A stretch of 64,000 bases of DNA. Origin: a bacterium. Its GTDB lineage: Archaea > Thermoplasmatota > E2 > JACPAO01 > JAHFTW01. Location of the stretch: assembly GCA_040390065.1 (NCBI GenBank), contig JAZJZE010000009.1, positions 506,930-570,929 on the forward strand. Direction: 5' to 3'. Positions 1 through 64,000 of this stretch are shown here, one piece after another. The notes beneath the pieces are model-generated. The model made no database searches. It saw only the letters and a list, made by a program, of their open reading frames with translations, and was not told the DNA's origin. Each line of letters begins with the position of its first letter. Positions within the stretch are counted from its first letter, which is position 1. The position numbers and the translations under genes were made by a program.

Positions 1-2968
1 GCCACAACTGGTCCGGGACGTTGACCGCGAGGTCCGTCCACGCCGGTTCGGCCTCCGCTTGACCATTGGTCTCTTCCTGGCGATTGTTCACGCACGTCAC
101 GCTCCAACACAACTCGTAATACGCGTTTCCGGCGCCTTGAATCATGGCATACCGCGTGACGTGTGCTCGAATCGACAAGTCCGCGTGCGGGTCCTGGTCG
201 ATGCTGTCTTTGACGCCGTCGCCATCCGTGTCGGGGTCTACTGGATTCGTGCGTGTTGAGACAAGTTCAAGCCAATCCCCGATACCGTCGCCATCGGTGT
301 CCTGCTTGAGGGGATTCGTGAAGTACGTCTTGTACACCCCGTAGACCTGAATCGTGACGCCCTTGACCTCGTTGTAGTCGCTCAAGCCGTCAAAGTCCGT
401 GTCAACCTTGGAGTCGCTGGTCTTCCAGTAGTCTTCCTCGCAATTGTTGAGGCCGTCGCCGTCGGCGTCCATGACCCTGACGAAGTTGTTCTTGACGGTC
501 TGCGCCTTGTCGGAGCCTACGCTAACCCAGAGTCGAATCTGGTAGCTGTTGATGACTTGGTCCGTTCCCGGCGGAAGGTTGCATGGGTAGGTATGGTCCG
601 CGTACGGGCCACTGTACGTGTGGGGCAGGTTGTCTCCCCAATCCCATTCGTACGTGAGTTGGCCGCGGCTGTACGGGTCGTAGCTACACGACGCATCGAC
701 GTGAACCACGGAATGGCTGGTCCCTTCCGCCGAGACGGTGAAGCAGACCTTGGGCGGGCCTAAGGCCGGCGGCGAGGGCGGATTCGACGGCGACGGGTTT
801 GTTGCCTGGTTGGCTGTGGGCGAGGATTTCGTGATGATGATGTTGTCGACGGAGCCCTGGACGGAGCCCCACCCTCCCGACGGTGTGGCGAAGTCCGTGC
901 TGCCGTAGGTTTGCATGCCAATCGTGCTGAACTGGAATTCGTCGCCTGCGGTCGTGCCGACTTGGCGGCTCCATGTCAGGACTTTCTTTCCGGTGCTGTC
1001 CGTGATCTCCAAGATCAGGGTCTTGGCGGCGGCCGTGTATGTCAGTTTGAACGATTGCTGGGGGTCGGTTTGGGAGCCCGGGCCGGCAGTGCCCACGTTG
1101 CAGGCCCAGCCGGGGGGCGGTCCTGATGCGGGGTTGTACGAGATGCAGTAGCCGGTCGGGTTGCCGACGTAGTCCGAGGTGTAGTCGTAGTAGAAGATGG
1201 CAAGCGTGCTGTAGCGGCCAAGGGCGCCGTTTCCGTCAGCCGGGCCCACGTAGAATGGCACGGCAAAACGCGTGCCCCCCTGCCGGCTCTCGACGTTCCA
1301 GTTCTCCGTAATCGTGAAGGTGTCCTGCATGGTCAGTGGCGCGTCGAGGGGCCGGCTGAAGTCCTCGTAGGAGGCATCGTTCATGTTGGACAAGAGCTGC
1401 ACGTTGTGGTTCCAGGCGTCCCAATGGATGTCGCTTAGGGGTTGGTCGTTTGTCCTTACGAATCCGTTTGCGTCATCGAAGGTGTAGACGGTACTGAAGT
1501 GGGGGACGTGGACGACGATGAGCCCATCGCTGGAGATTTCCGTTTCGAGGGTCAAGTTGTCCTCATTGCGGAAGGCGTAGCCGCTAAATCCCATGCCGTT
1601 GAGCCACGTCGTATTGTAGGCCACGTCCTGGCCCGACGTGTCATTGCCGCCGTCGAACGCAACGGCCAAGTGGTCCGACGGGGCCGCGACGGAAAGGTCG
1701 ACGGTTCCGTTGAGGCCGATGGCCGGGATGGTGCTTGCTACGGCCGTCGGGAGCGTGGCAAAGTCCACGACCATCGCGCGGTCCAGAAGTTGCACGGATG
1801 CCGGGTTGCCAATCGTGTAGAGGCTGCTTGAGCCGAGGGTGATTGCGGAGAAGTCCGTAATGGCGCCGCCGCCAGTCGTGAACTTGACGTAGGGGCCACC
1901 CAGGCCGTCCATGACGACGAAGGGCCGCGACGAACCCCAATCGTTTCCCAACAGGTTCACGATGGCCCCAGCGCGGAACACGGTTGTCGCATTCAAGGTC
2001 GGCGGCCCGGCAAAGAGTGTGGAAAGAAGGGTTGGGGTCAGCAGGCTCACGTTGAGGTCGACTTGGACACCGTTGGGCGTCGCTGGCATCTTGATGGGGG
2101 CATTCTTGAGGACGTCAAGAATTGCCGCGGCGTCGGTGATGCGGAACGTCGAATTCGATGGCCACGGCGCGCTCGGAATCACGTAGTGCGTCGCGGCGAC
2201 GTTGTCGGCATCATTCGATTCCAGAGTGACGTGGTTGGAGTTGGGGAAGACGGAAACGTCGTAGATGCCCGGCAGGGCCGATGTCCAATTGAAGACGAGT
2301 TCCTGGCTCTGGCCGGCCTTGATGATGGGCACGTACGCTACCTGCTGGAAGATGGAGTACTTGCCCTGGATGGAGACATCCAATGTCACGTTGACGACGG
2401 CCGCCGGTTGGCCGCCGAGGTTCCGGATGGTGGATTCGACGTAGAAACCGATTGGGTGGGGGATGACCTTGGGCTTTGAGGCGACCAGGTTCGCAAGGCC
2501 GGAGGTGCCCAGGATGGATTGGATGACGCCGCACGCATCCGGCAGCGCCGGCTTCACTCCGAGCCCAGGATCGGGCGCGGAGGGTAGCGAGCACGCCTTT
2601 GCGCACTTCGCAACCTTCACGCCAAGGGGTGTGGATGTAAGGTTGTTGGCGGTTCCCTGGGGGTTGGCCAAGGCGGAGTTGAGTGTCTTCGTCGTCTGGC
2701 CCGCAATGGATTGGGCGCATGCCACCGTGGCGTCGACTTGCTGCACGGGTGCCGACACGACCGAGGTCAGGTTGCCGGGGAGCTGGTTCGTCACGTTGGT
2801 AATCAATGGTTGCAGGGGCGGGATGTGCGGCAGGGGCGGAATGTTTGGCAAGGGCGGTAGGTTGGGCGTCGGTGGCACTTGGGCGTCGGCGGGTCCGCCA
2901 AGGCCGTTGAGGAGGAACGCTAGAGCGCATGCAACGGCGGGTAGCACTCGGGAAAGGTTGGGGTTCAC
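1..2968 (-). CDS. Large secreted/cell-surface protein (CARDB-like, PKD-like and DxDGDG Ca-binding repeats); runs off the left edge
   Basis: Not in the ORF track because it has no stop in the window. Manual translation from GTG 2968 (AGGTGA SD upstream) gives a signal peptide, Pro-rich linker, CARDB-like 'IRNLGGQPA...ESNDADN', PKD-like 'DASCSYDP...TYEWDWGD...ADHTY', and repeats 'DADGDGL', 'DTDFDGL', 'DTDGDGI', 'DTDGDGV'. Confidence 0.85.
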   Translation of the reverse strand, partial: MNPNLSRVLPAVACALAFLLNGLGGPADAQVPPTPNLPPLPNIPPLPHIPPLQPLITNVTNQLPGNLTSVVSAPVQQVDATVACAQSIAGQTTKTLNSALANPQGTANNLTSTPLGVKVAKCAKACSLPSAPDPGLGVKPALPDACGVIQSILGTSGLANLVASKPKVIPHPIGFYVESTIRNLGGQPAAVVNVTLDVSIQGKYSIFQQVAYVPIIKAGQSQELVFNWTSALPGIYDVSVFPNSNHVTLESNDADNVAATHYVIPSAPWPSNSTFRITDAAAILDVLKNAPIKMPATPNGVQVDLNVSLLTPTLLSTLFAGPPTLNATTVFRAGAIVNLLGNDWGSSRPFVVMDGLGGPYVKFTTGGGAITDFSAITLGSSSLYTIGNPASVQLLDRAMVVDFATLPTAVASTIPAIGLNGTVDLSVAAPSDHLAVAFDGGNDTSGQDVAYNTTWLNGMGFSGYAFRNEDNLTLETEISSDGLIVVHVPHFSTVYTFDDANGFVRTNDQPLSDIHWDAWNHNVQLLSNMNDASYEDFSRPLDAPLTMQDTFTITENWNVESRQGGTRFAVPFYVGPADGNGALGRYSTLAIFYYDYTSDYVGNPTGYCISYNPASGPPPGWACNVGTAGPGSQTDPQQSFKLTYTAAAKTLILEITDSTGKKVLTWSRQVGTTAGDEFQFSTIGMQTYGSTDFATPSGGWGSVQGSVDNIIITKSSPTANQATNPSPSNPPSPPALGPPKVCFTVSAEGTSHSVVHVDASCSYDPYSRGQLTYEWDWGDNLPHTYSGPYADHTYPCNLPPGTDQVINSYQIRLWVSVGSDKAQTVKNNFVRVMDADGDGLNNCEEDYWKTSDSKVDTDFDGLSDYNEVKGVTIQVYGVYKTYFTNPLKQDTDGDGIGDWLELVSTRTNPVDPDTDGDGVKDSIDQDPHADLSIRAHVTRYAMIQGAGNAYYELCWSVTCVNNRQEETNGQAEAEPAWTDLAVNVPDQLW

Positions 2969-3117
2969 GGGGTCACCTGTTCAATCGGCTTTTCTACGCG
3001 TGTGGGCCTAGCGGTGCTGCGGCTGGTGGTCGGTGCCCCACGCCCAAGGTCGATGCCAACGTGGCCCACAAATGGCCCACGTAGAGCCAAGACATAGAGT
3101 TTGTCCCAGGTTTGAGT

Positions 3118-3390
3118 ATGGGTCGCACGAAGATTCGAGGCAGCACTCCGGATTCCACGGATCGCATCCACGTCGCCGTCGACCGCGACTTGTTGAAGTG
3201 GATTGACGCCAACCTGGCGCCTGGTGGCCCGTTTGGCAGCATGACGCACGCCGTCGAGTTTGCCCTTCGCCACTTGCGCGACGAACAGGAAGCACTTCGT
3301 CAGGCGTGCAAAGACGGGAAAGTTCCCTTCAAGGATACCACAATGTGGCTGCTGTACCAGGAACTCCTGGACGAGTCCAGGCGCCGCTAA
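3118..3390 (+). CDS. Ribbon-helix-helix (CopG-like) protein
   Basis: 'RIHVAVDRDLLKWIDA...FGSMTHAVEFALRHL' fits the RHH strand-helix-helix pattern; divergent from the surface protein gene. Confidence 0.7.
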   Translation: MGRTKIRGSTPDSTDRIHVAVDRDLLKWIDANLAPGGPFGSMTHAVEFALRHLRDEQEALRQACKDGKVPFKDTTMWLLYQELLDESRRR

Positions 3391-4754
3391 GGCTGAAGCC
3401 ACCAATCCCCGCCCTTCTGCAGCTTTGCAAGGACGGGCGCCAATGAGACATCCGTGGCCGCATCCACCGCATAGGAAGCCTGCAAGGTGACGGCTACGCG
3501 AAGCCACTCCGCAGCCTTCTCTGCATGCGGGTGCGCGTCGCGCGCGCTCGCGAGGCTCGCGCAGCAGCGCGCGGCTTCGTAGGCATTCTCGGCGCGAAGG
3601 GGAACCAAGTCGATTCCCAGGCGGATTTCCTGCTGCAACCACAAGTCGGCCTCCGTGTGCATCAGCAACGCTTGCTCGATGCGGTTCAAGCCGGAAAGGC
3701 ATAAGCCGCGAACAAAGGTTGCTTCCGCGTCTGTAGGGTCAAGATCGCGTGCCCGGTCTACTTGGCGCAGGGCCTCCGCGAATCGGCGTTGGTTGACCAA
3801 CTCATAGGCCCATTCCCGGTACTCCCCGCCCTTGGCAGCAGCGACGGGGTCATGACCGGGTTGGCGGCGGTGAATGATGATTCGGCGTTGCGTGAATCGA
3901 ACGGTGGGCCAGGCCAGGACCGCGACCAGGGCGAGTCCGGCCACAGGCCACAACAGCCACGCAACAGGGCTGGCGGAACTGCGGGATGGCACAATCGCGT
4001 GGCCGTCTACAACGGCCTCGCCGTCGCCGGACAAGGCAGCAGTGATGGGAAGGGACGTGCCGCGGCCAGCAAGACGCGCCGCCAGATTTCCTGAGACGAC
4101 TAGGTGGTTTCCCGTCAGGGCGGTGGAGGCGCCGCCTACGTCGAGACTCCCCACCGCCGACTCCAACGCAAGCCCCGTCGTGCCAAGGTTGGCGTCCCCA
4201 TCCGTGAGCAAGGTAGGCGGCACCATGCCGAGAGGCACCATGAGGCGCCCATTGGTCACGTAGAGGTAAACCTCCACGTCGCGTCCGAAGATTTGAGACA
4301 TGTCGGGCACGGCGGCAGGAAGGAGGGGGGATTGTTGAGGGCCCGTTTGGACATCCTGCGTCTGGCCATTGGCGGTCAAGGTTGCATTCCATTTCCACAA
4401 GGACAGCACGAACGAGCCGGCAATTTCCACGACGCCAATGCACCCGGACCACGCCAGCGCGGCGCCGATTGAACGCGTCATCGGGGGACGCGCAGCATTA
4501 ACGTAGGGTACGCGTTGCAGCGTCGACGCGTCGGACGCGCTGGTAGATTGGCAGGTTGCCTTTACGGACGGCGGCGGAGCGCCGTCCACGGGGAAGACGT
4601 TCCACCGGAAGCTGTTTCGCGTTGCCGTCCCTTGCAGCGTCGCATCCGCGTAGTCCTGCGGTTGGGTGGTCGGGTTGACGTCCTTCGGATTTCCGGTGGC
4701 GTGGACGGAGACATCGGCGGAATCTACCTCCATGTGCAGCCGCTCGGCCGCCAT
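3387..4754 (-). CDS. Ectodomain + single TM + TPR-like membrane protein (start uncertain, no signal peptide seen)
   Basis: TM 'VAWLLWPVAGLALVAVLAWP' followed by TPR-like 'FAEALRQVDRARDLDPTDAEATFVRGLCL'; collinear similarity to 46578-48068. Confidence 0.7.
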   Translation of the reverse strand: MAAERLHMEVDSADVSVHATGNPKDVNPTTQPQDYADATLQGTATRNSFRWNVFPVDGAPPPSVKATCQSTSASDASTLQRVPYVNAARPPMTRSIGAALAWSGCIGVVEIAGSFVLSLWKWNATLTANGQTQDVQTGPQQSPLLPAAVPDMSQIFGRDVEVYLYVTNGRLMVPLGMVPPTLLTDGDANLGTTGLALESAVGSLDVGGASTALTGNHLVVSGNLAARLAGRGTSLPITAALSGDGEAVVDGHAIVPSRSSASPVAWLLWPVAGLALVAVLAWPTVRFTQRRIIIHRRQPGHDPVAAAKGGEYREWAYELVNQRRFAEALRQVDRARDLDPTDAEATFVRGLCLSGLNRIEQALLMHTEADLWLQQEIRLGIDLVPLRAENAYEAARCCASLASARDAHPHAEKAAEWLRVAVTLQASYAVDAATDVSLAPVLAKLQKGGDWWLQP

Positions 4755-5073
4755 CGAGAATCCGGGAATCGGTTGGGCATTAAGTGTTCGCCGCCGGGGG
4801 CCTTCGCGCCTGTAGGCGCTCCGGCAAGGCGGTCGGCGCCTGCTGGCGCCTGCGAAGAATCGGTGACGGCACATCACCGGTGAACGCACCCGCCAACGTC
4901 CTCTGGACGCGACGGGCAATCGCTGACTACGGGCCCCCGCGGGATTCACGTCGCCGCGTCTGAGGCAACCGCAGGATGCGCACCCGCTTGCGGGTGGTCG
5001 CCGTGGGATTGCGTCACGGGGCCCCGGCGCGTCGGCGCACCCGCCGCCAAGTCTGGTGGGGCCGGGCCCCAAC

Positions 5074-5199
5074 CCGGTAAACCCCGCCCGGCAAGAGCGT
5101 GAGCGCTTCGCCCGCCACCCCAACCATGCTGGGGCCAGCATGCGCTTTGGGTGGCGTGCTTTGCCTTCACGCCCTTTGCCGCAGCGGGGCTAAAGCCGG
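5074..5199. promoter_or_regulatory. Long imperfect hairpin (~125 nt) directly upstream of the mobile-element operon
   Basis: Nested inverted repeats: catgctgg/ccagcatg (5125-5142), cgccaccc/gggtggcg, gcgtga/tcacgc, ccccgc..cggcaa/ttgccg..gcgggg, ccgg/ccgg; ends 11 nt before ATG 5211. Confidence 0.6.
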
Positions 5200-5210
5200 C
5201 TCGGTGCCCC

Positions 5211-5759
5211 ATGGCCCCACCAGAATTTGCCGACGAGTGCCACCGAACTGCCTGCCCCGTGCCCCAGCCACACGGAGCCCACTGCCCCCGCATCCCGGGC
5301 GCCCGCCTCGCAGGCTGCCTTGAATGCGGCGCCACAATCCTGCTGGCCCACGACTACGCGCCGGCTACGGCGCGCTGCAAGACGTGCCGCGACGCGACGA
5401 CGACTGCCACGATGACGACGGACCGCGCGCCGACGGCGGATTGGCTACGCCGCTTCCGAAGCGAAGCAACGGACGACGAGATGCCGCTCGGCGAAGCCGT
5501 CCACACGCCCACCTCGGGCGACCGGCTCCGCGCGGCGGAAGTGACGATGCGCCTGCGAACCAGCGCCGCCGGCCGAGTCGTGACCTCGACGCCGACACGC
5601 AGCATCGGATGCGACGATGCCGGCCGCCCCGTACGCCCCGCCGCAAAGCGGCGCGAGGCAAGCGATGACCAAGACGACGTCGAGGAACCCCAGTCCGTGG
5701 CGCGCTTCGGCGGCCGACTGCCCGCCCTCGCCGGCTACCGTGCCCAGGCAGGTGCCTAA
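5211..5759 (+). CDS. Cys/His-rich putative Zn-finger protein
   Basis: CHRTAC..H..HC, CLEC and CKTC motifs; stop abuts the next ATG (TAAATG). Confidence 0.55.
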   Translation: MAPPEFADECHRTACPVPQPHGAHCPRIPGARLAGCLECGATILLAHDYAPATARCKTCRDATTTATMTTDRAPTADWLRRFRSEATDDEMPLGEAVHTPTSGDRLRAAEVTMRLRTSAAGRVVTSTPTRSIGCDDAGRPVRPAAKRREASDDQDDVEEPQSVARFGGRLPALAGYRAQAGA

Positions 5760-6245
5760 ATGGGCCCGAACCAGGCCACTGTTCGCCGGGCCAGCATCCT
5801 GGCTTGGGTTGAGGCCAATCCGGGCCAAGGCTTCCGCGCCCTTTCACGAGGAACCTGCATCCCGACCGGGACGCTGGCGCACCATCTTGGCATCCTGAAG
5901 CGACGTGGCCTCGTGGCGGACAGGGCGCTTGGCCCTCGCCGCTTGTTCTACCCCACCGACGCCATCGTGGACGACCCCGCCAAGGCGGCGATGAACCTTC
6001 ACCCCGGCTTGGCCGCCCTTTACGCGTTCGTGCAGGCCAACGGTCCCTGCATGCAGAACGTCGTTCTTGCCGCCTTCGAGGCGCAGGGTTGGCCGCGTTC
6101 CACGACGCAGCAGCGCCTCCGCCGCCTTGTGGCTGTCGGCGGCTTGCAGGCGGTGCGGGGCGTGCGGTCACTACGATACGCGGTCCAGGCACCCGCGGTG
6201 GCCCAGTTGCCTCTTGCCTCCCGCCTGCAGGTGGTGTTGGCATGA
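5760..6245 (+). CDS. Tandem winged-helix transcriptional regulator (COG3398-like)
   Basis: 'ILAWVEANPGQGFRALSRGTCIPTGTLAHHLGILKRRGLV' plus a second wHTH 'PRSTTQQRLRRLV'. Confidence 0.75.
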   Translation: MGPNQATVRRASILAWVEANPGQGFRALSRGTCIPTGTLAHHLGILKRRGLVADRALGPRRLFYPTDAIVDDPAKAAMNLHPGLAALYAFVQANGPCMQNVVLAAFEAQGWPRSTTQQRLRRLVAVGGLQAVRGVRSLRYAVQAPAVAQLPLASRLQVVLA

Positions 6246-6340
6246 CCACCAAGACAATCCAAGTCTGCTCCGTTTGCGGACGCGCCTGTCCCGGCGGCGA
6301 CTGCGCGCATCCGGCGTGTCCTTCGCAGCGGGTGTTCTAA
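6242..6340 (+). CDS. 32-aa Zn-finger microprotein
   Basis: MTTKTIQVCSVCGRACPGGDCAHPACP; ATGA overlap with the upstream gene and TAATG overlap with ardC. Confidence 0.55.
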   Translation: MTTKTIQVCSVCGRACPGGDCAHPACPSQRVF

Positions 6341-7257
6341 TGTCATCCGCGCGCCAGGCCGTGTACGCGAAGGTCACCGACGCCATCATGGGGAAGCTCC
6401 GCGAAGGCGTTGCGCCGTGGCACAAGCCCTGGAGCGATGCGGATCGGCCTCGCAACTTCGCCACCGGTCGAGCCTACTCCGGCATCAACGCATTCGCGCT
6501 CGGCTTGTTCGGGCCGACGCCGTATTGGCTGACCTTCAATCAGGCACGCCTGATGGATTGCCAGGTGCGCCAGGGGGCCAAGGGTGTGCCCATCCTGTTC
6601 TATGGTACGCAGACGCGGCAACGCTTGGTCAAAGGCAACAACGGGGCGGCCGTGGAGGATCATGAGGTTGGCTTCGTGCGGTACTTCCACGTCTTCAACG
6701 CCGTTGACGTGGACGGCATCGACGCCGCCAGACTCGGCCAATCGCCATCGCCCTTCGAGCCCATTGAGGTCGCTCAAGGGTTGCTTTCCGCCGTGCAGCC
6801 GACGCCGGAGATTAGGCATGGCGGCGACGTGGCTGCCTTCAACCCGGCCCGTGACGTGCTTCGGATGCCGCGGCCCGAGGACTTCGCTCGCAGCGTGGAC
6901 TACTACGCCATCCTCTTCCACGAACTGACCCACTGGACGGGCCACCAGTCGCGCCTCGACCGCGAGTCTTTGCGCGACGCGAAGAGCTTCGGGGACGAAT
7001 CGTACAGCCGCGAGGAACTGGTGGCCCAAATGGGCGCCGGCTTCCTATGCGCCTTGACGGGCATCCAAAACGACACCATCGAGCAGTCCGCAAGCTACCT
7101 CGACAATTGGCTCAAGCAACTCCAGAACGACCGCGGCCTACTCATCTCTGCCGCGAGCCAGGCGCAACGCGCCACCGACTACTTGACCCGCAGCTGGACC
7201 CAGCCCGCGGCAATCGGCGTGACCGACCAAGAAACGGAGGCCACAGCGGAATCGTGA
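6340..7257 (+). CDS. ardC: ArdC-family ssDNA-binding antirestriction protein (DUF1738 + zincin-like domain)
   Basis: 'GVAPWHKPW...PRNFATGRAYSGINA...YWLTFNQA...VRQGAKG', 'FHELTHWTGHQSRLDR', 'YSREELVAQMGA', 'SASYLDNWL'. Confidence 0.92.
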   Translation: MSSARQAVYAKVTDAIMGKLREGVAPWHKPWSDADRPRNFATGRAYSGINAFALGLFGPTPYWLTFNQARLMDCQVRQGAKGVPILFYGTQTRQRLVKGNNGAAVEDHEVGFVRYFHVFNAVDVDGIDAARLGQSPSPFEPIEVAQGLLSAVQPTPEIRHGGDVAAFNPARDVLRMPRPEDFARSVDYYAILFHELTHWTGHQSRLDRESLRDAKSFGDESYSREELVAQMGAGFLCALTGIQNDTIEQSASYLDNWLKQLQNDRGLLISAASQAQRATDYLTRSWTQPAAIGVTDQETEATAES

Positions 7258-7329
7258 AGCCTCCCCTTGAATCGTGAGCGCCATTGCGGCGACCTTTCCC
7301 CCTTCCCCAGCGAATGCCAGGTGAAACCC

Positions 7330-8706
7330 ATGAAGAAAATTGAAACTGAAGTGCCAGCCACGAGTGGCGAGAAGCTGCTCGTTCCCGTCAACCAAGTCCG
7401 CGAGTCCCCGGACAATGGCCGCATCAACTACGATGAAGCCGCCCTGAAGGACCTGATGCAATCCATCAAGTCCACGCGCCTGGAAGAAGACGTGGTAGTG
7501 CGACGCGTCGAAGCCGACGTGTACGAGGTCGTGGATGGGCACCGTCGATTCCGTGCTGTGCAGCGCCTCGGCTGGGACGCCGTGCCGGTCCTCGTCAAGC
7601 CCTTGACGGAGGAGGAGGCGCGGTTGTACCGTGTGGCGACGATCTTCCAACGCGCCAACGCAACGCCGTACGAGGAAGCACGCTACTTGGCCGCGGCTTT
7701 GAAGAATCCGGGCATGACGCGGCAACTCTTGTCGCAAACGTGCGGCATCAAGCCCGGCACCCTGCGAAACCGATTGGAACTCCTGGAGTTTCCGGAGCAG
7801 GTCGCCAAACGCGTCGGTGTCGATGGATTCGCGGCGGAGCACGCCCGCATCCTTGCCAGCCTTGCTGCCTACCCCGACGCCTTGGCAGTTGGCTTGAAGG
7901 TGGCGGAGGACAAGGACACTGAGGGTACGATGCGCTCCGCTCCCCGCTTCTTCGAGGACGTCAAGAAGGCGCTCGTCAAGGCCAACGCTGCCAGGGACCC
8001 CACGAGCAACCGCCTCTGGGAAGTGCGAAACGCCTTCCCGACTTTCGAGGGCCAAGCCGGCAAGTTGGCTTGCGTGAAACACAAGACCCAGTTCGGTGAA
8101 GCTGTCCTGGTCCTCGACGTTGCGGCCTTTGATGGACTCGTGGACAAGGCGAAGGCGACGTTGGAGCGCCGCAAGGAAAAGGACGCCAAGCCGAAGGAGG
8201 ATGCCGACGAGGCACGCCGGATTCGGCGCCGGGAGCGGCAACTCGAAGTCGAACACGCCGCCAACGAATGGAAACGGGATGCGCTGCGGGAGGCCGCCTT
8301 TTCGCGCCTCGGCAACATCAAGGAGGTTGAGGCCTCGGACTTGGCCAGCCCCCTTCTGGACGCCCTGGAAGTCGGCATCGACGAGAACGACATCGAGCCC
8401 CTGGCAGAGGCGGCGGGCGTCCCCGTGGAACGCCTGCGAGGCTTCCTTGCGTGGAACAATGAGGGCGAAGCCGCCAGCCAGGACCTCATACAGCACTCGA
8501 CGCCGATTGAGTTGCTGCGACTGGTGCTCGCCTTGAGCGTGGCTCGCAGCCTCGATGGCCAGTCCGGGACTTGGAGCACTCTGTGCGGGCACTGGACCGG
8601 CAAGACCATGGCGGCTTGGGACGACGCCGCCACGGAGGCGGCCCGCGGCATCGTCAAGGCCAAGGGCAAGCAGGGCGAAGCGGAGGAAGCCGAGGCAACC
8701 GCCTAG
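7330..8706 (+). CDS. ParB/RepB/Spo0J-family protein with a long C-terminal region
   Basis: 'LKDLMQSIKS...VVVRR...YEVVDGHRRFRAVQRLGWDAVPV', 'TPYEEARY' and an HTH; AGGTGA SD before ATG 7330. Confidence 0.88.
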   Translation: MKKIETEVPATSGEKLLVPVNQVRESPDNGRINYDEAALKDLMQSIKSTRLEEDVVVRRVEADVYEVVDGHRRFRAVQRLGWDAVPVLVKPLTEEEARLYRVATIFQRANATPYEEARYLAAALKNPGMTRQLLSQTCGIKPGTLRNRLELLEFPEQVAKRVGVDGFAAEHARILASLAAYPDALAVGLKVAEDKDTEGTMRSAPRFFEDVKKALVKANAARDPTSNRLWEVRNAFPTFEGQAGKLACVKHKTQFGEAVLVLDVAAFDGLVDKAKATLERRKEKDAKPKEDADEARRIRRRERQLEVEHAANEWKRDALREAAFSRLGNIKEVEASDLASPLLDALEVGIDENDIEPLAEAAGVPVERLRGFLAWNNEGEAASQDLIQHSTPIELLRLVLALSVARSLDGQSGTWSTLCGHWTGKTMAAWDDAATEAARGIVKAKGKQGEAEEAEATA

Positions 8707-8729
8707 ACGCGACTGGAGCGTGCTGACCC

Positions 8730-8945
8730 TTGACTTGGACTGACCGGCAACGCCTCGAACTCATGGGGCTGTTGGACGATGCCGCCCTGGACCACTTGCG
8801 CGGCGAGTACGCTCCGGCGTACCAGGCCGTCATGGACGCCTGCGACACGTGCCTGCACAGCTCCGACTTCACCCACGACGATGCCGTGGCTGAATTGGAT
8901 GTCGTCCTGGAGTGGCTCCTCAAGTCGCAAGGGGTCCCCGTATGA
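8730..8945 (+). CDS. Small acidic hypothetical protein
   Basis: Coding-like composition; follows ParB and precedes a pyrimidine-rich tract. Confidence 0.5.
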   Translation: MTWTDRQRLELMGLLDDAALDHLRGEYAPAYQAVMDACDTCLHSSDFTHDDAVAELDVVLEWLLKSQGVPV

Positions 8946-8957
8946 TGATCCGGGCAG

Positions 8958-8981
8958 CCCTCCCCTTTTCCCCCTTTTTCC
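8958..8981 (+). terminator. Putative archaeal-type pyrimidine-rich terminator
   Basis: ccctccccttttccccctttttcc shortly after the last gene of the operon. Confidence 0.4.
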
Positions 8982-9116
8982 GGGGCGGTGCGCCGAATGG
9001 TTCGGCCAGGGGCTCTTGGGTTGCTAAGCCAGTTCTTCTTGTCTTTGTGGATGCTTCTGAAACCCGCGTCTTCACGCGTGTTTCCACATCCTTTCTCATA
9101 CTGGCCTCTACCGTAT

Positions 9117-9177
9117 CGTACGTTCGTAGACCCCCCTTTATGGGGGGTCTCCTCCGTCCGTACGTTCGTGTACGTAT
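9117..9177. repeat. Origin-like repeat cluster
   Basis: Perfect 9-bp inverted repeat agacccccc-tttat-ggggggtct (9128-9150) flanked by direct repeats cgtacgttcgt (9117-9127, 9159-9169). Confidence 0.55.
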
Positions 9178-9321
9178 GGAAAAAGCGGAACCCCCCGAAG
9201 CCCAGTTCCGAACCTCCCCCACCCATAAAATAGGTTTAACACCAAAGAGTGTTTACCGGAGGGCCCCCGACGTCGTCGTCGGTTCCCCAGCCACCGTTGG
9301 CACGGGTTCCGCAGAACCCGT

Positions 9322-10566
9322 TCAAACGCCGTTGTCGTACTCGCCCTTGCGCGCCGTCTCAATCCAGCGCTTGGCGACGACGGGGGTGATGTCGAGGCCC
9401 TGGATGCGGACCTTGCGGCTGCGCTCCAATTCGCGGATCTTGTTGGACAGCGCCGTTGCGTCCTCGGCGGCCAACTGCTGGACGCTGCGGATGCCGGCCT
9501 TCACGAGGACTTCCGCCGATTGGGGCCCGATGCCCTTGAGGCGGATGAGTTTCGCCATCGCTTGCCACTCGGCGACGAGTTCGGGGGTCGCGTCGATGGT
9601 CTGCGCGATGTTCTCGGCGTTCACGGCGAGAAGCTGCGGGATGGTGATGACGCCCTGCGCGTTGAGGCGTGAGGCGTACACCTTGCCGATGCCTTCGATC
9701 TCCATGATGTGCTGCTTCTCCTCGCCGGGCTTGAGGACGACGGCCTGCTTCTCCGCCTTGGACTGCATGTCCATGGCGAAGTCCTCCATCTCCTTCTGCT
9801 TCACCAGCAGGAGGGATTCGCGCTTGCGCAGGTTGGCGACCTCGTTGTCGAGGGTCTGCCGGAGAGCGGCGTGCTCCATGTCGCGGCGCTCGATGGAGTC
9901 CATCGTCTCGTCGACGCGGACGTTGAGTTTCTTGTGGCCGGACTCGAGGGCGGCGACGCGCTCCTTGAGTTCCTGCAAGAGGGGCGAGTTGACCTTGTCG
10001 GCGGTGCGCAGGGCCTTCACGTCGCCAAGCAGGCTCGCGATGTCCTTCTGCATCTGCTCGATGGCACTCCGGTAGGCCGGCTCCTTCTCGAGAGCAAGGG
10101 CGCGGTTCATGGCGTCCTGGGCCATCTTCATGGCCTGGTTGGCGGCGCGGACGGCGTCCTGGATGCGCGAGTCCCACGCGTTGAACTCCTTGCGGATGTC
10201 GTCACGCATGCCGGCCAAGTCGCGGCGCAGGCCGTCGCGGAACTCGCGGGCCTCGTCGAGTTCGCGCTTGCGAGCCTCGGCCAGGCGGTCGGCTTCCAAC
10301 TTGAACATCTTGTCGACCTTCTTGTCGATGTCGAAGATGACGCCCACACGAGTGAGGAAGAGCGTGAGGATGATGGTCACGACCACGATGGCCAACAGGG
10401 CCGTGCGGGCGGCTTGCTCGAGGTTGAGCACACCTGCTCCGGGCAGGTACCCGAGACCGTAGATGAAGGCGAAGGCGACGCCGACCACCAAGATGACGCC
10501 AAGGAGGTTGAAGAAGCGGCGCTGCCGTGCCGCGAAGTCGTCAGGGGGGGCCAGGGGGTCTGCCAT
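9322..10566 (-). CDS. Membrane-anchored coiled-coil protein with C-terminal DUF4332-like tandem HhH domain
   Basis: Two N-terminal TM helices, a long coiled coil, then 'IMEIEGIGKVYASRL' and 'LIRLKGIGPQSAEVLVKAGIRSV'. Confidence 0.8.
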   Translation of the reverse strand: MADPLAPPDDFAARQRRFFNLLGVILVVGVAFAFIYGLGYLPGAGVLNLEQAARTALLAIVVVTIILTLFLTRVGVIFDIDKKVDKMFKLEADRLAEARKRELDEAREFRDGLRRDLAGMRDDIRKEFNAWDSRIQDAVRAANQAMKMAQDAMNRALALEKEPAYRSAIEQMQKDIASLLGDVKALRTADKVNSPLLQELKERVAALESGHKKLNVRVDETMDSIERRDMEHAALRQTLDNEVANLRKRESLLLVKQKEMEDFAMDMQSKAEKQAVVLKPGEEKQHIMEIEGIGKVYASRLNAQGVITIPQLLAVNAENIAQTIDATPELVAEWQAMAKLIRLKGIGPQSAEVLVKAGIRSVQQLAAEDATALSNKIRELERSRKVRIQGLDITPVVAKRWIETARKGEYDNGV

Positions 10567-10790
10567 GGAAGGCCGGCAGGGATTCCCCTGTAAAGCGTTT
10601 TCAGGTGACGCCTGCGGGATTCCAGAGGACAGAGCCAAGCCGTCCGACGCGTGGCGGCCACTGTGGGGGCCGCGGCTTCAACAGATGGGGCGGACGCTCC
10701 CCTGCCTGTCGAACGCCAACGACCGATTCCGCCCCTCCTGCGACGACGTCGACGCCCACAAAGGAATCGAAGGATTGGACCGCAGGCCAG

Positions 10791-10830
10791 GACGGCCGCG
10801 GACGGGCCTGGACGGCCATGGACGTCCGCG
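10791..10830. repeat. Four degenerate tandem 10-mers
   Basis: gacggccgcg / gacgggcctg / gacggccatg / gacgtccgcg, intergenic downstream of truD. Confidence 0.55.
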
Positions 10831-10893
10831 AGGGTTCCTCCAACTTTGCCAGAGGGAAGTGAACGTGGCGCCCGCGACACCCCCGACGGCCGG

Positions 10894-12180
10894 TCAGTAG
10901 TCGCCAATCGGGGCTTTCATGAATTCGCGCAGCACGACTGTTGCGTAGGACCCCTTGCCCAGAGCGAAGGCGAAGACCGGATCGCCGTCGACCCATGAGA
11001 CGGTGAGGTCGCGCACGGGTTGCAGGATGCCGCGGCGCCGTCCCTTGCTGGCCATTTCGGGGAGTTCGCGGACGCGGAAGTCTGCCGGGTGGACGCCTTC
11101 GTCGTCGAGGACGGCCTGCTCGACGTCGCCGGGGCGGCCTTGCGCCATCTCCACGGTGAGCCCGACGAGGGGCGCGGTGAGGGTTGCGCGTCCTTTGTCG
11201 AGTTCTCGTTGCACGCGCTCCAGGCTTGCCGCTGTGACGAGGTGGGTGTGGGTGCCGTCTTCGTCCACGCCCATGACGCGGTCGCCGACGTGGGCCCGTG
11301 CAACGCCGAGTCCGGCCTCGACGCGGGCGGAGAGGATGAGGTTGAACAGGTAGGACTGGTGGGCGTGGACGAAGAGTTGCAGCAGGTTCGGCGGCAATGC
11401 GCCGAGGGCGTTGCGCCAGTCGCCGGGTTTGCGAAGCAGCCGTTCGAGGATGGCCCGTTCGCCGTCGAGGTGGCGCGGATAGACGTCCAACGCGGCGCCT
11501 GGGTCGCGGGTCGTCTCGTAGACGGCGCGGGCGGCCAGTGCTTCTTCGCGTTCGCCGGCGACCGGATTACCGCAGTACAGGCGGACGGCTTCCTCGAGGT
11601 CGCCGTCGACGATGGCGCGGCCGACTAGGTGCGTGATGGCGCGCCAGGAGCCGCCGAAGCGCTGTGGCCCGAAGAAATTCGGCACTCCGCCCTCCGCGGC
11701 GATGGCCTTGGCCGCGGCGTCGACGGCGACGGTATCACGCGTCGAGTCGCGCACGCGGATGACGAAGCGGTTGCCCTCGTGGGCCCCGGCAAAGTGGGCC
11801 TTGCGCGTCGCGTACGTCTCCAGGACCTCGACGTCCGAGAGGGTGGAGAGTTTGCCCACGTCCGCGACGGGGGCCTTGAACGTGAACCACTGTTCCGTGA
11901 CGGCGCGCTTGTCCTTCATGCCGGCAAAGGCGACGTGCTCCCGGTAGATGCCAAGGCGCTTTGCGGCCTCGCCTGCGAAGCGGTTGGTTTCCCAGTTCTT
12001 CAGCCGGATGCGCGCGGCGGCATGGGCGCCCTCGGCAAACGGCTTGGGGCCCTCTCCGGTCTCGATGACGACGAAGTCCTCAGGCTCGCCGCGCAGCTTG
12101 CCGCCGATGCCGGCCGTCGCGGTGAGGTACGAGGCGAGGCCGAGCGCGCGCTCCTCGTCGGGTGGAACGGGTCGCGTCAA
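10894..12180 (-). CDS. truD: tRNA pseudouridine(13) synthase
   Basis: 'GIGGKLRGEPEDFVVIE', 'FAGMKDKRAVTEQW', 'GVPNFFGPQRFG', 'HAHQSYLFN', 'FALGKGSYATVVLRE'; start estimated (TTG). Confidence 0.95.
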   Translation of the reverse strand: MTRPVPPDEERALGLASYLTATAGIGGKLRGEPEDFVVIETGEGPKPFAEGAHAAARIRLKNWETNRFAGEAAKRLGIYREHVAFAGMKDKRAVTEQWFTFKAPVADVGKLSTLSDVEVLETYATRKAHFAGAHEGNRFVIRVRDSTRDTVAVDAAAKAIAAEGGVPNFFGPQRFGGSWRAITHLVGRAIVDGDLEEAVRLYCGNPVAGEREEALAARAVYETTRDPGAALDVYPRHLDGERAILERLLRKPGDWRNALGALPPNLLQLFVHAHQSYLFNLILSARVEAGLGVARAHVGDRVMGVDEDGTHTHLVTAASLERVQRELDKGRATLTAPLVGLTVEMAQGRPGDVEQAVLDDEGVHPADFRVRELPEMASKGRRRGILQPVRDLTVSWVDGDPVFAFALGKGSYATVVLREFMKAPIGDY

Positions 12181-12316
12181 CGAGGCGGCGAGGAGGCATC
12201 CCGTGAAAAGGTCAAGCGCGGGGGACTTGCGGGTGCGTCCAGCGGACCGGACGGCGGCATCGGTGGGCTTTCCGTCATGGCAAACGGCACCCGTCGCGCG
12301 CCTCAAGGCCAGGGGA

Positions 12317-12690
12317 CGGCCACGTCATCCTCCGACGGCGGCGCGGGCAACGAGGTGGCCGCGTGGCTGGGTGTGGGAGGCCATGGAGAACAGGAATCAA
12401 GTGGAGAGAAACGGAATGCGTTCTCGTTTTCCCGTGGTCTCCGGTTCTCCCAGGCCGTCTTTGCCTGAAAGGCCGCGAAGTCGCCGAAGAGTGGAAAGGT
12501 CGCTTTCCGCGTTTTTCGGTGGCTTCCAGCTCTTTCAGGCCCCCGGCGGCCCCAGCCATCGCTTCGCTCCGCTTGCCATGCCCTCGCACGCCCGCGCTGC
12601 GCCGCGGGCAGCTCGCCCCGACCGGGGGCTGCGTCGCCTCCCTGCCATTCCTTCAAGGCGTCGGCGCCGTCGGAGGAACGTGGGAATGGC
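12317..12690. repeat. Composite structured dispersed element, copy 1
   Basis: Module A hairpin 12317-12361, central hairpins 12379-12456 and 12463-12540, module C 12541-12690; A and C recur in the same order at 61542-61893. Confidence 0.85.
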
Positions 12691-12747
12691 GCGTCGGTCT
12701 TGACCCGCAGGTTGGCCGGTCTTCCGCGGCTTCCTGGATGTCCAGGC

Positions 12748-12911
12748 CTAGAGTCTGACGCAAAAGTAGCCTGTCCGCCGGGCAATCCGCAGCGTGCCGG
12801 CTGCTAGGAAGGGGCCCGCAGGCGTACTGGAGGTACGGCCAGGGCCCCTGACGACGCAGACGGTCGGCTCCGGGCAGCCCGGCGTCAGGGGACTTTTGCG
12901 TCAGACGTTAG
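12748..12911. mobile_element. MITE-like element (~160 bp)
   Basis: Perfect 15-bp terminal IR gtctgacgcaaaagt (12753-12767) / acttttgcgtcagac (12892-12906), extendable to 20 bp with 2 mismatches; internal aggggccc..cgtac/gtacg..gggcccct hairpin; no transposase ORF. Confidence 0.75.
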
Positions 12912-13195
12912 TTGCGCTTCTTCAACTCGGCTGCAAACGCGTGCTCGAGCGCGTCGAATTCGCCGATCAGGGACTTGATGGTGCGCTTGAGGACGACGTC
13001 CGGCTTGACCTTGCCTTTCGTGCGCACGAAGATCTTCGGCGTGGAGAGGCTCGGGTGTTCGATGATGTATTCGGCGAAGTCGACGTCCTTGTCCGCGAGC
13101 AGGGCCTGCTTGATGGGGTTGAGGAGCGTCTCGTTCTCGCCCACGACCTCGATCTCCAATTCGTTGGCGGTGCTGGAGATGACGGTGAGCTTCAT
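12908..13195 (-). CDS. rpoL: RNA polymerase subunit L (Rpo11)
   Basis: 'ELEIEVVGENETLLNPIKQALLADKDVDFAEYIIEHP'. Confidence 0.95.
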   Translation of the reverse strand: MKLTVISSTANELEIEVVGENETLLNPIKQALLADKDVDFAEYIIEHPSLSTPKIFVRTKGKVKPDVVLKRTIKSLIGEFDALEHAFAAELKKRN

Positions 13196-13218
13196 GGGCT
13201 TCGCGACAAGGAGGTGTT

Positions 13219-13225
13219 CTTTAAG
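13219..13225 (-). promoter_or_regulatory. Putative TATA box of rpoL
   Basis: CTTAAAG 24-30 nt upstream of the ATG in a GC-rich background, consistent with a leaderless transcript. Confidence 0.5.
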
Positions 13226-13274
13226 GCTTGGGGCCGGGCCGGATGGCCGGCCGAGCCGGAGAAAGCACTCCGTA

Positions 13275-14384
13275 TCACTGGATAGCGAGGCCTTTCTTCA
13301 TGATGCGGCGGCGCATGACGAGGTAGATGCCGAAGCTCACGACCATGAGCACGACGGAGTAGGCGGCGGCAAGCTCGAGTTGGCCCGCCTCGGCGAACTC
13401 GTAGATGGCGATGGGGCTGGTCTTGAGGACGGCGGAGACGACGATGATGGTGGCGCCGAATTCGGCGACACTTCGGCTGAAGACGAGGACGCCGCCGGCC
13501 AGCAGGCCCGGCTTGATGAGGGGAAGGACGATGGTGCGGAACACCGTGAAGCGGCCGGCTCCCAGGCTGCGCGCGGCCATCTCCAGGTTGGGGGGGATCT
13601 GTTCGAGGACGGTGCTGACGGTGCGCACCATGTAGGGGAACGTCTCGAGGACGTGGGCAAAGACCACGATCCAGAGAGTCCACGTGAAGGACATGGGGCT
13701 CTTGAAGAGGAAATCCGTGAGCGCGTGGATGGGGCCGTAGGGGCCGTAGAATGACAGCAGCGCCAGGCCGACGACGACGCTCGGCAGCGCGATGGTCAGG
13801 TTGCTCATGGCGTCCATGGCCTGCGATCCGAAGATGCGGCGCCGGGCGGTGGCGTAGGCGATGAGCGTGCCAAGAAACAGTTGCACGCAGACGACCAGGG
13901 TGGCCACTTCGAAGCTGCGAAACAGCGGCTGGTACAGGGCGGGCTTGCTGAAGAGTTCCTTGTACCAGTGGCCGGTGAATCCGCCGAGGCCCTGGAAGAT
14001 GGATGGCGAGAGGCTGAATGCGGCGACCGTCAGGAGGGGGCCGAGGACGAAGAAGGCGAACAATGCCCAGATGAAGATGGTCCAGGTGAGCCGCCCGACG
14101 TTCTGGCGCACCGTCAGCCAAGGGCGCCGTGCGGGGGGAAGGCCGCGCCCGACGGGTTCCCCGGGGCCGGGAGGGCGCGGTGCTGGGCGCACGATGGCGG
14201 CCTGAGGCCGGGCGGGTTGAGGGGCTGGCGGCTGTGGGCCCGTGGGAACTGGCGGCCTCGCGGGTGCGGGCGTCGGCGCACGACTTGGGACCGGCATGCG
14301 CACGACCGTCGGCGGGCCGGTCTGTGGCGGGCGCGGCGGCGGCTGGGGCGGTGCCCGCGGCGGCGGCTTTGGCTTGGCGGTCAC
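13275..14384 (-). CDS. ABC importer permease with Pro-rich N-terminal extension
   Basis: EAA-loop motif 'LEMAARSLGAGRFTVFRTIVLP', 'FSRSVAEFGA'; GTGA overlap with the binding-protein gene. Confidence 0.9.
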   Translation of the reverse strand: MTAKPKPPPRAPPQPPPRPPQTGPPTVVRMPVPSRAPTPAPARPPVPTGPQPPAPQPARPQAAIVRPAPRPPGPGEPVGRGLPPARRPWLTVRQNVGRLTWTIFIWALFAFFVLGPLLTVAAFSLSPSIFQGLGGFTGHWYKELFSKPALYQPLFRSFEVATLVVCVQLFLGTLIAYATARRRIFGSQAMDAMSNLTIALPSVVVGLALLSFYGPYGPIHALTDFLFKSPMSFTWTLWIVVFAHVLETFPYMVRTVSTVLEQIPPNLEMAARSLGAGRFTVFRTIVLPLIKPGLLAGGVLVFSRSVAEFGATIIVVSAVLKTSPIAIYEFAEAGQLELAAAYSVVLMVVSFGIYLVMRRRIMKKGLAIQ

Positions 14385-15355
14385 GCTTTCACCTGGTAGG
14401 CCGGCAGTGCGCTTTCCAGGTCTGCCCACATGGACCAGTCATACTCGATGATCCGCGCACCAGTGAGGTCGAGACCAGCCCCCGCATGGCCGGGCACCGT
14501 GGGGCGCAGCATGACGCTCGCCAATTGGTCCTGGACGCTGGCGGAGAAGAGGTGGTCGATGAACTGCGCCCCGCCGGGGTGGGGGTGGTTCTTGACGAGC
14601 GCAGCGGCAAACAGCACCATGGTCGTGGCATCCTCGCCGTGGATACGCGGCAGCGTGTATGCGACCTTCGCGCCTTGTTTCTGGTACAGGGACGCCACGG
14701 CCTCGTACCCGAGAGTGACGTCGAACGAGCCGTCGGCGACGCCGCCGATGTTGGCGCGTGCGTTGGTGGGTTGCACGACGGTGTGCTCGACGGCGCGCTG
14801 GCCGGCCTCCTTGTCCAGCGTCTCGAAGAACATTGCCGCGTAGACGCCATTGTTCGACAGAAGTGGGTGCGGCAGCCCGAAGCGCATTGGCGTGAGGGCG
14901 AGGTCCGGTGGGGCGGCGAGTGCGGGCGTGTAGACCTCGACCAGGGGGCTCTGGGCAAACGCGGTCCAGATCTGGCCGCCGTCAGGGGCGCGCCGTTGCG
15001 GCGTGTCGGACTGCTCCGTTCCGGGCGGCCCCGGGTGCGACTCGAAGATCCCCGCCGCAAACCCCTTTTCCAGGTAGAGCGGCGAGGCGTGCAGGAAGAC
15101 GTCGGCCTCGGGGCGGTCGCGTGACATGAGCACGCGGTAGTACTCGTCGCCAGCGGCCAGGTAGACGAGCTTGACGTGGATGCCTGTCTCCGCCTCGAAG
15201 CCGGGGACGATCGCCTTCTCGAGGACGTCCTTGAGGGCAGGGGTCGTGTAGATGACCAACGTGTTCCCTTCGACGCGTCGCAGGTCGAGGGCGGAGACGG
15301 CCGCGACGGTGAACAACGCCACGAGGAGCCAGGCGGTCGGGCTAGGTCGCCGCAA
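14381..15355 (-). CDS. ABC substrate-binding protein (Fe3+/thiamine/polyamine-type)
   Basis: 'LVIYT...FEAETGIHVK...RPEADVF', 'ALVKNHPHPGGAQFIDHLFSASVQ'. Confidence 0.85.
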   Translation of the reverse strand: MRRPSPTAWLLVALFTVAAVSALDLRRVEGNTLVIYTTPALKDVLEKAIVPGFEAETGIHVKLVYLAAGDEYYRVLMSRDRPEADVFLHASPLYLEKGFAAGIFESHPGPPGTEQSDTPQRRAPDGGQIWTAFAQSPLVEVYTPALAAPPDLALTPMRFGLPHPLLSNNGVYAAMFFETLDKEAGQRAVEHTVVQPTNARANIGGVADGSFDVTLGYEAVASLYQKQGAKVAYTLPRIHGEDATTMVLFAAALVKNHPHPGGAQFIDHLFSASVQDQLASVMLRPTVPGHAGAGLDLTGARIIEYDWSMWADLESALPAYQVKA

Positions 15356-16229
15356 TGGGCCAGACCTCCACGGATTCGCGCTCGGGGCCCTTCTTCACCA
15401 TGACGTGCACCTCGTCGCCGACGTTGACGGAGTCGATCGACACGGGGATGCGGGCGCCGCCCTGCGCGACCACGTAGCGGTTGCCGTTGCGGTCCTCCTT
15501 CACGGTGGCCCTGTGGAAGACGAGCATGCGCACGAAGTCTTGCACGAACGGGTGCGGGTTGCGCATCACCGTCTCCGGGTCGCCTTCCACCACGACCTCG
15601 CCCTTGTTGAGCACGACGACGTGTTTGGCAAAGAGGAACGCCTCCTCCTGGTCGTGCGTGACGAGGATGGTCGTGAGCCGGAGGCGCTGGATGATCTGGC
15701 GTACTTGGTGGACCAATTCGACGCGCGTCGTGGCATCGAGGGCCGTGAAGGCTTCGTCGAGAAGCAGCAGGCGCGGCTCGACGGCAAGCACGCGTGCCAG
15801 GGCGACGCGCTGCTGCTCGCCGCCGGACAAGGTCGCCGGCATGGCGTTGCCCTTGCGTTCCAGCTTCACCAATGCCAGGAGTTCGCCGACCTTCTTCTGG
15901 ATCGCCACCGGGTCCATGCGGCGGATCTTCATGCCATAGCCGATGTTCTCGGCCACCGTCATGTGCGGAAACAGCGCGTAATTCTGGTACACGATGCCGA
16001 CCTTGCGCTTCTCGACGTGTGTGAGGGTGACGTCTTGGCCGTCGAAGTAGACGCGGCCGTGGTCCGGGATGAGCTCGCCCAGGATGCAGCGCAAGACCGT
16101 CGTCTTGCCACATCCCGACGGCCCGACCAGGGACACGATGGAACCAGGCCGCACGTCGAAGCTCACACCTTTCAGGATCTTCTTCGTGCCGAGGCGCTTG
16201 TGGATGTCCTCGATGCGGACGCGGGTCAT
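15342..16229 (-). CDS. ABC importer ATPase (PotA/FbpC/CysA-like)
   Basis: Walker A GPSGCGKTT, 'YQNYALFPHMTV', LSGGEQQRVALAR, LLLDE. Confidence 0.93.
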   Translation of the reverse strand: MTRVRIEDIHKRLGTKKILKGVSFDVRPGSIVSLVGPSGCGKTTVLRCILGELIPDHGRVYFDGQDVTLTHVEKRKVGIVYQNYALFPHMTVAENIGYGMKIRRMDPVAIQKKVGELLALVKLERKGNAMPATLSGGEQQRVALARVLAVEPRLLLLDEAFTALDATTRVELVHQVRQIIQRLRLTTILVTHDQEEAFLFAKHVVVLNKGEVVVEGDPETVMRNPHPFVQDFVRMLVFHRATVKEDRNGNRYVVAQGGARIPVSIDSVNVGDEVHVMVKKGPERESVEVWPIAAT

Positions 16230-16379
16230 GCCCCTCCGCGCGAGCCGAGTGCCAAAGCCGTGCTCATCTGCACCGCCACACGGGTCGCGTCCAAGATAAG
16301 GCTGCCGCGGTGGGCAACAATCCTCCGTCAGGGATGAAACGCGGATGGGCCGCGGAATCCGCGGCGCAGCCGGAGACCG

Positions 16380-16958
16380 TCAGACCTGGCCGGAGCCGTA
16401 GTCGGAGGCCATCTTGCGCTGCTCCGCGCGCCCCGTCTCGGGGTCCTTGAGGCGGCGGCCGTCGAGGACGAGTTGCGCGCCTGAGGGGCCGAAGGCCTTG
16501 ACGCAGCCGAGGTCCGGCTTGTCCGTGGCCAATTGGGGGCCTCCCTTCATGCCGATGACCTTGGCGCGGATGTAGTCGCCACAGGCGTATTCCTCGCGCA
16601 CGTCCTTGATGTAGCGCGCGTCGATCTTGCTGACGTGCAGCGTGCCTTCGACCTGCTGCAGGATGGAGCGGCCTTCCTTGCCGCGCACGGCGAGGATCTT
16701 GACGGAGGCCAGCGTCTCGGGTTTGATGTAGGTCACCATGCCGATGACGACGTCTCCTTTCTCGATGGCGGCCACCGACTTGCCGGCGGGCTGCACGGAG
16801 AGGGTCATGGTCTGGGGATCCACTTGCTGGGTGCCGTAGACGGCGGCGCGGATCTGGGTGCCATCGTCGTAGGTGCCGGCGCCTGCGAGGAGCTCCTCGG
16901 AGTAAGCCAGCGGCGTGCCGGGTTCCACCAGGGTGCCGGGCTTGTCGTTCTTGTCCAT
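16380..16958 (-). CDS. csl4: Exosome complex RNA-binding protein Csl4
   Basis: 'LVEPGTPLAYSEELLAGAGTY', S1 domain 'GDYIRAKVI', 'DLGCVKA', C-terminal 'EQRKMASDYG'; TTTTAAA box at 16981-16987 supports ATG 16958. Confidence 0.9.
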   Translation of the reverse strand: MDKNDKPGTLVEPGTPLAYSEELLAGAGTYDDGTQIRAAVYGTQQVDPQTMTLSVQPAGKSVAAIEKGDVVIGMVTYIKPETLASVKILAVRGKEGRSILQQVEGTLHVSKIDARYIKDVREEYACGDYIRAKVIGMKGGPQLATDKPDLGCVKAFGPSGAQLVLDGRRLKDPETGRAEQRKMASDYGSGQV

Positions 16959-17080
16959 TGCGTCGCCGACGGCCAGCCGCTTTAAAACCGTCCGCTTGGG
17001 CGCCATAGGCCATGGCTGTGCCGTGGACGGGCCGGCCACCAAGACAAGGGAAAAATAGCTCGGCGCAGAAACAATGTCCC

Positions 17081-17434
17081 ATGGTGCGCAAGCGCCGCCC
17101 TGAACTCCAGACCGCCCTGCAGCGCCTTGGCGCCAAGCGCGTGGAAGCCGTGCTCGTGTCCCTTCTTGCCCAGGAAGGGGAACTGGGCACCAGGCAAATC
17201 GTCGAGACGAGCGGCCTGCGTCAACCCGAGGTCTCGGTCGGCATGCGCGACCTGCGGCGGCGCGGCTGGGTCGAGGCAGACGCCATCGCGGGCCACGGCA
17301 AGGGTCGGCCCATGCACCGCTACCACCTCGCCGTCTCGCCGGCCGTGCTGAGGCGGCACTACGAAGAGCAGGGCAAACGCACGGTGGCCGACTTCGAGCA
17401 GGCGCTGCGCCTCGTACGCAAGTCACTGTCCTGA
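17081..17434 (+). CDS. Winged-helix transcriptional regulator (COG4738-like)
   Basis: 'SGLRQPEVSVGMRDLRRRGWV...GKGRPMHRY'. Confidence 0.8.
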   Translation: MVRKRRPELQTALQRLGAKRVEAVLVSLLAQEGELGTRQIVETSGLRQPEVSVGMRDLRRRGWVEADAIAGHGKGRPMHRYHLAVSPAVLRRHYEEQGKRTVADFEQALRLVRKSLS

Positions 17435-17439
17435 TTCCT

Positions 17440-18120
17440 TCACGCCGTGAGGGTGCGCACGCCACCCGGCTCCGCGACGTAGACTGCACTGCACAAGCCA
17501 AGAAACAGGCCGCACGTGACGACACCTGGGAACGTCTCGAGCTGCACTTCGAGGCGCTCCGGGTCATCGATTCGCGGCCACTTGGCATCGAGGATCGGGT
17601 TGCCGTTGTCGGTCAGGATCGTCTGGCCGGTGGCGTCGCGCCGCAGACGGACGGCCGCGCCCAGTTCCTCCAGGTGCATCTGGACAGGGCGCTTGCCGAA
17701 GTCCAGGACCTCCACCGGCAGCGCGAACGTGGAGCCGAGATGCTCGACGCGTTTCGAAGGGTCGGCGACGACGACCATCTTGCGGCTGACGCGGGCCACG
17801 ACCTTCTCGCGGCTGAGCGCACCGCCGCCGCCCTTGATCAGCCGCAGCCGCGGGTCGAACTCGTCCGCGCCGTCGATGGTCAGGTCGACGCGTGGCGTCT
17901 CGTCGAGCGTCGTGAGGCGGATGCCAAGCGAACGAGCCAGGGCCTCGGATTGGCGGCTCGTCGGGATGCCCACGAAATCGAGGCCCTGCTTGGCGCGGCG
18001 GCCGAGCGCCTCGATGGTGAACTTGACCGTCGAGCCCGTCCCGAGGCCGACCACCATTCCGGGGCGCACGAGATCCGCTGCGGCCTCGCCGGCTTGGCGT
18101 TTGAGGGCGTCCTTGTCCAC
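17440..18120 (-). CDS. rpiA: Ribose-5-phosphate isomerase A
   Basis: GLGTGST, DLTIDGADE, LIKGGGGALSREK, TDNGNPILD. Confidence 0.96.
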   Translation of the reverse strand: MDKDALKRQAGEAAADLVRPGMVVGLGTGSTVKFTIEALGRRAKQGLDFVGIPTSRQSEALARSLGIRLTTLDETPRVDLTIDGADEFDPRLRLIKGGGGALSREKVVARVSRKMVVVADPSKRVEHLGSTFALPVEVLDFGKRPVQMHLEELGAAVRLRRDATGQTILTDNGNPILDAKWPRIDDPERLEVQLETFPGVVTCGLFLGLCSAVYVAEPGGVRTLTA

Positions 18121-18187
18121 GCCGTTGCATGCCCGCGCCGCGTTTGGGGTTGCCGCTTGACCGGCGGACGCAACCTTCAAGCGCCGC

Positions 18188-19642
18188 ATGCCCGGTCGCG
18201 GCGTCGTGCGCCTCCACTGGCCCGTCGTTGCGATGGCTGGACTCATCCTTGCCGGTTGCTCCGCGCCCGCGACGACAACCATGTCGGATGGGCCGGATTC
18301 CATGGTCGTTCGCCACGCGTTCGCCAACGCGACGACACCCAACGCCGCCCCAGACGGCTTCGGCTCCGAGCCGTCCATCCTCGTCGCCAAGGACGGCGCC
18401 ATCTACTTCACCACGGTCCTCGGGTCGGCGCCGCCGTACGACCAGCCGACGCAGGTCGCCAACAAGCGCGGCGACGGCCTCTTCGTGACGCGTGACAACG
18501 GCACGACGTGGACGTACCTGGGCAAGGCCGATTATCCGTTTGGCGGCGGCGATTCCGACCTCGACGAACTGGGTGACGGGACTCTCCTTCTCACCGGGCA
18601 ATGGCGGCCGAGCGCCATTCCGTCCCTGCCCGCCGTTGGCGCGCCCTACGTGACTGGAGGCGAATCCGTGTCGCGCTCGGCGGATGGCGGCAAGACGTGG
18701 ACGGCGTTCCCCACCGCGGGGTACCTGCCCGACGCCGACCGCAACTGGCTCGCGGTGCGCGACCCCAGCACGGTCTTCCTCGTCTACAACGACGGCGTTG
18801 GCGGACTCGAGGTCGGAAAATCCACGGACGGCGGCAAGACGTGGCTGCCGCCCGTCGAGGTGGCGGGCACATCCGGCGGCCCGGCCAACGGCCCGAACGG
18901 CATCGCGGGGGACGCGGTCGTCGACGCCAATGGAACCTTGTACATCCCCTATGGGCCCGGCCCGGGTGGCGGCACCGTGCAACGCGTCTACACCTCCTCG
19001 GACGGCGCGGGGAGTTTCCAGGAACACATCGTGCACGCGACGCCGTCGGGCGAGACATCGGGCGCCATCTTCTCGACGATTGCCGTCGACACGGGTGGCG
19101 AACTGTACTACGCCTGGGCGGAGACCCAGGGCGGCGCCATGCGCATCTTCGTCAGCCACTCCGAGGACAAGGCCGAGACGTGGGGAAATCCCATCGTCGT
19201 CTCGCCGCCGGGAATGAGCGCGGCCTTCCCATGGGTCGTGGCCGGGTCGCCGGACCACTTGGCCGTGGCCTACGACGCGGCGCAGGGGACGTTCAAGCCC
19301 GACGACGCGCCCGCCAACACGACGTGGAAACCGATGGTGTCCTTCGTGGACGACGTCCACACGGGCGCAGCCGACACCGTGGCCGTGACCGCCACGCCGA
19401 ACCACGTCGGGCCCATCTGCACCGGCGGCACGGGCTGCACGTCGGGCCGCAACCTCGGCGACTTCTTCGAAATGGGCCGCGACAAGTGGGGCCACGTCGT
19501 CGTCGTGTGGGCGGATGACACGGGGGAGGCTCGCACGAACCACGCTGCGGTCCAAGCCATCGGCAGCCTGACGCAGGACATCGAGTGCCCCGCGGCCCAG
19601 CACGACGACCGCTGCCGGCCCGCACGAGCGGCAAGCGGGTAG
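18188..19642 (+). CDS. Sialidase-like (BNR/Asp-box) beta-propeller lipoprotein
   Basis: Lipobox LAGC; Asp-boxes TRDNGTTW, SADGGKTW, STDGGKTW, SSDGAGSF, SEDKAETW. Confidence 0.85.
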   Translation: MPGRGVVRLHWPVVAMAGLILAGCSAPATTTMSDGPDSMVVRHAFANATTPNAAPDGFGSEPSILVAKDGAIYFTTVLGSAPPYDQPTQVANKRGDGLFVTRDNGTTWTYLGKADYPFGGGDSDLDELGDGTLLLTGQWRPSAIPSLPAVGAPYVTGGESVSRSADGGKTWTAFPTAGYLPDADRNWLAVRDPSTVFLVYNDGVGGLEVGKSTDGGKTWLPPVEVAGTSGGPANGPNGIAGDAVVDANGTLYIPYGPGPGGGTVQRVYTSSDGAGSFQEHIVHATPSGETSGAIFSTIAVDTGGELYYAWAETQGGAMRIFVSHSEDKAETWGNPIVVSPPGMSAAFPWVVAGSPDHLAVAYDAAQGTFKPDDAPANTTWKPMVSFVDDVHTGAADTVAVTATPNHVGPICTGGTGCTSGRNLGDFFEMGRDKWGHVVVVWADDTGEARTNHAAVQAIGSLTQDIECPAAQHDDRCRPARAASG

Positions 19643-19705
19643 CGTGCACCTTGGATGCGTCCCACGGAACCGACGTACTCCAGCGGGTGTTCAGCGGGAA
19701 TGGCA

Positions 19706-21133
19706 TCACAACGTGACCGCCGGGCGGCCACATGGGGCGCAGTCGAACCGTGAGCGGCCTGGAAGAGGCGATGGTGGGCAACGATCGCTTGGACAGCCGG
19801 TCGCATACAGCAGGAACCCCGTATGAGCCTCCATGATGCGAAGGGACAGAGCCGATGTGCCGGTCCTCAAGGCGCATGAAAGAAGCGATTCAGGAACCTG
19901 GAGAACGCCGCCGACCGTGATGCGCGGGACGTCGATGGCCGCGCCGTCAAAATCCAATTCCAGCCTTTCCGAATTGGCCATCTCCGCGCAGGGCGCATAA
20001 AAGACCGACAGGGTCACCATGCCCAATCCCTTGCCGGCCAGTTGGGGTGGGGGGCCGGCGTCGCCGCGAGTGAGGAAATACGGCTGGGCAGCATCGGCGG
20101 GGGCCGTAGGCCTTGGCACTTGAACGAGGAAACGGATGGATGACATGTCGGAATCCATGACCTGGATTTCCCAATTGTATTGGAACTCATGCCTGAGGGA
20201 CCCCTGGCCCACGGTCACTTGGTCTCCGTAGGCACGTGCCCGCACGACGGTCGAGTGAGGATGCTGCTCGAAGAAGGCCGGAATTGTGCCGTCGCAGCCG
20301 AAATCGATGGCATGGCAATGATGGGCGAACCGCAGGGCATCTTCTATTGACACGGGCATCGCGTTGGGTTGTCCGCCAGGCGGGTGGTCTGCATACGTCT
20401 CGAGAGGGCCCGCGCCGGGGGCATCCCAGAGCGATGCGATGGATGGGTCGGCCTGGATTCCTGAATCCGCGTTCCTCGCAACCGAGACCAATGCCCAAAT
20501 GTAACGTTCTTCAGGGTGCCCGCCCCGTTCCTGCTCCCTGACAAGGGACAGGGGGACCACGAATCCAGGCGCAAACGAGTAGAGGTACGAGACGTTGAGC
20601 AAGGAGCCTTCCTTCTCGAAGGTGACCAGGAGCCGCCAGTGGAGGGCATCCAGCACCTCCACCGAGACATCGTAACCCACCCAGGTCGTTGCGTAGAGTT
20701 GACCAGGGACAAGATCGACTTCACTGAAGCGCATTGGCAGAAACGGCAGAAAGGCTTCTACGCTTGGCCACTGGGTTGGCGGATAGAAATTCCCCGGCGT
20801 ACCGTTGATCGCATAGGCCAGGATTTCCATTGAATGTTGGGCGAAGTAGTAGGACACGACGTCTGGACCCCTTGTCGCGTCCACTTCCACGGCCGTCGCG
20901 TTATGGCCGTGTACGTCCATCACGGTTTTCTGGACACCGACAAACCGCCATTCCGCGTCTATTGCAGGAGAGGTCAAGAGACTCAGCGGGCCGCTTGCAT
21001 GGGCAGCGCTTGTGACAGAAAACCTAGGCAATCCGGCCACAAACACATCGGTACCGGACTTGCCTCCCGAGCAGCCGGAGAAACCAGCGAGAAGGAGGAG
21101 CAGGAAGAAAAGGAAGACAACGCGCCTAGGCAT
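19706..21133 (-). CDS. Orphan lipoprotein
   Basis: MPRRVVFLFFLLLLLAGFSGC lipobox; long ORF with visibly lower GC. Confidence 0.7.
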   Translation of the reverse strand: MPRRVVFLFFLLLLLAGFSGCSGGKSGTDVFVAGLPRFSVTSAAHASGPLSLLTSPAIDAEWRFVGVQKTVMDVHGHNATAVEVDATRGPDVVSYYFAQHSMEILAYAINGTPGNFYPPTQWPSVEAFLPFLPMRFSEVDLVPGQLYATTWVGYDVSVEVLDALHWRLLVTFEKEGSLLNVSYLYSFAPGFVVPLSLVREQERGGHPEERYIWALVSVARNADSGIQADPSIASLWDAPGAGPLETYADHPPGGQPNAMPVSIEDALRFAHHCHAIDFGCDGTIPAFFEQHPHSTVVRARAYGDQVTVGQGSLRHEFQYNWEIQVMDSDMSSIRFLVQVPRPTAPADAAQPYFLTRGDAGPPPQLAGKGLGMVTLSVFYAPCAEMANSERLELDFDGAAIDVPRITVGGVLQVPESLLSCALRTGTSALSLRIMEAHTGFLLYATGCPSDRCPPSPLPGRSRFDCAPCGRPAVTL

Positions 21134-21147
21134 GGATGCCCGCACCC

Positions 21148-22356
21148 CTAGACGGGGGAAAAGAGCACGCTCGATCCTTGCGCGAGGACGACCGCGTCGA
21201 ACGGGGGCTGCGAGTGTGCCGTCCATACGACATCGTCAAATGACCACGCATACGGCCCGACAACCGGCCCTTGCCGTGCCGTCTGGATGTGGATCATTCC
21301 GGTTCCTGTCCCGGGCAAGTCGACAATCCAGTGATTCGTGCCGTCCCTGAGCAGGCTCAGGTCGCCGTCGACCGGCAGGGTGCGGGTGGCACTGTCTTGC
21401 TCTTGGGCCGCAGCCCACGTGTTGTAGTCCGTCATGCCGGAGGAGACGTCGCTGGCAAGGCCCGCATCACACTTGATTGATCCCGCTCCTCCCGAGTTGT
21501 CGAACCAATCATTGTAGCGAATGGGCCCATACGTGCGGTGGGGAACATGGAACGTGATGCTGGAACGCTCCAGAAAACCAAAGGAACCCCCGCGGTAGGT
21601 GACGTTCTGCGTATGGGCGCTGATGGTGAAATCGTACCAATAGATGTCTCGGGATGGATCGTACTTGCAGTCCGCCGACGGCTGGGAGTCCAATTCCACA
21701 ACTGGACTGGCGGATCCTGTGTCAAACGAAGCCAGGGCAGCAGGCGTGCCCTTTTTCCAGCACGGGTTGTTGAACACCAGGGCAATCTCGAACTCGGCGT
21801 TTCCGTTCAGGCCCGGCCCGAGGTTCGTGCTGTCCGCATTCCCGGCTTGCTGGTCTGGGTCGCATAGGGGTCCAAGTCCGGGCGGAAAGCAAAAGGCGGG
21901 AATGGCCGTCGCATGGGTGACAGCAAGTCCCGGCTGCCAAGATTGCGTAACGGTATCGAAGTACTGTATCTGGCTGACGGCCTGGCAACCCGTCCAAGGC
22001 CCGCAGTAGGGGGAGACGGGATGCGCGGTCGTGCTCCCCCCCGCCGGCGCCGCGAACGTTTCCTGGCGGACGTCACGACCACTCGATGTGGACGAAGTCC
22101 AATCAATCGTCGTGGTGACTTTCCAATCGGTCGACGACGTGTCGGTGCCGGAGGCCGTCGCAGTCCAAGACATGCCGGTGTCGGTGGCCGAATCACAGCC
22201 TCCCACCGTAGGACGAGCGGCCGCCGTCCCCATTGGCTGGACCAATGCCTGAGTGCCGGGCAGGATGGGGGATGTGGACATCACAACGAGAACTAGTCCA
22301 ATCAATGCGAGCAGGTGTCGGGCCACAAATCCAATCTCCACGGTGCTTCGAAGCAC
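21148..22356 (-). CDS. Orphan secreted Cys/Thr-rich protein
   Basis: Hydrophobic N-terminal signal and about 8 Cys; exact start uncertain. Confidence 0.7.
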   Translation of the reverse strand: MLRSTVEIGFVARHLLALIGLVLVVMSTSPILPGTQALVQPMGTAAARPTVGGCDSATDTGMSWTATASGTDTSSTDWKVTTTIDWTSSTSSGRDVRQETFAAPAGGSTTAHPVSPYCGPWTGCQAVSQIQYFDTVTQSWQPGLAVTHATAIPAFCFPPGLGPLCDPDQQAGNADSTNLGPGLNGNAEFEIALVFNNPCWKKGTPAALASFDTGSASPVVELDSQPSADCKYDPSRDIYWYDFTISAHTQNVTYRGGSFGFLERSSITFHVPHRTYGPIRYNDWFDNSGGAGSIKCDAGLASDVSSGMTDYNTWAAAQEQDSATRTLPVDGDLSLLRDGTNHWIVDLPGTGTGMIHIQTARQGPVVGPYAWSFDDVVWTAHSQPPFDAVVLAQGSSVLFSPV

Positions 22357-22452
22357 CCGTTGCTCGGGGCGGATCGGGTTATTTGGATTAGGTACCTATG
22401 ACTCATTTGTTCCTAACCCTCCTTTTTCCTAGGCCTCCCGGTGCAACGCTTC

Positions 22453-22650
22453 ATGCCATCCCGGCGCTACACAACCCTGGCCCTCCCCAACGCGCTTGTA
22501 CAGCGCGTGGACGCATTCGTCCAGGCGAATGACTGGGGGTACCGAAGCCGTGCCGAAGTTTTCGCAGCGGCTGTCCGGGATTTCTTGAAGGCACACGAAG
22601 TAAACCGACCGTCCGGGACGCCGGAAAGGCCTCCCGCTCCGCGGCGGTAG
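22453..22650 (+). CDS. Ribbon-helix-helix (CopG-like) protein
   Basis: 'YTTLALPNALVQRVDAFV...GYRSRAEVFAAAVRDFL'. Confidence 0.8.
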   Translation: MPSRRYTTLALPNALVQRVDAFVQANDWGYRSRAEVFAAAVRDFLKAHEVNRPSGTPERPPAPRR

Positions 22651-22714
22651 TCCGATTGAATCCTTCCGGAGAAAGGGAGGACGGATTCCGGGCGGGCTGC
22701 GCCTCCTCCGGCCT

Positions 22715-23338
22715 CTACGGAACGCCAGGAGCGTGCGTCGCGCGTTCATCCACCGGCACGACGAACTTCAGCGCGGTGTGCGAGGCAGAGATGCGCGCCA
22801 CCTTGATGTCCTTGAGGCCGGCCGCCCGGCCGGCAGCCAGCACGTCCGATTCCCGGATGTCGCGCTTTCCCTTGGGGTAGATGACCCACACTCCGCCGGT
22901 GTCGCCGATGCGGCTGCGCGCTGCGGCAAGGCCATCGAGGGCCGCGACGTCGCGCACACCGAAGAACAGGAGGTCGACGGTGCCGCCCGTCCGTGGGATG
23001 GTGGCGGTCTTGCCGAGTTCGTTCTCCAGGGCGCGCGGGACGGCGCCGGTGGTCGCAACGCGCACGCCCTCCTTCACGCCGAGCTTGTCCATGAGGCTTG
23101 GCGGCTTGCGGATCTTGTTGGCGAGCCGGTCGACCTTCTGGCCGAGCGGGAACTCCATGATGAGTCCGTCCACGCGCAACCGCAGGATGCCTTTGGCCGT
23201 GGAGACGACATCGATGAGCTTGTAGGCGACCTCGCCGCGCCGGCCGCCGCTGAAGGTGACGTGGTCGCTTGCGAAGTCGCCCTTGACGTTGACCTTCTGG
23301 CCGCCGACGGTGACCGTGCCGGCGACTTCGTCTCCCAT
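22715..23338 (-). CDS. DUF3052-like protein
   Basis: 'LMDKLGVK...DLLFF...GGVWVIYPKG...ESDVLAAGRAAGLKDIKVARIS..HTALKFV'. Confidence 0.75.
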   Translation of the reverse strand: MGDEVAGTVTVGGQKVNVKGDFASDHVTFSGGRRGEVAYKLIDVVSTAKGILRLRVDGLIMEFPLGQKVDRLANKIRKPPSLMDKLGVKEGVRVATTGAVPRALENELGKTATIPRTGGTVDLLFFGVRDVAALDGLAAARSRIGDTGGVWVIYPKGKRDIRESDVLAAGRAAGLKDIKVARISASHTALKFVVPVDERATHAPGVP

Positions 23339-23378
23339 GGCTGTTGCCAGGGCGGACGGCTACTTGGAGTGAACGCCG

Positions 23379-23861
23379 CTAACGGCGCATGGGGCGCTTG
23401 GCCGGCGTGCCGTGTTCCGGGGAGGCGTGCGGCGGTTTCCCCAGCCAGCCGATGTCGGCGCCGAGGAAGTCCAGGATGTCGACGGCGAGTTGGCGGTACC
23501 CGCCCGGCGCCGATGGCTTGCTGAAGAATGCCGTGGCGTCCGCCATCATGGACTCGGCCCGGTCGTCGGGGTCCGTCGACGCGGTCAGGATGATGATGGG
23601 CCAGCGCGCCAGATTGCCCTCGTGGCGGATGCGGTCGACGAGGTCGATGCCCGACATGCCCGGCAGTCCGATGTCGACGACGGCAAAACGCGGCCACAAC
23701 GATCGCGGTGAACGCAGCATGGCGTCCACGCTGGCCCACGCACCGGCGGCGTCGCCCTGGATGTCGAAGCGGTCGGTGTACCCCGATTGGCGGAATGCCT
23801 CCGTGAGAAGGCGCTGGTGCACCTTGCTGTCCTCGACGATGAGGATCAGGGGCTCTTCCAT
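23379..23861 (-). CDS. Stand-alone response regulator receiver (CheY/Rcp1-like)
   Basis: 'ILIVEDS', 'VVDIGLPGMSG', 'PIIILTAS', 'FFSKP'; CTTAAG box ~26 nt upstream. Confidence 0.9.
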   Translation of the reverse strand: MEEPLILIVEDSKVHQRLLTEAFRQSGYTDRFDIQGDAAGAWASVDAMLRSPRSLWPRFAVVDIGLPGMSGIDLVDRIRHEGNLARWPIIILTASTDPDDRAESMMADATAFFSKPSAPGGYRQLAVDILDFLGADIGWLGKPPHASPEHGTPAKRPMRR

Positions 23862-23909
23862 GGCAACGGTGAGAACGGCCGGGGCCCTTAAGCGGTTGCC
23901 GGCCGCCAC

Positions 23910-24533
23910 TTATGAGGACGCGACGGGGACGGGGGGCCGCGGCACGAGTTTCAGGGCGGCGTGCCGGCTCGAGACCTGGAGTTCCAGTTCGCCATCGAGG
24001 TCGAAGTAGAGACCCGCCTTGGCGACGGCCTCCGTGCCGATCTCGCGGTGCCCACGCGGGTACACGACCCAGAGCGTGCCGCCGGATTTCAGCGTCGCGA
24101 GGCAGGCACCGATGGACGCCAGGCTGCGTTCGTCCGAGACCCCGACCACGAGCATGTCGACGCCGGCCGGGGCGCGCACGGCTTCCTGCAGGCGCCGCCG
24201 CCGCAACAGCCGATACACCCACGCATCAGGCAAGCCAACGACCGCGACGGCGTCACCCTGGCGCGCGCCAAGGACTTCCAGCGGGGACGGGGCGTCTTCC
24301 ATCTTGCGGGCAAAGCGGCGGGCGCGGCGCTGCTCCTGCATGTCCATCTTGGCTTCGCCGTCGGGGAAGCGGATGTGGATGTACGACCCGTACTGCCAGA
24401 CTTCCGTGACGTCCGTGTATGGTAGGCGGCCTTCAGCGCCGGGGGAGAACGTGATGGCGTAGCGGCCGAGCGTGGCGTGCACCGACTCCGTCGTCCCGCC
24501 ATGGGTCCACTCGGTGCGTGCCCGGAAGGCCAC
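23910..24533 (-). CDS. DUF3052-like protein, paralog 2
   Basis: 'LEVLGAR...DMLVV...GGTLWVVYPRGHREI...HAALKLV'; collinear with 22715-23338. Confidence 0.7.
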   Translation of the reverse strand: MAFRARTEWTHGGTTESVHATLGRYAITFSPGAEGRLPYTDVTEVWQYGSYIHIRFPDGEAKMDMQEQRRARRFARKMEDAPSPLEVLGARQGDAVAVVGLPDAWVYRLLRRRRLQEAVRAPAGVDMLVVGVSDERSLASIGACLATLKSGGTLWVVYPRGHREIGTEAVAKAGLYFDLDGELELQVSSRHAALKLVPRPPVPVASS

Positions 24534-24603
24534 GGCCTCGGACTCCACCTCCAGGTATATGGGCTTCGCGGAGACGGACGGCCGACGCCGAAACGTGCCG
24601 CGG

Positions 24604-25230
24604 TCAATCCTTTGCATTGCGCGCATCAGAGGAAACGGGGGCCTGCCGGCGGTCCATCCACCATTGGGCGACGGCGATGGCGTGGTTGCCGTGGTACCAG
24701 TGCGGGCCCAGGCTGACGCGCTGCGCCCCGGCCGCCTCGATGGCGCGATATTCGGCCGCGCTGAACGGCACGTGGTCGGAAAGAAGCAGGATAGGGTCTG
24801 CCGGCGGCATCCAGGAATCGATGGCGGCCCCGGCGGGGTCGAGCAGCACGAACGTCCCCTTTCCCTTGAGGTCGACAAGGAGCTCCTCCAGGCCGAAGGC
24901 CGCGACGGACAGGCCGCGCTGCACCTCCTTCCAATCGGGCACGGACCATGACGCCTTGAGGGCCTGCTGCAGGCGCGCCGCCGTGGAGCGCTCGTCCGGG
25001 TTGAGCATCTGGATCTTGGCGCCCTCGATGCGCACGGTCTTCTGGCGCACTGGGCTGCGGGCAAAAACGGCGTAGGATTCGACGTCCTCGCGCAGGCCGT
25101 GGCTCAGGAAGAACGCCGCTTGCATGTTGCGGCACAGCACGTCGACGCGGCCCGCCGCGGCCGATAGTTCGTTCAGGCTCCAGTCGCCCGACGATTCACC
25201 GGTGTGCGAGACCGTGACGAAGCGCCGCAT
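24604..25230 (-). CDS. trmY: tRNA (pseudouridine54-N1)-methyltransferase
   Basis: 'MRRFV...LNEL..AGRVDVLCR...FFLSHGLREDV', 'LNPDERS', 'LSDH', 'VSLGP'. Confidence 0.93.
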   Translation of the reverse strand: MRRFVTVSHTGESSGDWSLNELSAAAGRVDVLCRNMQAAFFLSHGLREDVESYAVFARSPVRQKTVRIEGAKIQMLNPDERSTAARLQQALKASWSVPDWKEVQRGLSVAAFGLEELLVDLKGKGTFVLLDPAGAAIDSWMPPADPILLLSDHVPFSAAEYRAIEAAGAQRVSLGPHWYHGNHAIAVAQWWMDRRQAPVSSDARNAKD

Positions 25231-25868
25231 CAGCCCACCGGACGCGCCCAGGCGCCGAGGTCCGAGAGGCGAACCAGCAGGCCATCGGCGTTGGGGCTCG
25301 TCGGGGCGGGCGGCCCGTCCTGCTCGTCGACAAGGAACGTCTCGGCGCCGGATACCCAGAGGTGCCGCGTGGTGAAGACCCGGTCGCAGCAGTCGGCCGT
25401 CTGGCGGGTGGCGGGGACCGTGGCTGGCGCCATGGCCTGAAGGTCGTCGCGGATGGCGGACAAAGCATCTGGGCCCATCATGGCCATGCGGGCGTCGGCC
25501 ACGAGGTCGCGCCCGCAATCGATGGTGCCGTTGCGGCCGAGCGAACGAGCAGCCACCTCGAGTGCTTGCTGCACCTCGGCCGCGCACCAGCCCGTGCGGC
25601 CCGCGACGCCCCAGGGTTGGCCTTGCAGCCGCAGGACCGTGCCGTCCGAGAAGACGAGCACGCCGCTTGCGCCCGAGCTCCAGCCCGCGATGCCGCCCGC
25701 AGTCCGGTTGACGACGGCGGCGATGATGGCGCCCTGCGGGACGCCAGATGGGACGGCGGCGGCGTCGGGGATGAGGGAGCCGTCGGCGAGGCGGCGAACG
25801 CCGGTCGGTTCGGACGTACAACCGGCCAGGATGGGGACGAGGAGGACGGCGACGACGACGAGGCGCAC
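25230..25868 (-). CDS. Orphan lipoprotein
   Basis: Lipobox ILAGC; TGATG coupling to trmY. Confidence 0.7.
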   Translation of the reverse strand: MRLVVVAVLLVPILAGCTSEPTGVRRLADGSLIPDAAAVPSGVPQGAIIAAVVNRTAGGIAGWSSGASGVLVFSDGTVLRLQGQPWGVAGRTGWCAAEVQQALEVAARSLGRNGTIDCGRDLVADARMAMMGPDALSAIRDDLQAMAPATVPATRQTADCCDRVFTTRHLWVSGAETFLVDEQDGPPAPTSPNADGLLVRLSDLGAWARPVG

Positions 25869-25968
25869 AGGCCGCCCAGCGCTGGGGTCCTCATGGCCTT
25901 GGCGATGGCGGGGTGCGACGCCGAACGCTTCCGGCAACCCTTTGTCCAGGCAGGTGGCTCCAGGAGAC

Positions 25969-26394
25969 ATGGGCGACGCGGACACGCTCTCCCGGTTGCA
26001 CTTTCCCCGCGGCCTCGAACTCGGCTTGGCCGGCGGCGTCCTTCTGCGCTTCTCCGAGGTGGAGATCGAGACGAAAGGCAAGCTGCACGAGCCGCGGCCG
26101 GACTTTGCCATCCGTCTCGGAGCCAAACTGGGCGACGTGCGTCTGCTCGAGATCATGATGCCGGAACTGGGCATCCTTCTGGCGCAAGTGGCGGCCTCCG
26201 CTGACCACGAGGATGCAACGCTGGAATTGACGGCGGGGCCGCGCCAATTGAAGCGCATCGCCGAGGCCGCGCAGGCCGTGGGGGCCGCGCCGGAGCCGCA
26301 GCAGCTTGCCGCCAGTGCCGACTGGATGACTGCCGTGTTCGACCTTCCCGCCTACGACCCCGGCTACTTGTCCGTCATCCCGGCCGTGGCTTGA
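25969..26394 (+). CDS. Hypothetical protein
   Basis: AGGAG SD before ATG; fills the gap between two minus-strand genes. Confidence 0.55.
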   Translation: MGDADTLSRLHFPRGLELGLAGGVLLRFSEVEIETKGKLHEPRPDFAIRLGAKLGDVRLLEIMMPELGILLAQVAASADHEDATLELTAGPRQLKRIAEAAQAVGAAPEPQQLAASADWMTAVFDLPAYDPGYLSVIPAVA

Positions 26395-26992
26395 TCCAGT
26401 CGCGCAGCAGGTCCATCTGCTGGATGACGGACATCCACCCGTCGTCGCCTTGACCGCAATTGAGCCGCGCCATGCGGTCCCCGGCACGGACGATGACCTC
26501 GCCGCAGTCGGCGATGCCGACGGGCTTTGGGTCCTGCGCGCGGGCAAGGGCGGCGTCGATGGCGCGCCATGCGGCATCGCGGTCGCTGGCCGAAAGGGTG
26601 GCCGTGCGCACCTCGACGATGCGGACCCCATCCGGGCCTCCGGCCGCCCCGTAGATGGTGCCGTCCGAGAACAGGGGCTCGACGATGGGTCGCCACTGTG
26701 ACAGGTTCTGCGGGATGATGACGGCCGACTCCGACGCGCCGTTCCCGTTCATGCGGATCTGGTAGCCGACGTACAGCACGTGGCCGTCGCGGTCCAGGCC
26801 GACGTACGGCAGCGTCGGGCCGTAGCCGTCCGGGCCGACGGGGATGAACCCATACGTCCGGCCCTCCTCGACGGCGGGGCCGCCCCACGCCGACCAGGCA
26901 CCCGCTGCGGCGCCGGGCGTGACGGGCGTGGTCGAGCCGCAGCCGGCAAGAAGCGTCCCGATTGCGACAATGGTGAGGAGCGAAATGCGCAT
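26375..26992 (-). CDS. Orphan lipoprotein (distant paralog of 25230-25868)
   Basis: Lipobox LLAGC; shares 'DGxVL', 'ADC' and C-terminal 'WxxP' patterns. Confidence 0.7.
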   Translation of the reverse strand: MRISLLTIVAIGTLLAGCGSTTPVTPGAAAGAWSAWGGPAVEEGRTYGFIPVGPDGYGPTLPYVGLDRDGHVLYVGYQIRMNGNGASESAVIIPQNLSQWRPIVEPLFSDGTIYGAAGGPDGVRIVEVRTATLSASDRDAAWRAIDAALARAQDPKPVGIADCGEVIVRAGDRMARLNCGQGDDGWMSVIQQMDLLRDWIKPRPG

Positions 26993-27050
26993 CGACTGGG
27001 ATGGATGCGCCGGGGCCATGAACGTCGCGGTTTTGTTGGGGACGTGCCGA

Positions 27051-27392
27051 CTACGCGAGGCGGCTGACGAGTTCCTTGCGGGCCGCCTCGAAGAGGCGTT
27101 CCGCCTGGCCGGCTTGGTCCGCCGTCGGCATTGCCCCGCCCTTGGCTCCCTGCTCCATGGCCTTGCAGAGGGCGGCAAGCTCCAAAGCACCAAATGTCGC
27201 GGCCGTCGACTTGAGGGTGTGGTAGCTGCGCTGCGCCGTCACGATGTCCTTCATGCCGATGGCGGCGCGACCCTCCGCCAACTGCTTCGGGCCCTCTTCA
27301 AGGAACGCCTGGATCAGCTCCTTGACGACTTCGCGGTCACCACCCATGTCGTCCATGAGCACTCGGATCGCGCCCTCGTCAATTGCCGCCAC
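27051..27392 (-). CDS. Stand-alone Hpt (histidine phosphotransfer) protein
   Basis: 'ELIQAFLEE...SYHTLKSTAATFGALELAALCKAME'. Confidence 0.9.
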   Translation of the reverse strand: MAAIDEGAIRVLMDDMGGDREVVKELIQAFLEEGPKQLAEGRAAIGMKDIVTAQRSYHTLKSTAATFGALELAALCKAMEQGAKGGAMPTADQAGQAERLFEAARKELVSRLA

Positions 27393-27463
27393 GCCCGGTG
27401 CAAGGGCCTTCCCCCTCAAACCGTTTCCCCAACGCACAAGTCCCCGCGCCGGCTGGCCTTGGT

Positions 27464-27877
27464 GTGACCGGTCCCCTGAACCTGCGCCGGCACCCGAAGG
27501 CAAGCCCCGTTGCAGAGCCGTGGCGTGATGCGCGCCTCGACGAGGGCTTGCGGCTGTTCAACGAGGGCCATCATTGGCACGCCCATGAAGCGCTTGAACC
27601 GCTTTGGATGGGACTGGAAGGCGAGGAGAAGCTGTTCGTGCAGGGCATCATCATGGCGGCCGCGATGCTCGTGCAGTATGACAAGCGCGTGGAGCGCGGT
27701 GTCGCCAACCACTGGGCCAACGTGCGGCAACGCCTCGCCGCGAGTGCACCGACGAAATGGGGAATCGACGTCGCCGGCCTCCTGGCGCAACTCGAGACCT
27801 ACGCCAACGCGGCCAAGGACGGGGCGTGGGGATTGCCCGCCGGGGCTGTCCGCATCACGCGCAAGCCCTTCAGTTGA
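27464..27877 (+). CDS. DUF309-family protein
   Basis: 'GLRLFNEGHHWHAHEALEPLW...FVQGII'. Confidence 0.85.
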   Translation: MTGPLNLRRHPKASPVAEPWRDARLDEGLRLFNEGHHWHAHEALEPLWMGLEGEEKLFVQGIIMAAAMLVQYDKRVERGVANHWANVRQRLAASAPTKWGIDVAGLLAQLETYANAAKDGAWGLPAGAVRITRKPFS

Positions 27878-28319
27878 GGCTGCCGGGCTCGTTGCCCGTG
27901 GCGACGGGGTAGCCTTCCTCGCGCCAACCCTCGATGCCGTTGAGCATCTCCTTGACCTTGAAGCCGAGGCCTGCCAGGCGCAGGGCCCCCTTGGTCGAGG
28001 CGTTGCAGCCGACGCCGGCGCAGTAGCACACGTACGTGGCGTTGCGGTCCAAACGGGCCGTGGACTCGGCCGTGATGTGGCGGTAGGGGAGGTTGACGGC
28101 GCCCGGGACGTGACCCTTGGCGTAGGATTCCGGGCGGCGGGTGTCGACCACGACGAGTCCGGCGATGCCCTTCTGGACATCCGCGTGCACGTCGCTGGGG
28201 TCCGTCTCGAAGGCCAGGCGGGCGGCGAAGTGGCCGACGGCGAGGGCGGGTTCGGCAGCAGGCGTCTCCAGGACGGCCGAGAAGCGGGCGACGTTGACTG
28301 CGGTGGGCACCGTGGTCAT
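27870..28319 (-). CDS. Rhodanese-like domain protein
   Basis: 'VVDTR...YAKGHVPGAVNLP...VCYCAGVGCNAS...GIEGW'. Confidence 0.9.
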   Translation of the reverse strand: MTTVPTAVNVARFSAVLETPAAEPALAVGHFAARLAFETDPSDVHADVQKGIAGLVVVDTRRPESYAKGHVPGAVNLPYRHITAESTARLDRNATYVCYCAGVGCNASTKGALRLAGLGFKVKEMLNGIEGWREEGYPVATGNEPGSLN

Positions 28320-28389
28320 GGGGATGGCCAGGCACGGCCGGCTCTTGAGGATGACGACCCGCGCGTTCGCACGACCGTGAACCTGTTCA

Positions 28390-28417
28390 ATGCTTAACCT
28401 CCGACATGATTAAACAT
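28390..28417. promoter_or_regulatory. Candidate MarR operator/promoter
   Basis: Imperfect IR atgcttaa-N12-ttaaacat between the divergent rhodanese and marR genes. Confidence 0.45.
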
Positions 28418-28443
28418 GGACACGGCTCACAGGGGTCCAACCC

Positions 28444-28893
28444 ATGGCCGCAAACCCCTCCGCCGACACGCTTGCCGGGCAGCTCGTCGATACCACGTTG
28501 CAGATCCTCTGCGCCATCCGCACCGAGATGCGCACCAGCACGGACCTCACGATGGCGCAGTTTCGCACCCTCATGCACCTGCACCGCTCCGCCGGCACCA
28601 GCCTCTCCGAACTGGCCGACGACGTCGGCGTGAGCCCGCCCGCCATGAGCAAGCTCATCGACGGCCTGGTGGAGCGCAACCTGGTGGCGCGTACACCGCA
28701 AGCCGAGGACCGCCGCCGCGTCGAACTGGTCGTCAGCCCCGAAGGTCGCCGCGTCCTCGACCGCGTCCGCCAGGCGGTGCGCGCCCGCCTCGCCGAACGG
28801 CTGGCGACACTGTCCGCCGGCGACCGCGGCGCCATCGCCGCCGCCCTCACGCACTTGGACAACGCACTCGACGCCCCAGAGGTACTCGCATGA
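28444..28893 (+). CDS. MarR-family regulator
   Basis: 'LTMAQFRTL...SLSELAD...SKLIDGLVERNLVAR...EDRRRV'. Confidence 0.92.
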   Translation: MAANPSADTLAGQLVDTTLQILCAIRTEMRTSTDLTMAQFRTLMHLHRSAGTSLSELADDVGVSPPAMSKLIDGLVERNLVARTPQAEDRRRVELVVSPEGRRVLDRVRQAVRARLAERLATLSAGDRGAIAAALTHLDNALDAPEVLA

Positions 28894-30896
28894 GCGACGC
28901 CCGCTCAACGACGCCGGCCCCCACGCCGGCAGGCGGCCCAGCCGCCGACCCTGGTGCGACGCACAGCAAGCTCAGCCACCGCCAGATCCTCATCATCTTC
29001 TCGGGCCTGATGCTCGGCATGTTCCTGTCCGCGCTGGACAACACCATCGTCACGACGGCCCTGACGAGCATCGTCGGCGACCTCGGTGGCCAGAGCCAGG
29101 CGACGTGGGTCGTCACCTCGTACCTCCTCACGAGCACCATCACGATCCTGATGTGGGGCCGCCTGTCGGACATCTATGGCCGCAAGCTGCTGTTCCAGAT
29201 CTCCATCGGCGCATTCCTTGGCGCCTCCGCGCTCGTGGGCCTTGCCAACAGCATGACGTTCCTCGTCCTGGCCCGTGGCCTGCAGGGCATCGGCGCAGGC
29301 GGCATCATGAGCCTCGCCTTCGCCATCATCGGCGACATCCTATCCCCTCGCGAGAGAGGGAAGTACATGGGCCTCATGGGCTCCGTGTTCCTCTTTGCCA
29401 TGATCATCGGCCCGCTGCTTGGCGGCCTCATCGTGGAGCACATGCACATCGGCAACATCGCGCCGTGGCGCTGGGTGTTCTACATCAACATCCCGATCGG
29501 CATCCCGGCCTTGTTCATCACGGGCATCGTCCTGCGCCTACCCTTCCACAAGCAGCCCGGCAAGATCGACTTCCTTGGCTTCGGCCTCATGGCCCTCGGC
29601 ACCTGCTCCTTGATCCTGGGCTTGCTGTGGGCCGGCCAGCCCGCCAGCTGGGACCAATCATACAACCTGCGCTGGTTCCCCGGCGTCGGCGACGCGGCAC
29701 CCATCGGCGGCGTCGCCCCAAGCGCCGGCGTCGCCACGTTCCTCGGCGACTGGGTCGTCACGATCCTGCTTGCCGTCGGCGTCGTCGTGACGACGCTGTT
29801 CGTCTATAGCCAGGCAAAGGTCAAGCAGCCGCTCCTGCCGCTCAGCCTCTTCCGCCACCGCACGTACGCCCTCGGCTCCTTCGTGAGCTTCGTGGTGGGC
29901 GCCGCCATGTTCGGCGGCTTCGTCTTCCTGCCCACGTACCTGCAGATGAGCACCGGCGTGTCCGAGACCCTGTCGGGCCTCCTCATGTTGCCCCTCATGG
30001 CCGGCATGTTCCCCGCCATGACGATTTCGGGCATCCTTGTCAGCAAGACCGGCCGCTACAAGATCTGGCCACTCATCGGCTTGCCCGTCGGCGCCGGCGG
30101 GCTCCTATGGCTCTCGACCATCGGGGCATCGACGCCTTTGTGGTACACTGGCTTCGGCATGTTCCTCCTGGGCGCCGGCATTGGCTTCACCATGCAGGTC
30201 ATCGTCGTGGCCGTGCAGAACGTCCTCGAGCCGCGCCAACTCGGCATCGGCACGAGCGCCAACACGTTCATGCGCCAGATCGGCGGCGTCGTCGGCATCG
30301 GCTTGTTCGGCGCCTACTATGCAAGCCGCATCATCGCGCTCATCCCGAAGGCACTCGCCGCCGCAGCTGGGGACCCGACCGTCGACCTCACACCCATCAA
30401 GTCAGGCTTCCGCGTCGGCCCCGAGGCCGTGCACCAGTACCACGAGCCCCTGCACAGCATTGTGACCGGCGGCTTTGCGGACACCATCGCGCACATCTTC
30501 CTGTTCGCAGCACCCGTGATGCTGCTCGGCTGGGTCGCCGTCTTCTTCCTCAAGGAGATCCCCCTGCGCCAGACCCGCAGCGTCGGCGGCGCCGCAGCGA
30601 TGGAAGGCGGCCACGCACCCGATGCGCCATCAGCGCCGGCTTCGACGCCATCGCCCACGCCCGCCGCCCCGGTCCTTGCCGCGAGCGTTACGGCACGGAA
30701 TCCAAACAGTGGCAACGGCCACACGAATGGGGGCGGCACACCAGCGCGGCCCAGCCACGCCATTGCGCCGACCCCGCACCCGTCCGTCACGCTCCGTGAG
30801 CGCCCGGCGCAGTCCGCGTACACCATCGACGAACTGCACCGCCGCGTCGACGCCATCCCGCATCCGACGCAGCGCCCGATGCGCCGCCGGCGCTAG
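28890..30896 (+). CDS. DHA2 (EmrB/QacA)-type MFS efflux transporter
   Basis: 'LSALDNTIV', 'WVVTSYLL', 'GRLSDIYGRK', 'WRWVFYINIPIG'. Confidence 0.93.
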   Translation: MSDARSTTPAPTPAGGPAADPGATHSKLSHRQILIIFSGLMLGMFLSALDNTIVTTALTSIVGDLGGQSQATWVVTSYLLTSTITILMWGRLSDIYGRKLLFQISIGAFLGASALVGLANSMTFLVLARGLQGIGAGGIMSLAFAIIGDILSPRERGKYMGLMGSVFLFAMIIGPLLGGLIVEHMHIGNIAPWRWVFYINIPIGIPALFITGIVLRLPFHKQPGKIDFLGFGLMALGTCSLILGLLWAGQPASWDQSYNLRWFPGVGDAAPIGGVAPSAGVATFLGDWVVTILLAVGVVVTTLFVYSQAKVKQPLLPLSLFRHRTYALGSFVSFVVGAAMFGGFVFLPTYLQMSTGVSETLSGLLMLPLMAGMFPAMTISGILVSKTGRYKIWPLIGLPVGAGGLLWLSTIGASTPLWYTGFGMFLLGAGIGFTMQVIVVAVQNVLEPRQLGIGTSANTFMRQIGGVVGIGLFGAYYASRIIALIPKALAAAAGDPTVDLTPIKSGFRVGPEAVHQYHEPLHSIVTGGFADTIAHIFLFAAPVMLLGWVAVFFLKEIPLRQTRSVGGAAAMEGGHAPDAPSAPASTPSPTPAAPVLAASVTARNPNSGNGHTNGGGTPARPSHAIAPTPHPSVTLRERPAQSAYTIDELHRRVDAIPHPTQRPMRRRR

Positions 30897-31384
30897 TAAC
30901 GGTCGCGGATACGCCTGGCCGGCACGCCCGCCCAGAACTCGCCGGCCGGCACGTCGCGGTTGACCAAGCTCATGGCTCCGATCACGGCGCCGTCGCCGAT
31001 TGTGACGCCGGCGAGGATGGTGCAGTTCGCGCCAATCGACACCGCCTTGCCGATGTGCACGTCCCCGAGCTGGTACGTCCCATGCGTGTACCCGTGCGAG
31101 AGGATCGTGGTGTTGTAGCCGATGACGCAGTCGTCGCCGATGTGGATGCGACCGGGGAAGAGCACGTCGATCTGCGCGTCGAGCCCAAGGCTCACGTCCC
31201 GGCCGATGTGGGCCCCGGCCACGCGCGCAAACCCTCGCCGCGCGGCGTACCACGGCATGCGGTTGGCGGCGCGCAGCCACACCCAGTTCCAGCCGACGCG
31301 CCAGCGGCTGACGTCGCGAAACGAGTACAGGAGGCTGTTGCGAGGCCCGCGGCTGGGGCGGACCTCGACGCCGGGATGGGGCAC
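30893..31384 (-). CDS. Hexapeptide-repeat (left-handed beta-helix) acyltransferase
   Basis: 'IHIGDDCVIG', 'IGANCTILAGVTIGDGAVIGAMSLVNRDVP...GVPAR'. Confidence 0.88.
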   Translation of the reverse strand: MPHPGVEVRPSRGPRNSLLYSFRDVSRWRVGWNWVWLRAANRMPWYAARRGFARVAGAHIGRDVSLGLDAQIDVLFPGRIHIGDDCVIGYNTTILSHGYTHGTYQLGDVHIGKAVSIGANCTILAGVTIGDGAVIGAMSLVNRDVPAGEFWAGVPARRIRDRY

Positions 31385-31479
31385 GCTCGGCCATGGGCAG
31401 CGCGCTATATGGCGATGGAGGCGCTTCGTTCCAAGCGGTCCACCAGCGCATATGTATAGGCCCAGGGCCGGTGGGTTGC

Positions 31480-32418
31480 GTGGCCGAGGGTTCTCTTCTG
31501 GAGTTGCAGGGCTTGACGCGGCACTACGGCGCCGTGCGTGGCGTCGGGCCCATCGACCTCGAACTGGCTCCGGGAATCCACGGCCTCTTGGGACCCAACG
31601 GCTCCGGCAAGACGACGCTCATCAAGACCATCCTCGCGTTCCTGCCGCCGACGTCCGGCCGCTGCCGCGTCCTCGGGTTCGACATCGCGACCCAGGCGAT
31701 GCAAGTCCGTCGCCTCGTCGGCTACATGGCCGAGAACGACGTCGTCGTGCCCGGCCTGAACCCGGCGCAGACCGTCCGCCTCGCCGCCGAATTGTGCGGC
31801 ATGTCGCCGGCCCGCGCCCACGAAGCCGCCGCCGAGGCACTCCAGGCCGTCGGGATGGGCGAGGAGCGCCTGCATGCCCCCAATCGCTTGTCGACCGGGC
31901 AGCGCCAGCAGGTCAAACTCGCAGCCGCACTGGTCCACGCCCCGCGGCTCCTCATCCTCGACGAGCCCACCAACGGCCTCGACGCGCGCGCCCGTCGTAC
32001 CATGCTCGACCTCATCGCCGAAGTGTCGCGCGAGAAGGACATCTCCGTCATCCTGTCGACACACATCCTGCCTGACGTCCAAGCCGTCTGCCAGGACGCC
32101 GTCGTTCTGCGCGAGGGCCAGCTCGTCGCGGTCGAACCCGTGCAGGCGCGCCTGGTCGAGCGCCACGCCAACCGCACCTGGTTCGACGTGCAGGCGCTGG
32201 GCGGAGCCGATGACTTCCTCGACGCGTGCAAGGCGGCAGGCCTGACGGTGCGCGCCGGCCACGCCGGGCCACAGGTCGCAGCCAAGGACGCTTCGCAGCT
32301 TCTGCAACTGGCCACGAAGGCCGGATGCGTCCTCAGCCGCGTCGTGCCGGCGACGGTCGGCGTGGAGGAAGCGGTCCTCGAACGGCTCGAGCCAGACCGC
32401 CTGGCGGTGCGCCCATGA
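31480..32418 (+). CDS. ABC exporter ATPase 1
   Basis: GPNGSGKTT, LSTGQRQ, LILDEPTNGLD. Confidence 0.92.
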   Translation: MAEGSLLELQGLTRHYGAVRGVGPIDLELAPGIHGLLGPNGSGKTTLIKTILAFLPPTSGRCRVLGFDIATQAMQVRRLVGYMAENDVVVPGLNPAQTVRLAAELCGMSPARAHEAAAEALQAVGMGEERLHAPNRLSTGQRQQVKLAAALVHAPRLLILDEPTNGLDARARRTMLDLIAEVSREKDISVILSTHILPDVQAVCQDAVVLREGQLVAVEPVQARLVERHANRTWFDVQALGGADDFLDACKAAGLTVRAGHAGPQVAAKDASQLLQLATKAGCVLSRVVPATVGVEEAVLERLEPDRLAVRP

Positions 32419-33365
32419 AGACGCAAGTCGAGACACGCCGCCTGCGGACGTGGGAGGCCGACGCCGGCTACGTCCCGCAACGGGCGTGGCGCGTCATCAT
32501 GAAGTACGGCTACCTGCGCATGGCGCGCACCTGGTTTCTTGCGACCCTCGGCATCGGCATCGTCATCACCGAAGTCCTCCTTCTTGCCGGCTTGTCGCGC
32601 AGCATGGTCTCGGCGACCACCGCACCAGACCCGGGCACCATCCTTGCCACGGTCTTCTTCTTCCTCGCCGTCGCCGTCGTCGCCCTGATCCTGGTCGGCG
32701 CGCCCCTGTTTGCCGATGACTTGCGCTTCAACGCGCCGCTCTTCTACTTCAGCCGGCCGCTTCGCCCAGACGACTACCTGCGCGGCAAGGCAATGCAGAT
32801 GGTCAGCCTGCTCGCGGCCTTGGCGCTCCTTCCCACATTGGCGCTCATGGTTCTCGGCATGCTCCTCGGAAGCACAGCCGGGACGCCGACGGACTTTGCT
32901 GGCAACCCTCTTGCGGGCGATGCTCTTGCTGCCTACAACGCGACGCACCTCACGGGATTTGCCGACTGGCTGTACGCCACCGCCGTCGTGGGCGCCGGCG
33001 TCGCGGTCGTCCTCGCGTTTGGCATCGCCGTGACCCTATGCGCGTCGGCCTACACGCGCCGCGGCTGGCACGCGGGACTGGCCGCCTTTGGATTCCTCGG
33101 CGCCTGGAGCGTCATCGGCGCCATGGCCAAATTCGGCGCGAAGGGCGCATACGAGAGCCTGTTCGGCCCCTTCGGCTGGATCGGCCTCGTGCTCGAGCGG
33201 CCCATGACGATGCGCTTCCACAGCTCGTCGCCCAATCCTGCCGACGCCGTACCGGAAGGATCCGGATTCGCCGTCGCCATCGCCTACGGTCTGCTGTTGG
33301 CAACGACCCTCATGCTGCTTGGCGCCACCGTGCGCCGCATCCGCCGCGTGGAGGCCATCCTGTGA
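32415..33365 (+). CDS. ABC-2-type permease 1
   Basis: Multiple TMs; 'FADDLRFNAPLFYFSRPLRPDDYLRGK'; ATGA overlap. Confidence 0.85.
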   Translation: MKTQVETRRLRTWEADAGYVPQRAWRVIMKYGYLRMARTWFLATLGIGIVITEVLLLAGLSRSMVSATTAPDPGTILATVFFFLAVAVVALILVGAPLFADDLRFNAPLFYFSRPLRPDDYLRGKAMQMVSLLAALALLPTLALMVLGMLLGSTAGTPTDFAGNPLAGDALAAYNATHLTGFADWLYATAVVGAGVAVVLAFGIAVTLCASAYTRRGWHAGLAAFGFLGAWSVIGAMAKFGAKGAYESLFGPFGWIGLVLERPMTMRFHSSSPNPADAVPEGSGFAVAIAYGLLLATTLMLLGATVRRIRRVEAIL

Positions 33366-34285
33366 ACGCCAAGCCCCTGGCATTCCAGGACGTCACCTGC
33401 CGCTTCGGCGACGTGGTCGCCTTGAACCGCGTCACCTTGGAGCTCGACCCAGGCGTCACCGCGCTGGTGGGCCCGAACGGCGCCGGCAAGTCGAGTTTCA
33501 TGAAGGCGGCCACCGGTCACGTGCAACCCGTCCTGGGCGCCGTCACCGCGTTTGGCCAACCCGTCTGGGACAACCCGGCCGCAATCGGGCGCATGGGATT
33601 CGTGCCGGAGCAAGACGCATTCTACGAACGCATGACCGGACCGGAATTCGTCGCCAGCCTCGCTATGCTGTCCGGCATGTCCAGTGGCGCCGCCCGCCAA
33701 GCCGCCGAAGCGGAACTGACGGCGCTTGGGCTCGTCGACGGCTGGGAGCGCCCCATCAAGACGTACTCCAAGGGCATGCGGCAACGCGTCAAGCTCGCGC
33801 AGGCCCTGGTGCACGGCCCGGACCTCCTGTTCCTGGACGAACCGCTTCTCGGCTGTGACCCCATCGCGCGCCGGCGCATCCAGGACCGCGTGCAGAGTCT
33901 TGCCAACGAAGGCTGCACCATCCTCATGGCCAGCCACATCCTGCCCGAAGTCGAACGCCTCACGCGCCGCATCGCCGTGCTTGCGGCCGGCCGCCTCGTC
34001 GCGCAAGGCGACGCAGGACAAGTCCGGGACGCGCTGACACAGATCCCAAGCCGCGTGCGCATCCAGACCTCGGCGCCACGCGTCGTCGCAGCGGACCTGT
34101 CGTCGTGGGACGACGTGCAGTCCGTACGCATCCACCGCGGCGCCGTCGAACTCGAAACGTCGCGCCTCAAGGCAACGCTGGAGCGCCTGCACGGCGAACG
34201 CGGCAAGGCGTGGGGCCTGCAGGGCATCGAGACCATGGACGCCGACCTCGACAGCCTGTTCGGCTACCTGGCGGAGGGGACCTGA
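33362..34285 (+). CDS. ABC exporter ATPase 2
   Basis: GPNGAGKSS, YSKGMRQR, LFLDEP. Confidence 0.92.
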   Translation: MNAKPLAFQDVTCRFGDVVALNRVTLELDPGVTALVGPNGAGKSSFMKAATGHVQPVLGAVTAFGQPVWDNPAAIGRMGFVPEQDAFYERMTGPEFVASLAMLSGMSSGAARQAAEAELTALGLVDGWERPIKTYSKGMRQRVKLAQALVHGPDLLFLDEPLLGCDPIARRRIQDRVQSLANEGCTILMASHILPEVERLTRRIAVLAAGRLVAQGDAGQVRDALTQIPSRVRIQTSAPRVVAADLSSWDDVQSVRIHRGAVELETSRLKATLERLHGERGKAWGLQGIETMDADLDSLFGYLAEGT

Positions 34286-35172
34286 TGGCTGGCACGACCT
34301 CCAAGGCGGGTTTCCTCGCCGGCATCTTCCACCCCGAACTCGTGCGCTTCAGCTTCCGCGCCTTGCGGCAGAACCGCAAGTTCCTCTTCGCACTGCTTGC
34401 GAGCCTCGTGCCACTGGTCATCGGCATCGTGATGTTCGCCAACGAGGCGTCAACGCAGAACAAGCCCGGCAGCGTCTTCCTGCCACAGTACACCGGCGTC
34501 GTCGGCGGCCTCATCCTCACTGGCACCGTGCCCTTCGTCGCCCTCCTGCTTGCCGGCGGCATGCTCGCCGACGAGGTCGAGGACCGGACGCTCACGTATC
34601 TCCTGGTCCGGCCGATTCCGCGCCGCGTGCTGTACGCCTCCAAGGCGCTGCCCGTCATCCTGACGGCCGCCGCCCTCGGCGCCGTGCAGGCACTGCTCTT
34701 CGGGTTGTGCCGGCTCGCAGCGGCGCTGACGTGGGGCATGCACACGCAGATCCCCTACAAGCTGGCAGTACCCGTGCCGGATCCGCCGACCATCGGGGCG
34801 CCGCTCCTGGTCTTGCAGGTCATCCCCGTGGCCATGGTCGCCGCGGCGCTGGTTGCGGCCCTCTTCGCGGCGCTCTTCGGGCTCGTGAGCCTTCTCACGA
34901 CCCGCTTCCACTTCCTTGCCAACCTGATCATCTTCCTGGCATGGGAAGTCCCCTTCGGACACCTCGGCGGCGCCTCGAGCTACCTCACCATCACGTACTG
35001 GGGCCTCTCCATCGCGGGCTCCCTGGACCCGACCATCGGCGGCATGACGTCCGCGGACGCCAACGTATTCGTCGCCGTCGGCTGGATGCTCCTGTGGACC
35101 GGAATCTGGGTATGGGTCGGAATGAAACGGATTCCCAAGCGGAACTTCAACATCACGTCCGCCGCGACGTGA
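34285..35172 (+). CDS. ABC-2-type permease 2
   Basis: 'DEVEDRTLTYLLVRPIPR...SK'; multiple TMs. Confidence 0.85.
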   Translation: MAGTTSKAGFLAGIFHPELVRFSFRALRQNRKFLFALLASLVPLVIGIVMFANEASTQNKPGSVFLPQYTGVVGGLILTGTVPFVALLLAGGMLADEVEDRTLTYLLVRPIPRRVLYASKALPVILTAAALGAVQALLFGLCRLAAALTWGMHTQIPYKLAVPVPDPPTIGAPLLVLQVIPVAMVAAALVAALFAALFGLVSLLTTRFHFLANLIIFLAWEVPFGHLGGASSYLTITYWGLSIAGSLDPTIGGMTSADANVFVAVGWMLLWTGIWVWVGMKRIPKRNFNITSAAT

Positions 35173-35481
35173 CGGGTTCGCGAGGCTCACCCGTCATGTC
35201 GTTCGCACACGGATGCCCACGCTGGGGCCTTCCCGGCCCCAGACCCCTGGGCGGAGACGGCGGCCGGTCGGCATCGCGCCACAACATCGCTGCGCCGCAT
35301 GCTGGCCGGCAAGCCGGCCAGCATACGTGACTGGCGAACCGTCGCTGCGCTCCGGTTCACCAGCGCTCGCTGAGGATGCTCGGCTGCTACCCTCCGGGTC
35401 CGCGTTGACAAGCCGGCCGCCGAGGCCAGCCGCGCAGGGAGGTCATCACGCGTTCTGTTCCATCTGTTTCATCTGTTGACC
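35170..35481. repeat. Cluster of REP-like palindromes between convergent genes
   Basis: tgacgggt/acccgtca; ggggcc/ggcccc+agacccc; perfect 12-bp stem atgctggccggc/gccggccagcat (35299-35324); ctggcgaaccg/cggttcaccag; 9-periodic arm tctgttcca-tctgtttca-tctgttgacc (35454-35481). Confidence 0.7.
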
Positions 35482-35494
35482 AGTCGTCGGCGCG

Positions 35495-36304
35495 TCACCG
35501 AAACGGCATCTCGGCCGCCAACTTGTGCGCCGCCGTCTGCACCTGCTTGCGCCAGTCGGGACCCTTGCCGGCTTGCAGGATGGTGCGGCCGACGTTGACG
35601 ACCGCGAACCGGCCCTTGCCGTCGCCGCCTTTCTCGAGGCTCGTCTTGGCATCGCCGCCCTGGGCGCCGACTCCAGGAATCAGGAGCGGGACGCCGTCGC
35701 CGCAGATGCCGCGCAGTTGAGCAAGCTCGTCGGGATAGGTCGCGCCGGCGACGAGTCCGAGGTTGTGGAATTCGCGGTCCCACTCCATTGCCTTGCGCGC
35801 GACGGCCTGGTAGAGCGGCATGCCGTCAACCTTCAGGTCTTGGAAGTCGCCGGCCGACGCGTTGGAGGTGCGCGCCAGGAGAAAGACGCCCTTGTCGGCG
35901 TAGCGGGCAAACGGCTCCACCGTATCGCGGCCGAGGTAGGGCGTCACCGTCACGGCGTCGGCGCCGAGTCCGTCGAATGCTGCCTCTGCGTACTTCGTCG
36001 CCGTGTTGCCGATGTCGTTGCGCTTGCCGTCGAGGATGACGGGGAGTCCCGGCGGCATGGATTCGATGAGGCCGTGCAGCGCGTCGTGGCCGATATCTCC
36101 GAGGGCTTCAAAGAAGGCCGCGTTGGGCTTGACGCAGCAGGCGACGTCGGCGACGGCCTCGACGACGGAGTGGCAGAACTCCAGAGTGTCCTCCTCGTGC
36201 AACTCCTCGGGGAAGTGCTGCGGGTCAGGGTCGATGCCGACGCAGAGCCACGAGTTGGCCCGTTTCGCGGATGCGACGAGACGCTCGCGGAAAGACTCGG
36301 CCAC
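35495..36304 (-). CDS. pyrF: Orotidine-5'-phosphate decarboxylase (type 2)
   Basis: 'LCVGIDP', 'KPNAAFFE', 'ILDGKRNDIGNT', 'TSN', 'LLIPGVGAQGG'. Confidence 0.96.
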   Translation of the reverse strand: MAESFRERLVASAKRANSWLCVGIDPDPQHFPEELHEEDTLEFCHSVVEAVADVACCVKPNAAFFEALGDIGHDALHGLIESMPPGLPVILDGKRNDIGNTATKYAEAAFDGLGADAVTVTPYLGRDTVEPFARYADKGVFLLARTSNASAGDFQDLKVDGMPLYQAVARKAMEWDREFHNLGLVAGATYPDELAQLRGICGDGVPLLIPGVGAQGGDAKTSLEKGGDGKGRFAVVNVGRTILQAGKGPDWRKQVQTAAHKLAAEMPFR

Positions 36305-36329
36305 CACGATTGGCGATGCTGTGGCCTGC

Positions 36330-37424
36330 CTAAGGGGTTTGGGGACCGCCGCCACGCGGCCAAACGGCGGCGGCCCAGGTGGCGTCCGGGCTCGGCGACG
36401 CCACCGAAGTCACGAACCGGCCTTCGGTCCCTCGTGTCGAAGGCGGAGGGAAGCCAAGGAAACAGAGGGCGCCTTCCACAGTGGGGGTCAGTGCAGGTGG
36501 ACAGGCGCACAGGGACCGAGAGGATGAGATGTACAGAGGATTGTTGACGTCGCGAAACTCGGCGTCGAACGTCATGAAGGGCTGGAGGCTCGAGGCAAAA
36601 TGATGCAAGCCGTCGTCCATGGTCGCGTTGTAGGGATGCATCCGGCCCATTTCCCAATGCGCCATGCCGGGGTACGGCCTCGGGTCCCGGATGGCGATGC
36701 CGGTGGGCGACGCCAACGAGAAGTACGGAGTGGCACTGTGGCTCACGCGCATGACGGCCCGGAAGGTCAAGTCCTCCGGATTAGGAGCCGGGCCCCCGTC
36801 GCCCACTTTACCGACGGTCCAGACCGGAGCAACATCGTCGATGGTCCAGTTGTCACTGGCCGCATGGAAACCTCCCGACGGCTCCGCCTGAGCAGGAGTC
36901 CAATTCGCCGGATACAGGACCCCGAGGAGCCACGGATTTGGGTCAGTCAGATCGACGGGAAACCTCACGAAGCCAGCAGACGGGCCCGTCCATGTGAAGA
37001 AAACCGAGGCGTTCTCCGTGCGAAGCTGCACGGCGCCGCGGACCTCATCGTGCGTCAGCCGCGTAGCGTTGTACAGCACTCCAATCTGGTGACCCAACAG
37101 ATCCGGCGGCTCGTCGGGCCGGACGGGCGTTCGACCGTAATACGTGTACCAATCGGGAAAATCGGCCCCGACGGGGAGGCGTTGATCGTCGAACGTTAGG
37201 CAGGACCAATCCAGGGGTGGATGCGCCTCGACGAGAACGTCTACGATGGAGTGCGGCCGTGGTTCGCAAGTGACGTTGGTCCCGCCGGGCAAGGACGGGC
37301 ATCCAACGTATGCCGCCATCGGCTGAACATTGCCCAAGGGGGGCGATGACTGTTGGGGCGTACCGGTACAGCCGCAAACGACGACAGCGACGGAGAGGAC
37401 GACGCCCAACCGGCCCGCACGCAT
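36330..37424 (-). CDS. Orphan lipoprotein
   Basis: MRAGRLGVVLSVAVVVCGC lipobox; Pro/Cys-rich. Confidence 0.65.
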   Translation of the reverse strand: MRAGRLGVVLSVAVVVCGCTGTPQQSSPPLGNVQPMAAYVGCPSLPGGTNVTCEPRPHSIVDVLVEAHPPLDWSCLTFDDQRLPVGADFPDWYTYYGRTPVRPDEPPDLLGHQIGVLYNATRLTHDEVRGAVQLRTENASVFFTWTGPSAGFVRFPVDLTDPNPWLLGVLYPANWTPAQAEPSGGFHAASDNWTIDDVAPVWTVGKVGDGGPAPNPEDLTFRAVMRVSHSATPYFSLASPTGIAIRDPRPYPGMAHWEMGRMHPYNATMDDGLHHFASSLQPFMTFDAEFRDVNNPLYISSSRSLCACPPALTPTVEGALCFLGFPPPSTRGTEGRFVTSVASPSPDATWAAAVWPRGGGPQTP

Positions 37425-37561
37425 GCGGCCTGGATTTGGCCGCGCCTGTTTAAGGGAATTGGCCAAGCCGTGCGAATAGGTGGCGAAGACAACAGGTGGC
37501 GGGAGCCCACGTCGGCCCGGGCGGCCGCCACGGGCAGGATTATGTTCTGTCCGGCCGTCGA

Positions 37562-38179
37562 ATGGCCATGGCCCCGGACCTGGCGTTCCATCCCCTTCGG
37601 GAACACCAGGCATCTCCCGCGCGGCTGGCGGAACTCCTCACGGAGGCGAAGGCCGTCCTGTTGGACCGAGGCATGGCCGACATGGAGGAATACGGGGACA
37701 TGCTCAAGTGGGGCCTGCCGCGCTGCGACGGCAAGTGCCGCAGCATGCACGTCTACCACCCCGATTGGTGCAGTTTCAGCGACCGGTTCCGCGGCACCAT
37801 CCACTACCACGGCGGCGCCATCCGCGGCACGCTGCTTCTCGGCGGCTTCGAGCACTCCATCTACGAGGCGACGCGCGACCCGCAGGGCGACCGCTTCCAC
37901 AACGGCGAGGCCTACCGCCTCACCAGGCACACCCGATTGCAGAGCGCCGGCACGACGTACGACTTGCCCGCGATGGTACCGCACTGGCTGAAGCCGACTC
38001 GGCTCACCCTGACCAACTTCGAGGAAGACGACAACGGCCTCATGGGCGACCTCGTCAATCCAGCCGCAGACGTCGACATCGACGAGCACCGGTGGACGCA
38101 GGCGCAGGCGGATGCGTTGCTGCCCGTGCTGCTCGAGTTCATCGATGCGAAGCTGGCCGAATTGACCGTCCTGGCTTGA
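37562..38179 (+). CDS. Hypothetical protein, possible cupin-type metalloenzyme
   Basis: 'IHYHGG...LLGGFEH...AGTTYDLPAMVPH' resembles cupin HxH...H motifs. Confidence 0.55.
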   Translation: MAMAPDLAFHPLREHQASPARLAELLTEAKAVLLDRGMADMEEYGDMLKWGLPRCDGKCRSMHVYHPDWCSFSDRFRGTIHYHGGAIRGTLLLGGFEHSIYEATRDPQGDRFHNGEAYRLTRHTRLQSAGTTYDLPAMVPHWLKPTRLTLTNFEEDDNGLMGDLVNPAADVDIDEHRWTQAQADALLPVLLEFIDAKLAELTVLA

Positions 38180-38290
38180 GGCGGCCCGGACAGGCCCCTC
38201 GGCGCCCGGAGGCGACGAGGGGCACATCTTGGCCGTCGAAGCGGAGCGTCCGCGACGCTGAGACGGCGTAAGTGTGAATCGCGAAGCGAT

Positions 38291-38674
38291 TCACATCTTC
38301 GTGATCATCTGGCGGCCCATCGCCACGATGTAGGAGACGTCGGCGCCGGCCACGAGGCCTTCGGCGAACTCCTCGGGGACCTGGATGTCGAAGGTCTCGA
38401 AGGATTCCTTGTCCATGAGTTGCGCCGTGCCGGCGTGGAACGAGAGAAGCTGCGCCTGGCGGCGGTCGACGATGGGGACCCAGACCTTGTCCGAGACGGT
38501 GCCCAGCAGGGTGCGCTTGGCGTTGGTGAAGATGCTGCGGGCCTCGATGCGGGCCTTCGAGGCGCCGTGCTTGCCCGGCTTGGACTTCTCGATGGAGTCG
38601 ATCTTGCACGGCTCGTCGTCGATCAACACGAAGCGGCCTTCCTTCAGTTCGCGGATCTCCGCCTGTTCCTTCAT
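38291..38674 (-). CDS. eif5a: Translation factor aIF5A
   Basis: Hypusine motif SKPGKHGASKAR; 'AQLMDKESFETFD'. Confidence 0.97.
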   Translation of the reverse strand: MKEQAEIRELKEGRFVLIDDEPCKIDSIEKSKPGKHGASKARIEARSIFTNAKRTLLGTVSDKVWVPIVDRRQAQLLSFHAGTAQLMDKESFETFDIQVPEEFAEGLVAGADVSYIVAMGRQMITKM

Positions 38675-38724
38675 ACGGCTCCTCGGGCCGGGCACAGTTG
38701 GGGGTTGATAAAGGGTTTCGAGGG

Positions 38725-39801
38725 CTACGCCGGCTGGACGCCGTTCGTGGCCGGCGTAAAGGTCGTGCCGAAGAGCAGTGGGGAGGGGTAAGGATGCGCC
38801 GGCGCCGACCAGTCGTATTGGAAGGACCAGGGTCCAAATTGTCGAGAGAACTCCAGCTCGATGATGCCGGGCGGAGCGACGGTCTCCACGGTTCCATCCG
38901 GGCGGACATATCTTGCATGGCCGTCCGTGGCGTTTTCCAAGCCGGTTCCTTGCGGGCCCACCGAGGAAAACGGCAGGAAGCCAAGGACGAGGGTTTTCCC
39001 GTCAATTCCCAGCGAGCGGTCGAGTTGCACCATGGCGCTGGCCTGCACATCGTAGCCGGCCGATGCGGCGCCGACTTGAGCACCCTGCTGGGCATCGCTT
39101 CGTTTCGCAAGAAAGACTCCCTCCGCGTCGCCGTAAGAAACCGACAAGGCAGTGTTGTTCCAGTGGCCCTGCAGGGTTGGGGGGGCCGCAAGCTCCGTGG
39201 ACAGCAGCATGAAGATGTGCCCAAATGCGTCTGGGCCGCACATGCGTTGCGCCGCTTTCCATCCCTCGCGGGTTACGTCAACAACGAGGGATATCCTGCT
39301 TCCGTCGGTCCCCTGGAGGATGCCCATGTCAGGCCCGGGTCCTGTGGCGTTGGCTTGCTTGGCGCCTGCCCCGACCCAGACGGCGGTCATCGGTGGCGCT
39401 CCAGTCGTGAGCTCGGACATCATGCCCCAACAGTCGCGCCATTCCGCTCCTTGCAACCTGGGCCCGCCAAATCCCACCGTAAAAATCTGGTTGGTCGTGG
39501 ACTTCGGGGGCATCGTCCAATTGACCCACAACCGCAGGTCGCCATCCATATGGTCCCCTCCGGCGGGAAACGAAATGTCAATCCAAACCAATCCCGGAAC
39601 GGTTCGGCGCAGGGTTCCGCTGGTGGGAATGAGTTGCGGCGTATCGTGTCCCTGATTGGTCCCCGCGACCACTTGGGTTGCCGGCGCCCTGGAGGAGTCG
39701 GATTCTGGCGGGAGGCTCGCTTCATTGGTAGGCCGGTGGGCGCTGCAGCCTGCCAGCACGAAACCAAGGAAGAGGAGGGGGAGGAGCAGCCGGCCTAGCA
39801 T
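38725..39801 (-). CDS. Orphan lipoprotein
   Basis: MLGRLLLPLLFLGFVLAGC lipobox; start overlaps the upstream gene's stop. Confidence 0.7.
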   Translation of the reverse strand: MLGRLLLPLLFLGFVLAGCSAHRPTNEASLPPESDSSRAPATQVVAGTNQGHDTPQLIPTSGTLRRTVPGLVWIDISFPAGGDHMDGDLRLWVNWTMPPKSTTNQIFTVGFGGPRLQGAEWRDCWGMMSELTTGAPPMTAVWVGAGAKQANATGPGPDMGILQGTDGSRISLVVDVTREGWKAAQRMCGPDAFGHIFMLLSTELAAPPTLQGHWNNTALSVSYGDAEGVFLAKRSDAQQGAQVGAASAGYDVQASAMVQLDRSLGIDGKTLVLGFLPFSSVGPQGTGLENATDGHARYVRPDGTVETVAPPGIIELEFSRQFGPWSFQYDWSAPAHPYPSPLLFGTTFTPATNGVQPA

Positions 39802-40247
39802 GTTGCCGTGGCCGTCTGTTCGGCGCCGTCGGAGGGATCAACCACAAGGTGGAAGTGGCCGATGATTGAGGCATAGGCCGTAATGGACTCCCCCGTGTTC
39901 ATGAGGTGGCTTGCGGCGCCGTCCTGGTGCGTGCCAGGGTCGATTGCGCCCGGTACGTTGACGCCCGTTGTGTGGGTGTAGTATGAGACGCCGTATTCGT
40001 AGTCATAATCGGCGAGGGTCGACGAGCCACTGACGCTTGTGAACCACTCGGCGCTGCAACCGCTTCCGTAGGGGTGCAGGATGACCCAGGCAACGGCAGT
40101 GGTGGTGATGCACTGGGCAGGAGGAGTGCCGTAGAGAGTCTGGCAGATAGTGGCTGCGTCCGGCGTCCCGGACACCGGCAGCGCCGTCAATACGAGCATT
40201 CCCATTGCAATCAAGCCGAACATCCTGGGCATAGAGTTGTTGGTCAT
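39795..40247 (-). CDS. Small secreted Cys-containing protein
   Basis: Signal peptide 'MFGLIAMGMLVLTALPVSG'; 4 Cys including the C-terminal residue. Confidence 0.65.
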   Translation of the reverse strand: MTNNSMPRMFGLIAMGMLVLTALPVSGTPDAATICQTLYGTPPAQCITTTAVAWVILHPYGSGCSAEWFTSVSGSSTLADYDYEYGVSYYTHTTGVNVPGAIDPGTHQDGAASHLMNTGESITAYASIIGHFHLVVDPSDGAEQTATATC

Positions 40248-40291
40248 TGCGTTTGTCCTGACCCCACCGTGAGGCCAAACGCTGCCAAGGC

Positions 40292-40303
40292 GGGGGGGGG
40301 GGG
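40292..40303. repeat. G12 homopolymer in a divergent promoter region
   Basis: c-gggggggggggg-tatctat; the longest homopolymer noticed in the window. Confidence 0.8.
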
Positions 40304-40401
40304 TATCTATCTGCCGGCGAGATGACTGGAACGATTCCAACAGCAGGCCGCCTCCCGACCGATTCGAGAACGCTTATCCTCCGCCGCCCAGGTGGTCGCC
40401 T

Positions 40402-41940
40402 GTGGCAGGAGGGCGGCTGCGAAGTCTTGGCGTCCTGGTCGCCGTCGCAATCGTCGCCGTCGCGCTCGGCCAGGCCCAGACCAGTGGCCCTACGGATCTC
40501 GAATCGTCCCGTTGTTGGACGTGCCACAAGGTCGGCGGCACTGTCGAGGGCACGCCGCTCAAGGTGATGTATTCCCTGCATCCGCCGGGCAGCCTGGCGC
40601 TAGCCCCGGGGACGCCGACACCGCTCAACCTCGAGGTGCGCAACGACTGGCTGGCAAACCTGCACAACATCGTGGGCACCCTTGACTTGTCGAAGGCGCC
40701 GTCGCTGGCGTTCCAGCCGCCGCCCGCGCCCGTGACTGGCGTCCACGTCGACGGCTCGCTGCCGTTTACCGCGACGCAACTCAACCAGCCGGAACGGACG
40801 ACGGTGCTCAAACTGCCCGTGCCTGCTGGCGCCACGGACATCCGCGTCACGCTGTCGCCCACGCGCACGACGGGCGCCGACGCCCCCGACCTTGCTCTGC
40901 GCATCTGGGGCGACGGCATCTTCGCGCAGCCCGCCACCGCGCGCTCCGTCGACAACGCCGGAAAGGGCCTGCCCGAGGTGTTCCACACGAAGGACGCGGA
41001 CACCATCGGCGCGCTGGGCTACGGCAACTGGTCGGTGGCGGCCGTGCAAGCCGGCTTCTCGACGAAGCCCGATGCCGCGGCACTCGAGGAGCAGGGGTTC
41101 AGCATCGCCATCGACGCCTGGTTCAACCTGACCGGCGACCGGACGCAATTCGTCGGCTCCACGGCGCGCCTCGACGGCAAGAGTGACGGCCCTCACTCGA
41201 CCACTCTGACGTGGAACCTTTTCGTGCGTGCGCCGCCACACGTCGGCGAAGAGCTCGTGTTCACCGTGAACGCCGTCGCCTCGTTCCAGCATCCAGCACA
41301 GTTCAACGCCGTCGACGACTGGGCCTTCACCCAGACGCTGCACGTGCCCATCCAGCCACCGCCCCCCACGACGGACACCGGGGGACCACCGCCGCTTACG
41401 AACATCCAACTCAACACGACGCCCACGCCGGACACCGCGTTGGAGGTTGACCATCTGGTCATCACGGAGAAGGCCGTCGGCGAGGCGGTCGGCTACTTCA
41501 CGGCCTTCGTCATGGTCGTGAGCCTCGTCACGGGCGGAATCTTCGGCAGCGCCAGTCGCCGCGGCCTGAACCGCATCCTCACCAGTGCCCAGCGCCGCAT
41601 CGCCTTCCACAACCTCACGAGCTACCTCATCCTCATCGCCGCCGCCGCACACACGTACTTGTTCATCCACGAAGCCGAATTCCCATGGACCTTGGGCTTG
41701 CTGTGGGGTGGCCTCGGCATCCTCGCACTTGCAGCCCTTGGCGTGACGGGGGCATGGCAATTGCCGCTCATCCGCAGTTGGCATTACGGCCCCTGGCGCG
41801 TCGTGCACTACACGTGCGCCGTGCTCGCAGTCGTGTTCACCCTCCTGCACATGGGCCTCGACGGCATCCACTTCACGAACCTGCAGAAGGACGTAGGTTG
41901 GCAAGACCCGGTCGGGAAGTGGCTCGGCACCACCGCCTAA
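40402..41940 (+). CDS. Exported CxxCH protein fused to a cytochrome b/ferric-reductase-like membrane domain
   Basis: Signal peptide, CWTCH, beta-rich ectodomain, then 4 TMs with His pairs 'FHNLTSY...AAHTY' and 'VHYTC...LLHMG'. Confidence 0.7.
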   Translation: MAGGRLRSLGVLVAVAIVAVALGQAQTSGPTDLESSRCWTCHKVGGTVEGTPLKVMYSLHPPGSLALAPGTPTPLNLEVRNDWLANLHNIVGTLDLSKAPSLAFQPPPAPVTGVHVDGSLPFTATQLNQPERTTVLKLPVPAGATDIRVTLSPTRTTGADAPDLALRIWGDGIFAQPATARSVDNAGKGLPEVFHTKDADTIGALGYGNWSVAAVQAGFSTKPDAAALEEQGFSIAIDAWFNLTGDRTQFVGSTARLDGKSDGPHSTTLTWNLFVRAPPHVGEELVFTVNAVASFQHPAQFNAVDDWAFTQTLHVPIQPPPPTTDTGGPPPLTNIQLNTTPTPDTALEVDHLVITEKAVGEAVGYFTAFVMVVSLVTGGIFGSASRRGLNRILTSAQRRIAFHNLTSYLILIAAAAHTYLFIHEAEFPWTLGLLWGGLGILALAALGVTGAWQLPLIRSWHYGPWRVVHYTCAVLAVVFTLLHMGLDGIHFTNLQKDVGWQDPVGKWLGTTA

Positions 41941-41989
41941 AGGTTGAAGGGCAACCGTCAAGAGCCACCGCGCCCCATGGCGGATGGCC

Positions 41990-43474
41990 ATGCCGCCCGC
42001 CGCACCCACGACGACGGCGGAGGAGCCGCCCGCGGAAGGCGGGCTGCGGCGCGACCTGAACCTCTTCGGCGCCGTCTCGATGATCGTCGGCATCGTGATC
42101 GGCTCGGGCATCTTCATCGGTGTCAACCGCGTGGCAGCCGGCGCCGGGTCGCCTTGGCTCATCATCCTCGTCTGGGTCATCGGTGGCCTTCTCACCTTGA
42201 TGGGCGCCTTGACGTACGCGGAACTGGGCGTCATGTTCCCCCGCGCCGGCGGTCCGTACGTGTTCCTTCGCGAAGGACTCGGCCCGCTCCCCGCGTTCCT
42301 TGCCGGCTGGACGACCTTCACGGTCAACCTCGCAGGCTCCGCCGCGGCTCTTGCCCTGGCCTTCGCGACGCAGTTCAACCAGTTGCGCCCCGGCGGCTGG
42401 ATGCCGCTGTTTCCCGACCACCCGGAATGGTCGGCCAAGATCATCGCAGCCTGCGTCATCCTGCTCATCGCGATCCTGAACTACTTCGGCCTGCGCCTCG
42501 GCGGCAACGTGCAGAAGTCGCTGACCGTGCTGAAGGGCACCCTCATGGTCTTCCTGGCAGCGGCGGCCCTCTTCTGGTTGGGCAACTCCGCGTCCCCCGT
42601 GCCGGGCCTGTTCGACGCGCCAGCATACCAGACGCAGGCCGCGGCCGCCGCCCCCGTCATCCATGAGGGTTTCGACCTCGCAGGATTCTTCGGACTGGCC
42701 CTCGTCGCAGCGCTGTTTGCGTACGACGGCTGGACCAACGTCACGACCGTCGGCTCCGAGATCAAGAACCCGTCGCGCAACCTGCCGCGCGCAATGCTCC
42801 TCGGCATCGGCGCGGTCATCGTGCTCTACATCCTCCTGAGTTTCGGCTACATGCATGTCCTCGGCCTGCAGGGCTTCGCGGACGGCAAGTTCGCCGGCTT
42901 CGGCGACGCGAGCAAGGTCGCAGGCAACACCGCCTCCGTGCTGTTCGGGGACGCCGGATTGCGCATCGTCGCCGCCACCATCCTCGTCTCGGTGCTTGGC
43001 AGCCTGAACGGCATCACGATTTCCGGGCCGCGTTACTACTACGCCATGGCGCGCGACGGGCTCTTCCCGCGCTTCTTCGGCGGCGTCAACCGGCACCATG
43101 TCCCCGGCCACTCCATCTGGGGGCAAGCCATCCTGAGCGTGCTGTTCCTGCTGTTTCTGGACTTCGACCAGCTCACCAACAACGTCGTCTTCGTCTCGCT
43201 CTTCTTCTACTCCCTGTGCGCCGTGGCTCTCCTGGTCCTGCGCCGGCGCCGCCCCGACTTGCCACGACCGTACAAGGTGCCGCTCTATCCCTGGATCCCC
43301 CTCACGTACATCGCGGCGAGCATGCTCTTTGCCGGCTACCTCACTTACCAAGCGGTGCTCGACGCAAGCGGCATGGCGTACCGCTTCCTCGGCCTCGCCA
43401 TCATCGCGGCTGGCGTCCCGATGTACTACGCCTTCCGCTGGTACTACCGCCGCGGGACGCCGCAGCCCAACTAG
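41990..43474 (+). CDS. APC-family amino acid permease
   Basis: 'IVGIVIGSGIF', 'YAELGVMFPRAGG', 'FAYDGW', 'EIKNPSRNLPRA', 'RPYKVPLYP'. Confidence 0.93.
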   Translation: MPPAAPTTTAEEPPAEGGLRRDLNLFGAVSMIVGIVIGSGIFIGVNRVAAGAGSPWLIILVWVIGGLLTLMGALTYAELGVMFPRAGGPYVFLREGLGPLPAFLAGWTTFTVNLAGSAAALALAFATQFNQLRPGGWMPLFPDHPEWSAKIIAACVILLIAILNYFGLRLGGNVQKSLTVLKGTLMVFLAAAALFWLGNSASPVPGLFDAPAYQTQAAAAAPVIHEGFDLAGFFGLALVAALFAYDGWTNVTTVGSEIKNPSRNLPRAMLLGIGAVIVLYILLSFGYMHVLGLQGFADGKFAGFGDASKVAGNTASVLFGDAGLRIVAATILVSVLGSLNGITISGPRYYYAMARDGLFPRFFGGVNRHHVPGHSIWGQAILSVLFLLFLDFDQLTNNVVFVSLFFYSLCAVALLVLRRRRPDLPRPYKVPLYPWIPLTYIAASMLFAGYLTYQAVLDASGMAYRFLGLAIIAAGVPMYYAFRWYYRRGTPQPN

Positions 43475-44271
43475 GGCACGAGTCCCCGCAGGGCCGCCGA
43501 AACTTGGCCGTACTCCCACGGCGACACCTGGGTTGCGGTCCGAGCCCCGACTTGCAGCTGCTCCTGCACTTGCGTGATGGCTGCGGACGGCAACCCGAGG
43601 TCGCCGGCAAGGGGAGCAAGGCTGTGCCGCAGCGTCCGCTTGCGCGCCGACCAGGCCGCATCGAGGACGACATCGAGCAACGCGAAATCCACGGTCGGGT
43701 CTGGCGCCTTCGGCACGACGGCGACGACATGCGATGCCACGTCGGGCGGCGGATGGAAGTCGTGCCGGCGAAGAGGGAACAGCGCCTTCGACTTGGCCCG
43801 CAACGCCATCTGCACGGTGAGTTTGCCATAGGCCTCGTCGCCTGGCTTCGCGGTCAAGCGCTCGGCGAGTTCGCGGGGCATGACCAGCACGGCGCGGCCG
43901 AAACCGTGCTCCAGCAGGCGCGCAAGAAGACCCGGAATGATGCGGTAGGGCGGATTTGCCACCACGGCGTCGATGCGCGCCGGCAGCCGGACCTTGAGGG
44001 CGTCACCGGTCGTCACGGTCAGACCCGGAAGGGCGAGTGCCTCGAGGGACTGCGCCAGGGCCGGCGCCTTCTCCACGGCGACGACCGACCCGCCTGGAGC
44101 GACGCCCGTGCACAGCAGGCGCGTGATGGCGCCGGCGCCGGCCCCCACGTCGAGGACGTGCTCACCGGGCCGCAGCGCAGCGGCCTCGACGATGCGCGCC
44201 ACCGCCGACCCGGCCGGGTCGAGGAAGTGGGCGCCGCGACTGCGCCGGTCGGGGTCGGTGCGCTTCGCCAC
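43471..44271 (-). CDS. rsmA: rRNA adenine dimethyltransferase (RsmA/KsgA-like)
   Basis: 'GAHFL', 'VLDVGAGAGAIT', 'GDAL', 'VVANPPYRI', 'YGKLTV', 'FHPPPDVAS'. Confidence 0.8.
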   Translation of the reverse strand: MAKRTDPDRRSRGAHFLDPAGSAVARIVEAAALRPGEHVLDVGAGAGAITRLLCTGVAPGGSVVAVEKAPALAQSLEALALPGLTVTTGDALKVRLPARIDAVVANPPYRIIPGLLARLLEHGFGRAVLVMPRELAERLTAKPGDEAYGKLTVQMALRAKSKALFPLRRHDFHPPPDVASHVVAVVPKAPDPTVDFALLDVVLDAAWSARKRTLRHSLAPLAGDLGLPSAAITQVQEQLQVGARTATQVSPWEYGQVSAALRGLVP

Positions 44272-44323
44272 GCCGCGGGCAGGCAACCCAAGACCTAAAC
44301 CCCCTCCCCGTAGTGGCGCAAGC

Positions 44324-46033
44324 GTGGCCCCGGCCGAGGAGCATGACCCGCTGCAACTGGCGATGCTGCTGGCCGACGCCGCGACGGTGGCGTGGCGTCG
44401 CATCGCGGACAACAGCGACCGGCACGACAAGGTCGGCCTCGGCGCCGGGGGCAACCTCACGTCGAAGGCCGACTTGGAACTCGAGACCGCGATTCTTGCC
44501 AAGGCGGCTGAACTGGGCCTGACCGTGCTGTCGGAGGAGGTGGGCCTGGTCGACAAAGGCTCGCGCCTCATCGCCGTCGTCGACCCTCTCGACGGCTCCC
44601 GCAACGCCGGCCGCGGCATCCCGTTCCATTGCACGAGCATCGCCATCGGCGACAAGGGCGGCGCCCTCTCGACGCTGCATGCCGGCGTGGTTCGCAACCT
44701 CGTGACGGGGGACACGTACACGGCCGTGCGCGGCAACGGGGCATGGTGCAACGGTAAGCCCGTCAAGCCGTCGCCGTTCCACGCTGATGAAGTCATGGTT
44801 GGCATCATCGCCGACTACTCGGACACCGAGATTGCCGAAGCGCACGCCAACCGCAACCACCACATCCGCGACCTCGGCTCTGCGGCGCTGGAGATGTGCC
44901 TCGTGGGGACCGGCGCGATGGATGCCTTCATCGTGCGCAAGCCGTGGCTGCGCGTCGTCGACATCGCCGCCGCGACCTTGTTCGTGCGCGAAGCGGGCGG
45001 TTCCGTCCATGATCCACTCACCGGTCGCGACCTGGAGGTGCCCTTCGACATGTCGGCCCGCTGCGCCGTGCGCGCCGCCCACAGCGCCGAGGCACGCCAG
45101 GCCGTCTCGGGAATGCGCTTGCCCGTGCGCACACCGTCCGGACGCATGACGGGGCCACTCTTGCGCGGCGAGGCCAGCCTCGACGAGCCCGGGGCAATGC
45201 CGCTTGTGTGGGCCCTGGTCGGCAAGGCCGGGATTCCCCACATCCGCAAGGAGGCAACCTGGGTGCGCGACCACCTGCGGCAACGCGGCCAGACCGTCCT
45301 CGTCGAGCACGACCTCGCGGCAGCCTTCGGCGACAAGCCGCACACCTTCGAGGAGCTCGACCGCCTCGCGGACATCTTTCTCACCGTGGGGGGCGACGGC
45401 ACCATCCTTCTCGCGCTGTCGCACACGGACAAGCCCATCTTCGGCGTCAATGCAGGCGCCATCGGTTTCCTGTCCGAACTCGAGCCGCCGCAAGCCGCGC
45501 AAGGCATCGACCAGGTCATCCGCGGCGACTACCGCATCGAGGAACGCGACAAGCTGTCCGCCTGGCTCGACGAGACACGGCTGCCCGACGCCACGAACGA
45601 GGTGACGCTGCAGACGAGCCGCATCGCCAAACTCATCCGCTTCCAGATCACGGTGTCGGGGGAAATGCTCGACACGCTGCGCGGCGACGGCATCATCGTG
45701 TCCACGGCGACCGGCTCGACGGGCTACGCCATGTCCGTCGGTGGGCCCCTCGTGCATCCACTCGTGCACGGCACCGTACTCGCCCCGATTGCGCCCTTTC
45801 GCCTCTCCGCTCGGCCCTGGGTCGTCCCCGCCGACGCCGTCGTCGAGGTCACCCTGCTCGACCGTGACTCCGCCCAAGGCGAGCAGCAGGCGCGCGTCGT
45901 CGTCGACGGCCAGCACGGCTTCGACATCGCGCCCGGCGCCAAGGTCCGCATCGCGCCCTCGCCGCGCAAGGCTCGCTTCATCCGGCTCGGCTCCGGCTTC
46001 TACGAACGTGTGCGTACCAAGTTGACGAGGTAA
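44324..46033 (+). CDS. Bifunctional NADP phosphatase (IMPase fold) / NAD kinase
   Basis: IMPase motifs 'LSEE', 'VDPLDGS', 'GSAAL', 'DIAAA'; NAD kinase motifs 'GGDGTIL', 'NE', 'GDGIIVSTATGSTGYAMSVGGP'. Confidence 0.92.
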   Translation: MAPAEEHDPLQLAMLLADAATVAWRRIADNSDRHDKVGLGAGGNLTSKADLELETAILAKAAELGLTVLSEEVGLVDKGSRLIAVVDPLDGSRNAGRGIPFHCTSIAIGDKGGALSTLHAGVVRNLVTGDTYTAVRGNGAWCNGKPVKPSPFHADEVMVGIIADYSDTEIAEAHANRNHHIRDLGSAALEMCLVGTGAMDAFIVRKPWLRVVDIAAATLFVREAGGSVHDPLTGRDLEVPFDMSARCAVRAAHSAEARQAVSGMRLPVRTPSGRMTGPLLRGEASLDEPGAMPLVWALVGKAGIPHIRKEATWVRDHLRQRGQTVLVEHDLAAAFGDKPHTFEELDRLADIFLTVGGDGTILLALSHTDKPIFGVNAGAIGFLSELEPPQAAQGIDQVIRGDYRIEERDKLSAWLDETRLPDATNEVTLQTSRIAKLIRFQITVSGEMLDTLRGDGIIVSTATGSTGYAMSVGGPLVHPLVHGTVLAPIAPFRLSARPWVVPADAVVEVTLLDRDSAQGEQQARVVVDGQHGFDIAPGAKVRIAPSPRKARFIRLGSGFYERVRTKLTR

Positions 46034-46035
46034 CA

Positions 46036-46581
46036 ATGGGCCTCTTCGGCCGCAAACGGAAGTTGCGTGAACGCGTCATCCGCGCCGATTACCGCAACTT
46101 GCCGGAGGAGGAGTGGACGGACGACGAGTACGACCATTGGCTGCAGTCGCTCACCGACCAGGAGTATTGGGAGTACTGGGAAGACTGGAGCAAGGAGGCC
46201 GTCGAGCATCCGACCATCAAGGGCGTCCGACGCTCGGTGCTGCAAATGGCCGCCGAATGCGCCAAGGCGAGCTACCCGCAGGAGTTCGGCTCCATGCTTC
46301 GCGTCGAGAAAGGCATCATCACAGAACTCATCCTCGTCCCCGGCACCATCCAGGGCGACCGGCACGCCATCTTCCAGTTCCAGATGCTTCCCGTCGACCG
46401 CAGCATCAACGGCACGCTGCACAGCCACCCGAGTCCGCACCCGTATCCGAGTGACGCCGACTTCGCGCTCTTCGAGAAGTATGGCTCCATCCACATCATC
46501 TACGGCCACCCCTACGGCCCGGAGGATTGGCGCTGCTACGACCACACGGGGACGCCGACGAAGCTCCGCATCCTGGACTAA
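46036..46581 (+). CDS. JAMM/MPN+ metalloprotease
   Basis: 'YPQEF' and 'GTLHSHPSPHPYPSDAD'. Confidence 0.88.
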   Translation: MGLFGRKRKLRERVIRADYRNLPEEEWTDDEYDHWLQSLTDQEYWEYWEDWSKEAVEHPTIKGVRRSVLQMAAECAKASYPQEFGSMLRVEKGIITELILVPGTIQGDRHAIFQFQMLPVDRSINGTLHSHPSPHPYPSDADFALFEKYGSIHIIYGHPYGPEDWRCYDHTGTPTKLRILD

Positions 46582-48068
46582 GTGTATCCTTCCGAGCGCG
46601 GGTCGGGCCGGACCATGTTGGACAAGAGCGAGTCGCCGATGAGCTGCTTTGCCAGCACGGGGTCGCGGTCCATGCAGGCCTTCAGGCTCGCGGCGGCCTT
46701 GGTGGCTTCACCGCGCGCCGCGTGCACGCAGGCCCACAGGTAGTCGCGTGTGGCGTCGCTCCCCCGCCAACCCTCGAGGGTCTGCGCGGCGGCCTCGCTC
46801 CGGTCGGTCAGGAGTTGCGCGACGGCGAGCTGCGTGCGCACCGCGGCGGCGTAGCGCCGCAGCCGGAGCATGCGTGGCTTGGTCGCAGCGATCACGCCCT
46901 CGTAGTCGCCCGCCTCCATGGCGAGCTTGGCAGTGGCGAGTTGCCGCAGGGTCCGCCGGTGCAGCGACCAGGCAGCGGCGGCCGCGGCGGCGACGACGAC
47001 GAGGGCGACCGTCGCCGTCGGGAGGATGGGGAACCCGGAGGGGGCGGACCCAAAGGACGCCGGCCTGCCGTCGACGGACGCGGCCGTGGGGTTGCCCTTG
47101 ACGTCCAGGAGGAAGGATCCCGCCTGCAATCCGGAGAACTCCGTGACGAAGCGCCCCTCGAGCCAGTCGCCGTCGCGCAGCGTGCGCACGCCGTCCGCCG
47201 TGGTGACCGTCCCCTGCGGCGTCTCCAGCGTGATGCGGCCGTCCACGGCTCCCGAGACGGGGCGAAGCTCCAAGCCCGTCGCGGATCCCACGGGCATGAT
47301 GGCGTCCAGCGTGGCCCCGTGCACCTCCAGGAAGATCTGGCGCTCCTCGTAGCGACCGACGGTGTCGTAGCCGCCCGCCGAAGGGACTACTGGCTGGTAT
47401 TGGTAGCCCGATGTTGCCGTGACGACGTCCCCGCCGGACGAAATCGAGACGTCCCACTCCCACAGGGTGATCGCGAAGTCACCCTCGATGCGCACGTCGC
47501 GCAGCCCGTCGTTGCCGATGGCCACGCCCGGCAAGGCCCCGGCCTCGAGCGACGGGCGGTCCGTTGGGACGCGGCGTGCCGGCTCCTTGGCGACCGCATC
47601 GGTCGGTGCCAGGTTGGCCGAGATGGCCTGCGCGTGGACCGTGGGAAGCGGACGTCCCGGCAAGGGCGCCACGAAGAACAAGAAACCTTGCCGGACTGCG
47701 CGCGTTGCCAGATGCACATCCGTGACGTCGAGGGGAGGCTCGGTGTGCCGGTCTGGGGCGCCGGCGTACGGGCTGCCCATGGCCGTCTCGACGTCTGTCT
47801 CGAGATGCAGGGTCCGGGCAGACAAGCGCAGCTGTGCCGGAGGCAGGCGTGAGGCGGGTGCTGGTTGGGGCGGGCCCAGCGGCAACGGCAGACTGACGGG
47901 CACATCCGGATCCCCGGTCGAGTGGAATGCGGACAGGGAACCATCCACGGTGACCGACCCACCCAGCGAGGCGCCGGCGACGTTGGCCTGCAGGATGGCT
48001 GGCGGACCCTCGCCCGATGCCAAGGGCAGCATGAGCACGAGGGTGAGGAGTGCGGCCTGGAAGCGCAT
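46578..48068 (-). CDS. Signal peptide + ectodomain + single TM + TPR-like protein
   Basis: Signal MRFQAALLTLVLMLPLASG; TM 'TATVALVVVAAAAAAAW'; TPR-like 'YLWACVHAARGEATKAAASLKACMDRDP'. Confidence 0.75.
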   Translation of the reverse strand: MRFQAALLTLVLMLPLASGEGPPAILQANVAGASLGGSVTVDGSLSAFHSTGDPDVPVSLPLPLGPPQPAPASRLPPAQLRLSARTLHLETDVETAMGSPYAGAPDRHTEPPLDVTDVHLATRAVRQGFLFFVAPLPGRPLPTVHAQAISANLAPTDAVAKEPARRVPTDRPSLEAGALPGVAIGNDGLRDVRIEGDFAITLWEWDVSISSGGDVVTATSGYQYQPVVPSAGGYDTVGRYEERQIFLEVHGATLDAIMPVGSATGLELRPVSGAVDGRITLETPQGTVTTADGVRTLRDGDWLEGRFVTEFSGLQAGSFLLDVKGNPTAASVDGRPASFGSAPSGFPILPTATVALVVVAAAAAAAWSLHRRTLRQLATAKLAMEAGDYEGVIAATKPRMLRLRRYAAAVRTQLAVAQLLTDRSEAAAQTLEGWRGSDATRDYLWACVHAARGEATKAAASLKACMDRDPVLAKQLIGDSLLSNMVRPDPRSEGYT

Positions 48069-48069
48069 G

Positions 48070-48591
48070 CTACACCGGAAGCGGGAACAGGCAGGACACA
48101 TGGACGTCGTAGTACGGCGGCGACGTGTAGACGCTTGCAACACTGCAGTGGGGGTAATTGTCGACATCCTTGTTCGTGACGGGGAGAGACGGGATGCTTT
48201 CCGAGGGCGCGGCGCTGCCGTACGTCGCCGTCACGAAGTAGACGTAGGTGTCCGCGTCGTCGGCCCACGCATCGTGGACGGAAGTGCGCGCCGGGTTGAG
48301 CTGGATGGATATCGTCTGGCCCTCCTGGTCCGGCCCGGGGACTCGGTAGACGGTGTATCCTGTCAGCGGCAGTCCGCCGACGTTGCTTGGCGGGTCCCAA
48401 CTCACGCGGTAGCCGGCGTTGGCCGCCGTGATGGTGACGTTCTGCGGCGCGTCCAGCGATTGGCCGCCGTAGGCGTCGATCGTGTACCCATCCGAGTCGT
48501 CGACGGAGATGGACAGGTCGGCCGTCGCGGTGGGAGCCGCCAAGAGCGACACGACCAAGGCGAGGGGTGCAAAGACGGCAAATCGGCGCAT
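48070..48591 (-). CDS. Secreted fibronectin type III domain protein
   Basis: 'DAPQNVT...VSWDPPSNVGGLPLTGYTVYR...TYVYFVTA...ESIPS'. Confidence 0.82.
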   Translation of the reverse strand: MRRFAVFAPLALVVSLLAAPTATADLSISVDDSDGYTIDAYGGQSLDAPQNVTITAANAGYRVSWDPPSNVGGLPLTGYTVYRVPGPDQEGQTISIQLNPARTSVHDAWADDADTYVYFVTATYGSAAPSESIPSLPVTNKDVDNYPHCSVASVYTSPPYYDVHVSCLFPLPV

Positions 48592-48732
48592 GACACATCA
48601 CCCAGATGGAGCGGCTGGAGGAGCAGGTCGGTGGTATATGACGCGATGCTCCGCGGCAGCGTCCATGGGGGGAAACCACGAGCAAGCATTTTTGTGTCTG
48701 AAGGCAGTGTCCCTGGCCACGGGTCGGCCGCC

Positions 48733-49215
48733 GTGACACGCCTTGACGAGACGAACGTCCAGCTTCTGCTGCTCCTTCAGAAGGACGGCCGCATGAGCGT
48801 TGCTGACCTTGCCACGGCCGTCGGCCGCTCCGAATCGACGGTCCGAGAGCGCATGGGTTCGCTGGAGCGCGAAGGCTTGCTGCGCGGCTACCACGCGGAC
48901 ATCGACTGGTCACGCGCCGGCCTCCCCGCAAGCGTCGTCCTGCACGCCCGCTGCGACCCGGCCAAACTGCCGGAACTCCGGCGCCGCCTTGCCAGCCTGC
49001 CCAACGTGACGGCGGCCTCCGTCGTCACTGGGGACCGCCCGCTCATGGCCCACCTCCAGGTGCGCGACATGCAGCACCTCCGGGAAATCCTGCAACGCAG
49101 CCTGCCGGACCTGGTTGCGCCCGAGGCCCGAGTCGTGCTCGAGTCGCTCGTCGACTGGCGCCCACCCACCGTGCCCGGCGCCGGCGCCGACCTCGACCCT
49201 CCAAGCCGCGGGTAG
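48733..49215 (+). CDS. Lrp/AsnC-family regulator
   Basis: 'LDETNVQLLLLLQKDGRMSVADLA...SESTVRERMGSLEREGLLRGY', 'VTGD'. Confidence 0.92.
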   Translation: MTRLDETNVQLLLLLQKDGRMSVADLATAVGRSESTVRERMGSLEREGLLRGYHADIDWSRAGLPASVVLHARCDPAKLPELRRRLASLPNVTAASVVTGDRPLMAHLQVRDMQHLREILQRSLPDLVAPEARVVLESLVDWRPPTVPGAGADLDPPSRG

Positions 49216-49230
49216 CCAGGCGGCGTCGCG

Positions 49231-50223
49231 TTGGGACAGGCTTGGGAACCTTGGGCGGCGGCCGCGTTCGCCCCGATTGCCGTATGGGTCCTGTGGCGGT
49301 TGCAGATCCTGTCCGTCGAGCTGCTTCGCTGGCGCCTCGTCAAACTGGCCGGCTGGCGCGGCACCCGCTGGCTCTACTCCATCGTGTCCTGGTTCGGCGT
49401 CTTCCTGCACGAGCTCAGCCACGCAAGCGTCCTACTCTTGTCCGGCCACGGCGTGAAGCAGTTCCGCGCCGGCGTCGAGCAGGGCCATGTCCTTCCGACG
49501 CGCATGCGGCGCGGGCCCATCGCGTTCCTGTCCTTCCTCCTGGCTGCGCTGGCGCCGCTCTTCATCCCGCCCGCCCTCGTCCTGGGAGGCCTCCTGCTCC
49601 TGGTGGACCCCAACCTGCTTGGGCTCCAAGACGGCGGGGCGGGCCTGCAAGGGGCCGTCGACGTGCTGCGCCATGAGTTCGTGGACTTCCCGGCAGCGCT
49701 GGCGCGCGCGCTCGCCGGCCTCGACCTGGCCGCGTGGCCGCAAGCGGTGGTCTTCGCCCTCGTGCTCGTTGGGATGCCCTCTTCGCGCCCCAGCCACATC
49801 AAGGGCAGCCGGTTCCACGGCACCTCCGACGAAGGCGACGTGGCCGTCTTGCGCTCGCGCATCCGGCAGAACCCCTTCATCTTCATCGCCTTCCTTGCGG
49901 TCCTGTACGCGGCATATTTTGCGGCGACGGCCGTCGCCGCTGCAAGCCGGCCGTACTGGTTCGCGTTCGAGGTGCTCTGGGCCATCGCGCTCACCGGCAT
50001 CGTCCTGGCGGTCGCCGGCGCCGTCTGGTGGACGCTCACGGGCCTGATGGCGCGCACCATCGCGCCGTTCGGTTGGCTAGGCCCCCTCGCGTTTGTGGCC
50101 TCCCAGGTCGTCCTGCGCGCACCGCACACGCTGTCCGTGGTGCAGGTCAACGGCCTCAGCGTCGCCATCTGGGCCGGCGTGGCCCTGGCCCTCCTCGTGC
50201 TCTTGCCACGCCGCCGCGGCTGA
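49231..50223 (+). CDS. Membrane metallopeptidase (M50-like)
   Basis: 'GVFLHELSHA' within a multi-TM protein. Confidence 0.7.
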   Translation: MGQAWEPWAAAAFAPIAVWVLWRLQILSVELLRWRLVKLAGWRGTRWLYSIVSWFGVFLHELSHASVLLLSGHGVKQFRAGVEQGHVLPTRMRRGPIAFLSFLLAALAPLFIPPALVLGGLLLLVDPNLLGLQDGGAGLQGAVDVLRHEFVDFPAALARALAGLDLAAWPQAVVFALVLVGMPSSRPSHIKGSRFHGTSDEGDVAVLRSRIRQNPFIFIAFLAVLYAAYFAATAVAAASRPYWFAFEVLWAIALTGIVLAVAGAVWWTLTGLMARTIAPFGWLGPLAFVASQVVLRAPHTLSVVQVNGLSVAIWAGVALALLVLLPRRRG

Positions 50224-50267
50224 AGCGGTTGCAAGGCCTTATTCCGCCAACACCGGTGGACTTCCTG

Positions 50268-51035
50268 ATGGCAGGGCCGCCACTCTTGCCGGGTGAGCAC
50301 GAGGAGTTGCGGTTGCGCCCTGCCGCCGCTGGCTGGCTCGGTCGTTACGCCCAGGCGCTGGTTCCGGCAGTCGGCGGCTTGGCGTTCTGGGCCCTCGCGG
50401 CGTGGCGCGGTGTCTGGGAGAACCCGCAGGCCAGCGCCCCCGACTGGCAGTTCTGGCTGCATTTCTGGGGCGACGACCAAGCGCTCGCATTCTACGTCGT
50501 CCTCGCCCTCGTGGCGTTCTGTATCGTGCATTACCTCCTGCGGCGACGCGTGCGCGCCTTCATCGTGGGCACCGCGGCGCTCCTTGCCATCATGGCGGGC
50601 TCCTCCATCTTCCGTGGCCTGCACATGCCGACGAGCACGGCGCTGCCCATCCTTCTGGCCTGCCTGTCTTTGCCGGCGCTTGCCTGGGCAGAATGGCGTC
50701 GCCGCAACACGTGGTACCTGTTCACCAACCTGCGCTTTGTCGTGCGCACGACGGGCCCGCTGCGGCGCGAGGAGTCGGTGCGCCACCAGGACCTCGTCGA
50801 CTTGCAGGCCCGCCCCGGCATGGGCGACGTGGGCGCCCTGGTCCCGGTCCTCGGCCGCGACGCCGCCGCCTCGGGCGCCGCGGCCCCCCGCCTGCAGGGG
50901 ATCCGGCCCTTCGCCCGTCTCAAGCCGTTTGCCGAACTCCTCGTGCAGCGCGCCACCGCAGGCGACTACCTGCGCGCCGAGGAACGGCTCGACCAACGCA
51001 TCGCCGAAGCCCGCTCCGCGCTGCAACGGCGCTAG
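50268..51035 (+). CDS. Membrane protein with PH-like C-terminal domain
   Basis: 'LLPGEHEELRLRP', 4 TMs, 'TWYLFTNLRFVV...GDVG'. Confidence 0.6.
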   Translation: MAGPPLLPGEHEELRLRPAAAGWLGRYAQALVPAVGGLAFWALAAWRGVWENPQASAPDWQFWLHFWGDDQALAFYVVLALVAFCIVHYLLRRRVRAFIVGTAALLAIMAGSSIFRGLHMPTSTALPILLACLSLPALAWAEWRRRNTWYLFTNLRFVVRTTGPLRREESVRHQDLVDLQARPGMGDVGALVPVLGRDAAASGAAAPRLQGIRPFARLKPFAELLVQRATAGDYLRAEERLDQRIAEARSALQRR

Positions 51036-51086
51036 CGCATGCCCCCGGAGGCAAACCCTAAGTGGGGCATCGGAGTCAAGCCACCC

Positions 51087-51401
51087 GTGCCCTTCTGTCC
51101 GAACTGCAAGAAGCTGGTCTACCCGGTAGCCGGCAAACTGCAGTGCAAGAACCCTGCCTGCGGCTGGACGTCGGAAGGCCCCGGGGCGAGCAACATCCAC
51201 CGCACCGAGTCCAACGAGGGCAAGCGCCGTGTCGTCTTGGAGGAGAAGGTCGAGGCCCGCCCGGAGCAGGTGACGACGTGCCCGAAGTGCCAGCACGACA
51301 AGGCGTACTTCCACCTCATGCAGACGCGGCGCTCCGACGAACCGCCCACGCAGATCAACGAGTGCACCAAGTGCGGGCACTCCTGGCGCGACTACGGATG
51401 A
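51087..51401 (+). CDS. tfs: Transcription factor S
   Basis: 'FCPNC' Zn ribbon and 'CPKC...MQTRRSDEPPT...CTKCGHSWRDY'. Confidence 0.93.
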   Translation: MPFCPNCKKLVYPVAGKLQCKNPACGWTSEGPGASNIHRTESNEGKRRVVLEEKVEARPEQVTTCPKCQHDKAYFHLMQTRRSDEPPTQINECTKCGHSWRDYG

Positions 51402-51415
51402 CCCAAGGCCGCACT

Positions 51416-51961
51416 TCAGCGTGAACGCCGCGTGACGCGGCGCGTCGTGGTATGCGTCCGGCGCACGCCCCGCACCGGCCGACGCGAGATGCTCTTGGTC
51501 TTGCGGGTCACGACCTGCTTGCGTCCGCTCGACGTGCGCTGCACGACGGAATCCGTGCGCACGGTGCCTTGGACGATGGAGCCGTCGGGCTGCCTAAGCG
51601 CCGAGCGGGCGATGCCGGTGTATTGCGTGGTGCCAGGCGCGACGGGCGGCAACGTGACGGCCGTCGGCTGCTCCGCTGCGGGCGCTTCCGTCTCGGCCTG
51701 TGCCGTGTAGACCCGGCGGCGCGCCGGCCGCGCGGACGGCCGGTAGGTCTCGACAACGGTCACGCTTGCCGGCGTCGCCCTTTGCGTGTGCCGCTGGTTG
51801 GCGGAACGGGCCGTCAGCAGCAGGGCCGCCACGATGACGAGGCCGACGCCACCAAGGATGTACGGCGCCCATGCGAGACCGGTTTGCATGGCCACGAGGA
51901 CCACCGCCACGGCGACGAGGGCGATGCCGAAGAACCAGAGGACACCGCGCGCAAAGCTCAT
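51416..51961 (-). CDS. Two-TM membrane protein with Arg/Thr-rich tail
   Basis: Two N-terminal hydrophobic helices; basic C-terminus. Confidence 0.6.
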   Translation of the reverse strand: MSFARGVLWFFGIALVAVAVVLVAMQTGLAWAPYILGGVGLVIVAALLLTARSANQRHTQRATPASVTVVETYRPSARPARRRVYTAQAETEAPAAEQPTAVTLPPVAPGTTQYTGIARSALRQPDGSIVQGTVRTDSVVQRTSSGRKQVVTRKTKSISRRPVRGVRRTHTTTRRVTRRSR

Positions 51962-52014
51962 GATGGACCCTCGGCGCGCTGCGTTTAATGCGTTTTCCCC
52001 GCGTCGCGGCCGAC

Positions 52015-52450
52015 CTATACGTCGCTTGCGGCCGCGGCAGGCATGGCCGGCGCCGTCGCGGCGGTGGCGGGCACCACGGACAGGCCGTCGCCATCCTCGA
52101 CGCGCACCAGTCCGCTTTGCTCCGGCCGCCGGACGTGGTAATGCGCAGCGCCGTACGTGAGGCCGACCCGGGCTGCGATTTCGCCGAGCCTTGCGCCTCG
52201 AGGCCGTTTCATAACTGCCAGGGTGCCTGCGTCATTTTCCGGCCTTCGCAATCCCGTTGCGGGCGGCCGCCGGCGGGCCGGCAGCCCGCCAAGGCCGCCC
52301 GCGACGGGAGTGTGTGGCCGGAAAATGACCCGGAGGGCGCGCCGCTTTACGGCGGATGGCGTCGTCGGAATTGCCTCGGCGTGGCGGTGCCACGTGGTCG
52401 GCAACTCCTCCTAGCCCTCCTTGCAAACCGGCGCGCGCAGGCTTCCTGGA
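52015..52450 (-). pseudogene. Degraded winged-helix regulator remnant
   Basis: 'GARLGEIAARVGLTYGAAHYHVRRPEQSGLV' HTH fragment with a helix-breaking Pro and no coherent upstream frame. Confidence 0.4.
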
Positions 52451-52698
52451 AGTTATGAAACAGCCTCTACTGTCGCGACGGGGACGACCGCCAGCCTCAG
52501 GGTTGCAAGGGCACAGAGGGCCAGGGTCGCACGGACCATGGAACTGAACCATCCGAATGCGATTCTAAAGGAGTTTGGTCATCCCCTGAGTCGCCCAGCT
52601 TGCCCGCGCGGGCCACGGCCTCCATGTGAAACCATCCCTCGCCTGTTGCTTACGCTTAAGTCCGAACCTCCTTTGGCTCGGCCAATCCCGGTGCGTTC

Positions 52699-53436
52699 AT
52701 GTTCAAGGCCAAGGTCAAAGTCGAAGTCCTCACCACCGTTCTCAATGCCGTGTCGACGTTGGTGGACGAGGCCAAGATCCAGTTGACGCCGGAAGGCCTG
52801 AACCTGAAGGCCGTCGACCCCGCCCACGTCGCCATGGTCGACCTCAGCCTTGGCAAGAAGGCCTTCGCCGAGTACAAGGCGACGGACATGGACATCGGCG
52901 TCGACCTCGACAAGCTGAAGGACATCCTCAAGCTCGCCGGCGGCCAGGACACCATCGACATCGAGTACAAGGAAGACGCGCACAAGCTGGTCTTCAAGAT
53001 CGGCCACGTCACGCGCCGCATGTCGCTCGTCGACACGGCCAACATCAACGACCCGAAAGTGCCAAACCTCAACCTGCCCAACCAAGTCACGGTCCTGGCC
53101 CGCGAACTGAAGAACGGCATCCGCGCCTCGGAGGCCGTCTCCGACCACATCGCCCTCGTGGCGCACGGCAAGTCGTTCGAGCTCCTCGCCGAAGGCGACA
53201 CGGACCAGGTTCACCTCAAGCTCGAGGGCGACGATATCATCAAGATCCAGGCGCCGGACAAGTCGCGCAGCCTCTTCTCGCTCGATTACTTCAGCAACAT
53301 GGCGAAGGTCGTCGGCGACGCAAGCGCCATCACGCTGCACCTCGGCTCCGACTACCCCGTCCGCATCGAGTTCGACATCGCGGACGGGGCGGGACACATC
53401 GTGTACCTTCTGGCGCCGCGTATCGAGAGCGAATAG
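52699..53436 (+). CDS. pcn: DNA polymerase sliding clamp PCNA
   Basis: 'AVDPAHVAMVDL', 'IGVDLDKL', 'SLFSLDY', 'YLLAPRIE'. Confidence 0.98.
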   Translation: MFKAKVKVEVLTTVLNAVSTLVDEAKIQLTPEGLNLKAVDPAHVAMVDLSLGKKAFAEYKATDMDIGVDLDKLKDILKLAGGQDTIDIEYKEDAHKLVFKIGHVTRRMSLVDTANINDPKVPNLNLPNQVTVLARELKNGIRASEAVSDHIALVAHGKSFELLAEGDTDQVHLKLEGDDIIKIQAPDKSRSLFSLDYFSNMAKVVGDASAITLHLGSDYPVRIEFDIADGAGHIVYLLAPRIESE

Positions 53437-53438
53437 GC

Positions 53439-53822
53439 ATGCGGGCCGCCGCGGGGCTCTGCGTCGTCGCCGCCCTGCTTGTCGCCGGTTGCTCGGGCGG
53501 CAGTTCGCCGACCCTGGACCGCACCTTGCCGGGCGCGGCCCACATTTCCGGCTCCGGGTTCTCAACGAATGTCCAGACGGACCATGTCCAGTGCGCCGCC
53601 CACGGGCACATGGATGTCCATACCAACGGTTTCGGCACCTTGACCGTGGATTTGCGCGACGCATCCGGTCGCTTGGTCTTCACGGTCACGACCGTAAATC
53701 AAGGCGAGACGACCCGTCACGAGGACGTCAACGGCACGGCCGGAGTCTGGACGCTGACGGTCGACCCGGGCGCGCCCCACTACCAGGGCGACTTCGACGT
53801 CAAGCTCGACTGCAAGGTCTAA
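53439..53822 (+). CDS. Small lipoprotein, tandem paralog A
   Basis: LVAGC lipobox; 'C...DASG...GTAGVW...GDFDVKLDC'. Confidence 0.75.
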   Translation: MRAAAGLCVVAALLVAGCSGGSSPTLDRTLPGAAHISGSGFSTNVQTDHVQCAAHGHMDVHTNGFGTLTVDLRDASGRLVFTVTTVNQGETTRHEDVNGTAGVWTLTVDPGAPHYQGDFDVKLDCKV

Positions 53823-53872
53823 GCGGCACGCCGGCCCCCTAGATTCATGAGGCCTCTCACGATGGCGAGGAC

Positions 53873-54283
53873 GTGCGCGCCCTGGCGACCCTGCTCGTGC
53901 TATTGTCCGTTGCCGCCTTCACGTCGGGCTGCGCCTCCCCACAACCCGAGAACCTCTCCGGCCACTACGCCTACATCGACTGGAACGAATCGACCCAGTC
54001 GTGCACCAACAACAATTGTGATTACGGCACGAACAACCGCGTCCTCACCTACAACGTGACCTGCGGACCCGACCCTATCCTCAGTTGGGACCTCAAGAAC
54101 TGGATCCACGGCTCCATGGTCGTGCGCGTCCTCGACCCGACCGGCGCGCAGGCGGACAAGCGGACGTTGTCCAGCAACAGCCACGGCTCCGCGCCCATGC
54201 ACGGCCCGGGAGGTGCGTGGACTCTGGAAGGCACGAGCCACGACGCCAACGGCAACTTGCAGGTCCGGCTGACCTGCGCGTAG
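53873..54283 (+). CDS. Small lipoprotein, tandem paralog B
   Basis: FTSGC lipobox; 'C...DPTG...GPGGAW...GNLQVRLTC'. Confidence 0.75.
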   Translation: MRALATLLVLLSVAAFTSGCASPQPENLSGHYAYIDWNESTQSCTNNNCDYGTNNRVLTYNVTCGPDPILSWDLKNWIHGSMVVRVLDPTGAQADKRTLSSNSHGSAPMHGPGGAWTLEGTSHDANGNLQVRLTCA

Positions 54284-54314
54284 GTTCAAGAGACCCTCTC
54301 ATGATGAGCGGGGC

Positions 54315-54692
54315 ATGCGTGTCGCGGTCGTCGCCATCGTCGTCCTCCTGGCCGGTTGCTCGGCGCCCCTCCGGCTGCGCATCGACGTCCATGACTCCTA
54401 CGGTGGCACGACGACGATCAACGGCGACGTCCGCTACAACCCGACGGGCCACCAGCAGGACTACACGGCCTCGTGTGGCGGCACCGGCCACCTCAAGGTC
54501 GGCCTGTCCGAGTACCATCTGGGCGGAGCCGCGTTCGTGGCCAAGGACGCCGGCGGCATCGTCCTCGCGGAGATTCACCTCAACCAGGTGGACTCGCAGG
54601 AGCGCGACATCTCCGGCGGAGCGGGGATGTGGCTGGTCCACGTGGGCCTGGACCGCTTCAACGGCGCCTTCGACTTGCAACTCTCCTGTTGA
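54315..54692 (+). CDS. Small lipoprotein, tandem paralog C
   Basis: LLAGC lipobox; 'C...DAGG...GGAGMW...GAFDLQLSC'. Confidence 0.75.
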   Translation: MRVAVVAIVVLLAGCSAPLRLRIDVHDSYGGTTTINGDVRYNPTGHQQDYTASCGGTGHLKVGLSEYHLGGAAFVAKDAGGIVLAEIHLNQVDSQERDISGGAGMWLVHVGLDRFNGAFDLQLSC

Positions 54693-54733
54693 CCCCCCCA
54701 AAGTCTGAAGGGGAAAGCCGGCGTGGCCCAAGC

Positions 54734-55861
54734 GTGGCCGACCTGGTCCGCCTGGCATTCTACCCGTTCCTGCCGGAGGTGCGGGACGCGGTGCGCGAGG
54801 CCGGACCTGACCTGGATGCGGTGCTTCGTTCGCCCCTGTACCAGGGTGTGCGCAGCCGGGCGGTGCAGCGCGTCGAGGGCGCGCTCGGCGACGGCTTTGG
54901 CCCGGCTCAGGTCGTCGACGAACGGACCGGGCTCCTCGAACTCCTCTCCATCCCGGTCGCGCGCATGCTCATCGTCCTGCTCGGCGAGAAAGGCGTCGTG
55001 CCGCGCTACGCCGCCGCCGAAGCCCGCCTCGTGCATGACCGCATCGTCGCCGACCACGACGACGAAGCCGTCGTGCAGGCCGCCGCCGCCCTCGGCATCC
55101 CGGCCGAGGGAACAGACTCCGTATGGCGGATGCACTTCTCGGCCTACATCCGCCTGGCTCCCGTGCACTTGCCGCAATGGAAGCTGCTGCGGCGGCCCGT
55201 GCAGGCCGGCAACGTGTGGCTGGACCGCAGTGACATGGCGAGACTCATCGAGGAGGCCTTGAAGCGCCGCATCGCGGACGACCTCGATGCAGAGCGGGCC
55301 AAGCCGCTGCCGGAGGAGGTCAAGGCCGCCCTCGCCCCGTTGGTCGAGCGACTTGCTCCGCGGCTCGAGGAAGCGCGCGAAGCGTGGAGCCAAGGCGACT
55401 TCGGTCCCGTCAAGCCCGAGTTGTTCCCGCCGTGCATCAAGGAGATTTTCGAGTCCCTGAAGCGCAGCGAGAACGTGCCGCACCACGGCCGCTTCGCCTT
55501 CGCCACCTTCCTGCACACCGTTGGCTGGAACTCCGAGGCCATCCTGGATTACCTTGCATCGACGCCGAACTTCGACCGCGAGAAGTCACGCTACCAGATC
55601 GAGCACGTGACGGGCGGCAAATCCGTGCAGGCGTACACGCCACCCGGCTGCGGCACGATGCAGACGAACGGCGTCTGCCCCCTGGCCAAGCGTGACGGCT
55701 TGTGCTTCAAGATCAAGCATCCGCTCAGCTACTACCGGGCGCAACTCAAGTTCAGGGCGCGTGACGAGGAGAAGGCGGCGGCGATTCTGGCTGCGACGAC
55801 CCCGTCACAACCGCCGATACCGCCGATGACGCCGAACGCCGCCTCGGAGGTTAGGCCGTGA
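54734..55861 (+). CDS. priL: DNA primase large subunit
   Basis: 'YPFL', 'FPPCI', 'VPHHGRF', 'YQIEH', Fe-S Cys 'PGCGTM...GVC...C..IKHPLSYY'. Confidence 0.95.
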   Translation: MADLVRLAFYPFLPEVRDAVREAGPDLDAVLRSPLYQGVRSRAVQRVEGALGDGFGPAQVVDERTGLLELLSIPVARMLIVLLGEKGVVPRYAAAEARLVHDRIVADHDDEAVVQAAAALGIPAEGTDSVWRMHFSAYIRLAPVHLPQWKLLRRPVQAGNVWLDRSDMARLIEEALKRRIADDLDAERAKPLPEEVKAALAPLVERLAPRLEEAREAWSQGDFGPVKPELFPPCIKEIFESLKRSENVPHHGRFAFATFLHTVGWNSEAILDYLASTPNFDREKSRYQIEHVTGGKSVQAYTPPGCGTMQTNGVCPLAKRDGLCFKIKHPLSYYRAQLKFRARDEEKAAAILAATTPSQPPIPPMTPNAASEVRP

Positions 55862-55874
55862 CGCCGACGGAACG

Positions 55875-55944
55875 AACCACTGAAACCACTGAACGCACTG
55901 AAACGCCGGACGGTAGTTCAGTGGGTTCAGTGAGCTCAGTGGTT
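55875..55944. repeat. 9-nt-periodic hairpin
   Basis: aaccactgaaaccactgaacgcactgaa / ttcagtgggttcagtgagctcagtggtt (24/28 paired); a degenerate second copy at ~55988-56046. Confidence 0.8.
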
Positions 55945-56089
55945 AGGGCGGCGGTGCCGCGTGGTTGACGCCCCCCGAATCGCCCAGAACACTGAGCGCG
56001 TTGAACGTGTCGTGGGTAGCCCAGTGAAGTCCGTGCGTTCGGTGGCTCGGCCGGGGTCCAGACGGAGCACCGACAGTGGAAAGGGAGGG

Positions 56090-56473
56090 TTGAGCGTTGT
56101 CTCGAGGCCGTATGTTCCGCGGGCGACGTTCATGTTGCGGCTGGCCTCCGTACTACTTGCGCTCGTCAGCGTGACTCAGATATTGGTCTCCCTTGCGCGC
56201 CTTTTCTCCCTTCGCCCTTGGGCGATTGGCTTCTTCATCTCTGGCCTCCTGGCCGGATGCGCGGCGTGGGGCGCCTGGAACAGCAAGGCTTGGGCGCGCT
56301 GGGTGAGCTACGCGAGCCTGGCCGTGGCGGCCGCGGCGACGGCAATTGGTAGCTACGGACAGTCATGGGCCTGGCTGGCCTGGTGGTGGTGGGCCGGGTC
56401 GTACCTCTGGCCTGAATTGGCCTTGCATGCCGCGATGATCCGTCGCCCCTTGGCCGAGGTGCCGCGTGCCTGA
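56090..56473 (+). CDS. Orphan 4-TM membrane protein inserted between priL and priS
   Basis: GGGAGG SD before TTG 56090; hydrophobic, Trp-rich; overlaps the priS start. Confidence 0.6.
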   Translation: MSVVSRPYVPRATFMLRLASVLLALVSVTQILVSLARLFSLRPWAIGFFISGLLAGCAAWGAWNSKAWARWVSYASLAVAAAATAIGSYGQSWAWLAWWWWAGSYLWPELALHAAMIRRPLAEVPRA

Positions 56474-57842
56474 CGCATCCGATTCGTCGGTGAAATCGGT
56501 GGTTCCGCCCGAGGCGAAACCAACCGCGCCCGAGCAACCTCCAGCTAAACCTCCGCAGCCCACCACGTTCCCCCCCGCCGTCGCGAAGACGATTGACTGG
56601 CTGCAAGGCCAATACGCCGATTGGTACCGCGACAACCCGCCACCGATGCCGGACCGCTTCACGCGCCGCGAATTCGGTTTCATCCTGTGGCCAGACAAGC
56701 CGGGGCCGCCGCCATTTGTCCGGCACCGCGCGTACGAGAACGCCGATCGCTTGCATTGGTACTTGCAGAAGCAGGGTCCGCACTCGGCGTACTACTCGAC
56801 GGCGTACTACCGCCGGCCGGGCGAGATGAAGATGCTCGACAAGCAGTGGCTCGGCGCGGAACTCATCTTCGACTTGGACGCCGACCACCTCGTCGAAGCC
56901 GAGAAGGCGAAGGCGGAAGGCCACGAGATGCCGCTGGCCGAGCAGCTCGCACTCGTCAAGACGCAGTTCAAGCGCCTTCTTGACGAATTCCTCTTCGGCG
57001 ACTTCGGCCTCGGAGAAGACGACGTGTGGATCACGTTCAGTGGCGGCCGCGGCTACCACGCCCACGTCATCGAGGAGCGCCTCATGCAGTTGGATTCCAA
57101 GGCGCGGCGCGAGATCGTCGACTACATCACCGGCAAGGTGCCGACGGAGAAGGGCACCGAAAAGCCGGACCTGTCGCTGTTCATCACGGAGACCACCGTT
57201 GCCGCGGATTCGTTTGCCGGACGCACCAAGAAGCTCACTCAGGAGCGCATGGCGCCGGCGGGGACGCCCGGATGGCCCGGTCGCCTTACGCGCACGCTGG
57301 CCCAGACGTTGCGGACGCACGTGCTCGATGCCGAAAAGAAGGACGCCAAGCGGTGGCTCACCAGCATGGACGGCATCGGCGAAGGCGGGGCCACGAAGTT
57401 CATCGAGCGCTTCGATGAGAAGTCCCTGGCCCGCATCGAGCAAGGGTTCGTCGACCAGGGCCCAGTCATCCGTCGCATCTGTTACCACGTCCTGCAGCAG
57501 GCCACGATCCCGATGGCCAAAGGCGAGACGGACGAGCCCGTCACGGCGGACACGAAGCGCCTCATCCGCCTGCCGGGAAGCCTGCATGGCAAATCGGGGC
57601 TCAAGGTCGTGACCTTGCGCCGCGACGACTTGGACGCCTTCGAGCCGCTGCGCGACGCGGTCGCGTTCAGCATGGAGCCGACGCGCATCGTGCCCCGCAA
57701 CGACGCCGAGATGACGCTGGCAGGGGAACGCGTCGTCGTGAAGAAGGGCGAAGCCGTCGACGTGCCGAAAGCGCACGCCGTCTTCTGGCTGGCGCGCCAA
57801 GGCGGGACGATTTTCCAGGAGCAGCCGTCCACCAACCGTTAA
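56466..57842 (+). CDS. priS: DNA primase small (catalytic) subunit
   Basis: 'REFGF', 'YYSTAYY', 'GAELIFDLDADH', 'FSGGRGYH', 'DEPVTADTKRLIRLPGSLHGK'. Confidence 0.96.
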   Translation: MPDASDSSVKSVVPPEAKPTAPEQPPAKPPQPTTFPPAVAKTIDWLQGQYADWYRDNPPPMPDRFTRREFGFILWPDKPGPPPFVRHRAYENADRLHWYLQKQGPHSAYYSTAYYRRPGEMKMLDKQWLGAELIFDLDADHLVEAEKAKAEGHEMPLAEQLALVKTQFKRLLDEFLFGDFGLGEDDVWITFSGGRGYHAHVIEERLMQLDSKARREIVDYITGKVPTEKGTEKPDLSLFITETTVAADSFAGRTKKLTQERMAPAGTPGWPGRLTRTLAQTLRTHVLDAEKKDAKRWLTSMDGIGEGGATKFIERFDEKSLARIEQGFVDQGPVIRRICYHVLQQATIPMAKGETDEPVTADTKRLIRLPGSLHGKSGLKVVTLRRDDLDAFEPLRDAVAFSMEPTRIVPRNDAEMTLAGERVVVKKGEAVDVPKAHAVFWLARQGGTIFQEQPSTNR

Positions 57843-57866
57843 ACGCCCGGTGCCGCTCAAAGGGTC

Positions 57867-58691
57867 GTGGCGGAAGAGGGACGCGATGCACCCCGGCAGG
57901 GCACGCACACCTCCGCCCGACCGGCCGCAACCGACGCGGAGAAGGAGGCGGTCTCCTACGAGATGCTGCAGGACCTCCTGCGCTCCGAGCGGCGCAGCAA
58001 CAAACTCATGCCGGTGACGGCGCGCTTCTGGTTCCTCGTGCGCGAATTCCTGGAGGCGGTCACGAACGAGTTCCGGGCCGAGCAGGCGAAGGACCCCTTC
58101 AGCCGCAAGGTCATGCTTCTGACGGACGAAGTCAAGAACGCTCGTCACGCCGCCGAGTCGCTTTGGGCTTTGCGTGAACGCAAGCTCGCAATGTTGGCCC
58201 TGGCTGCGACGAAGGACCGCAAGCGCCCGGAAGGTGTCACGCCCGACGAGGCCGAACTGTACGATGGCTTCCTGCAGGCGCTTGGAACCGCCCGCACGCG
58301 GTTGTTCGACGGCCTCCTGCCGCCGCCCACGCTCCAGCCGCCGCCCGTCCCGGTCCCGAGTCCCGCACCCGGCGCGACGACGGCGCCGCCCGTGCAGATG
58401 CCGATCCAGGAGCCGCCGCGGCCTGACGCGAAGGCCCCAGTCATGTCGGTCCCGGTGGCACCGCCTCCTCCCGCGACGGCAGCCGGCGGCCCGGGTGTCC
58501 ACGTCGTCCCCCACGACACCACCCAAACCGTGCAGATGGTCACCATCCGGGCCCTCGGCGACATTCCGCCTTTCGTCGGCCCCGACATGCAGACGTACCT
58601 GCTCAAGGCCGGCGACCTCGCAACGGTCCCGCCGAGCATCGCGAACCTGCTGGTGAGGCGAAACAAGGCGGCCATCGTCAACATGGGCTGA
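57867..58691 (+). CDS. GINS-family replication protein (GINS15/51-type)
   Basis: Helical A domain 'RERKL', Pro-rich linker, B domain 'IRALGDIPPFVGPDMQTYLLKAGDLATVP..A..LV'; expected position after priS. Confidence 0.85.
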   Translation: MAEEGRDAPRQGTHTSARPAATDAEKEAVSYEMLQDLLRSERRSNKLMPVTARFWFLVREFLEAVTNEFRAEQAKDPFSRKVMLLTDEVKNARHAAESLWALRERKLAMLALAATKDRKRPEGVTPDEAELYDGFLQALGTARTRLFDGLLPPPTLQPPPVPVPSPAPGATTAPPVQMPIQEPPRPDAKAPVMSVPVAPPPPATAAGGPGVHVVPHDTTQTVQMVTIRALGDIPPFVGPDMQTYLLKAGDLATVPPSIANLLVRRNKAAIVNMG

Positions 58692-58704
58692 ATCCGCCCG
58701 CTCG

Positions 58705-58794
58705 GGTCAACAGATGCTCGAGATGACGACGGCTTTTCCGTCACGACTTCGCCTCCGTCGTCGGCATCGGTTTCATCGGTTCAATCTGTTGACC
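58705..58794. repeat. 9-nt-periodic hairpin
   Basis: Perfect outer IR ggtcaacagat/atctgttgacc; right arm catcggttt-catcggttc-aatctgttg. Confidence 0.78.
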
Positions 58795-58858
58795 AGGAGT
58801 CGTCTCGGGGGCGACGCGACATCACCTCCAAATAGGCCCGCGAAACTCGCCGAGAACG

Positions 58859-59206
58859 ATGCCCGACCGCACCCCCTTCCGCAAGCAGCCGTTCTCGGAT
58901 GAGGAAGCGGAGAAACTGTACCACAACTCGCACGACCTTCGCGAGATGTACACGCGGGAGAACACGGAACGCCGCCGCGCCGGGGCGCACACGCTTCGCC
59001 GCTACCTGACGACGGCGCAGGATAAGCTTCTCACCGCCCACATGACGAAGATCCGCGACGAGTACGAGACAGCCAACAACGACGACGTCGTCGTGGTGTT
59101 CGTGCAGAAGGCCATCGCCGAGGGAAAGACAGCCGAGTTTGCTCCGCAGCTCGTGGAGTATGCGAAGAAGGCCGTCGTGCCGAAGCGGACGACGCCGGTA
59201 TACTAG
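58859..59206 (+). CDS. Hypothetical protein inserted between GINS and rpl44e
   Basis: 115-aa ORF with coding-like codon usage. Confidence 0.65.
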   Translation: MPDRTPFRKQPFSDEEAEKLYHNSHDLREMYTRENTERRRAGAHTLRRYLTTAQDKLLTAHMTKIRDEYETANNDDVVVVFVQKAIAEGKTAEFAPQLVEYAKKAVVPKRTTPVY

Positions 59207-59337
59207 TCGGCGTTCAGGCTAAATACCACCTCCGTGTCGCCAACCTTGCCTTCCGTAGATTTCCCCGCCACCGCATCCCTTGGGAGCGGACGTCGGGACA
59301 GTCTTCGCCGTTGGAAGGCCGGCGAAGGTGTGATACC

Positions 59338-59634
59338 ATGAAACTCCCCCGCACCGTGAAGCGGTACTGCCCTTCGGCCAAGTGCCAGAAGCACCAGGAC
59401 CACGACGTCGAACGCGTCAAGAAACGCCGCGCCAGTGAACTCAGCTGGGGTCAGAGGCGGTTCCGCAAGGTCACCTCCGGTTACACGGGTTTCCCCCGTC
59501 CGAAGCCCGAGGGCCGCGAGAAGCCGACGAAGCGCATCTTCCTGAAGTACGTCTGCAAGGTGTGCAAGAAGGCCCACCAGCCGGCCGCCTTCCGCGCCAA
59601 GAAGTTCGAACTCATCGAGGTGAAGGGCAAATGA
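59338..59634 (+). CDS. rpl44e: 50S ribosomal protein L44e (eL42)
   Basis: 'YCP..KCQKH..H.V', 'WGQRRF..GY.GFPRP', 'KPTKR...C..C.KAH'. Confidence 0.97.
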
Positions 59635-59807
59635 CCGCAATCCGTGCTCAATTCGTGAAAGTGAAGTGCGGCGACTGCGGCAACGAGCAGATCGCCTTCA
59701 ACCGCGCGGCCACCAAGGTCAACTGCCTCGTCTGCGGCGCAACCCTTGCGACGCCGACCGGCGGCGAGGCCAAGTTCAAGGCGGAAATCACGCACACGTT
59801 CGATTAG
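59631..59807 (+). CDS. rps27e: 30S ribosomal protein S27e (eS27)
   Basis: '[32 protein letters not shown]'. Confidence 0.97.
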
Positions 59808-59822
59808 TCTTGCGTCCAACGG

Positions 59823-59986
59823 TGTCCAGGTTTGGCCCTTAGCGCAAGCTCGGCCAGCATTGGAATCCACAGAATCCTGCGTCGAAGCGCTGTCAAGGTT
59901 TGGCCCCCGCGCCGAGCTCGCCCAGCATTGGAATCCACCGAATCCACAGAAAGTAGCGGGCGGTTTCGGTGGATTCAGTGGATTCC
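59823..59986. repeat. Degenerate 55-bp tandem duplication (period 68) ending in a 9-nt-periodic hairpin
   Basis: tgtc.aggtttggccc...ccagcattggaatccac.gaatcc at 59823 and 59891; IR ggaatccaccgaatccacagaaa / tttcggtggattcagtggattcc (21/23 paired). Confidence 0.8.
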
Positions 59987-60004
59987 TGTTTCAGTGGGGC
60001 CGCG

Positions 60005-60472
60005 TTAAGCCAGCAATAGGACGGCGGCCGTGAGGCCAATCCCAGCGACAAAGGTCCACCAAAGGAGGCTCTCCCGATGCCCCGCGCGGCGCCATTCCTC
60101 GGACGGCACGCCCTCCTTCATCGCTTGCATCAGCCGGAAAGAACTGGCCAAACCCATGGCGATGAACGAGCCGCACAGAGCCCAGCCTGCGGCGACGGCT
60201 ATCCATGCGGCCCAGGCGGCACCCTCGGGCTTGACCCACACCGCTACGACGACGAGGCCAACGAGCAGGAAAATCGGGTAAAGCCCCCAGAACCAGACGC
60301 GGTCGCGACGCCACAATGCTTCGACGCGAGCGTCGTTGTCGGCGCGGAAGTCGACACGCCATACACCGAAGCGTTCGCGTTCGAGGCGGATCTGGCGGCC
60401 ATGGGCCTTGGCCGAGATGAGGATCAGCGCGAGAGTGGCGACGGTTTCGGCGGCCAGGGCCCAATCGCGCAC
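60005..60472 (-). CDS. Orphan membrane protein inserted antisense between rps27e and eIF2-alpha
   Basis: About 4 hydrophobic segments; fits exactly in the intergenic gap. Confidence 0.65.
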   Translation of the reverse strand: MRDWALAAETVATLALILISAKAHGRQIRLERERFGVWRVDFRADNDARVEALWRRDRVWFWGLYPIFLLVGLVVVAVWVKPEGAAWAAWIAVAAGWALCGSFIAMGLASSFRLMQAMKEGVPSEEWRRAGHRESLLWWTFVAGIGLTAAVLLLA

Positions 60473-60530
60473 AACCCTGGAGAAAACCGGTCCCCTAAAG
60501 CCTGATATCAGAGACGCTTCTCCCCAAACC

Positions 60531-61334
60531 GTGGCTAAACTCAACCCCTTCCCTGAGGAGGGCGAACTCGTCGTCGGTACCGTGCGCGAGGTGCAGAACT
60601 TCGGCGCCTTCGTGACGCTCGAGGAGTACAAGGGCAAGGAGGGCTTCTGCCACATCCGCGAAGTCGCTCCGGGTTGGGTGAAGCGCATCCGCGACTACGT
60701 GCGCGAGAAGCAGCGCGTCGTGTGCAAGGTCATGGGTGTCGACGCCAAGAAGGGCCATATCGACCTCAGCATCAAGGCCGTCAACGACCACCAGAAGCGC
60801 GAGACCATCCAGGCGTGGAAGAACGAGCAGAAGGCGGACAAGTTCCTCGAGATCATGGCGGAGCGCGAGAAGACCACGGTCGAGGCGCTCATGGCCACGT
60901 TCGGCCGCGACGTCATCGCCAAGTTCGGGACACTTTACCAGGCCTTCGTCGAATCCGCCGAACTCGGCGCAGAGGCGCTGGAGCAAGAGGGCCTGAAGGG
61001 TCCGTGGGTCGCGTCGTTCGTGGCGTTCGCGCAGGAGAACATCCAGGCGCAGTTCGTCGACATCGCCGGCTACGTGGACATCCAGAGCCCCCTGCCCGAC
61101 GGCGTGAAGCACGTGTCCAAGGCGCTCAAGCAGGCGGAGAAGTCCGAGTTCGAGGACGTCACCATCGAGGTCGCCTACATGGGGGCGCCGCACTACCGCG
61201 TCACCGTCCGAGCGCCCGATTTCAAGATTGCCGAGACGGAATTGGAGAAGGCGGCGGAGCGCGCCGTCGACGCCATCAAGAAGGCGGGCGGGTCCGGCTC
61301 CTTCCACCGCGAACTCGAGGTCAAGAAGGCCTAG
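60531..61334 (+). CDS. eif2a: Translation initiation factor 2 subunit alpha
   Basis: 'PEEGELVVGTV', 'GAFVTLEEY', 'KGHIDLSIK', 'YMGAPHYR'. Confidence 0.97.
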   Translation: MAKLNPFPEEGELVVGTVREVQNFGAFVTLEEYKGKEGFCHIREVAPGWVKRIRDYVREKQRVVCKVMGVDAKKGHIDLSIKAVNDHQKRETIQAWKNEQKADKFLEIMAEREKTTVEALMATFGRDVIAKFGTLYQAFVESAELGAEALEQEGLKGPWVASFVAFAQENIQAQFVDIAGYVDIQSPLPDGVKHVSKALKQAEKSEFEDVTIEVAYMGAPHYRVTVRAPDFKIAETELEKAAERAVDAIKKAGGSGSFHRELEVKKA

Positions 61335-61335
61335 G

Positions 61336-61512
61336 ATGACGAACGCCCTCATGCGGTATTGCGGCACCTGCTCCGAGTACACGCTGAAGGAGGCCTGCCC
61401 GCGCTGCGGCGGCAAGACGGCGCAGAAGACGCCGGCCAAGTTCAGTCCCGAGGACCATTACGGCGAGTACCGACGCAAGCTCAAGAAATTGGATGCGTCC
61501 GAGAAGGCGTAG
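61336..61512 (+). CDS. nop10: H/ACA RNP protein Nop10
   Basis: 'C..C.EYTLKEACPRCGG.T...PAKFSPEDHYGEYRR'. Confidence 0.95.
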   Translation: MTNALMRYCGTCSEYTLKEACPRCGGKTAQKTPAKFSPEDHYGEYRRKLKKLDASEKA

Positions 61513-61541
61513 GGCATCGGTCCATCGAAACCAACCAACTT

Positions 61542-61893
61542 GCGGCCACGTCAACCTCCGACGGCGGCGACGCGCACGAGGTGGCCGCTTGCTTGAGTTT
61601 GGGCGGCCTGGAAAAACAGTGAACCCCATGAAACGGCAGGCGACAGGACATCGGTTTCCCTGGGTTCGGGTGGTGCACTATTTTCCGCGGCCTCCCACAC
61701 TCAGCGACGCCCCGCAAGCAAGATGAATCCCAGCCCCCCCGGCGGCCCCCGCGCGCTCGCTACGCATCGCGCACTGGCCTCGCCCTCGCACGCCCGCGCT
61801 GCGCTGCGGGCTGCTCGCCCCGACCGGGGGCCCGCTTCGCCTTTCCTCCATTCCCTCAAGGCGTCGGCGCCGTCGGAGGACGACGGGAATGGC
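61542..61893. repeat. Composite structured dispersed element, copy 2
   Basis: Module A 61542-61588, central hairpin ~61610-61686, module C 61737-61893; homologous to 12317-12690. Confidence 0.85.
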
Positions 61894-61914
61894 TCGGTGG
61901 CTTGGACAAGCAGG

Positions 61915-61943
61915 AATCAGTCCAATCCGTGCAATCCGTGGTT
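61915..61943. repeat. 9-nt-periodic half-site
   Basis: aatcagtcc-aatccgtgc-aatccgtgg-tt, 14 nt from the desaturase stop. Confidence 0.65.
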
Positions 61944-61957
61944 CGCGTGGGCGACGG

Positions 61958-62908
61958 CTAGTGCGCCATGCGTGCCAACTTTTCCGCCTTCGTTGGCTGG
62001 TGCACGTGCGTGATGAGGTGCGTCCATGCGAGGAGCCGCACGAGCCATGCGCCGGTGTCGACTTGCCACCATTTCATGCCGATGTAGGCGGCGTTGGGGA
62101 AGGCGTGGTGGTTGTTGTGCCAGCCTTCGCCCCAGCCGAAGATGGCGACGATGGGGTTGTTGGCGCCGCGGTCGTTCGTCTTGAACGGGCGGCGGCCCGA
62201 CATGTGGCCGATGGAGTTGACGCTCCACGTCGTGTGGTGCATGAGGCCGACGCGGATGAGGCCGCCCCAGACGAAGCAGTCGAAGGCGCCGGCAAGCGTT
62301 CCGTAGGCGAGGTAGCCGATGATGGCGGGCAGCACAAGAGAGAATGTGGTCCAGAAGACCCAGGTACGTGTGAAGAACGCGACCACCTTGTCCTGCATGA
62401 GCTTCTCGTAGGCGAGTCCGCCGTAGACCATGCGGTCCTTGAGCATCCATCCCATGTGTGCGTGCCAGAAGCCTTCCAGTGGGCTGTGGGGGTCGCCGGG
62501 CCGGTCGGCCTTGGCGTGGTGGCGCAGGTGCGTTGCCGCCCAACCGGCTGGCGGGCCTTCGAGGGCCATCGTGCCGGCCATGAGGAGTCCGATCTTCGCG
62601 GGGGTCTTGGCGGTAAAGGCGCGGTGGGTGAGCATGCGGTGGAAGCCGACGCTGACGCCGAGGCCGGTCAGGAGCCAGCCGCCGATGAGGAGGCCAATCT
62701 CGAGCCAGCCGACGCCATGGCCCCAGAGGCGCCACCCGGCGTAGCCGAGGGCCAGCAGGGGGAGGAAGACGATGACCAGGATGAGGAGCTTGCCCCACCA
62801 CGGGTCGTGGCCGAAGGGGAACGGGTCCTGGCCCTTGTGTTCGCCTTCGTGGGCCGTCTGGTCCCACTCCTGTTGTTCGGGGTCTTGGGCGTGCGCTTGG
62901 TTCGACAT
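61958..62908 (-). CDS. Acyl-CoA (delta-9/Ole1-like) fatty acid desaturase
   Basis: Three His boxes 'GFHRMLTHRAF', 'HLRHH..AD..GDPHSP', 'GEGWHNNHHAFP'; GGAGG SD favours ATG 62908. Confidence 0.93.
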   Translation of the reverse strand: MSNQAHAQDPEQQEWDQTAHEGEHKGQDPFPFGHDPWWGKLLILVIVFLPLLALGYAGWRLWGHGVGWLEIGLLIGGWLLTGLGVSVGFHRMLTHRAFTAKTPAKIGLLMAGTMALEGPPAGWAATHLRHHAKADRPGDPHSPLEGFWHAHMGWMLKDRMVYGGLAYEKLMQDKVVAFFTRTWVFWTTFSLVLPAIIGYLAYGTLAGAFDCFVWGGLIRVGLMHHTTWSVNSIGHMSGRRPFKTNDRGANNPIVAIFGWGEGWHNNHHAFPNAAYIGMKWWQVDTGAWLVRLLAWTHLITHVHQPTKAEKLARMAH

Positions 62909-63108
62909 GGGCATCCCTCCTGAGAGTCATCCGGAGGGCTGCTAACCGGGCGGACGCTGCTTCCAGATTGAAACCTATGTTCGCTGTGGAAGTGGTTAAG
63001 GCCGGAGGTTAGGGGAACGGCTGCTGGTATCCTGCGCGACACCAAGGAGGTCTCCCGGCCGAGAAGAAACGAATGTGGAACGAGGGGAAGAGGAAGCGTT
63101 GGAGGTTC

Positions 63109-63858
63109 TCAGTCGTCGCCCTTGGCGTGGCGGCTGCGCTCGTCTTCGGCGTCGCGTTCGCGCATGCGCTCGCGGCGTTCGTCGTCGTGCGGCCGGTCGC
63201 CCTTCTCGCTCTCGAGATGCAGGACGGGCTTCAGCATCCACTTGCCGTTGCCGGTCTGGTGGAGGCTGCGGTCGAGGTCGAAGTCGATGGTGAGCTTCGT
63301 CTCCTTTCCGTCGTCGACGGTGAAGTGTCCCTTGATGCGCAGGTTGTGGCCCGGCACGGTCACGTTCGCCGTGCTGCCATCCTTGAGCGTGAGGCTCGCG
63401 GAGTCGACGGTGAGGCGGATCTGGTTGTAGGCGCCGACGGGTACGTCCGCGTCGCCCAGGAAGGCGCTTGCCGAGCCGTTGAAGGCCAGCAGGTCGACCG
63501 TGGTGGGCTTGTCCATGACCGTGATCCAGGCGCTCTCGTTGTCCGTGTCGTTGTCCTGTTGGACCTCGATGCTGATGGCGATGCGGCCGTGACCCGGTGC
63601 GGCGGAGACGTTGGCGCGCGCCGATTCATCGTCGCGTTCCTTCTCCTCCCGCTCCTGCTCCTCGCGTTCGGAATCGTTGTCGGTCTGGTGCAACTGCACC
63701 TTGCTGAACGTGACGTACACATGCGTCACGTCGTCGGTGGGGGCGTCCTTGACGAAGACGGAAGCCGTGCCCGTGGACCCGCTGGCTGACATGCAGCCGG
63801 CAAGGGCGGTGACTGCCAACGTCGCGACGAGGGCGATGCCGATGGTTCGATGGTTCAT
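63109..63858 (-). CDS. DUF4382-family lipoprotein
   Basis: LAGC lipobox; 'VFVKDAP.DDVTHVYVTFSKV', 'VDLL', 'G.YNQIRL', 'IDFDLDRS', 'MLKPV'. Confidence 0.88.
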   Translation of the reverse strand: MNHRTIGIALVATLAVTALAGCMSASGSTGTASVFVKDAPTDDVTHVYVTFSKVQLHQTDNDSEREEQEREEKERDDESARANVSAAPGHGRIAISIEVQQDNDTDNESAWITVMDKPTTVDLLAFNGSASAFLGDADVPVGAYNQIRLTVDSASLTLKDGSTANVTVPGHNLRIKGHFTVDDGKETKLTIDFDLDRSLHQTGNGKWMLKPVLHLESEKGDRPHDDERRERMRERDAEDERSRHAKGDD

Positions 63859-64000
63859 GTTGTTCGCACCTGCCTTGTCCCTGCGCGGGACGGCATATAG
63901 GGCATATCGGTCATTTGTCGAAGAAACGCGCGATGGCGGTTGCCGCAAACGAAAGTCTACGGCGTGACCCGTGTCACGTCGCGCGGGAACAGGATTGCTT

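Follow-up and report, generated by a model that had tools for sequence, protein, structure and literature searches.

We analysed a 64,000-nt stretch of an archaeal genome (the window; genome G000, 89% complete and, among named relatives, closest to a Thermoplasmata archaeon MAG) in which six co-oriented, start/stop-coupled ORFs lie between a 108-nt hairpin and a repeat-rich non-coding stretch. The operon encodes, in order, a Cys-rich ORF1, a wHTH protein, a 32-aa Cys/His ORF, ArdC, ParB and an acidic ORF, and all six genes are directed towards the site at its far end, the terminal site (Table 1). A first-pass annotation had noted six co-oriented genes including ArdC and ParB, and the ORFs and Pfam matches confirm this. 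In keeping with an archaeal origin, the TruD gene adjoining the block has a Pfam match, and a further neighbour reads as a putative RpoL from its ORF, without a database match. Below, copy A is the element copy in the window, B and C are further copies in G000, and G002, G004, G006, G007, G008 and G155 are relatives.

Table 1 Features of the window around the operon (positions in the window).
Feature	Position	Strand	Details
CARDB/TSP3-repeat secreted protein gene, 3' part	1..2968	-	1404 aa; Pfam CARDB 9.5e-6, TSP_3 0.0031
92-aa ORF	3112..3390	+	leftmost gene common to copies A and B
TPR-containing membrane protein gene	3387..4730	-	TPR_16 3.3e-5
Near-identical A/B block	5040..5260		holds hairpin, outer stem and ORF1 start
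Imperfect-palindrome hairpin	5082-5189		108 nt, directly upstream of ORF1
ORF1	5211-5759	+	182 aa; Cys-rich N-terminus, low-complexity remainder
wHTH DNA-binding protein	5760-6245	+	HTH_HVO_0163_N 2.5e-8 (Pfam)
32-aa Cys/His ORF	6242-6340	+	likely Zn ribbon; backbone gene
ArdC	6340-7257	+	ArdcN 6.9e-27, MPTase-PolyVal 1.1e-36 (Pfam)
ParB, partition-type	7330-8706	+	ParB_N 2.1e-17, HTH_ParB 3.7e-8; GHRRFRA box
Acidic ORF	8730-8945	+	60-71 aa
T-runs (CCCCTTTTCCCCCTTTTTCC)	8958..8985	+	3' of operon; candidate archaeal terminator
Structured subterminal region	9036-9185		H1 (9049-9091) and ~95-nt rod, H2 at rod tip
Family-wide terminal motif	9187..9224		GGAACCCCCC-N8-GTTCCGAACCTCCCCCACCC
C-poor spacer, arm, TGTTTA	9225..9255		spacer 9225-9239, arm CACCAAAGAG 9240-9249, then TGTTTA
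Candidate 8-bp crossover (overlap) sequence	9256..9263		CCGGAGGG; host side

The first three genes of the operon have counterparts in related elements. The true ATG of ORF1 was fixed by comparison with copy B, and its N-terminal 49 residues share 57% identity with an ORF of an element in G004 (G004:C12). Homologs of the wHTH protein adjoin the right end of this element and of another in the same genome (G004:C2, 39%), while the match in G008 is weak (28% to the G004 protein, by tblastn only). The 32-aa ORF likewise has homologs in G004:C2 (42%) and G004:C12 (52-64%). The wHTH gene is part of the backbone of the element family, and its product is a candidate regulator or excision factor. ArdC combines an ssDNA-binding N-domain with a zincin metallopeptidase carrying an HExxH motif (HELTH) and matches the PHROG 'anti-restriction protein' at 8.3e-68; its relatives are a protein of G006 (51%) and then bacterial ones at 40-42%. 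ParB scores 100.5 bits against TIGR00180 (cut-off 58.45), and an in-frame TTG at 7267 could provide a longer start. No ParA lies beside it, and at E<=1e-10 it has only three relatives among the scored candidates of a 5.8-billion-protein collection. The C-terminus of the acidic ORF is also present in copies B and C. Neither this ORF nor ORF1 has a match in Pfam, PHROGs or NCBIfam, and the 32-aa ORF, which the PHROGs scan excluded, has none in Pfam or NCBIfam.

Upstream of the hairpin, the CARDB/TSP3-repeat gene is cargo within a 16.5-kb island defined by comparison with G004. The 92-aa ORF has no match in Pfam, PHROGs or NCBIfam; copy B encodes the same protein, and homology to contig C2 of G000 (C2:6606-4781) begins at window position 2937. 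In copy B the TPR protein is 517 aa long with an N-terminal hydrophobic leader, encoded in an extra 3 kb, and because this signal-peptide part is missing from copy A, the TPR gene there is probably 5'-truncated.

The island, its copies and its right terminus

The hairpin-ArdC-ParB block is the right end of a mobile island in a Thermoplasmata chromosome, very probably inserted there by a tyrosine integrase. Copy A occupies 16.5 kb as an insertion (window -7215 to 9255, starting about 7.2 kb left of the window) between an RFC small-subunit gene and a DUF4332 gene, whose orthologs are about 550 bp apart in the closest relative, G004, which has an empty site at this position. The right end lies at 9255/9256, and homology to the empty site resumes at window 9256. 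The island has a G+C content of 0.58-0.66, against 0.69-0.71 in the left flank. The first-pass annotation had proposed that the block is foreign or mobile rather than conserved synteny and had suggested looking for an empty site in close relatives; the site in G004, together with the failure to find the genes in most relatives, bears this out. It had also suspected a remnant, and copy A does look partly decayed: neither an integrase nor a left inverted repeat was found in it, and it is therefore probably immobilised. Its membership of the family follows from its right end and its homology to copy B.

G000 holds at least two further copies or right ends. Window 2937-6497 matches contig C2 (copy B) at 70-78% identity, and the right end of copy A matches contigs C8 (86%) and C48 (78%), which fork from one identical 55-mer. 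Copy B spans ~24.5 kb, and its ends are perfect 13-bp terminal inverted repeats carrying CTCTCTTTGGTGG and CCACCAAAGAGAG. A tyrosine integrase gene begins about 50 nt inside its left end (C2:19725-21011; Phage_integrase 1.9e-12, PHROG integrase 2.5e-22), and the genes that flank this copy on C2 and C48 are adjacent in G004. As copies B and C are split over contigs, with the ArdC-ParB middle unassembled, we infer ParB in them solely because C2 carries the start of ArdC, and C8 and C48 the end of the acidic ORF. Among the contigs of the sequencing runs, which alone were searched, we saw no excision product or empty-site variant; in those of one run the island and its flanks have the same depth (about 12), and one contig spans the host flank to window 5103.

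The terminal site is structured. The cluster of inverted and direct repeats in the first-pass annotation is there: CGTACGTTCGT occurs at 9117-9127 and 9159-9169, and its two copies flank a perfect hairpin, H2 (GACCCCCC/GGGGGGTC, 9129-9149), inside the ~95-nt rod. The 150-nt region 9036-9185 folds with z-scores of -6.2 and -6.0 on the two strands (0/200 shuffles as good on each), is 86% identical to copy C and shows the same architecture in G004:C2. Compensatory changes affect 7 of 58 pairs of the rod, compared with 2.9 +/- 1.3 in shuffles (1/500 as high) and 0-1 pairs in slid controls, in an alignment of three sequences from which the structure was itself derived.

Tyrosine-recombinase core sites such as lambda att, loxP, FRT and dif consist of inverted binding arms around a 6-8-bp overlap, which is found at both junctions after integration. 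The terminus described here looks like such a site: CACCAAAGAG is followed, after about 6 nt, by an 8-bp sequence that is repeated at both junctions. The CACCAAAGAG arm ends 11 elements and recurs in inverted orientation at the left end of copy B and of the G007 and G008 elements, and 8-bp direct repeats flank copy B and the G007, G008 and G004:C2 elements. The 8-mer beside copy A, CCGGAGGG, occurs once in the G004 empty site and also follows the end of an element in G002 (G002:C14), and the right junctions of G004:C2 and contig C8 of G000 are inverted arms around GGGGCT(AA/GG). As in the known sites, a putative accessory arm and the gene of a small DNA-binding factor adjoin the core. In contrast to them, several 8-mers are used here (CCGGAGGG, CCCGGGCC, (A)CGGGGCT, TGGGACCT), and the putative accessory arm is a conserved folded rod with a C-rich motif. 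The 8-bp repeat and terminal inverted repeats would also fit a transposase, an enzyme class covered only by the Pfam and PHROGs scans of the ORFs.

A family of elements with shared ends and variable cargo

The right terminus was seen at 11 ends, in seven genomes and one metagenome contig, and is common to family members in G002, G004, G007, G008 and G155; the full architecture (motif, spacer, CACCAAAGAG, then TA) is present at 11 of 15 listed sites. Exact matches to the terminal motif were found in 3 of the 197 genomes searched in the class and none for a reversed-pattern control; with a tolerance of up to two mismatches, 6 of the family's 32 genomes were positive and the control gave one match. 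Elements for which both ends were found range from about 3.7 to 28 kb. The smallest, in G008, has the direct repeat C(C)GGGCCAT, and its listed ORFs are an integrase and small ORFs. The G007 element (about 9.9 kb) runs from a left end through an integrase to a right end, with the direct repeat TGGGACCT, while the largest, G004:C2, carries its integrase beside tRNA-Gln and has TACGGGGCTAAG at both junctions. The G002:C14 element has its ends, with no integrase detected by tblastn. The motif is nearly invariant, yet two integrases that we compared are only about 32% identical, which is unusual for integrase arm sites.

The genes that first drew attention to the block are distributed differently from its ends. 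ArdC was not found in the G002, G004, G007 and G008 genomes, whose elements share these ends. Of 41 genomes, counting G000, only 2 have it: besides G000 itself, 1 of the 12 others in the genus and none of 28 additional relatives. The second, in G006, is the only other ArdC among the 40 relatives and has neither the hairpin nor the terminal motif. ParB has relatives in 17 of the 197 genomes of the class, none above 34% identity; one of them (G002:C13, 26-31%) lies about 260 bp before an element end. No ArdC or ParB was found at the right ends of G004:C2, G004:C12 and G008. Because the elements of four other genomes keep the ends without ArdC, and ParB accompanies them in one only, ArdC, ParB and the acidic ORF are best viewed as cargo. 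These results speak against ArdC plus ParB as a defining pair. They also shift the reading of the small Zn-finger ORFs as candidate anti-defence proteins in the first-pass annotation: as genes of the conserved backbone, the Zn-finger and wHTH ORFs more likely encode regulators or excision factors.

The hairpin upstream of the operon

The hairpin, previously put at ~125 nt, is present and significant, with a length of about 108 nt. Among 419 120-nt windows on either strand of 2900-9300 none is more stable, and it has an RNA fold z-score of -5.67 (0/200 shuffles as good) and DNA z-scores of -4.24 (sense) and -5.45 (antisense), although within a looser 156-nt context z is only -2.79 (3/200 shuffles as good). 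The surrounding block is nearly identical between copies A and B, compared with about 78% identity in its flanks, and copy B keeps the hairpin with an apex that differs yet still pairs. Rods of unrelated sequence occupy the analogous position in G004:C2 and G004:C12, so that each of the four copies folded has a long hairpin ahead of its terminal operon, in three unrelated sequences.

In all four copies the fold is better on the template strand of the operon, which is the minus strand in the window. The RNA energies are -79.6 (antisense) versus -67.7 kcal/mol (sense) in copy A and -85.1 versus -79.2 in copy B, the RNA z-scores are -8.6 versus -4.8 in G004:C2 and -5.8 versus -5.0 in G004:C12, and the DNA z-scores are -8.58 versus -6.72 in copy B and -5.63 versus -4.45 in G004:C2. 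This bias extends to the terminal rod, in 3 of 3 copies. Integron attC sites are also imperfect palindromes (57-141 nt), conserved in structure rather than sequence, strand-biased and substrates of a tyrosine recombinase. In contrast, there is no cassette array here, and none of our comparisons places the hairpin at an insertion boundary; we take the resemblance as no more than a lead.

The hairpin is a conserved cis element that most likely controls the operon, via an antisense transcript or a leader structure over the ORF1 start. In a fuller proposal, the hairpin, and perhaps the rod as well, would encode structured RNAs (antisense or leader) or be targeted by them, with control of the terminal operon in the manner of FinP/traJ or CopA/CopT. 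This is possible but tentative, and as a sub-mechanism it is compatible with an integrative element. It draws on the position of the hairpin, which ends 22 nt before the ORF1 ATG, and on the coverage of the start codon by an outer stem in copy A (inverted repeat 5046-5063 / 5213-5230) and by the 3' arm of the hairpin in G004:C12. Structure conserved where sequence is not, an antisense strand stabilised through G-U pairs, the almost invariant block 5040-5260 and the compensatory changes in the rod point the same way. Against this, that covariation comes from three sequences and a structure drawn from the same alignment, a clear antisense promoter or oligo-T terminator is not readable in the sequence, and Rfam returns no family at E<=1 in window 1-20000 except a spurious IRES match.

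Mode of mobility and proposed mechanism

The first-pass annotation had suggested that the block may be the archaeal counterpart of the leading region in conjugative plasmids. On this view the element would reach recipient cells in single-stranded form, and on the template strand that comes in the hairpin would serve, like Frpo/ssi, as a promoter or as a signal for priming; the terminal site would be an oriT-like origin, and ArdC, ParB and the small ORFs would be early establishment genes. ArdC is indeed typical of conjugative elements, and the orientation of the six genes, the recurrence of the hairpin and the strand bias of hairpins and rods all suit the proposal, but we consider it unlikely. 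No match above cut-off to VirB4/AAA_10, CagE_TrbE_VirB, TraG-D_C or Relaxase was found in the 89% complete G000 genome, and no conjugation genes among the scanned ORFs of copies A and B; the G008 element, only about 3.7 kb long, has an integrase and small ORFs among its listed ORFs. The single VirD4-like match in G000 (T4SS-DNA_transf) is weak and is HerA. The supposed origin is an exact insertion boundary with the shape of a recombinase core, and reads as the att arm and core at the terminus of an integrase-borne element. Furthermore, the hairpin sequence contains no A/T run longer than 3 nt, and a TATA-box-like promoter mimic (TATA/BRE) is therefore impossible there, which speaks against an Frpo-like promoter. 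What survives of the earlier proposal is that hairpin and terminal site look functional and travel with related elements; the relaxase or VirB4 genes expected beside them were not found in G000.

As in bacterial leading regions with Frpo/ssi described in PMC11541004, anti-restriction-type and ParB-like genes are co-oriented behind a long hairpin that is more stable on the template strand. Unlike them, the host here is archaeal, the supposed origin downstream is an end for recombination, neither an oriT nor a relaxase or T4SS was found, and the hairpin lacks the -35/-10/UP mimics that, with a mapped oriT, the definition of Frpo in that article requires. Archaeal conjugative plasmids and putative ICEs, as presented in PMC6563490, lack relaxases and may move dsDNA, which also counts against the leading-region proposal. 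Its putative ICEs have an orphan ParB-like gene in an operon with a transcription-factor-like gene, as here; they carry VirB4/VirD4 homologs beside ParB-TFIIB operons and have a median size of 64 kb, whereas here the partner is a wHTH protein rather than TFIIB and no transfer ATPase was found. Also similar are the cryptic integrated elements (CIE) of archaea, defined for Thaumarchaeota in the same article: integrase-bearing islands, mostly under 20 kb, with variable cargo, without virus or conjugation hallmark genes and in some cases at tRNA genes. The present family differs in its Thermoplasmata host, its near-invariant right terminus, terminal inverted arms, 8-bp junction repeats and conserved long hairpins, and in carrying ArdC ('anti-restriction' occurs 0 times in the main text of PMC6563490).

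A provirus or rolling-circle plasmid whose hairpins serve as single-strand or double-strand replication origins would account for the long, strand-biased imperfect palindromes, the large secreted proteins as cargo and integration by an integrase. It is very improbable: PHROGs matches among 39 proteins were confined to ArdC, ParB, wHTH and integrase, neither that scan nor the Pfam scans of ORFs returned a capsid, packaging ATPase, Rep/HUH or primase, a viral contig collection held no ParB relative or exact terminal-motif match, and the small, Cys-rich, low-complexity ORF1 is not enzyme-like as a Rep would be. Although the even depth and the contig reaching window 5103 count in its favour, a reading of the block as a normal, conserved part of the chromosome, or as an artefact of assembly or binning, can be dismissed given the empty site in G004, the failure to find the genes in most relatives, the lower G+C than the left flank and the paralogous copies at two other loci, each with its own empty site or flank.

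Very probably, then, we are dealing with the module at the right terminus of a family of integrative elements from a Thermoplasmata genus. The integrase would recombine a core in which two inverted ~15-bp arms (CACCAAAGAG with 5-6 nt more) enclose an 8-bp overlap, which becomes the direct repeat at both junctions, while the ~250 bp inside the right end, comprising the structured rod, H1 and the GGAACC...CCCCCACCC motif, would form an accessory arm of the attachment site. The backbone wHTH and small Zn proteins are likely directionality or regulatory factors acting on the accessory arm, and ArdC, ParB and the acidic ORF would be cargo placed between the backbone genes and the end. This cargo would most plausibly aid a newly arrived or excised copy, with ArdC acting against restriction and the orphan ParB in DNA binding or silencing, or in segregation of a circular form.

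Insertion of the island and its copies

The evidence fits a reading of the block at the right end of the island as the terminal regulatory-plus-cargo module, together with the attachment arm, of a family of tyrosine-integrase elements. In the closest relative of the source genome (G004, whose DUF4332 ortholog is 85% identical), TruD and DUF4332 are followed by the RFC small-subunit gene, with approximately 550 bp between DUF4332 and RFC. At the same place the source genome (G000) carries 16.5 kb, from window position -7215 to 9255, and homology to the empty site resumes at 9256. The G+C content of this insertion (0.58–0.66), which we call copy A, is lower than that of its left flank (0.69–0.71). 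The first-pass annotation had suspected a mobile remnant and had proposed looking for an empty site in a close relative; both expectations are borne out, as copy A is an insertion with an empty counterpart in G004 and has only its right end, with no integrase and no left repeat.

Parts of the island recur on other contigs of the same genome. Window 2937–6497 matches the start of contig C2 at 70–78% identity, with C2 breaking off inside ArdC, while window 8994–9259 matches the end of C8 at 86% identity and window 9187–9262 matches the start of C48. The first 55 nt of C8 and C48 are identical and fall within the acidic ORF; here the assembly branches out of a repeat that both contigs share. In G004, the host genes that border C2 (some 22 kb into the contig) and C48 lie next to each other, so these two contigs represent both sides of another insertion, copy B, about 24.5 kb long; empty sites, and with them a presence/absence polymorphism, are found for both copies A and B. 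A third right end lies on C8, 177 bp from tRNA-Val (copy C). No circular junction or empty-site joint for the source organism was found in the contigs of four sequencing runs, where the joints listed had short sides, in low-likeness contigs of other runs.

Copy B encodes a tyrosine recombinase (C2:19725-21011) that starts about 50 nt inside the left end and matches Phage_integrase (1.9e-12), a PHROG integrase family (2.5e-22) and, weakly, Xer-type models. Its ends are perfectly inverted over 13 bp, CTCTCTTTGGTGG and CCACCAAAGAGAG. The TPR gene of copy A is without the leader that copy B encodes, and copy A is probably a decayed copy. C2 carries an extra 3 kb with a defence-like pair at 1906–3527, absent from copy A, in which a GmrSD_N (DUF262) gene (8.4e-30) precedes a RiboL-PSP-HEPN gene (1.2e-13). 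Copy B also encodes a secreted protein of 2900 aa (C2 6610–15309) with YD-type repeats recognized by eye, and the corresponding place in copy A is taken by a different protein, of 1404 aa, of the CARDB/TSP3 type; these giant surface proteins look like exchangeable cargo.

Other repeats are present in the window. An intergenic repeat of about 400 bp (12272–12724) has dozens of copies at 70–85% identity on many contigs of the genome and may be a MITE-like element. The 165 bp at 12748–12912 are 100% identical to C3:30924-30760 and approximately 83% identical to sites on C4 and C5; the stretch also matches itself inverted and so belongs to a second repeat family, of palindromic type. Its end coincides with that of an rpoL-like ORF (12908–13195, minus strand). 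The window holds no tRNA gene, and Rfam at E<=1 over window 1–20000 returned only a chance IRES match.

Gene content of the block and of related elements

The gene block between 5074 and 9240 consists of six co-oriented ORFs, each stop touching or overlapping the next start, as first described.

Genes of the block, in window coordinates
Feature	Position	Basis
ORF1	5211-5759	start set by paralogous copy on contig C2
Winged-helix protein (wHTH)	5760-6245	Pfam match
Cys/His ORF, 32 aa	6242-6340	without family match
ArdC	6340-7257	Pfam ArdcN 6.9e-27 and MPTase-PolyVal 1.1e-36
ParB	7330-8706	Pfam ParB_N 2.1e-17 and HTH_ParB 3.7e-8
Acidic ORF	8730-8945	without family match

The ArdC protein contains the ssDNA-binding ArdcN domain at residues 7–119 and, as C-terminal zincin peptidase, the MPTase-PolyVal domain at residues 157–274, with the HExxH motif read as HELTH, and matches the PHROGs family 'anti-restriction protein' at 8.3e-68. 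From these domains and the PHROG match, we predict that it is anti-defence or establishment cargo. ParB scores 100.5 bits against TIGR00180, the NCBIfam partition-protein domain (cut-off 58.45), and its GxxRxxA box reads GHRRFRA; no ParA was noticed among the element ORFs. ORF1, the 32-aa ORF and the acidic ORF gave no match in Pfam, PHROGs or NCBIfam (the 32-aa ORF being outside the PHROGs scan). Among 39 proteins of copies A and B, PHROGs matched only ArdC, ParB, wHTH and the integrase, and Pfam found only secreted-protein repeats and defence-type genes in the larger ORFs. A viral contig collection held no exact match to the C-rich terminal motif (9187–9224) and no ParB relative.

ArdC was found in 2 of 41 genomes including the source: one of 12 other genus members (G006, 51% identity) and none of 28 further relatives. 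The next nearest relatives are bacterial (40–42% identity), followed by some methanogens (32–39%). For ParB, only three relatives reached E<=1e-10 among the scored candidates of a large protein collection, and a ParB relative was found near 3 of 80 ArdC loci within the fetched flank, by an insensitive test (tblastn at 1e-4).

Comparison with related genomes separates this cargo from a backbone of wHTH and small Zn ORFs. A terminal tyrosine recombinase is seen in copy B and in three elements elsewhere: one of about 9.9 kb in G007, with left end CTCTTTGGTG, integrase, right end and TGGGACCT on both sides; one of about 3.7 kb in G008, with C(C)GGGCCAT on both sides; and one of about 28 kb on G004:C2, whose integrase adjoins tRNA-Gln and which has TACGGGGCTAAG at both junctions. 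By tblastn, no integrase was seen in the G002:C14 element. Homologs of wHTH and the Zn ORF lie beside the right ends of G004:C2 and of a further element on G004:C12, the latter with a homolog of the ORF1 N-terminus in addition; in G008 the wHTH match is weak. Neither ArdC nor ParB is found by the right ends of G004:C2, G004:C12 or G008, and G002:C13 carries a different ParB (26–31% identical, same two domains) about 260 bp before the element end. The ArdC locus of G006 comprises wHTH and ArdC only, with no inverted repeat of at least 18 nt within 80 nt and no terminal motif. As to whether the hairpin and the motif travel with ArdC and ParB, both structures look functional and recur in elements of the family, of which those in G004 show neither ArdC nor ParB by their right ends, and the G006 ArdC has no long hairpin and no terminal motif. 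It follows that ArdC, ParB and the acidic ORF are cargo of the G000 elements rather than what defines the module. No parS was identified; the hairpin H1 (9049–9091) and the terminal motif are rejected as candidates for it, as the ParB-less G004 elements retain both.

Near the G006 ArdC, the only other archaeal ArdC of the genus, a 760-aa ORF (G006:C10, 15845–18127) resembles, by eye, a family-B DNA polymerase, and this neighbourhood may be a different kind of mobile element. An apparent left end by tRNA-Gln on G000 contig C19 was considered as a fourth copy and is more likely an unoccupied target of the G004:C2 type. On G000:C2, a 21-nt stretch (30076–30096) exactly matches the 5' portion of the tRNA-Gln gene on C19 and sits about 130 bp upstream of tRNA-Gln(ttg) (30228–30300), the ortholog of the G004:C2 element target; this stretch may be a scar of past integration.

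Right terminus and probable core site

The repeat cluster at the end of the block is real, with CGTACGTTCGT at 9117–9127 and 9159–9169 flanking a perfect 8-bp-stem hairpin (9129–9149). It had been taken for an origin-like site; it is instead a family-wide element terminus that lies at the insertion boundary. All three G000 copies share one layout, in which GGAACCCCC-N-GTTCCRAACCTCCCCCACCC is followed by a C-poor spacer of 15–22 nt and by CACCAAAGAG; about 6 nt more, with TA as the last two, lead up to host DNA that is unrelated. An exact match to the terminal motif is found in 3 of 197 genomes of the class, which belong to a single genus (reversed-pattern control, 0). When up to two mismatches are allowed, 6 of 32 genomes in the family have it, compared with one control match. 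The whole architecture is present at 11 of 15 listed sites (three in G000, two each in G002 and G004, one each in G007, G008 and G155, and one metagenome contig); the terminal arm is missing at a second G007 site and in three metagenome contigs. One motif site in G155 looks like chance. On G007:C10, two terminal motifs (1237 and 1501) lie 264 bp apart with CACCAAAGAG only after the outer one, and the pair may be a tandem or nested remnant. The three metagenome contigs (L111, L112 and L114) have GGAACCCCC-N-GTTCCRAACCTCCCCCACCC without the CACCAAAGAG arm beside GC-rich palindromes, so the motif may predate or exceed the element family.

Direct repeats at both junctions measure 8–12 bp in G007, G008 and G004:C2 and agree at 7 of 8 positions in copy B. 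The elements have defined ends with a repeated core, and copy A keeps the right end only. The terminal motif is not itself a direct attL/attR repeat, as it occurs once per copy and never at the left end. At the right junctions of G004:C2 and C8, GGGGCT(AA/GG) lies between two inverted arms of about 15 bp, one belonging to the element and the other to the host flank, as in a tyrosine-recombinase core whose overlap is 8 bp. The 8-mer CCGGAGGG is shared by copy A and G002:C14, CCCGGGCC by G002:C13 and G008, and (A)CGGGGCT by G004:C2 and C8; identical 8-mers at unrelated places suggest sequence-directed targeting.

A rod and a hairpin form in the 150-nt subterminal region (copy A, z -6.2; copy C, z -9.9; G004, z -6.3), and the rod, about 95 nt within 9036–9185, folds better on the template strand of the operon in all three copies. 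Both-side changes affect 7 of 58 rod pairs, compared to 2.9 +/- 1.3 in shuffles (1 of 500 as high) and 0–1 in slid controls, a comparison of only three sequences with a structure derived from those same sequences. The C-rich terminal motif is almost invariant even though the integrases compared are approximately 32% identical. Subterminal structure and motif together fit an attachment arm of the tyrosine-integrase element family. The idea that the A/T-rich spacer before CACCAAAGAG is an outward TATA promoter, which would serve purN in copy B or, in a circular form, the integrase, is weakened because the spacer is purine-rich, not A/T-rich, in G007 and G155.

Upstream hairpin and comparison with conjugative leading regions

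The long hairpin at 5082–5189, seen already in the first pass, is well supported as an RNA fold (z -5.67, 0 of 200 shuffles as good) and folds as DNA with z -4.24 (sense) and -5.45 (antisense). Among 419 windows of 120 nt from both strands of the element, none is more stable; with a wider context (156 nt), z is only -2.79. Copy B preserves the hairpin (RNA z -7.95), with an unchanged lower stem and a different apex that still pairs. In G004:C2, a rod of 145 nt, unrelated in sequence, immediately precedes the first gene of the terminal operon (z -4.8 sense, -8.6 antisense), and on G004:C12 a 115-nt rod spans the start of the ORF1 homolog (z -5.0 and -5.8). The upstream hairpin is thus a family trait, with better folding on the operon's template strand in four of four hairpins, from a comparison set of four hairpins and three full termini. 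Its upper stem (5112–5160, CCACCCCAA ... TTTGGGTGG) loosely resembles the inverted terminal arms CCACCAAAGAG ... CTCTTTGGTGG (cf. 9240–9249) and could, from this likeness, be an internal pseudo-site for the integrase.

The first-pass annotation had proposed a conjugative leading region expressed from a Frpo-like hairpin. Leading regions with Frpo/ssi have oriT beside a relaxase and a type IV secretion/coupling system, and we find no such association here; a leading region beside an oriT does not fit the evidence. Genes of such regions are also encoded with the transferred strand as template, and in the present family it is the template strand on which the hairpin and the terminal rod fold better. 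In a six-frame search of the source's own genome (89% complete, element middles unassembled), where absence is not proof, no VirB4-type, VirD4-type or PF03432 relaxase match exceeded its cut-off: TraG-D_C, CagE_TrbE_VirB and Relaxase PF03432 gave no match, AAA_10 reached at best 18.2 bits (cut-off 27.5) on C10, and T4SS-DNA_transf reached 16.5 bits (cut-off 20.1) in HerA. This HerA, the one weak VirD4-like match, lies on C19 next to Hef. PMC11541004 describes the Frpo hairpin as mimicking a double-stranded promoter with bacterial -35/-10/UP elements. An archaeal equivalent would need a TATA/BRE-like box, and none is present in the G000 hairpin; with a longest A/T-only run of 3 nt, it cannot imitate a promoter of archaea as Frpo imitates the -35/-10 elements.

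The properties of the hairpin, rod and motif fit regulation by an antisense or leader RNA, or else signals that are recognized in DNA when it is single-stranded. Hairpins whose structure is conserved while their sequence varies, and which favour the template strand, might be signals read in folded ssDNA, although we consider this improbable. The hairpin would then act in priming or as a promoter, as Frpo/ssi do, or be a substrate of recombination, comparable to integron attC or CTX attP. Were this the case, the family would be an archaeal mobile element that passes through a single-stranded stage; the presence of the ssDNA-binding ArdC among the cargo would then be explained as well, and the functional analogy first drawn would be right even without a recognisable conjugation apparatus.

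In the terms of PMC6563490, the family fits the class of cryptic integrated elements. The kind of element is known; among the papers listed in the literature searches, none appears to describe the family itself, its exact ends or its conserved hairpins, and none deals, by title or abstract, with ArdC on integrated elements of archaea. Little has been written on the mobile elements of uncultured Thermoplasmata, and this family can now be searched for by its exact ends, target repeats, backbone and cargo. A bacterial-type ArdC and an orphan partition-type ParB ride here on a non-conjugative archaeal island, which calls for caution in inferring conjugation from ArdC with ParB. In the conserved hairpin and the folded terminus the family offers concrete candidates for a cis-regulatory or recombination signal of archaeal integrases that would be new.

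Follow-up and report, generated by a model that had tools for sequence, protein, structure and literature searches.

A non-coding sequence of about 380 bases occurs twice, in the same orientation, in a 64-kb stretch of the genome of an uncultured Thermoplasmatota archaeon (the whole stretch of 64,000 nucleotides is called the window here). The two copies lie 49.2 kb apart, at 12317–12711 (395 nt) and 61543–61914 (372 nt), and both are intergenic, among housekeeping genes. The question is what kind of element this is. A preliminary description of the same DNA saw conserved end modules (A on the left, C on the right) around a different middle, and it suggested either a structured RNA or a non-autonomous element with exchangeable cargo.

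Two copies of a non-coding element

The features of the two copies and of the genes beside them are as follows.

10894–12306, minus strand: TruD gene, on one side of copy 1
12317–12362, plus strand: module A of copy 1 (left end); 43 of 48 columns identical with 61543–61589; nhmmer score 73.2 bits; contains the left inverted-repeat arm at about 12317–12343
12328–12340, plus strand: 13-nt core of the left arm of copy 1, exact reverse complement of 12665–12677
12364–12460, plus strand: hairpin P2 of copy 1; base homologous with that of P2 in copy 2, tip different
12461–12542, plus strand: hairpin P3 of copy 1; near-perfect, 34 pairs, no counterpart in copy 2
12541–12711, plus strand: module C of copy 1 (right end); 136 of 173 columns identical with 61745–61914; 142.8 bits with covariance model R1
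12590–12609 and 12616–12627, plus strand: small conserved hairpins in module C of copy 1
about 12662–12692, plus strand: right inverted-repeat arm of copy 1, within module C
12665–12677, plus strand: 13-nt core of the right arm of copy 1
12908–13195, minus strand: rpoL, on the other side of copy 1; stop codon at 12908
ending at 61513, plus strand: aIF2-alpha with nop10 (Nop10 at 61336–61512), left of copy 2
61543–61589, plus strand: module A of copy 2; nhmmer score 80.4 bits; left core at 61555–61566
61588–61721, plus strand: hairpin P2 of copy 2; tip longer than in copy 1
61745–61914, plus strand: module C of copy 2; 144.7 bits with covariance model R1; right core at 61868–61879
61792–61811, plus strand: small hairpin in module C of copy 2
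61958–62914, minus strand: desaturase gene, right of copy 2; stop codon at 61958

The repeat was recovered as three repeat families: D3 (12317–12393 and 61543–61619, 79%), D5 (12572–12629 and 61774–61831, 91%), and D1 (12624–12711 and 61827–61914, 77%). Together with global alignments, these families confirmed that modules A and C occur at both places in the same order and orientation. The homology itself was thus as described before, but its right limit reaches slightly further, to about 12711 and about 61914. In the global alignments, 43 of 48 columns were identical in the module A hairpin and 64 of 78 in its extended form. For module C, the values were 105 of 124 in the core (85%) and 136 of 173 in the entire module (79%). 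In the middle of the element, 73 of 153 columns were identical (48%), and the 100-nt flanks gave 55 of 113 and 53 of 115. The identity of the middle equals that of the unrelated flanks and is thus at background. Over the entire element, 277 of 409 columns were identical (68%). The GC content was 68% in copy 1 and 69% in copy 2, compared with about 66% in the window.

We found no sign that the element encodes a protein. A coding reading was considered for two open reading frames (ORFs) across copy 1, one of 160 aa on the minus strand and one of 131 aa on the plus strand, and it was rejected because neither gave homologue matches. A 96-aa ORF over module C of copy 2 had one match among 1.84 billion representatives (E = 2.3e-4, 27% identity, in a 571-aa protein), and this weak match is taken as compositional. 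In addition, an indel inside module C shifts the reading frame between the two copies. In a GC-rich genome, open frames like these give rise to spurious gene predictions. The results support the earlier view of a non-coding, strongly structured two-copy element with conserved ends.

The searches for relatives were negative. The whole window had no match in Rfam 15 at the gathering thresholds, and searches with either copy at E values up to 10 returned only chance-level microRNA-like matches of at most 22 bits, the best with 21.6 bits against a threshold of 90. Thus, the earlier statement that no known family could be assigned holds for Rfam at both levels. No tRNA genes were found in the window. 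Furthermore, no further copies were detected in the 64 kb by nhmmer with module A, module C, and both middles, or by the covariance model of the module C core (R1) with filters off; the next-best match of this model after the two copies scored 18.9 bits and lay inside a primase gene. A scan of a genome collection for a 20-nt pattern taken from the module C loop matched at least 117 loci. When both copies were compared by blastn with 117 of the matched loci, the similarity was confined to 22–54 nt around the pattern. The 20-nt motif is composed of common GC-rich codon words, and all of these matches are due to chance, in GC-rich bacteria. In the distant mode, the plasmid collection gave one 45-nt chance match, inside a Paracoccus calcium-binding protein gene, and the phage collection gave no match. 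In the literature, we found no paper pairing MITE terms with Thermoplasmata and none pairing Thermoplasmatota with structured noncoding RNA; the core motif, searched as text, appeared only in unrelated primer lists.

Genes for mobility were searched in the same window. Pfam scans covered 45 of the 50 predicted ORFs and 34 of 140 further ORFs overlapping unannotated gaps, and seven ORFs were compared with NCBIfam; no transposase, TnpA, TnpB, or IS110-type domain was found among the ORFs scanned. No element sharing the same ends was seen within the window. By eye, no target-site duplication was found at 12317/12692, 12317/12711, 61543/61895, or 61543/61914.

Inverted ends and internal hairpins

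It had been claimed that the loop of module A is the exact reverse complement of part of module C, and this is correct: the 13-mer at 12328–12340 is the exact reverse complement of 12665–12677. In copy 2, the perfect inverted match is 12 nt long (61555–61566 with 61868–61879), and with mismatches allowed it extends to 25 nt at 88%. The complementarity is not random, because, among perfect inverted repeats whose arms are separated by 100 nt or more, the longest one observed was equalled in 0 of 300 dinucleotide shuffles for copy 1 and in 1 of 300 for copy 2. The 12-mer core with up to one mismatch occurred six times in the window, where 1.92 occurrences were expected (sd 1.42), and 2 of 100 shuffles reached six.

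The two ends had been proposed to act either as kissing loops or as hidden terminal inverted repeats. The partition function pairs the end motifs as a single end-to-end helix, with mean pair probabilities of 0.89 (plus strand) and 0.92 (minus strand) in copy 1 and of 1.00 on each strand in copy 2. In contrast, the local stem of hairpin A had a probability of 0.00 when each copy was folded in full, whichever strand was taken. Furthermore, all four minimum-energy folds (two copies, two strands) are closed by the helix of the two end motifs. The end motifs are therefore not predicted to be kissing loops at equilibrium, and in the model "hidden terminal inverted repeat" describes them better; a loop–loop contact of the ends would require kinetic trapping of the local hairpins. 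In the consensus fold, the first conserved bases on the left pair with the last well-conserved bases on the right (columns 6–14 with 371–384). On the left, 11 nt separate the boundary from the subterminal perfect core, and on the right side about 19 nt of weaker homology follow the paired end. Next to the core, the 3' strands of the two copies differ: read by eye, CCACGU pairs with ACGUGG in copy 1, while the pairing in copy 2 is between CGUC and GACG and has a different register.

The end-to-end stem was also compared with the archaeal bulge-helix-bulge stem of RNA processing or of circular RNAs. By eye, the 5' strand of the end helix has a 2-nt bulge or a 2x2 loop and the 3' strand a bulge of 4–6 nt, with a helix of 3–4 bp between them. 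The layout is alike, but the bulge sizes are wrong, and a bulge-helix-bulge (two 3-nt bulges on opposite strands around a 4-bp helix) was not found in the stem of either copy.

Between the ends, the copies differ in the number and size of their hairpins. The preliminary description had called the middle different, and this is right for the hairpin tips and for P3; the base of the first hairpin, P2, is homologous in both copies. This homology follows from two observations: the 5' arm of P2 in copy 1 (12361–12393) is 82% complementary (27/33) to the 3' arm in copy 2 (61678–61710), and the 3' arms of both copies have TTTTCC...GG.CTCC in common (by eye). In addition, a count by eye showed that the 5' arm of copy 1 matches the complement of the 3' arm of copy 2 better than the two arms of copy 2 match each other. 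From their sequences, the four arms look like the independent decay of one ancestral palindrome. There is also at least one candidate compensatory change in P2, with CTGGG/CCCAG in copy 1 and TTGAG/CTCAG in copy 2. P2 and P3 are unrelated to each other. With nhmmer, P3 and the middle of copy 1 had no second match in the 64-kb window, and each copy's middle matched itself alone. The middle thus does not hold the exchangeable cargo that had been suggested: it contains no ORF with homologues, the base of P2 is common to both copies, and P3 is present in copy 1 only. It reflects gain and loss of hairpin modules.

The folding energies of the entire copies varied. Copy 1 is more stable than its shuffles on the plus strand (−216.6 kcal/mol, z = −4.0) and on the minus strand (−205.4 kcal/mol, z = −4.3), whereas copy 2 is marginally so (−179.2 kcal/mol, z = −2.0, and −195.2 kcal/mol, z = −1.8, respectively). 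For P2 of copy 1, the fold was −41.0 kcal/mol on the plus strand and −33.9 on the minus strand, with six against one G-U pairs; for P3, it was −50.9 and −40.0 kcal/mol, with four against one. P2 of copy 2 was neutral in this respect (−54.5 and −56.1 kcal/mol). Module C folded better on the minus strand in both copies (−88.3 vs. −77.6 and −85.9 vs. −79.7). A strand call from the G-U asymmetry and the fold energies was tried and abandoned, because the hairpins of copy 1 favour the plus strand and module C favours the minus strand. In the consensus fold of the two copies, 13 of 91 pairs were altered on both sides; the alignment is at background identity in the middle, and two sequences give no statistical power for covariation.

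Adjoining copy 1, there is an unrelated near-perfect hairpin of 170 nt (12745–12914) with 62 pairs, which overlaps the stop codon of rpoL and is single-copy in the window. It folds at −110.7 kcal/mol on the plus strand and −102.8 on the minus strand, with four against zero G-U pairs. Like P2 and P3 of copy 1, it thus folds better, and with more G-U pairs, on the plus strand.

Origin of the element

We propose, with a probability of about 0.5, that the element is a composite BOX/MITE-like repeat of this Thermoplasmatota genome, interspersed and non-autonomous. This proposal is based on several results. The copies are dispersed, 49.2 kb apart, and have unrelated flanks, and their ends are conserved while the interior is not. 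The inverted ends are non-random and close the element in all four folds and in the ensemble, and the pairing begins at the first conserved base on the left. The internal hairpins fold by themselves and differ in number and size, as described for BOX elements, and the arms of P2 resemble the independent decay of a single palindrome. In addition, the length, inverted ends, intergenic position, and stable stem-loop agree with the definition of MITEs, and no Rfam family matched. Long near-perfect hairpins characterise selfish palindromic repeats more than they do functional RNAs, and near-perfect hairpins of the P3 type are found here, with the unrelated 62-pair hairpin next door.

Under this proposal, a left module of about 46–77 nt and a right module of about 125–170 nt would carry an imperfect terminal inverted repeat, with a perfect core of 12–13 nt within an imperfect match of about 27–32 nt. 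These inverted end motifs would be the sites at which the element was once moved by a transposase or recombinase whose gene lies in another part of the genome. Propagation would have been limited to copies with intact ends, so the ends would stay alike and the interior would drift. Independent hairpin modules between the ends could have been gained, lost, or resized, such as P2 in both copies and P3 in copy 1 alone. After insertion between genes, read-through transcription would produce a bundle of hairpins closed by the end stem, and this bundle may incidentally stabilise or terminate the adjoining transcripts.

The element can be compared with two known kinds of repeat. In the description of BOX elements from Streptococcus pneumoniae and S. 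suis in PMC3049150, boxA and boxC form a structure and the copy number of boxB varies, and the BOX-type repeat of S. suis has large end modules of 115 and 133 nt. According to this description, the element resembles BOX in being composite, with conserved 5' and 3' modules that jointly form a predicted structure, and in having internal modules that make few contacts with the ends when folded and are not the same in every copy. Its end modules A and C are also comparable in size to those of the S. suis repeat, and, like BOX, it is intergenic and non-coding in origin (PMC3049150). However, P2 and P3 are unrelated hairpins and not tandem copies of one boxB unit as described there (PMC3049150), the host is an archaeon with 66% GC, and two copies are known here. 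No sequence relationship is expected.

MITEs are defined in section 2.1 of PMC10969869 as AT-rich, multicopy elements, typically of less than 500 bp, in AT-rich intergenic DNA, with inverted ends of about 4–30 bp, flanking direct repeats, no transposase gene, and a related insertion sequence sharing the inverted repeats; their transcript is a stable stem-loop. By this definition, the element is like a MITE in its length (395 and 372 nt), in its intergenic position without a transposase, in its inverted ends (cores of 13 and 12 nt, within the 4–30 bp range), and in its predicted transcript, which forms a stem-loop of very high stability with the inverted ends as its closing stem (PMC10969869). 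However, neither copy is flanked by direct repeats, the element is GC-rich (68–69%) and not AT-rich (PMC10969869), the perfect core of the inverted repeat lies inside the left boundary, and no parent insertion sequence is known. The archaeal MITEs listed in PMC10969869 are those of Sulfolobus, Halobacterium, Haloquadratum, Desulfurococcus, and a few others only. The same source notes that repeat families tend to bunch together (PMC10969869).

Several results speak against a composite repeat of this kind. No target-site duplication was present at the boundaries tried, but this is weak evidence, since such flanking repeats are described as fading with age (PMC10969869). The element is GC-rich, its perfect core is subterminal, and weaker homology continues past the paired right end. 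Furthermore, the scanned ORFs of the window contained no transposase, TnpA, or TnpB domain, and the two known copies both come from these 64 kb. Module C is long, with an 85% core, and looks more like a functional RNA domain than like an end bound by a transposase, and at least one apparent compensatory change is present in P2.

These last points lead to the view that the copies are paralogous genes for a structured non-coding RNA of about 350–400 nt, for example a ribonucleoprotein scaffold, in which the ends form the closing helix, module C is conserved, and the peripheral hairpins vary; we regard this as the main alternative, though a tentative one. Large structured non-coding RNAs with a terminal helix do share this plan of a 5'–3' helix that closes the molecule, together with a conserved domain and peripheral hairpins that vary, and the uneven conservation of the element (C core 85%, A 90%, middle at background) agrees with this picture. 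In addition, the closing helix was kept through a register change beside the core, both folds of copy 1 beat their shuffles (z = −4.0 and −4.3), G-U pairs of the copy 1 hairpins are concentrated on the plus strand (six vs. one in P2, four vs. one in P3), and both copies adjoin genes of RNA modification or translation (TruD; aIF2-alpha with Nop10). However, copy 2 is only marginally better than its shuffles (z = −2.0 and −1.8), and the strand signals conflict, with module C better on the minus strand and P2 of copy 2 neutral. By eye, no TATA-like box was seen at an equivalent place outside both copies, and there is no T-run terminator at a common position in both copies on either strand. Unlike the known large RNAs, the element has neither an identified promoter or terminator nor an Rfam match, and no statistical covariation can be obtained from two sequences. 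It is unusual for functional RNAs to contain near-perfect hairpins with at least 34 pairs, such as P3. The more specific idea that the copies are paralogues of an undescribed large Thermoplasmatota RNA, with its 3' domain clamped by a 5'–3' closing helix or by a loop–loop contact of 12–13 bp, seems rather unlikely. If the element is an RNA gene, it would add a large structured RNA class to a phylum with almost none known. A role in cis is less probable still: the element would be a 3' UTR, terminator, processing, or stability element that was duplicated to two loci and is read on the minus strand downstream of rpoL and the desaturase gene. On this strand, both copies do lie downstream of the end of a gene (stop codons at 12908 and 61958), copy 2 sits between convergent genes, and PMC10969869 discusses a possible function of MITE-type repeats in termination or regulation. 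Copy 1 also lies upstream of an apparent truD promoter. The TruD family match begins at residue 51 of the ORF at 10894–12306, and a TTG at about 12180 is preceded, some 25 nt ahead, by CCTTTTCA, which resembles the TATA-like boxes upstream of other window genes; judging from these sequences, copy 1 probably has the end of rpoL on one side and the promoter of truD itself on the other. However, the orientation argument rests on one informative locus because the other copy is between convergent genes, no conserved T-run was seen by eye at a common position on either strand, about 380 nt far exceeds the needs of a terminator, and the inverted end motif is left unexplained. A role in cis is also compatible with a composite BOX/MITE-like repeat.

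Least probable among these accounts, and in our opinion quite improbable, is a remnant or derivative of a transposon with a guide RNA. This would be a PATE of the IS200/IS605 type, with an omega-RNA-like right end, or an element of the IS110/IS1111 type that carries a bridge or seek RNA; in this view, the RNA scaffold would be module C and the left end module A. PATEs of the IS200/IS605 type are characterised by subterminal hairpins that are alike at the two ends and lie on the same strand, and by a conserved target of 4–5 nt 5' of the left end; they are known from archaea, and IS200/IS605 elements make no target-site duplication. The element is similar in being non-autonomous and archaeal, with hairpins near both ends, no target duplication, and a right module that is long, conserved, and structured beside a short left module. 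However, the stems of the end hairpins differ (GGCCAC/GTGGCC and CCATTCC/GGAATGG), and the motif that they have in common is inverted, not repeated in one orientation along the same strand. The left ends are also preceded by different bases (GGGGA and ACTTG), so that a common target is possible only within the conserved first bases. Furthermore, there was no TnpA, TnpB, or IS110-type domain among the scanned ORFs of the window and no match to an Rfam family of the omega-RNA type.

Returning to the composite repeat that we favour, the element belongs to no described family, in a phylum that is little studied, and in kind it is most probably a repeat of a familiar type. As a mobile composite repeat, if it is one, it would be among the first BOX/MITE-like elements described for uncultured Thermoplasmatota, and its end motif would be a handle for finding the enzyme that moved it.

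Neighbouring features in the window

Both copies adjoin genes of pseudouridine formation, TruD in one case and Nop10 of the H/ACA complex in the other; these are two loci, and this may be coincidence. With these neighbours in mind, an H/ACA or C/D guide RNA was considered and rejected, because inspection of both strands by eye showed neither an ACA box behind a hairpin nor convincing C/D boxes. Further genes of the window include PCNA, both primase subunits, GINS, L44e, aIF5A, and TFS. Proteins related to the PCNA with 80–84% identity carry the label Thermoplasmatota or Thermoplasmata archaeon, and other relatives reach 85–91%. PCNA, primase, and GINS suggested a replication origin, which was rejected as well: there is no AT-rich unwinding region (the middle has 56–64% GC), and no orc1/cdc6 lies nearby. 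In addition, the two copies are not direct repeats bounding a 49-kb island, because the interval contains core housekeeping genes and the copies are just 68% identical overall.

A third exact copy of the 16-nt right-end core, in the orientation of module C, was found at 39820–39835, with flanks unlike the element. Allowing up to two mismatches, the window contains five occurrences of this 16-mer, where 0.40 were expected and none of 100 shuffles reached five, and the motif is the only 14-mer family found three times in the window. The site lies at the 3' end of a weak ORF (39795–40340, minus strand) and 20–35 nt upstream of the ATG of a lipoprotein-like gene (38725–39801, minus strand). It may have arisen by chance from preferred codons (Ser-Asp-Gly-Ala), or it may be an isolated site for binding or targeting.

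Other intergenic regions contain 9-nt tandem repeats, some of them as inverted arrays that form hairpins (55875–56006, 59811–59986, 35454–35477, 58767–58823, and 61923–61942). For example, AACCACTGA is repeated about three times between the two primase genes, facing about three units of GTTCAGTGG. Between the L44e region and aIF2-alpha, there are units of the GAATCCAC type and a 68-nt tandem repeat. Units of TCTGTTCCA at 35454 are related to those at 58767, and two CAATCCGTG units were seen by eye directly to the right of copy 2. The intergenic regions here seem unusually long and repeat-rich.

Two further regions of the window were noted. At 43973–46033, there is a fused protein of the inositol-monophosphatase family and NAD kinase, the start region of which is overlapped by an opposite-strand ORF (43474–44814) resembling rRNA adenine dimethylase, and gene calls there are uncertain. 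The stretch from about 3100 to 8950 has a slightly lower GC content and is possibly part of an integrated mobile element; it encodes an ArdC-like antirestriction/zincin protein (6067–7257), a ParB-like protein (7267–8706), and an HTH protein of the HVO_0163 type (5760–6242).

Follow-up and report, generated by a model that had tools for sequence, protein, structure and literature searches.

Do the periodic palindromes in the spacers of a conserved archaeal operon mark sites at which single foreign genes were captured, or do they belong to an element of their own? This question is raised by a window of 64,000 nt (the whole stretch of DNA analyzed here; GCA_040390065.1, contig JAZJZE010000009.1, positions 506,930–570,929, forward strand) from an archaeon of the GTDB lineage Thermoplasmatota; E2; JACPAO01; JAHFTW01. 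The assembly of the host genome, coded G000, comprises 2.68 Mb and is 89%-complete. The window carries a cluster encoding PCNA, PriL, PriS, GINS51, L44e, S27e, aIF2-alpha, and Nop10, and these identities, given in a preliminary description from the sequence alone, were borne out by Pfam. The same description noted 9-nt-periodic hairpins beside three supposed orphan genes (56090, 58859, and 60005) and proposed that the hairpins are structure-defined capture sites resembling integron attC. The features concerned are compiled in Table 1.

Table 1. Periodic palindromes, arrays, and associated genes in the window (plain coordinates) and elsewhere in the host genome (contig prefix C).
Feature	Location	Strand	Remarks
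Hairpin, NNNNNGAAG type	12463..12540		Four 9-nt units per arm; between TruD and RNA polymerase subunit L
Solo array, AACAGATG type	35451..35477	-	17 nt past stop of OMP decarboxylase gene
In-frame 9-nt array, ACCGCCGAT type	55809..55836	+	Encodes variable C-terminal tail of PriL
Gene-less hairpin, CACTGAA type	55875..55944		Three 9-nt units per arm, 14-nt loop; begins 14 nt past priL stop
Solo arm, TCNGTG polarity, GATTCGTCGGTGAAATCGGTGGTTCC	56480..56505		Overlaps PriS GTG start candidates and unconserved N-terminus
Decayed hairpin, AACAGATG/AACCGATG type	58705..58794		GINS–58859 spacer
Tandem duplication, 68-nt unit, 2.0 copies	59811..59945	+	Unit contains left arm of the 59930 hairpin
Gene-less hairpin, GGAATCCAC (CAC-N-GAA) type	59930..59986		18 nt past stop of minus-strand 60005 gene
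Imperfect hairpin, GGCCTGGAAAAACAGTGAACC type	61601..61696		Within ~390-nt mosaic repeat; DNA fold z -1.6
Solo 9-nt array	61914..61941	-	16 nt past stop of desaturase gene; AACCACGGATTGCACGGATTGGACTGATTC on the gene's sense strand
GxxExxY gene, AACAGATG arms	C17:28754-29089		Element C17:28698-29146
GxxExxY gene, GGAATCCAC arms	C3:83972-84304		Element C3:83930-84375
Frameshifted GxxExxY gene, GGCCTGGAAAAACAGTGAACC arms	C5:19085-19418		Element C5:19007-19563

Among the hairpins described previously, those at 55875–55944, 59930–59986, and 12463–12540 were confirmed, whereas the one at 58705–58794 proved to be decayed. The arms of the first (55875–55902 and 55917–55944) are 28 nt long each, 86% complementary, and composed of approximately 3 × 9 nt per arm according to TRF; the RNA fold reached z -7.0, with 0 of 200 shuffles equal, and the DNA fold z -6.6. 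About ten similar copies of this CACTGAA-type hairpin exist in G000, and an orthologous copy follows priL in genome G004. For the second, arms of 23 nt (59930–59952 and 59964–59986) with 91% complementarity were determined (fold z -4.6 on the plus and -6.0 on the minus strand), two more copies with a similar loop being located at C3:18242 and C9:252030; the duplication overlapping its left arm features 84% matches and a score of 189. The hairpin at 12463–12540 (fold z -6.2) lies within another copy of the mosaic repeat. At 58705–58794, merely an 11-bp outer stem and a short inner stem are left (fold z -1.5, 18 of 200 shuffles equal), and its right arm yielded BLAST matches to many copies of the AACAGATG/AACCGATG family. 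The supposedly related arms at 61915–61940 and 35454–35477 turned out to be tandem 9-nt arrays without an inverted partner that fold no better than shuffled sequences. Two further arrays extend into genes: tblastn alignments of PriL stop at differing residues across relatives, and the priS start of G004 carries the same arm as 56480–56505, where it is paired as the right-hand arm of a CACCGA-type hairpin. At both gene ends, the tail of PriL and the start of PriS, copies have probably been absorbed.

To place these structures in the genome-wide context, inverted repeats with arms of at least 16 nt, at least 80% complementarity, and loops of up to 40 nt were collected from the 2.68-Mb assembly. 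In total, 31 out of 71 showed a period-9 self-match of at least 0.7, while periods 5–8 and 10–12 yielded between 0 and 4, so that the scan suggested in the preliminary description revealed a strong excess of period 9 over neighbouring periods. Tandem arrays followed the same trend, with 55 non-coding and 68 coding arrays for period 9 versus 6 and 9 for period 8, 4 and 1 for period 10, and 2 and 13 for period 12, coding status being assigned by a rough in-house gene caller. The pattern (MACNGANNN)x2+MACNGA was matched 72 times in G000 and its reversed control 0 times. Within the units, the core (C/A)AC-N-GA is conserved and three further bases per 9 nt are variable. In all 12 strict hairpins, the (C/A)AC-N-GA arm lies 5' of its complement, a polarity that selection on structure alone would not demand. 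Core positions are complementary in 324 of 329 cases and variable linker positions in 97 of 145, figures that do not separate selection on structure from selection on sequence because the hairpins were preselected at 80% pairing or more.

Many arrays begin 10–30 nt past a stop codon, and hairpins positioned in this way could be taken for generic intrinsic terminators, the alternative named in the preliminary description, or for chance palindromes. This is hardly credible, however, as a consensus scan of 55700–62100 detected a single terminator-like site (60545–60560) and none at the hairpins, which lack a following T-run. Fixed arm order, conserved cores, and the 9-nt period speak against both terminators and chance, as do solo arrays that are unable to fold. 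At the gathering threshold, Rfam gave 0 matches in the whole window.

The idea of attC-like recombination sites taking up single foreign genes fared little better. Orphan status applies to 56090 alone: the 58859 gene is present 3' of GINS in 8 out of 12 syntenic loci of relatives, and homologues of the minus-strand 60005 gene occur in 9 out of 12 same-genus genomes and in two genomes of another family, which leaves two of the three flagged genes conserved in the genus. The 56090 ORF is absent from all 12 syntenic loci, with one weak match (E 1.4e-4) among 30 relatives, and its coding statistics are marginal (GC3 0.79 compared to a genome mean of 0.87). The arrays adjoin core genes, namely those for TruD, RNA polymerase subunit L, OMP decarboxylase, PriL/PriS, and a fatty-acid desaturase in the window and aIF2-beta outside it. 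Furthermore, 9-nt-periodic hairpins remain in the priL–priS spacer of the same-genus genomes G012 and G005, where no gene is present. Flanking inverted repeats with a score of at least 15 were recorded for just 2 out of 2115 G000 genes, neither being periodic, and the 60 array loci show approximately the mixture of tandem, convergent, and divergent spacers seen in the background. The capture reading fails on these core-gene neighbours, empty-site hairpins, rarely flanked genes, and background-like spread, the first two being what the preliminary description had itself named as contrary evidence; cassette arrays are also absent, and the only gene family regularly enclosed by arms encodes the nuclease described below. 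In its favour, the priL–priS spacer holds unrelated orphan ORFs among arms in two species, 56090 in G000 and L013:3445-3996 in G004, the latter being foreign-like (GC3 0.73) and placed between inverted GCAGATT arms, and at the same site G005 has a short-loop GCAGATT hairpin. With regard to homing endonuclease genes, for which the enzyme cuts the empty allele and repair copies the gene in, G005 and G004 form a candidate empty/filled pair, cross-species only and around a non-nuclease ORF. We consider capture sites very unlikely overall, the G004 ORF inside arms and the 56090 ORF among arms representing a residue of the idea. The G004 ORF was also considered as a relative of the GxxExxY family, and hhalign against the GxxExxY alignment returned a probability of 0.4%, indicating that it is unrelated; PADLOC gave no match for it.

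The preliminary description had also mentioned similar repeats beside GxxExxY genes in bacteria and proposed searching for nuclease genes enclosed by the arms. Both points proved right, as genes of this kind are encoded elsewhere in G000: all three PF13366 (PDDEXK_3 / TIGR04256 GxxExxY) genes of the genome lie between inverted 9-nt-periodic arms (Table 1), and the termini of these three gene-bearing elements are also the termini of gene-less hairpins, including the copies in the window. The termini GGTCAACAGATG...CTGTTGACC of 58705–58794 coincide with those of the C17 element and the termini of 59930–59986 with those of the C3 element, while the first 24 nt of 61601–61696 are identical to both arms of the C5 element. 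For the CACTGAA and CAACCGA unit types, the 89%-complete assembly is without a gene-bearing copy having exactly those units; as judged by core similarity only, they are putatively assigned to the C3 and C17 genes.

The loop gene product is a protein of approximately 125 aa assigned by sequence to the PD-(D/E)XK nuclease family. G000 proteins scored 121.7 and 121.1 bits against PF13366 (cut-off 22) and 131.3 and 128.1 bits against TIGR04256 (cut-off 35), and PF13366 was matched by all 27 aligned members. In this alignment, the GxxExxY motif, the catalytic D...ExK, and the QxxxY motif show little or no variation, with G18, E21, Y24, E71, K73, Q85, and Y89 invariant and D61 occurring in at least 90% of the sequences. 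A PDB sequence search with the GxxExxY protein yielded no relative of solved structure, its two matches, to retinol-binding protein (E 0.62), being taken as chance, and PADLOC found no match for the two GxxExxY proteins analyzed. The table of Steczkiewicz et al. 2012 gives the function of PDDEXK_3 as Unknown (PMC3424549).

Within the genus, 22 out of 29 GxxExxY loci are flanked by inverted arms with a score of at least 15, mostly with a period-9 self-match of 0.6–0.8, compared to the background of 2 out of 2115 G000 genes given above. The array pattern was detected in G000 and all 12 same-genus genomes (2–124 matches) versus 0–1 matches in 18 other relatives, and PF13366 in G000 and the same 12 genomes versus 1 of the 18. 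Nuclease genes and arrays thus occur together in 13 out of 13 genomes of the genus, which essentially amounts to one phylogenetic event, since kin are not independent. G013 lacks the nuclease but has a period-9 array upstream of PCNA; this apparent counter-example was set aside because the array is a singleton in that genome (1 match) and has no counterpart in four sister genera. Unit sequences vary from species to species and from one paralogous element to another; in the GINS–58859 spacer of G012, a gene-less CGCAGATG hairpin has the termini TTTTCCGCAGATG of that genome's own gene-bearing element.

The association extends to bacteria. In an unselected sample of GxxExxY loci, mostly bacterial, from many phyla and chosen by protein alone, 33 out of 40 testable loci showed inverted flanking arms at z of at least 4, the best arm period being 9 in 17 of these 33 and 10 in most others. 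Detectable arms are absent at 7 out of 29 genus loci and 7 out of 40 sampled loci. Periodic inverted arms also flank five to seven of eight plasmid-borne bacterial GxxExxY genes. In four bacterial genomes, the ratios of genes to arrays were 3/24, 5/9, 6/60, and 5/143, with 0–1 matches for reversed-pattern controls, and near-identical GxxExxY proteins together with their arms are shared by MAGs placed in separate phyla (L072 and L074). The arm period is specific to each protein clade, a co-variation on the tree that does not show specificity because gene and arms are physically linked. No description of repeats around the genes was found in the literature on GxxExxY, PDDEXK_3, PF13366, or TIGR04256, where the TIGR04256 curators' text might mention repeats; the pairing of GxxExxY genes with periodic palindromes in archaea and bacteria is apparently undescribed.

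These results are best explained, with a probability of roughly 0.65, by hairpins and solo arrays being gene-less or decayed copies of a nuclease-linked palindromic element, comparable to REPIN/RAYT and equipped with a PD-(D/E)XK nuclease. Solo arrays would represent decayed half-copies; full-length members hold one small gene, that of the GxxExxY nuclease, between the same arms. G000 harbors approximately 28 hairpins and 31 solo arrays compared to three nuclease genes. The data show the architecture, the linkage of gene and arms, their shared termini and co-distribution, and the surplus of gene-less copies, from which we infer mobile copies and an action of the nuclease on the arms: the enzyme may recognise the phased cores, one per helix turn, on duplex or extruded-hairpin DNA and thereby maintain or spread both the element that encodes it and the copies without a gene, in the manner proposed for RAYT with REPINs. 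A PD-(D/E)XK nuclease by itself is not known to perform transposition. Copies would come to rest in the spacers between genes, among them those of the PCNA–primase–GINS–ribosomal cluster, and be kept through speciation. The window copies would be passengers and not markers of captured genes. The gene-less copies are not near-identical to one another, a divergence equally compatible with transposition and with long residence and slippage.

Alternatively, the hairpins could belong to the host, which would keep them for its own purposes, for instance to stabilise RNA 3' ends, to signal processing, or to bind proteins in arrays; GxxExxY genes would simply prefer their loops for insertion, making the hairpins targets and not offspring. 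The frequent location shortly past stop codons would suit such elements, as would the post-priL hairpin, whose orthology in G000 and G004 indicates persistence through speciation, the nested hairpins described below, which show that loops receive insertions, and the host-level roles of REP elements given in PMC3733652. A host signal would, however, be expected to range wider than one genus, yet arrays and nuclease genes are both missing in 17 out of 18 relatives outside it; moreover, unit sequences vary between species and paralogous elements, and 11 out of 60 loci lie in divergent spacers. We therefore regard host elements as an unlikely origin.

Neither a target-site duplication nor a palindromic target could be demonstrated at the element borders, and no clean empty/filled pair came to light. 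The outer flanks are partly complementary and not directly repeated (for G034, 6.0 out of 10 compared to 2.4 in the control; for G000, 5.1 compared to 3.1), which reads as element termini reaching 3–7 nt past the arrays. Searching three DNA contig sets with 55700–62100 returned no presence/absence variant, all matches being other repeat copies and relatives. In G034, the loops of six out of seven long-loop hairpins examined enclose a further periodic hairpin with a different type of unit. A more far-reaching version of the nuclease-linked element, which we advance tentatively and hold to be somewhat less than an even chance, is that GxxExxY nucleases define widespread, undescribed mobile palindromes in Bacteria and Archaea and act at the palindrome centre, with loops as insertion points. 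The enzyme would then read inverted arrays whose CAC-N-GA-like cores are phased at one per helical turn, and loop insertions would comprise the nuclease gene, other hairpins (nesting), and occasionally foreign DNA. If so, the priL–priS orphan ORFs would be genuine loop cargo, and the earlier notion of a structure-defined capture site would gain a real, if minor, basis.

Should the nuclease-linked element be confirmed, PDDEXK_3, a large family of unknown function, would receive its first functional context. The element would also account for an annotation puzzle, namely small GxxExxY ORFs between housekeeping genes, as exemplified by the one between fabD and fabG on a Sphingomonas plasmid, and for periodic repeats that break assemblies and inflate the intergenic spacers of conserved operons. 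The system is open to direct testing with one small protein and synthetic oligonucleotides.

Several known systems share parts of this architecture. Foldback (FB) transposons, which are eukaryotic, kilobase-sized, and mobilised by a MULE-type transposase, likewise have terminal inverted repeats built of short tandem repeats, with a coding loop in some copies and none in many; here, by contrast, the arms measure 18–36 nt and the loop gene encodes a nuclease. Intervening-sequence ORFs of 23S rRNA ("IVS protein", a four-helix-bundle family) are small selfish ORFs in the loop of an inserted hairpin as well, but they reside within helices of the rRNA and are excised from the transcript, whereas the sites described here are intergenic DNA. 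MITEs resemble the gene-less copies in being small, non-coding, and intergenic, with inverted ends and a gene-bearing parent having the same termini; they differ in that no target-site duplication was seen here and the parent is without a DDE transposase. Integron attC sites are similar as imperfect palindromes of variable sequence and persistent geometry, and differ from the present case, which features no cassette arrays, core-gene neighbours, sequence-defined cores, and an enclosed nuclease gene.

The closest likeness is to REP/REPIN elements and their RAYT transposase (Bertels & Rainey 2011, PMC3116915 and PMC3337134; Di Nocera et al. 2013, PMC3733652). There, too, short palindromes are scattered in tens of copies over intergenic spacers, one or few cognate genes stand between inverted copies of the same repeats, and repeat sequences specific to species and paralogue persist for long in a lineage. 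In G000 and the four bacterial genomes, as in REPIN/RAYT, the repeats far outnumber the cognate gene they flank. The enzymes differ, RAYT being a Y1 HUH transposase and the present one a ~125-aa PD-(D/E)XK nuclease; PF01797 (Y1 transposase) gave 0 matches in the 89%-complete G000 assembly and was matched in 6 out of 14 control genomes. The arms consist of 2–4 phased 9- or 10-nt units, whereas REPs have a single 8–20-bp stem with a GTAG or CGTC tag. CGTC-tagged REPs were considered for the hairpin end GTTCGTC and dismissed as different, their stems being 8–9 bp and their loops 4–5 nt long (PMC3733652). A further difference is that the palindromes of this study were found in an archaeon and in bacteria. 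If the proposed reading is true, they would constitute, beside REPIN/RAYT, a second and mechanistically different pairing of a single-copy enzyme with a population of short palindromes, one that crosses the bacterial–archaeal divide.

The gene order PCNA-PriL-PriS-GINS51-L44e-S27e-aIF2-alpha-Nop10 given in the preliminary description of the window (G+C content 67%) was borne out by Pfam, and the 9-nt-periodic hairpins reported there are largely real. Of the three hairpins claimed within the cluster, two were found to be robust, namely 55875-55944 (arms of 28 nt, 86% complementarity, RNA fold z of -7.0) and 59930-59986 (arms of 23 nt, 91% complementarity, fold z of -4.6 and -6.0 on the two strands), the arms of both being tandem arrays of 9-nt units. 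The third, 58705-58794, did not hold, with a fold z of -1.5 and many shuffles as good; judged by its sequence, it belongs to a sequence family as a decayed copy. Among the arms described as related, 12463-12540 is a hairpin that folds strongly and has four units in each arm (z -6.2), and 61915 and 35454 proved to be partnerless solo tandem arrays. At 59811-59945, a 68-nt unit occurs twice in tandem (84% matches) and takes in the left arm of the 59930 hairpin. The PCNA-priL spacer (53439-54692) contains three small ORFs without Pfam match; similarity in relatives is weak and patchy, and the content of this spacer differs across the genus.

Coordinates of the cluster genes in the window and of the GxxExxY genes on other contigs (C3, C5, and C17) of the same genome
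Feature	Coordinates	Basis	Arms	Remark
PCNA	52699-53436	Pfam		
PriL	54734-55861	Pfam		
PriS	56490-57842	Pfam		
GINS51	57867-58691	Pfam		
L44e	59338-59634	Pfam		
S27e	59631-59807	Pfam		
aIF2-alpha	60531-61334	Pfam		
Nop10	61336-61512	Pfam		
GxxExxY gene	C17:28754-29089		AACAGATG	
GxxExxY gene	C3:83972-84304		GGAATCCAC	
GxxExxY gene	C5:19085-19418 (locus L027)		GGCCTGGAAAAACAGTGAACC	frameshifted, split over two frames

The interpretation of the hairpins as attC-like sites for gene capture was unsupported, given conserved neighbours, sites beside core genes, and hairpins at gene-free sites. Among the three genes flagged as single orphans, only the 56090 ORF, featuring marginal codon statistics, is one: in relatives, the 58859 gene lies after GINS at 8 of 12 syntenic loci, and homologues of the 60005 gene are present in 9 of 12 same-genus genomes and in two genomes of another family. 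Nor are the hairpins tied to inserted genes, as had been proposed, since arrays in the window adjoin TruD, RNA polymerase subunit L, OMP decarboxylase, PriL, PriS, and a desaturase; aIF2-beta is flanked by arrays on another contig. By spacer type, the 60 array loci included 35 tandem, 11 divergent, and 10 convergent cases (background 1484, 321, and 322, respectively). Comparison of empty sites in the priL-priS spacer, suggested as a check, revealed that 9-nt-periodic hairpins are kept in same-genus relatives without a gene there (CACGAA units in G012, GCAGATT units in G005); in two relatives, no such hairpin was found in this spacer. The CACTGAA hairpin directly after priL is orthologous between this genome and the relative G004, and copies therefore persist through speciation. 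The hairpins are not canonical terminators, since in the scanned region 55700-62100 no T-run comes after them. The priL-priS spacer of G004 (locus L013, 3445-3996) carries an orphan ORF of 183 aa between inverted GCAGATT arms, with a lower G+C content (0.60); it yielded no Pfam or PADLOC match and no homologue among 30 relatives, and is the sole non-nuclease gene seen within a loop.

Throughout this archaeal genome (2.68 Mb, 50 contigs, 89% complete), period-9 self-similarity was detected in 31 of 71 inverted repeats, compared to between 0 and 4 for neighbouring periods, and non-coding tandem arrays numbered 55 for period 9, six for period 8, and four for period 10. Few unit types occur (CACTGAA, AACAGATG/AACCGATG, GGAATCCAC, CAACCGA, and a GAA-rich type), most of them built on the core (C/A)AC-N-GA, with three variable bases after it; a three-unit core pattern gave 72 matches, and its reversed control none. 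Polarity is fixed: the (C/A)AC-N-GA arm lies 5' of its complement in all 12 strict hairpins, and 23 of 28 solo arrays outside genes are oriented as expected of decayed hairpin halves.

The mention of similar repeats beside GxxExxY genes, together with the proposal to look for a nuclease or recombinase gene between such arms, proved fruitful. PDDEXK_3 (PF13366) genes, exceeding the TIGR04256 'GxxExxY' cut-off wherever tested, are present at three sites of this genome, all outside the window and each between inverted 9-nt-periodic arms of a different type; the split copy on contig C5 represents a pseudogene with a frameshift or else an error in the assembly. This architecture, in which gene and arms are physically linked, recurred within the genus, where flanking inverted arms with a score of at least 15 were found in 22 of 29 fetched GxxExxY loci, the unit sequence varying between paralogues. 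The same flank test reached this score for 2 of 2115 genes of the genome studied, neither being periodic. Gene-bearing and gene-less copies have their termini in common: the outer termini of the gene-less hairpins 58705, 59930, and 61601 and of other copies are the same as those of the nuclease-gene arms, and in G012, the GINS-58859 spacer harbors a gene-less hairpin with the termini of that genome's own gene-bearing element. In a further genome (G007; L118, 1-300), a hairpin unit of ~75 nt (CACAGATTC arms, loop of ~40 nt) is repeated three times in tandem beside the only GxxExxY gene.

The array pattern was detected in this genome and in all 12 same-genus genomes (between 2 and 124 matches), with 0-1 matches in 18 relatives from other genera, and PF13366 in the same 13 genomes and 1 of the 18, a co-distribution amounting to roughly a single observation because these genomes are kin. 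Independent support for the nuclease-array link is provided by bacteria. Most of eight plasmid-borne homologues possess phased arms, that of Bacteroides finegoldii having CACAGAGGA three times on either side in inverted order. Several of them are wedged between housekeeping genes, and GxxExxY genes occupy intra-operon gaps of 30-60 nt (fabD-fabG in L064, a Sphingomonas plasmid; radA and its neighbour in L059; ade and its neighbour in L062). In a sample from many phyla, for which protein similarity was the sole criterion, inverted flanking arms at z of at least 4 were present in 33 of 40 testable loci, the best period being 9 in 17 and 10 in most others. Gene-less copies are in excess, four bacterial genomes containing 3, 5, 6, and 5 GxxExxY genes and 24, 9, 60, and 143 cognate three-unit arrays, respectively (reversed-pattern controls 0-1). 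In the richest, from Blastocatellia, 6 of 7 fetched long-loop hairpins have nested in their loop a further periodic hairpin with a different type of unit (in L132-L137, ACAGGAT-type within the loop of CACGAAG-type). The residues D...ExK and QxxxY are conserved among the proteins, 25 of 26 genus sequences form one clade on a protein tree, and the repeat period is clade-specific on that tree. Near-identical protein and arms were found in MAGs that are placed in different phyla. For the archaeal proteins, the nearest relatives come from bacteria (50-57% identity), and the GC3 of the genes is below that of their genome, both being consistent with acquisition by transfer.

We propose that the nuclease would recognise the phased cores, the period of 9-10 bp presenting one core per helical turn, like iterated transposase or initiator sites; it would maintain or spread the palindromes, and gene-less hairpins would be non-autonomous derivatives. 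Target-site duplications were not found at element borders in this genome or in the array-richest bacterial one, nor was presence/absence polymorphism of hairpins in the DNA contigs compared over 55700-62100. According to the main rival explanation, the hairpins are host-owned, with an RNA or protein-binding role, and the nuclease gene is a secondary invader of their loops.

At the PriS gene, the reading frame begins inside a repeat arm (56480-56505; L013 4131-4165 in G004), no in-frame start candidates other than GTGs of TCGGTG units occur ahead of the conserved part, and relatives without the arm have an ATG start; the arm seems to have been co-opted as start codon and N-terminus. Two further repeats were noted. 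A palindromic element of ~75 nt (52240-52330, core 52269) with a conserved loop and conserved flanks CTTCGCAATCC ... GGAGTGTGTGGC has 12 genome copies, several at contig ends, between which the outer stem varies by paired, compensatory changes; it has no Rfam match and is unrelated to the 9-nt hairpins. A mosaic repeat of ~390 nt (61513-61957 and 12317-12711), made up of three modules and bounded by the inverted ends CCTCCGACGGCGGCG ... CGCCGTCGGAGG, has one near-full copy (C9:574864-575291, 76%); its partial copies number more than 30, and 9-nt arrays often adjoin it or sit within.

In the one PD-(D/E)XK survey found to include PDDEXK_3, its function is listed as unknown (PMC3424549). Supplements and the TIGR04256 curators' text aside, no literature on repeats around GxxExxY genes was found, and a nuclease-palindrome partnership in both prokaryotic domains appears to be undescribed so far. 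Going by the portion of the REPIN/RAYT literature considered, that system is the closest analogue in logic; enzyme class and repeat anatomy differ, and its defining Y1 transposase was not found in the 89% complete assembly of this genome. In anatomy, the eukaryotic foldback transposon is nearest to the nuclease-palindrome elements.
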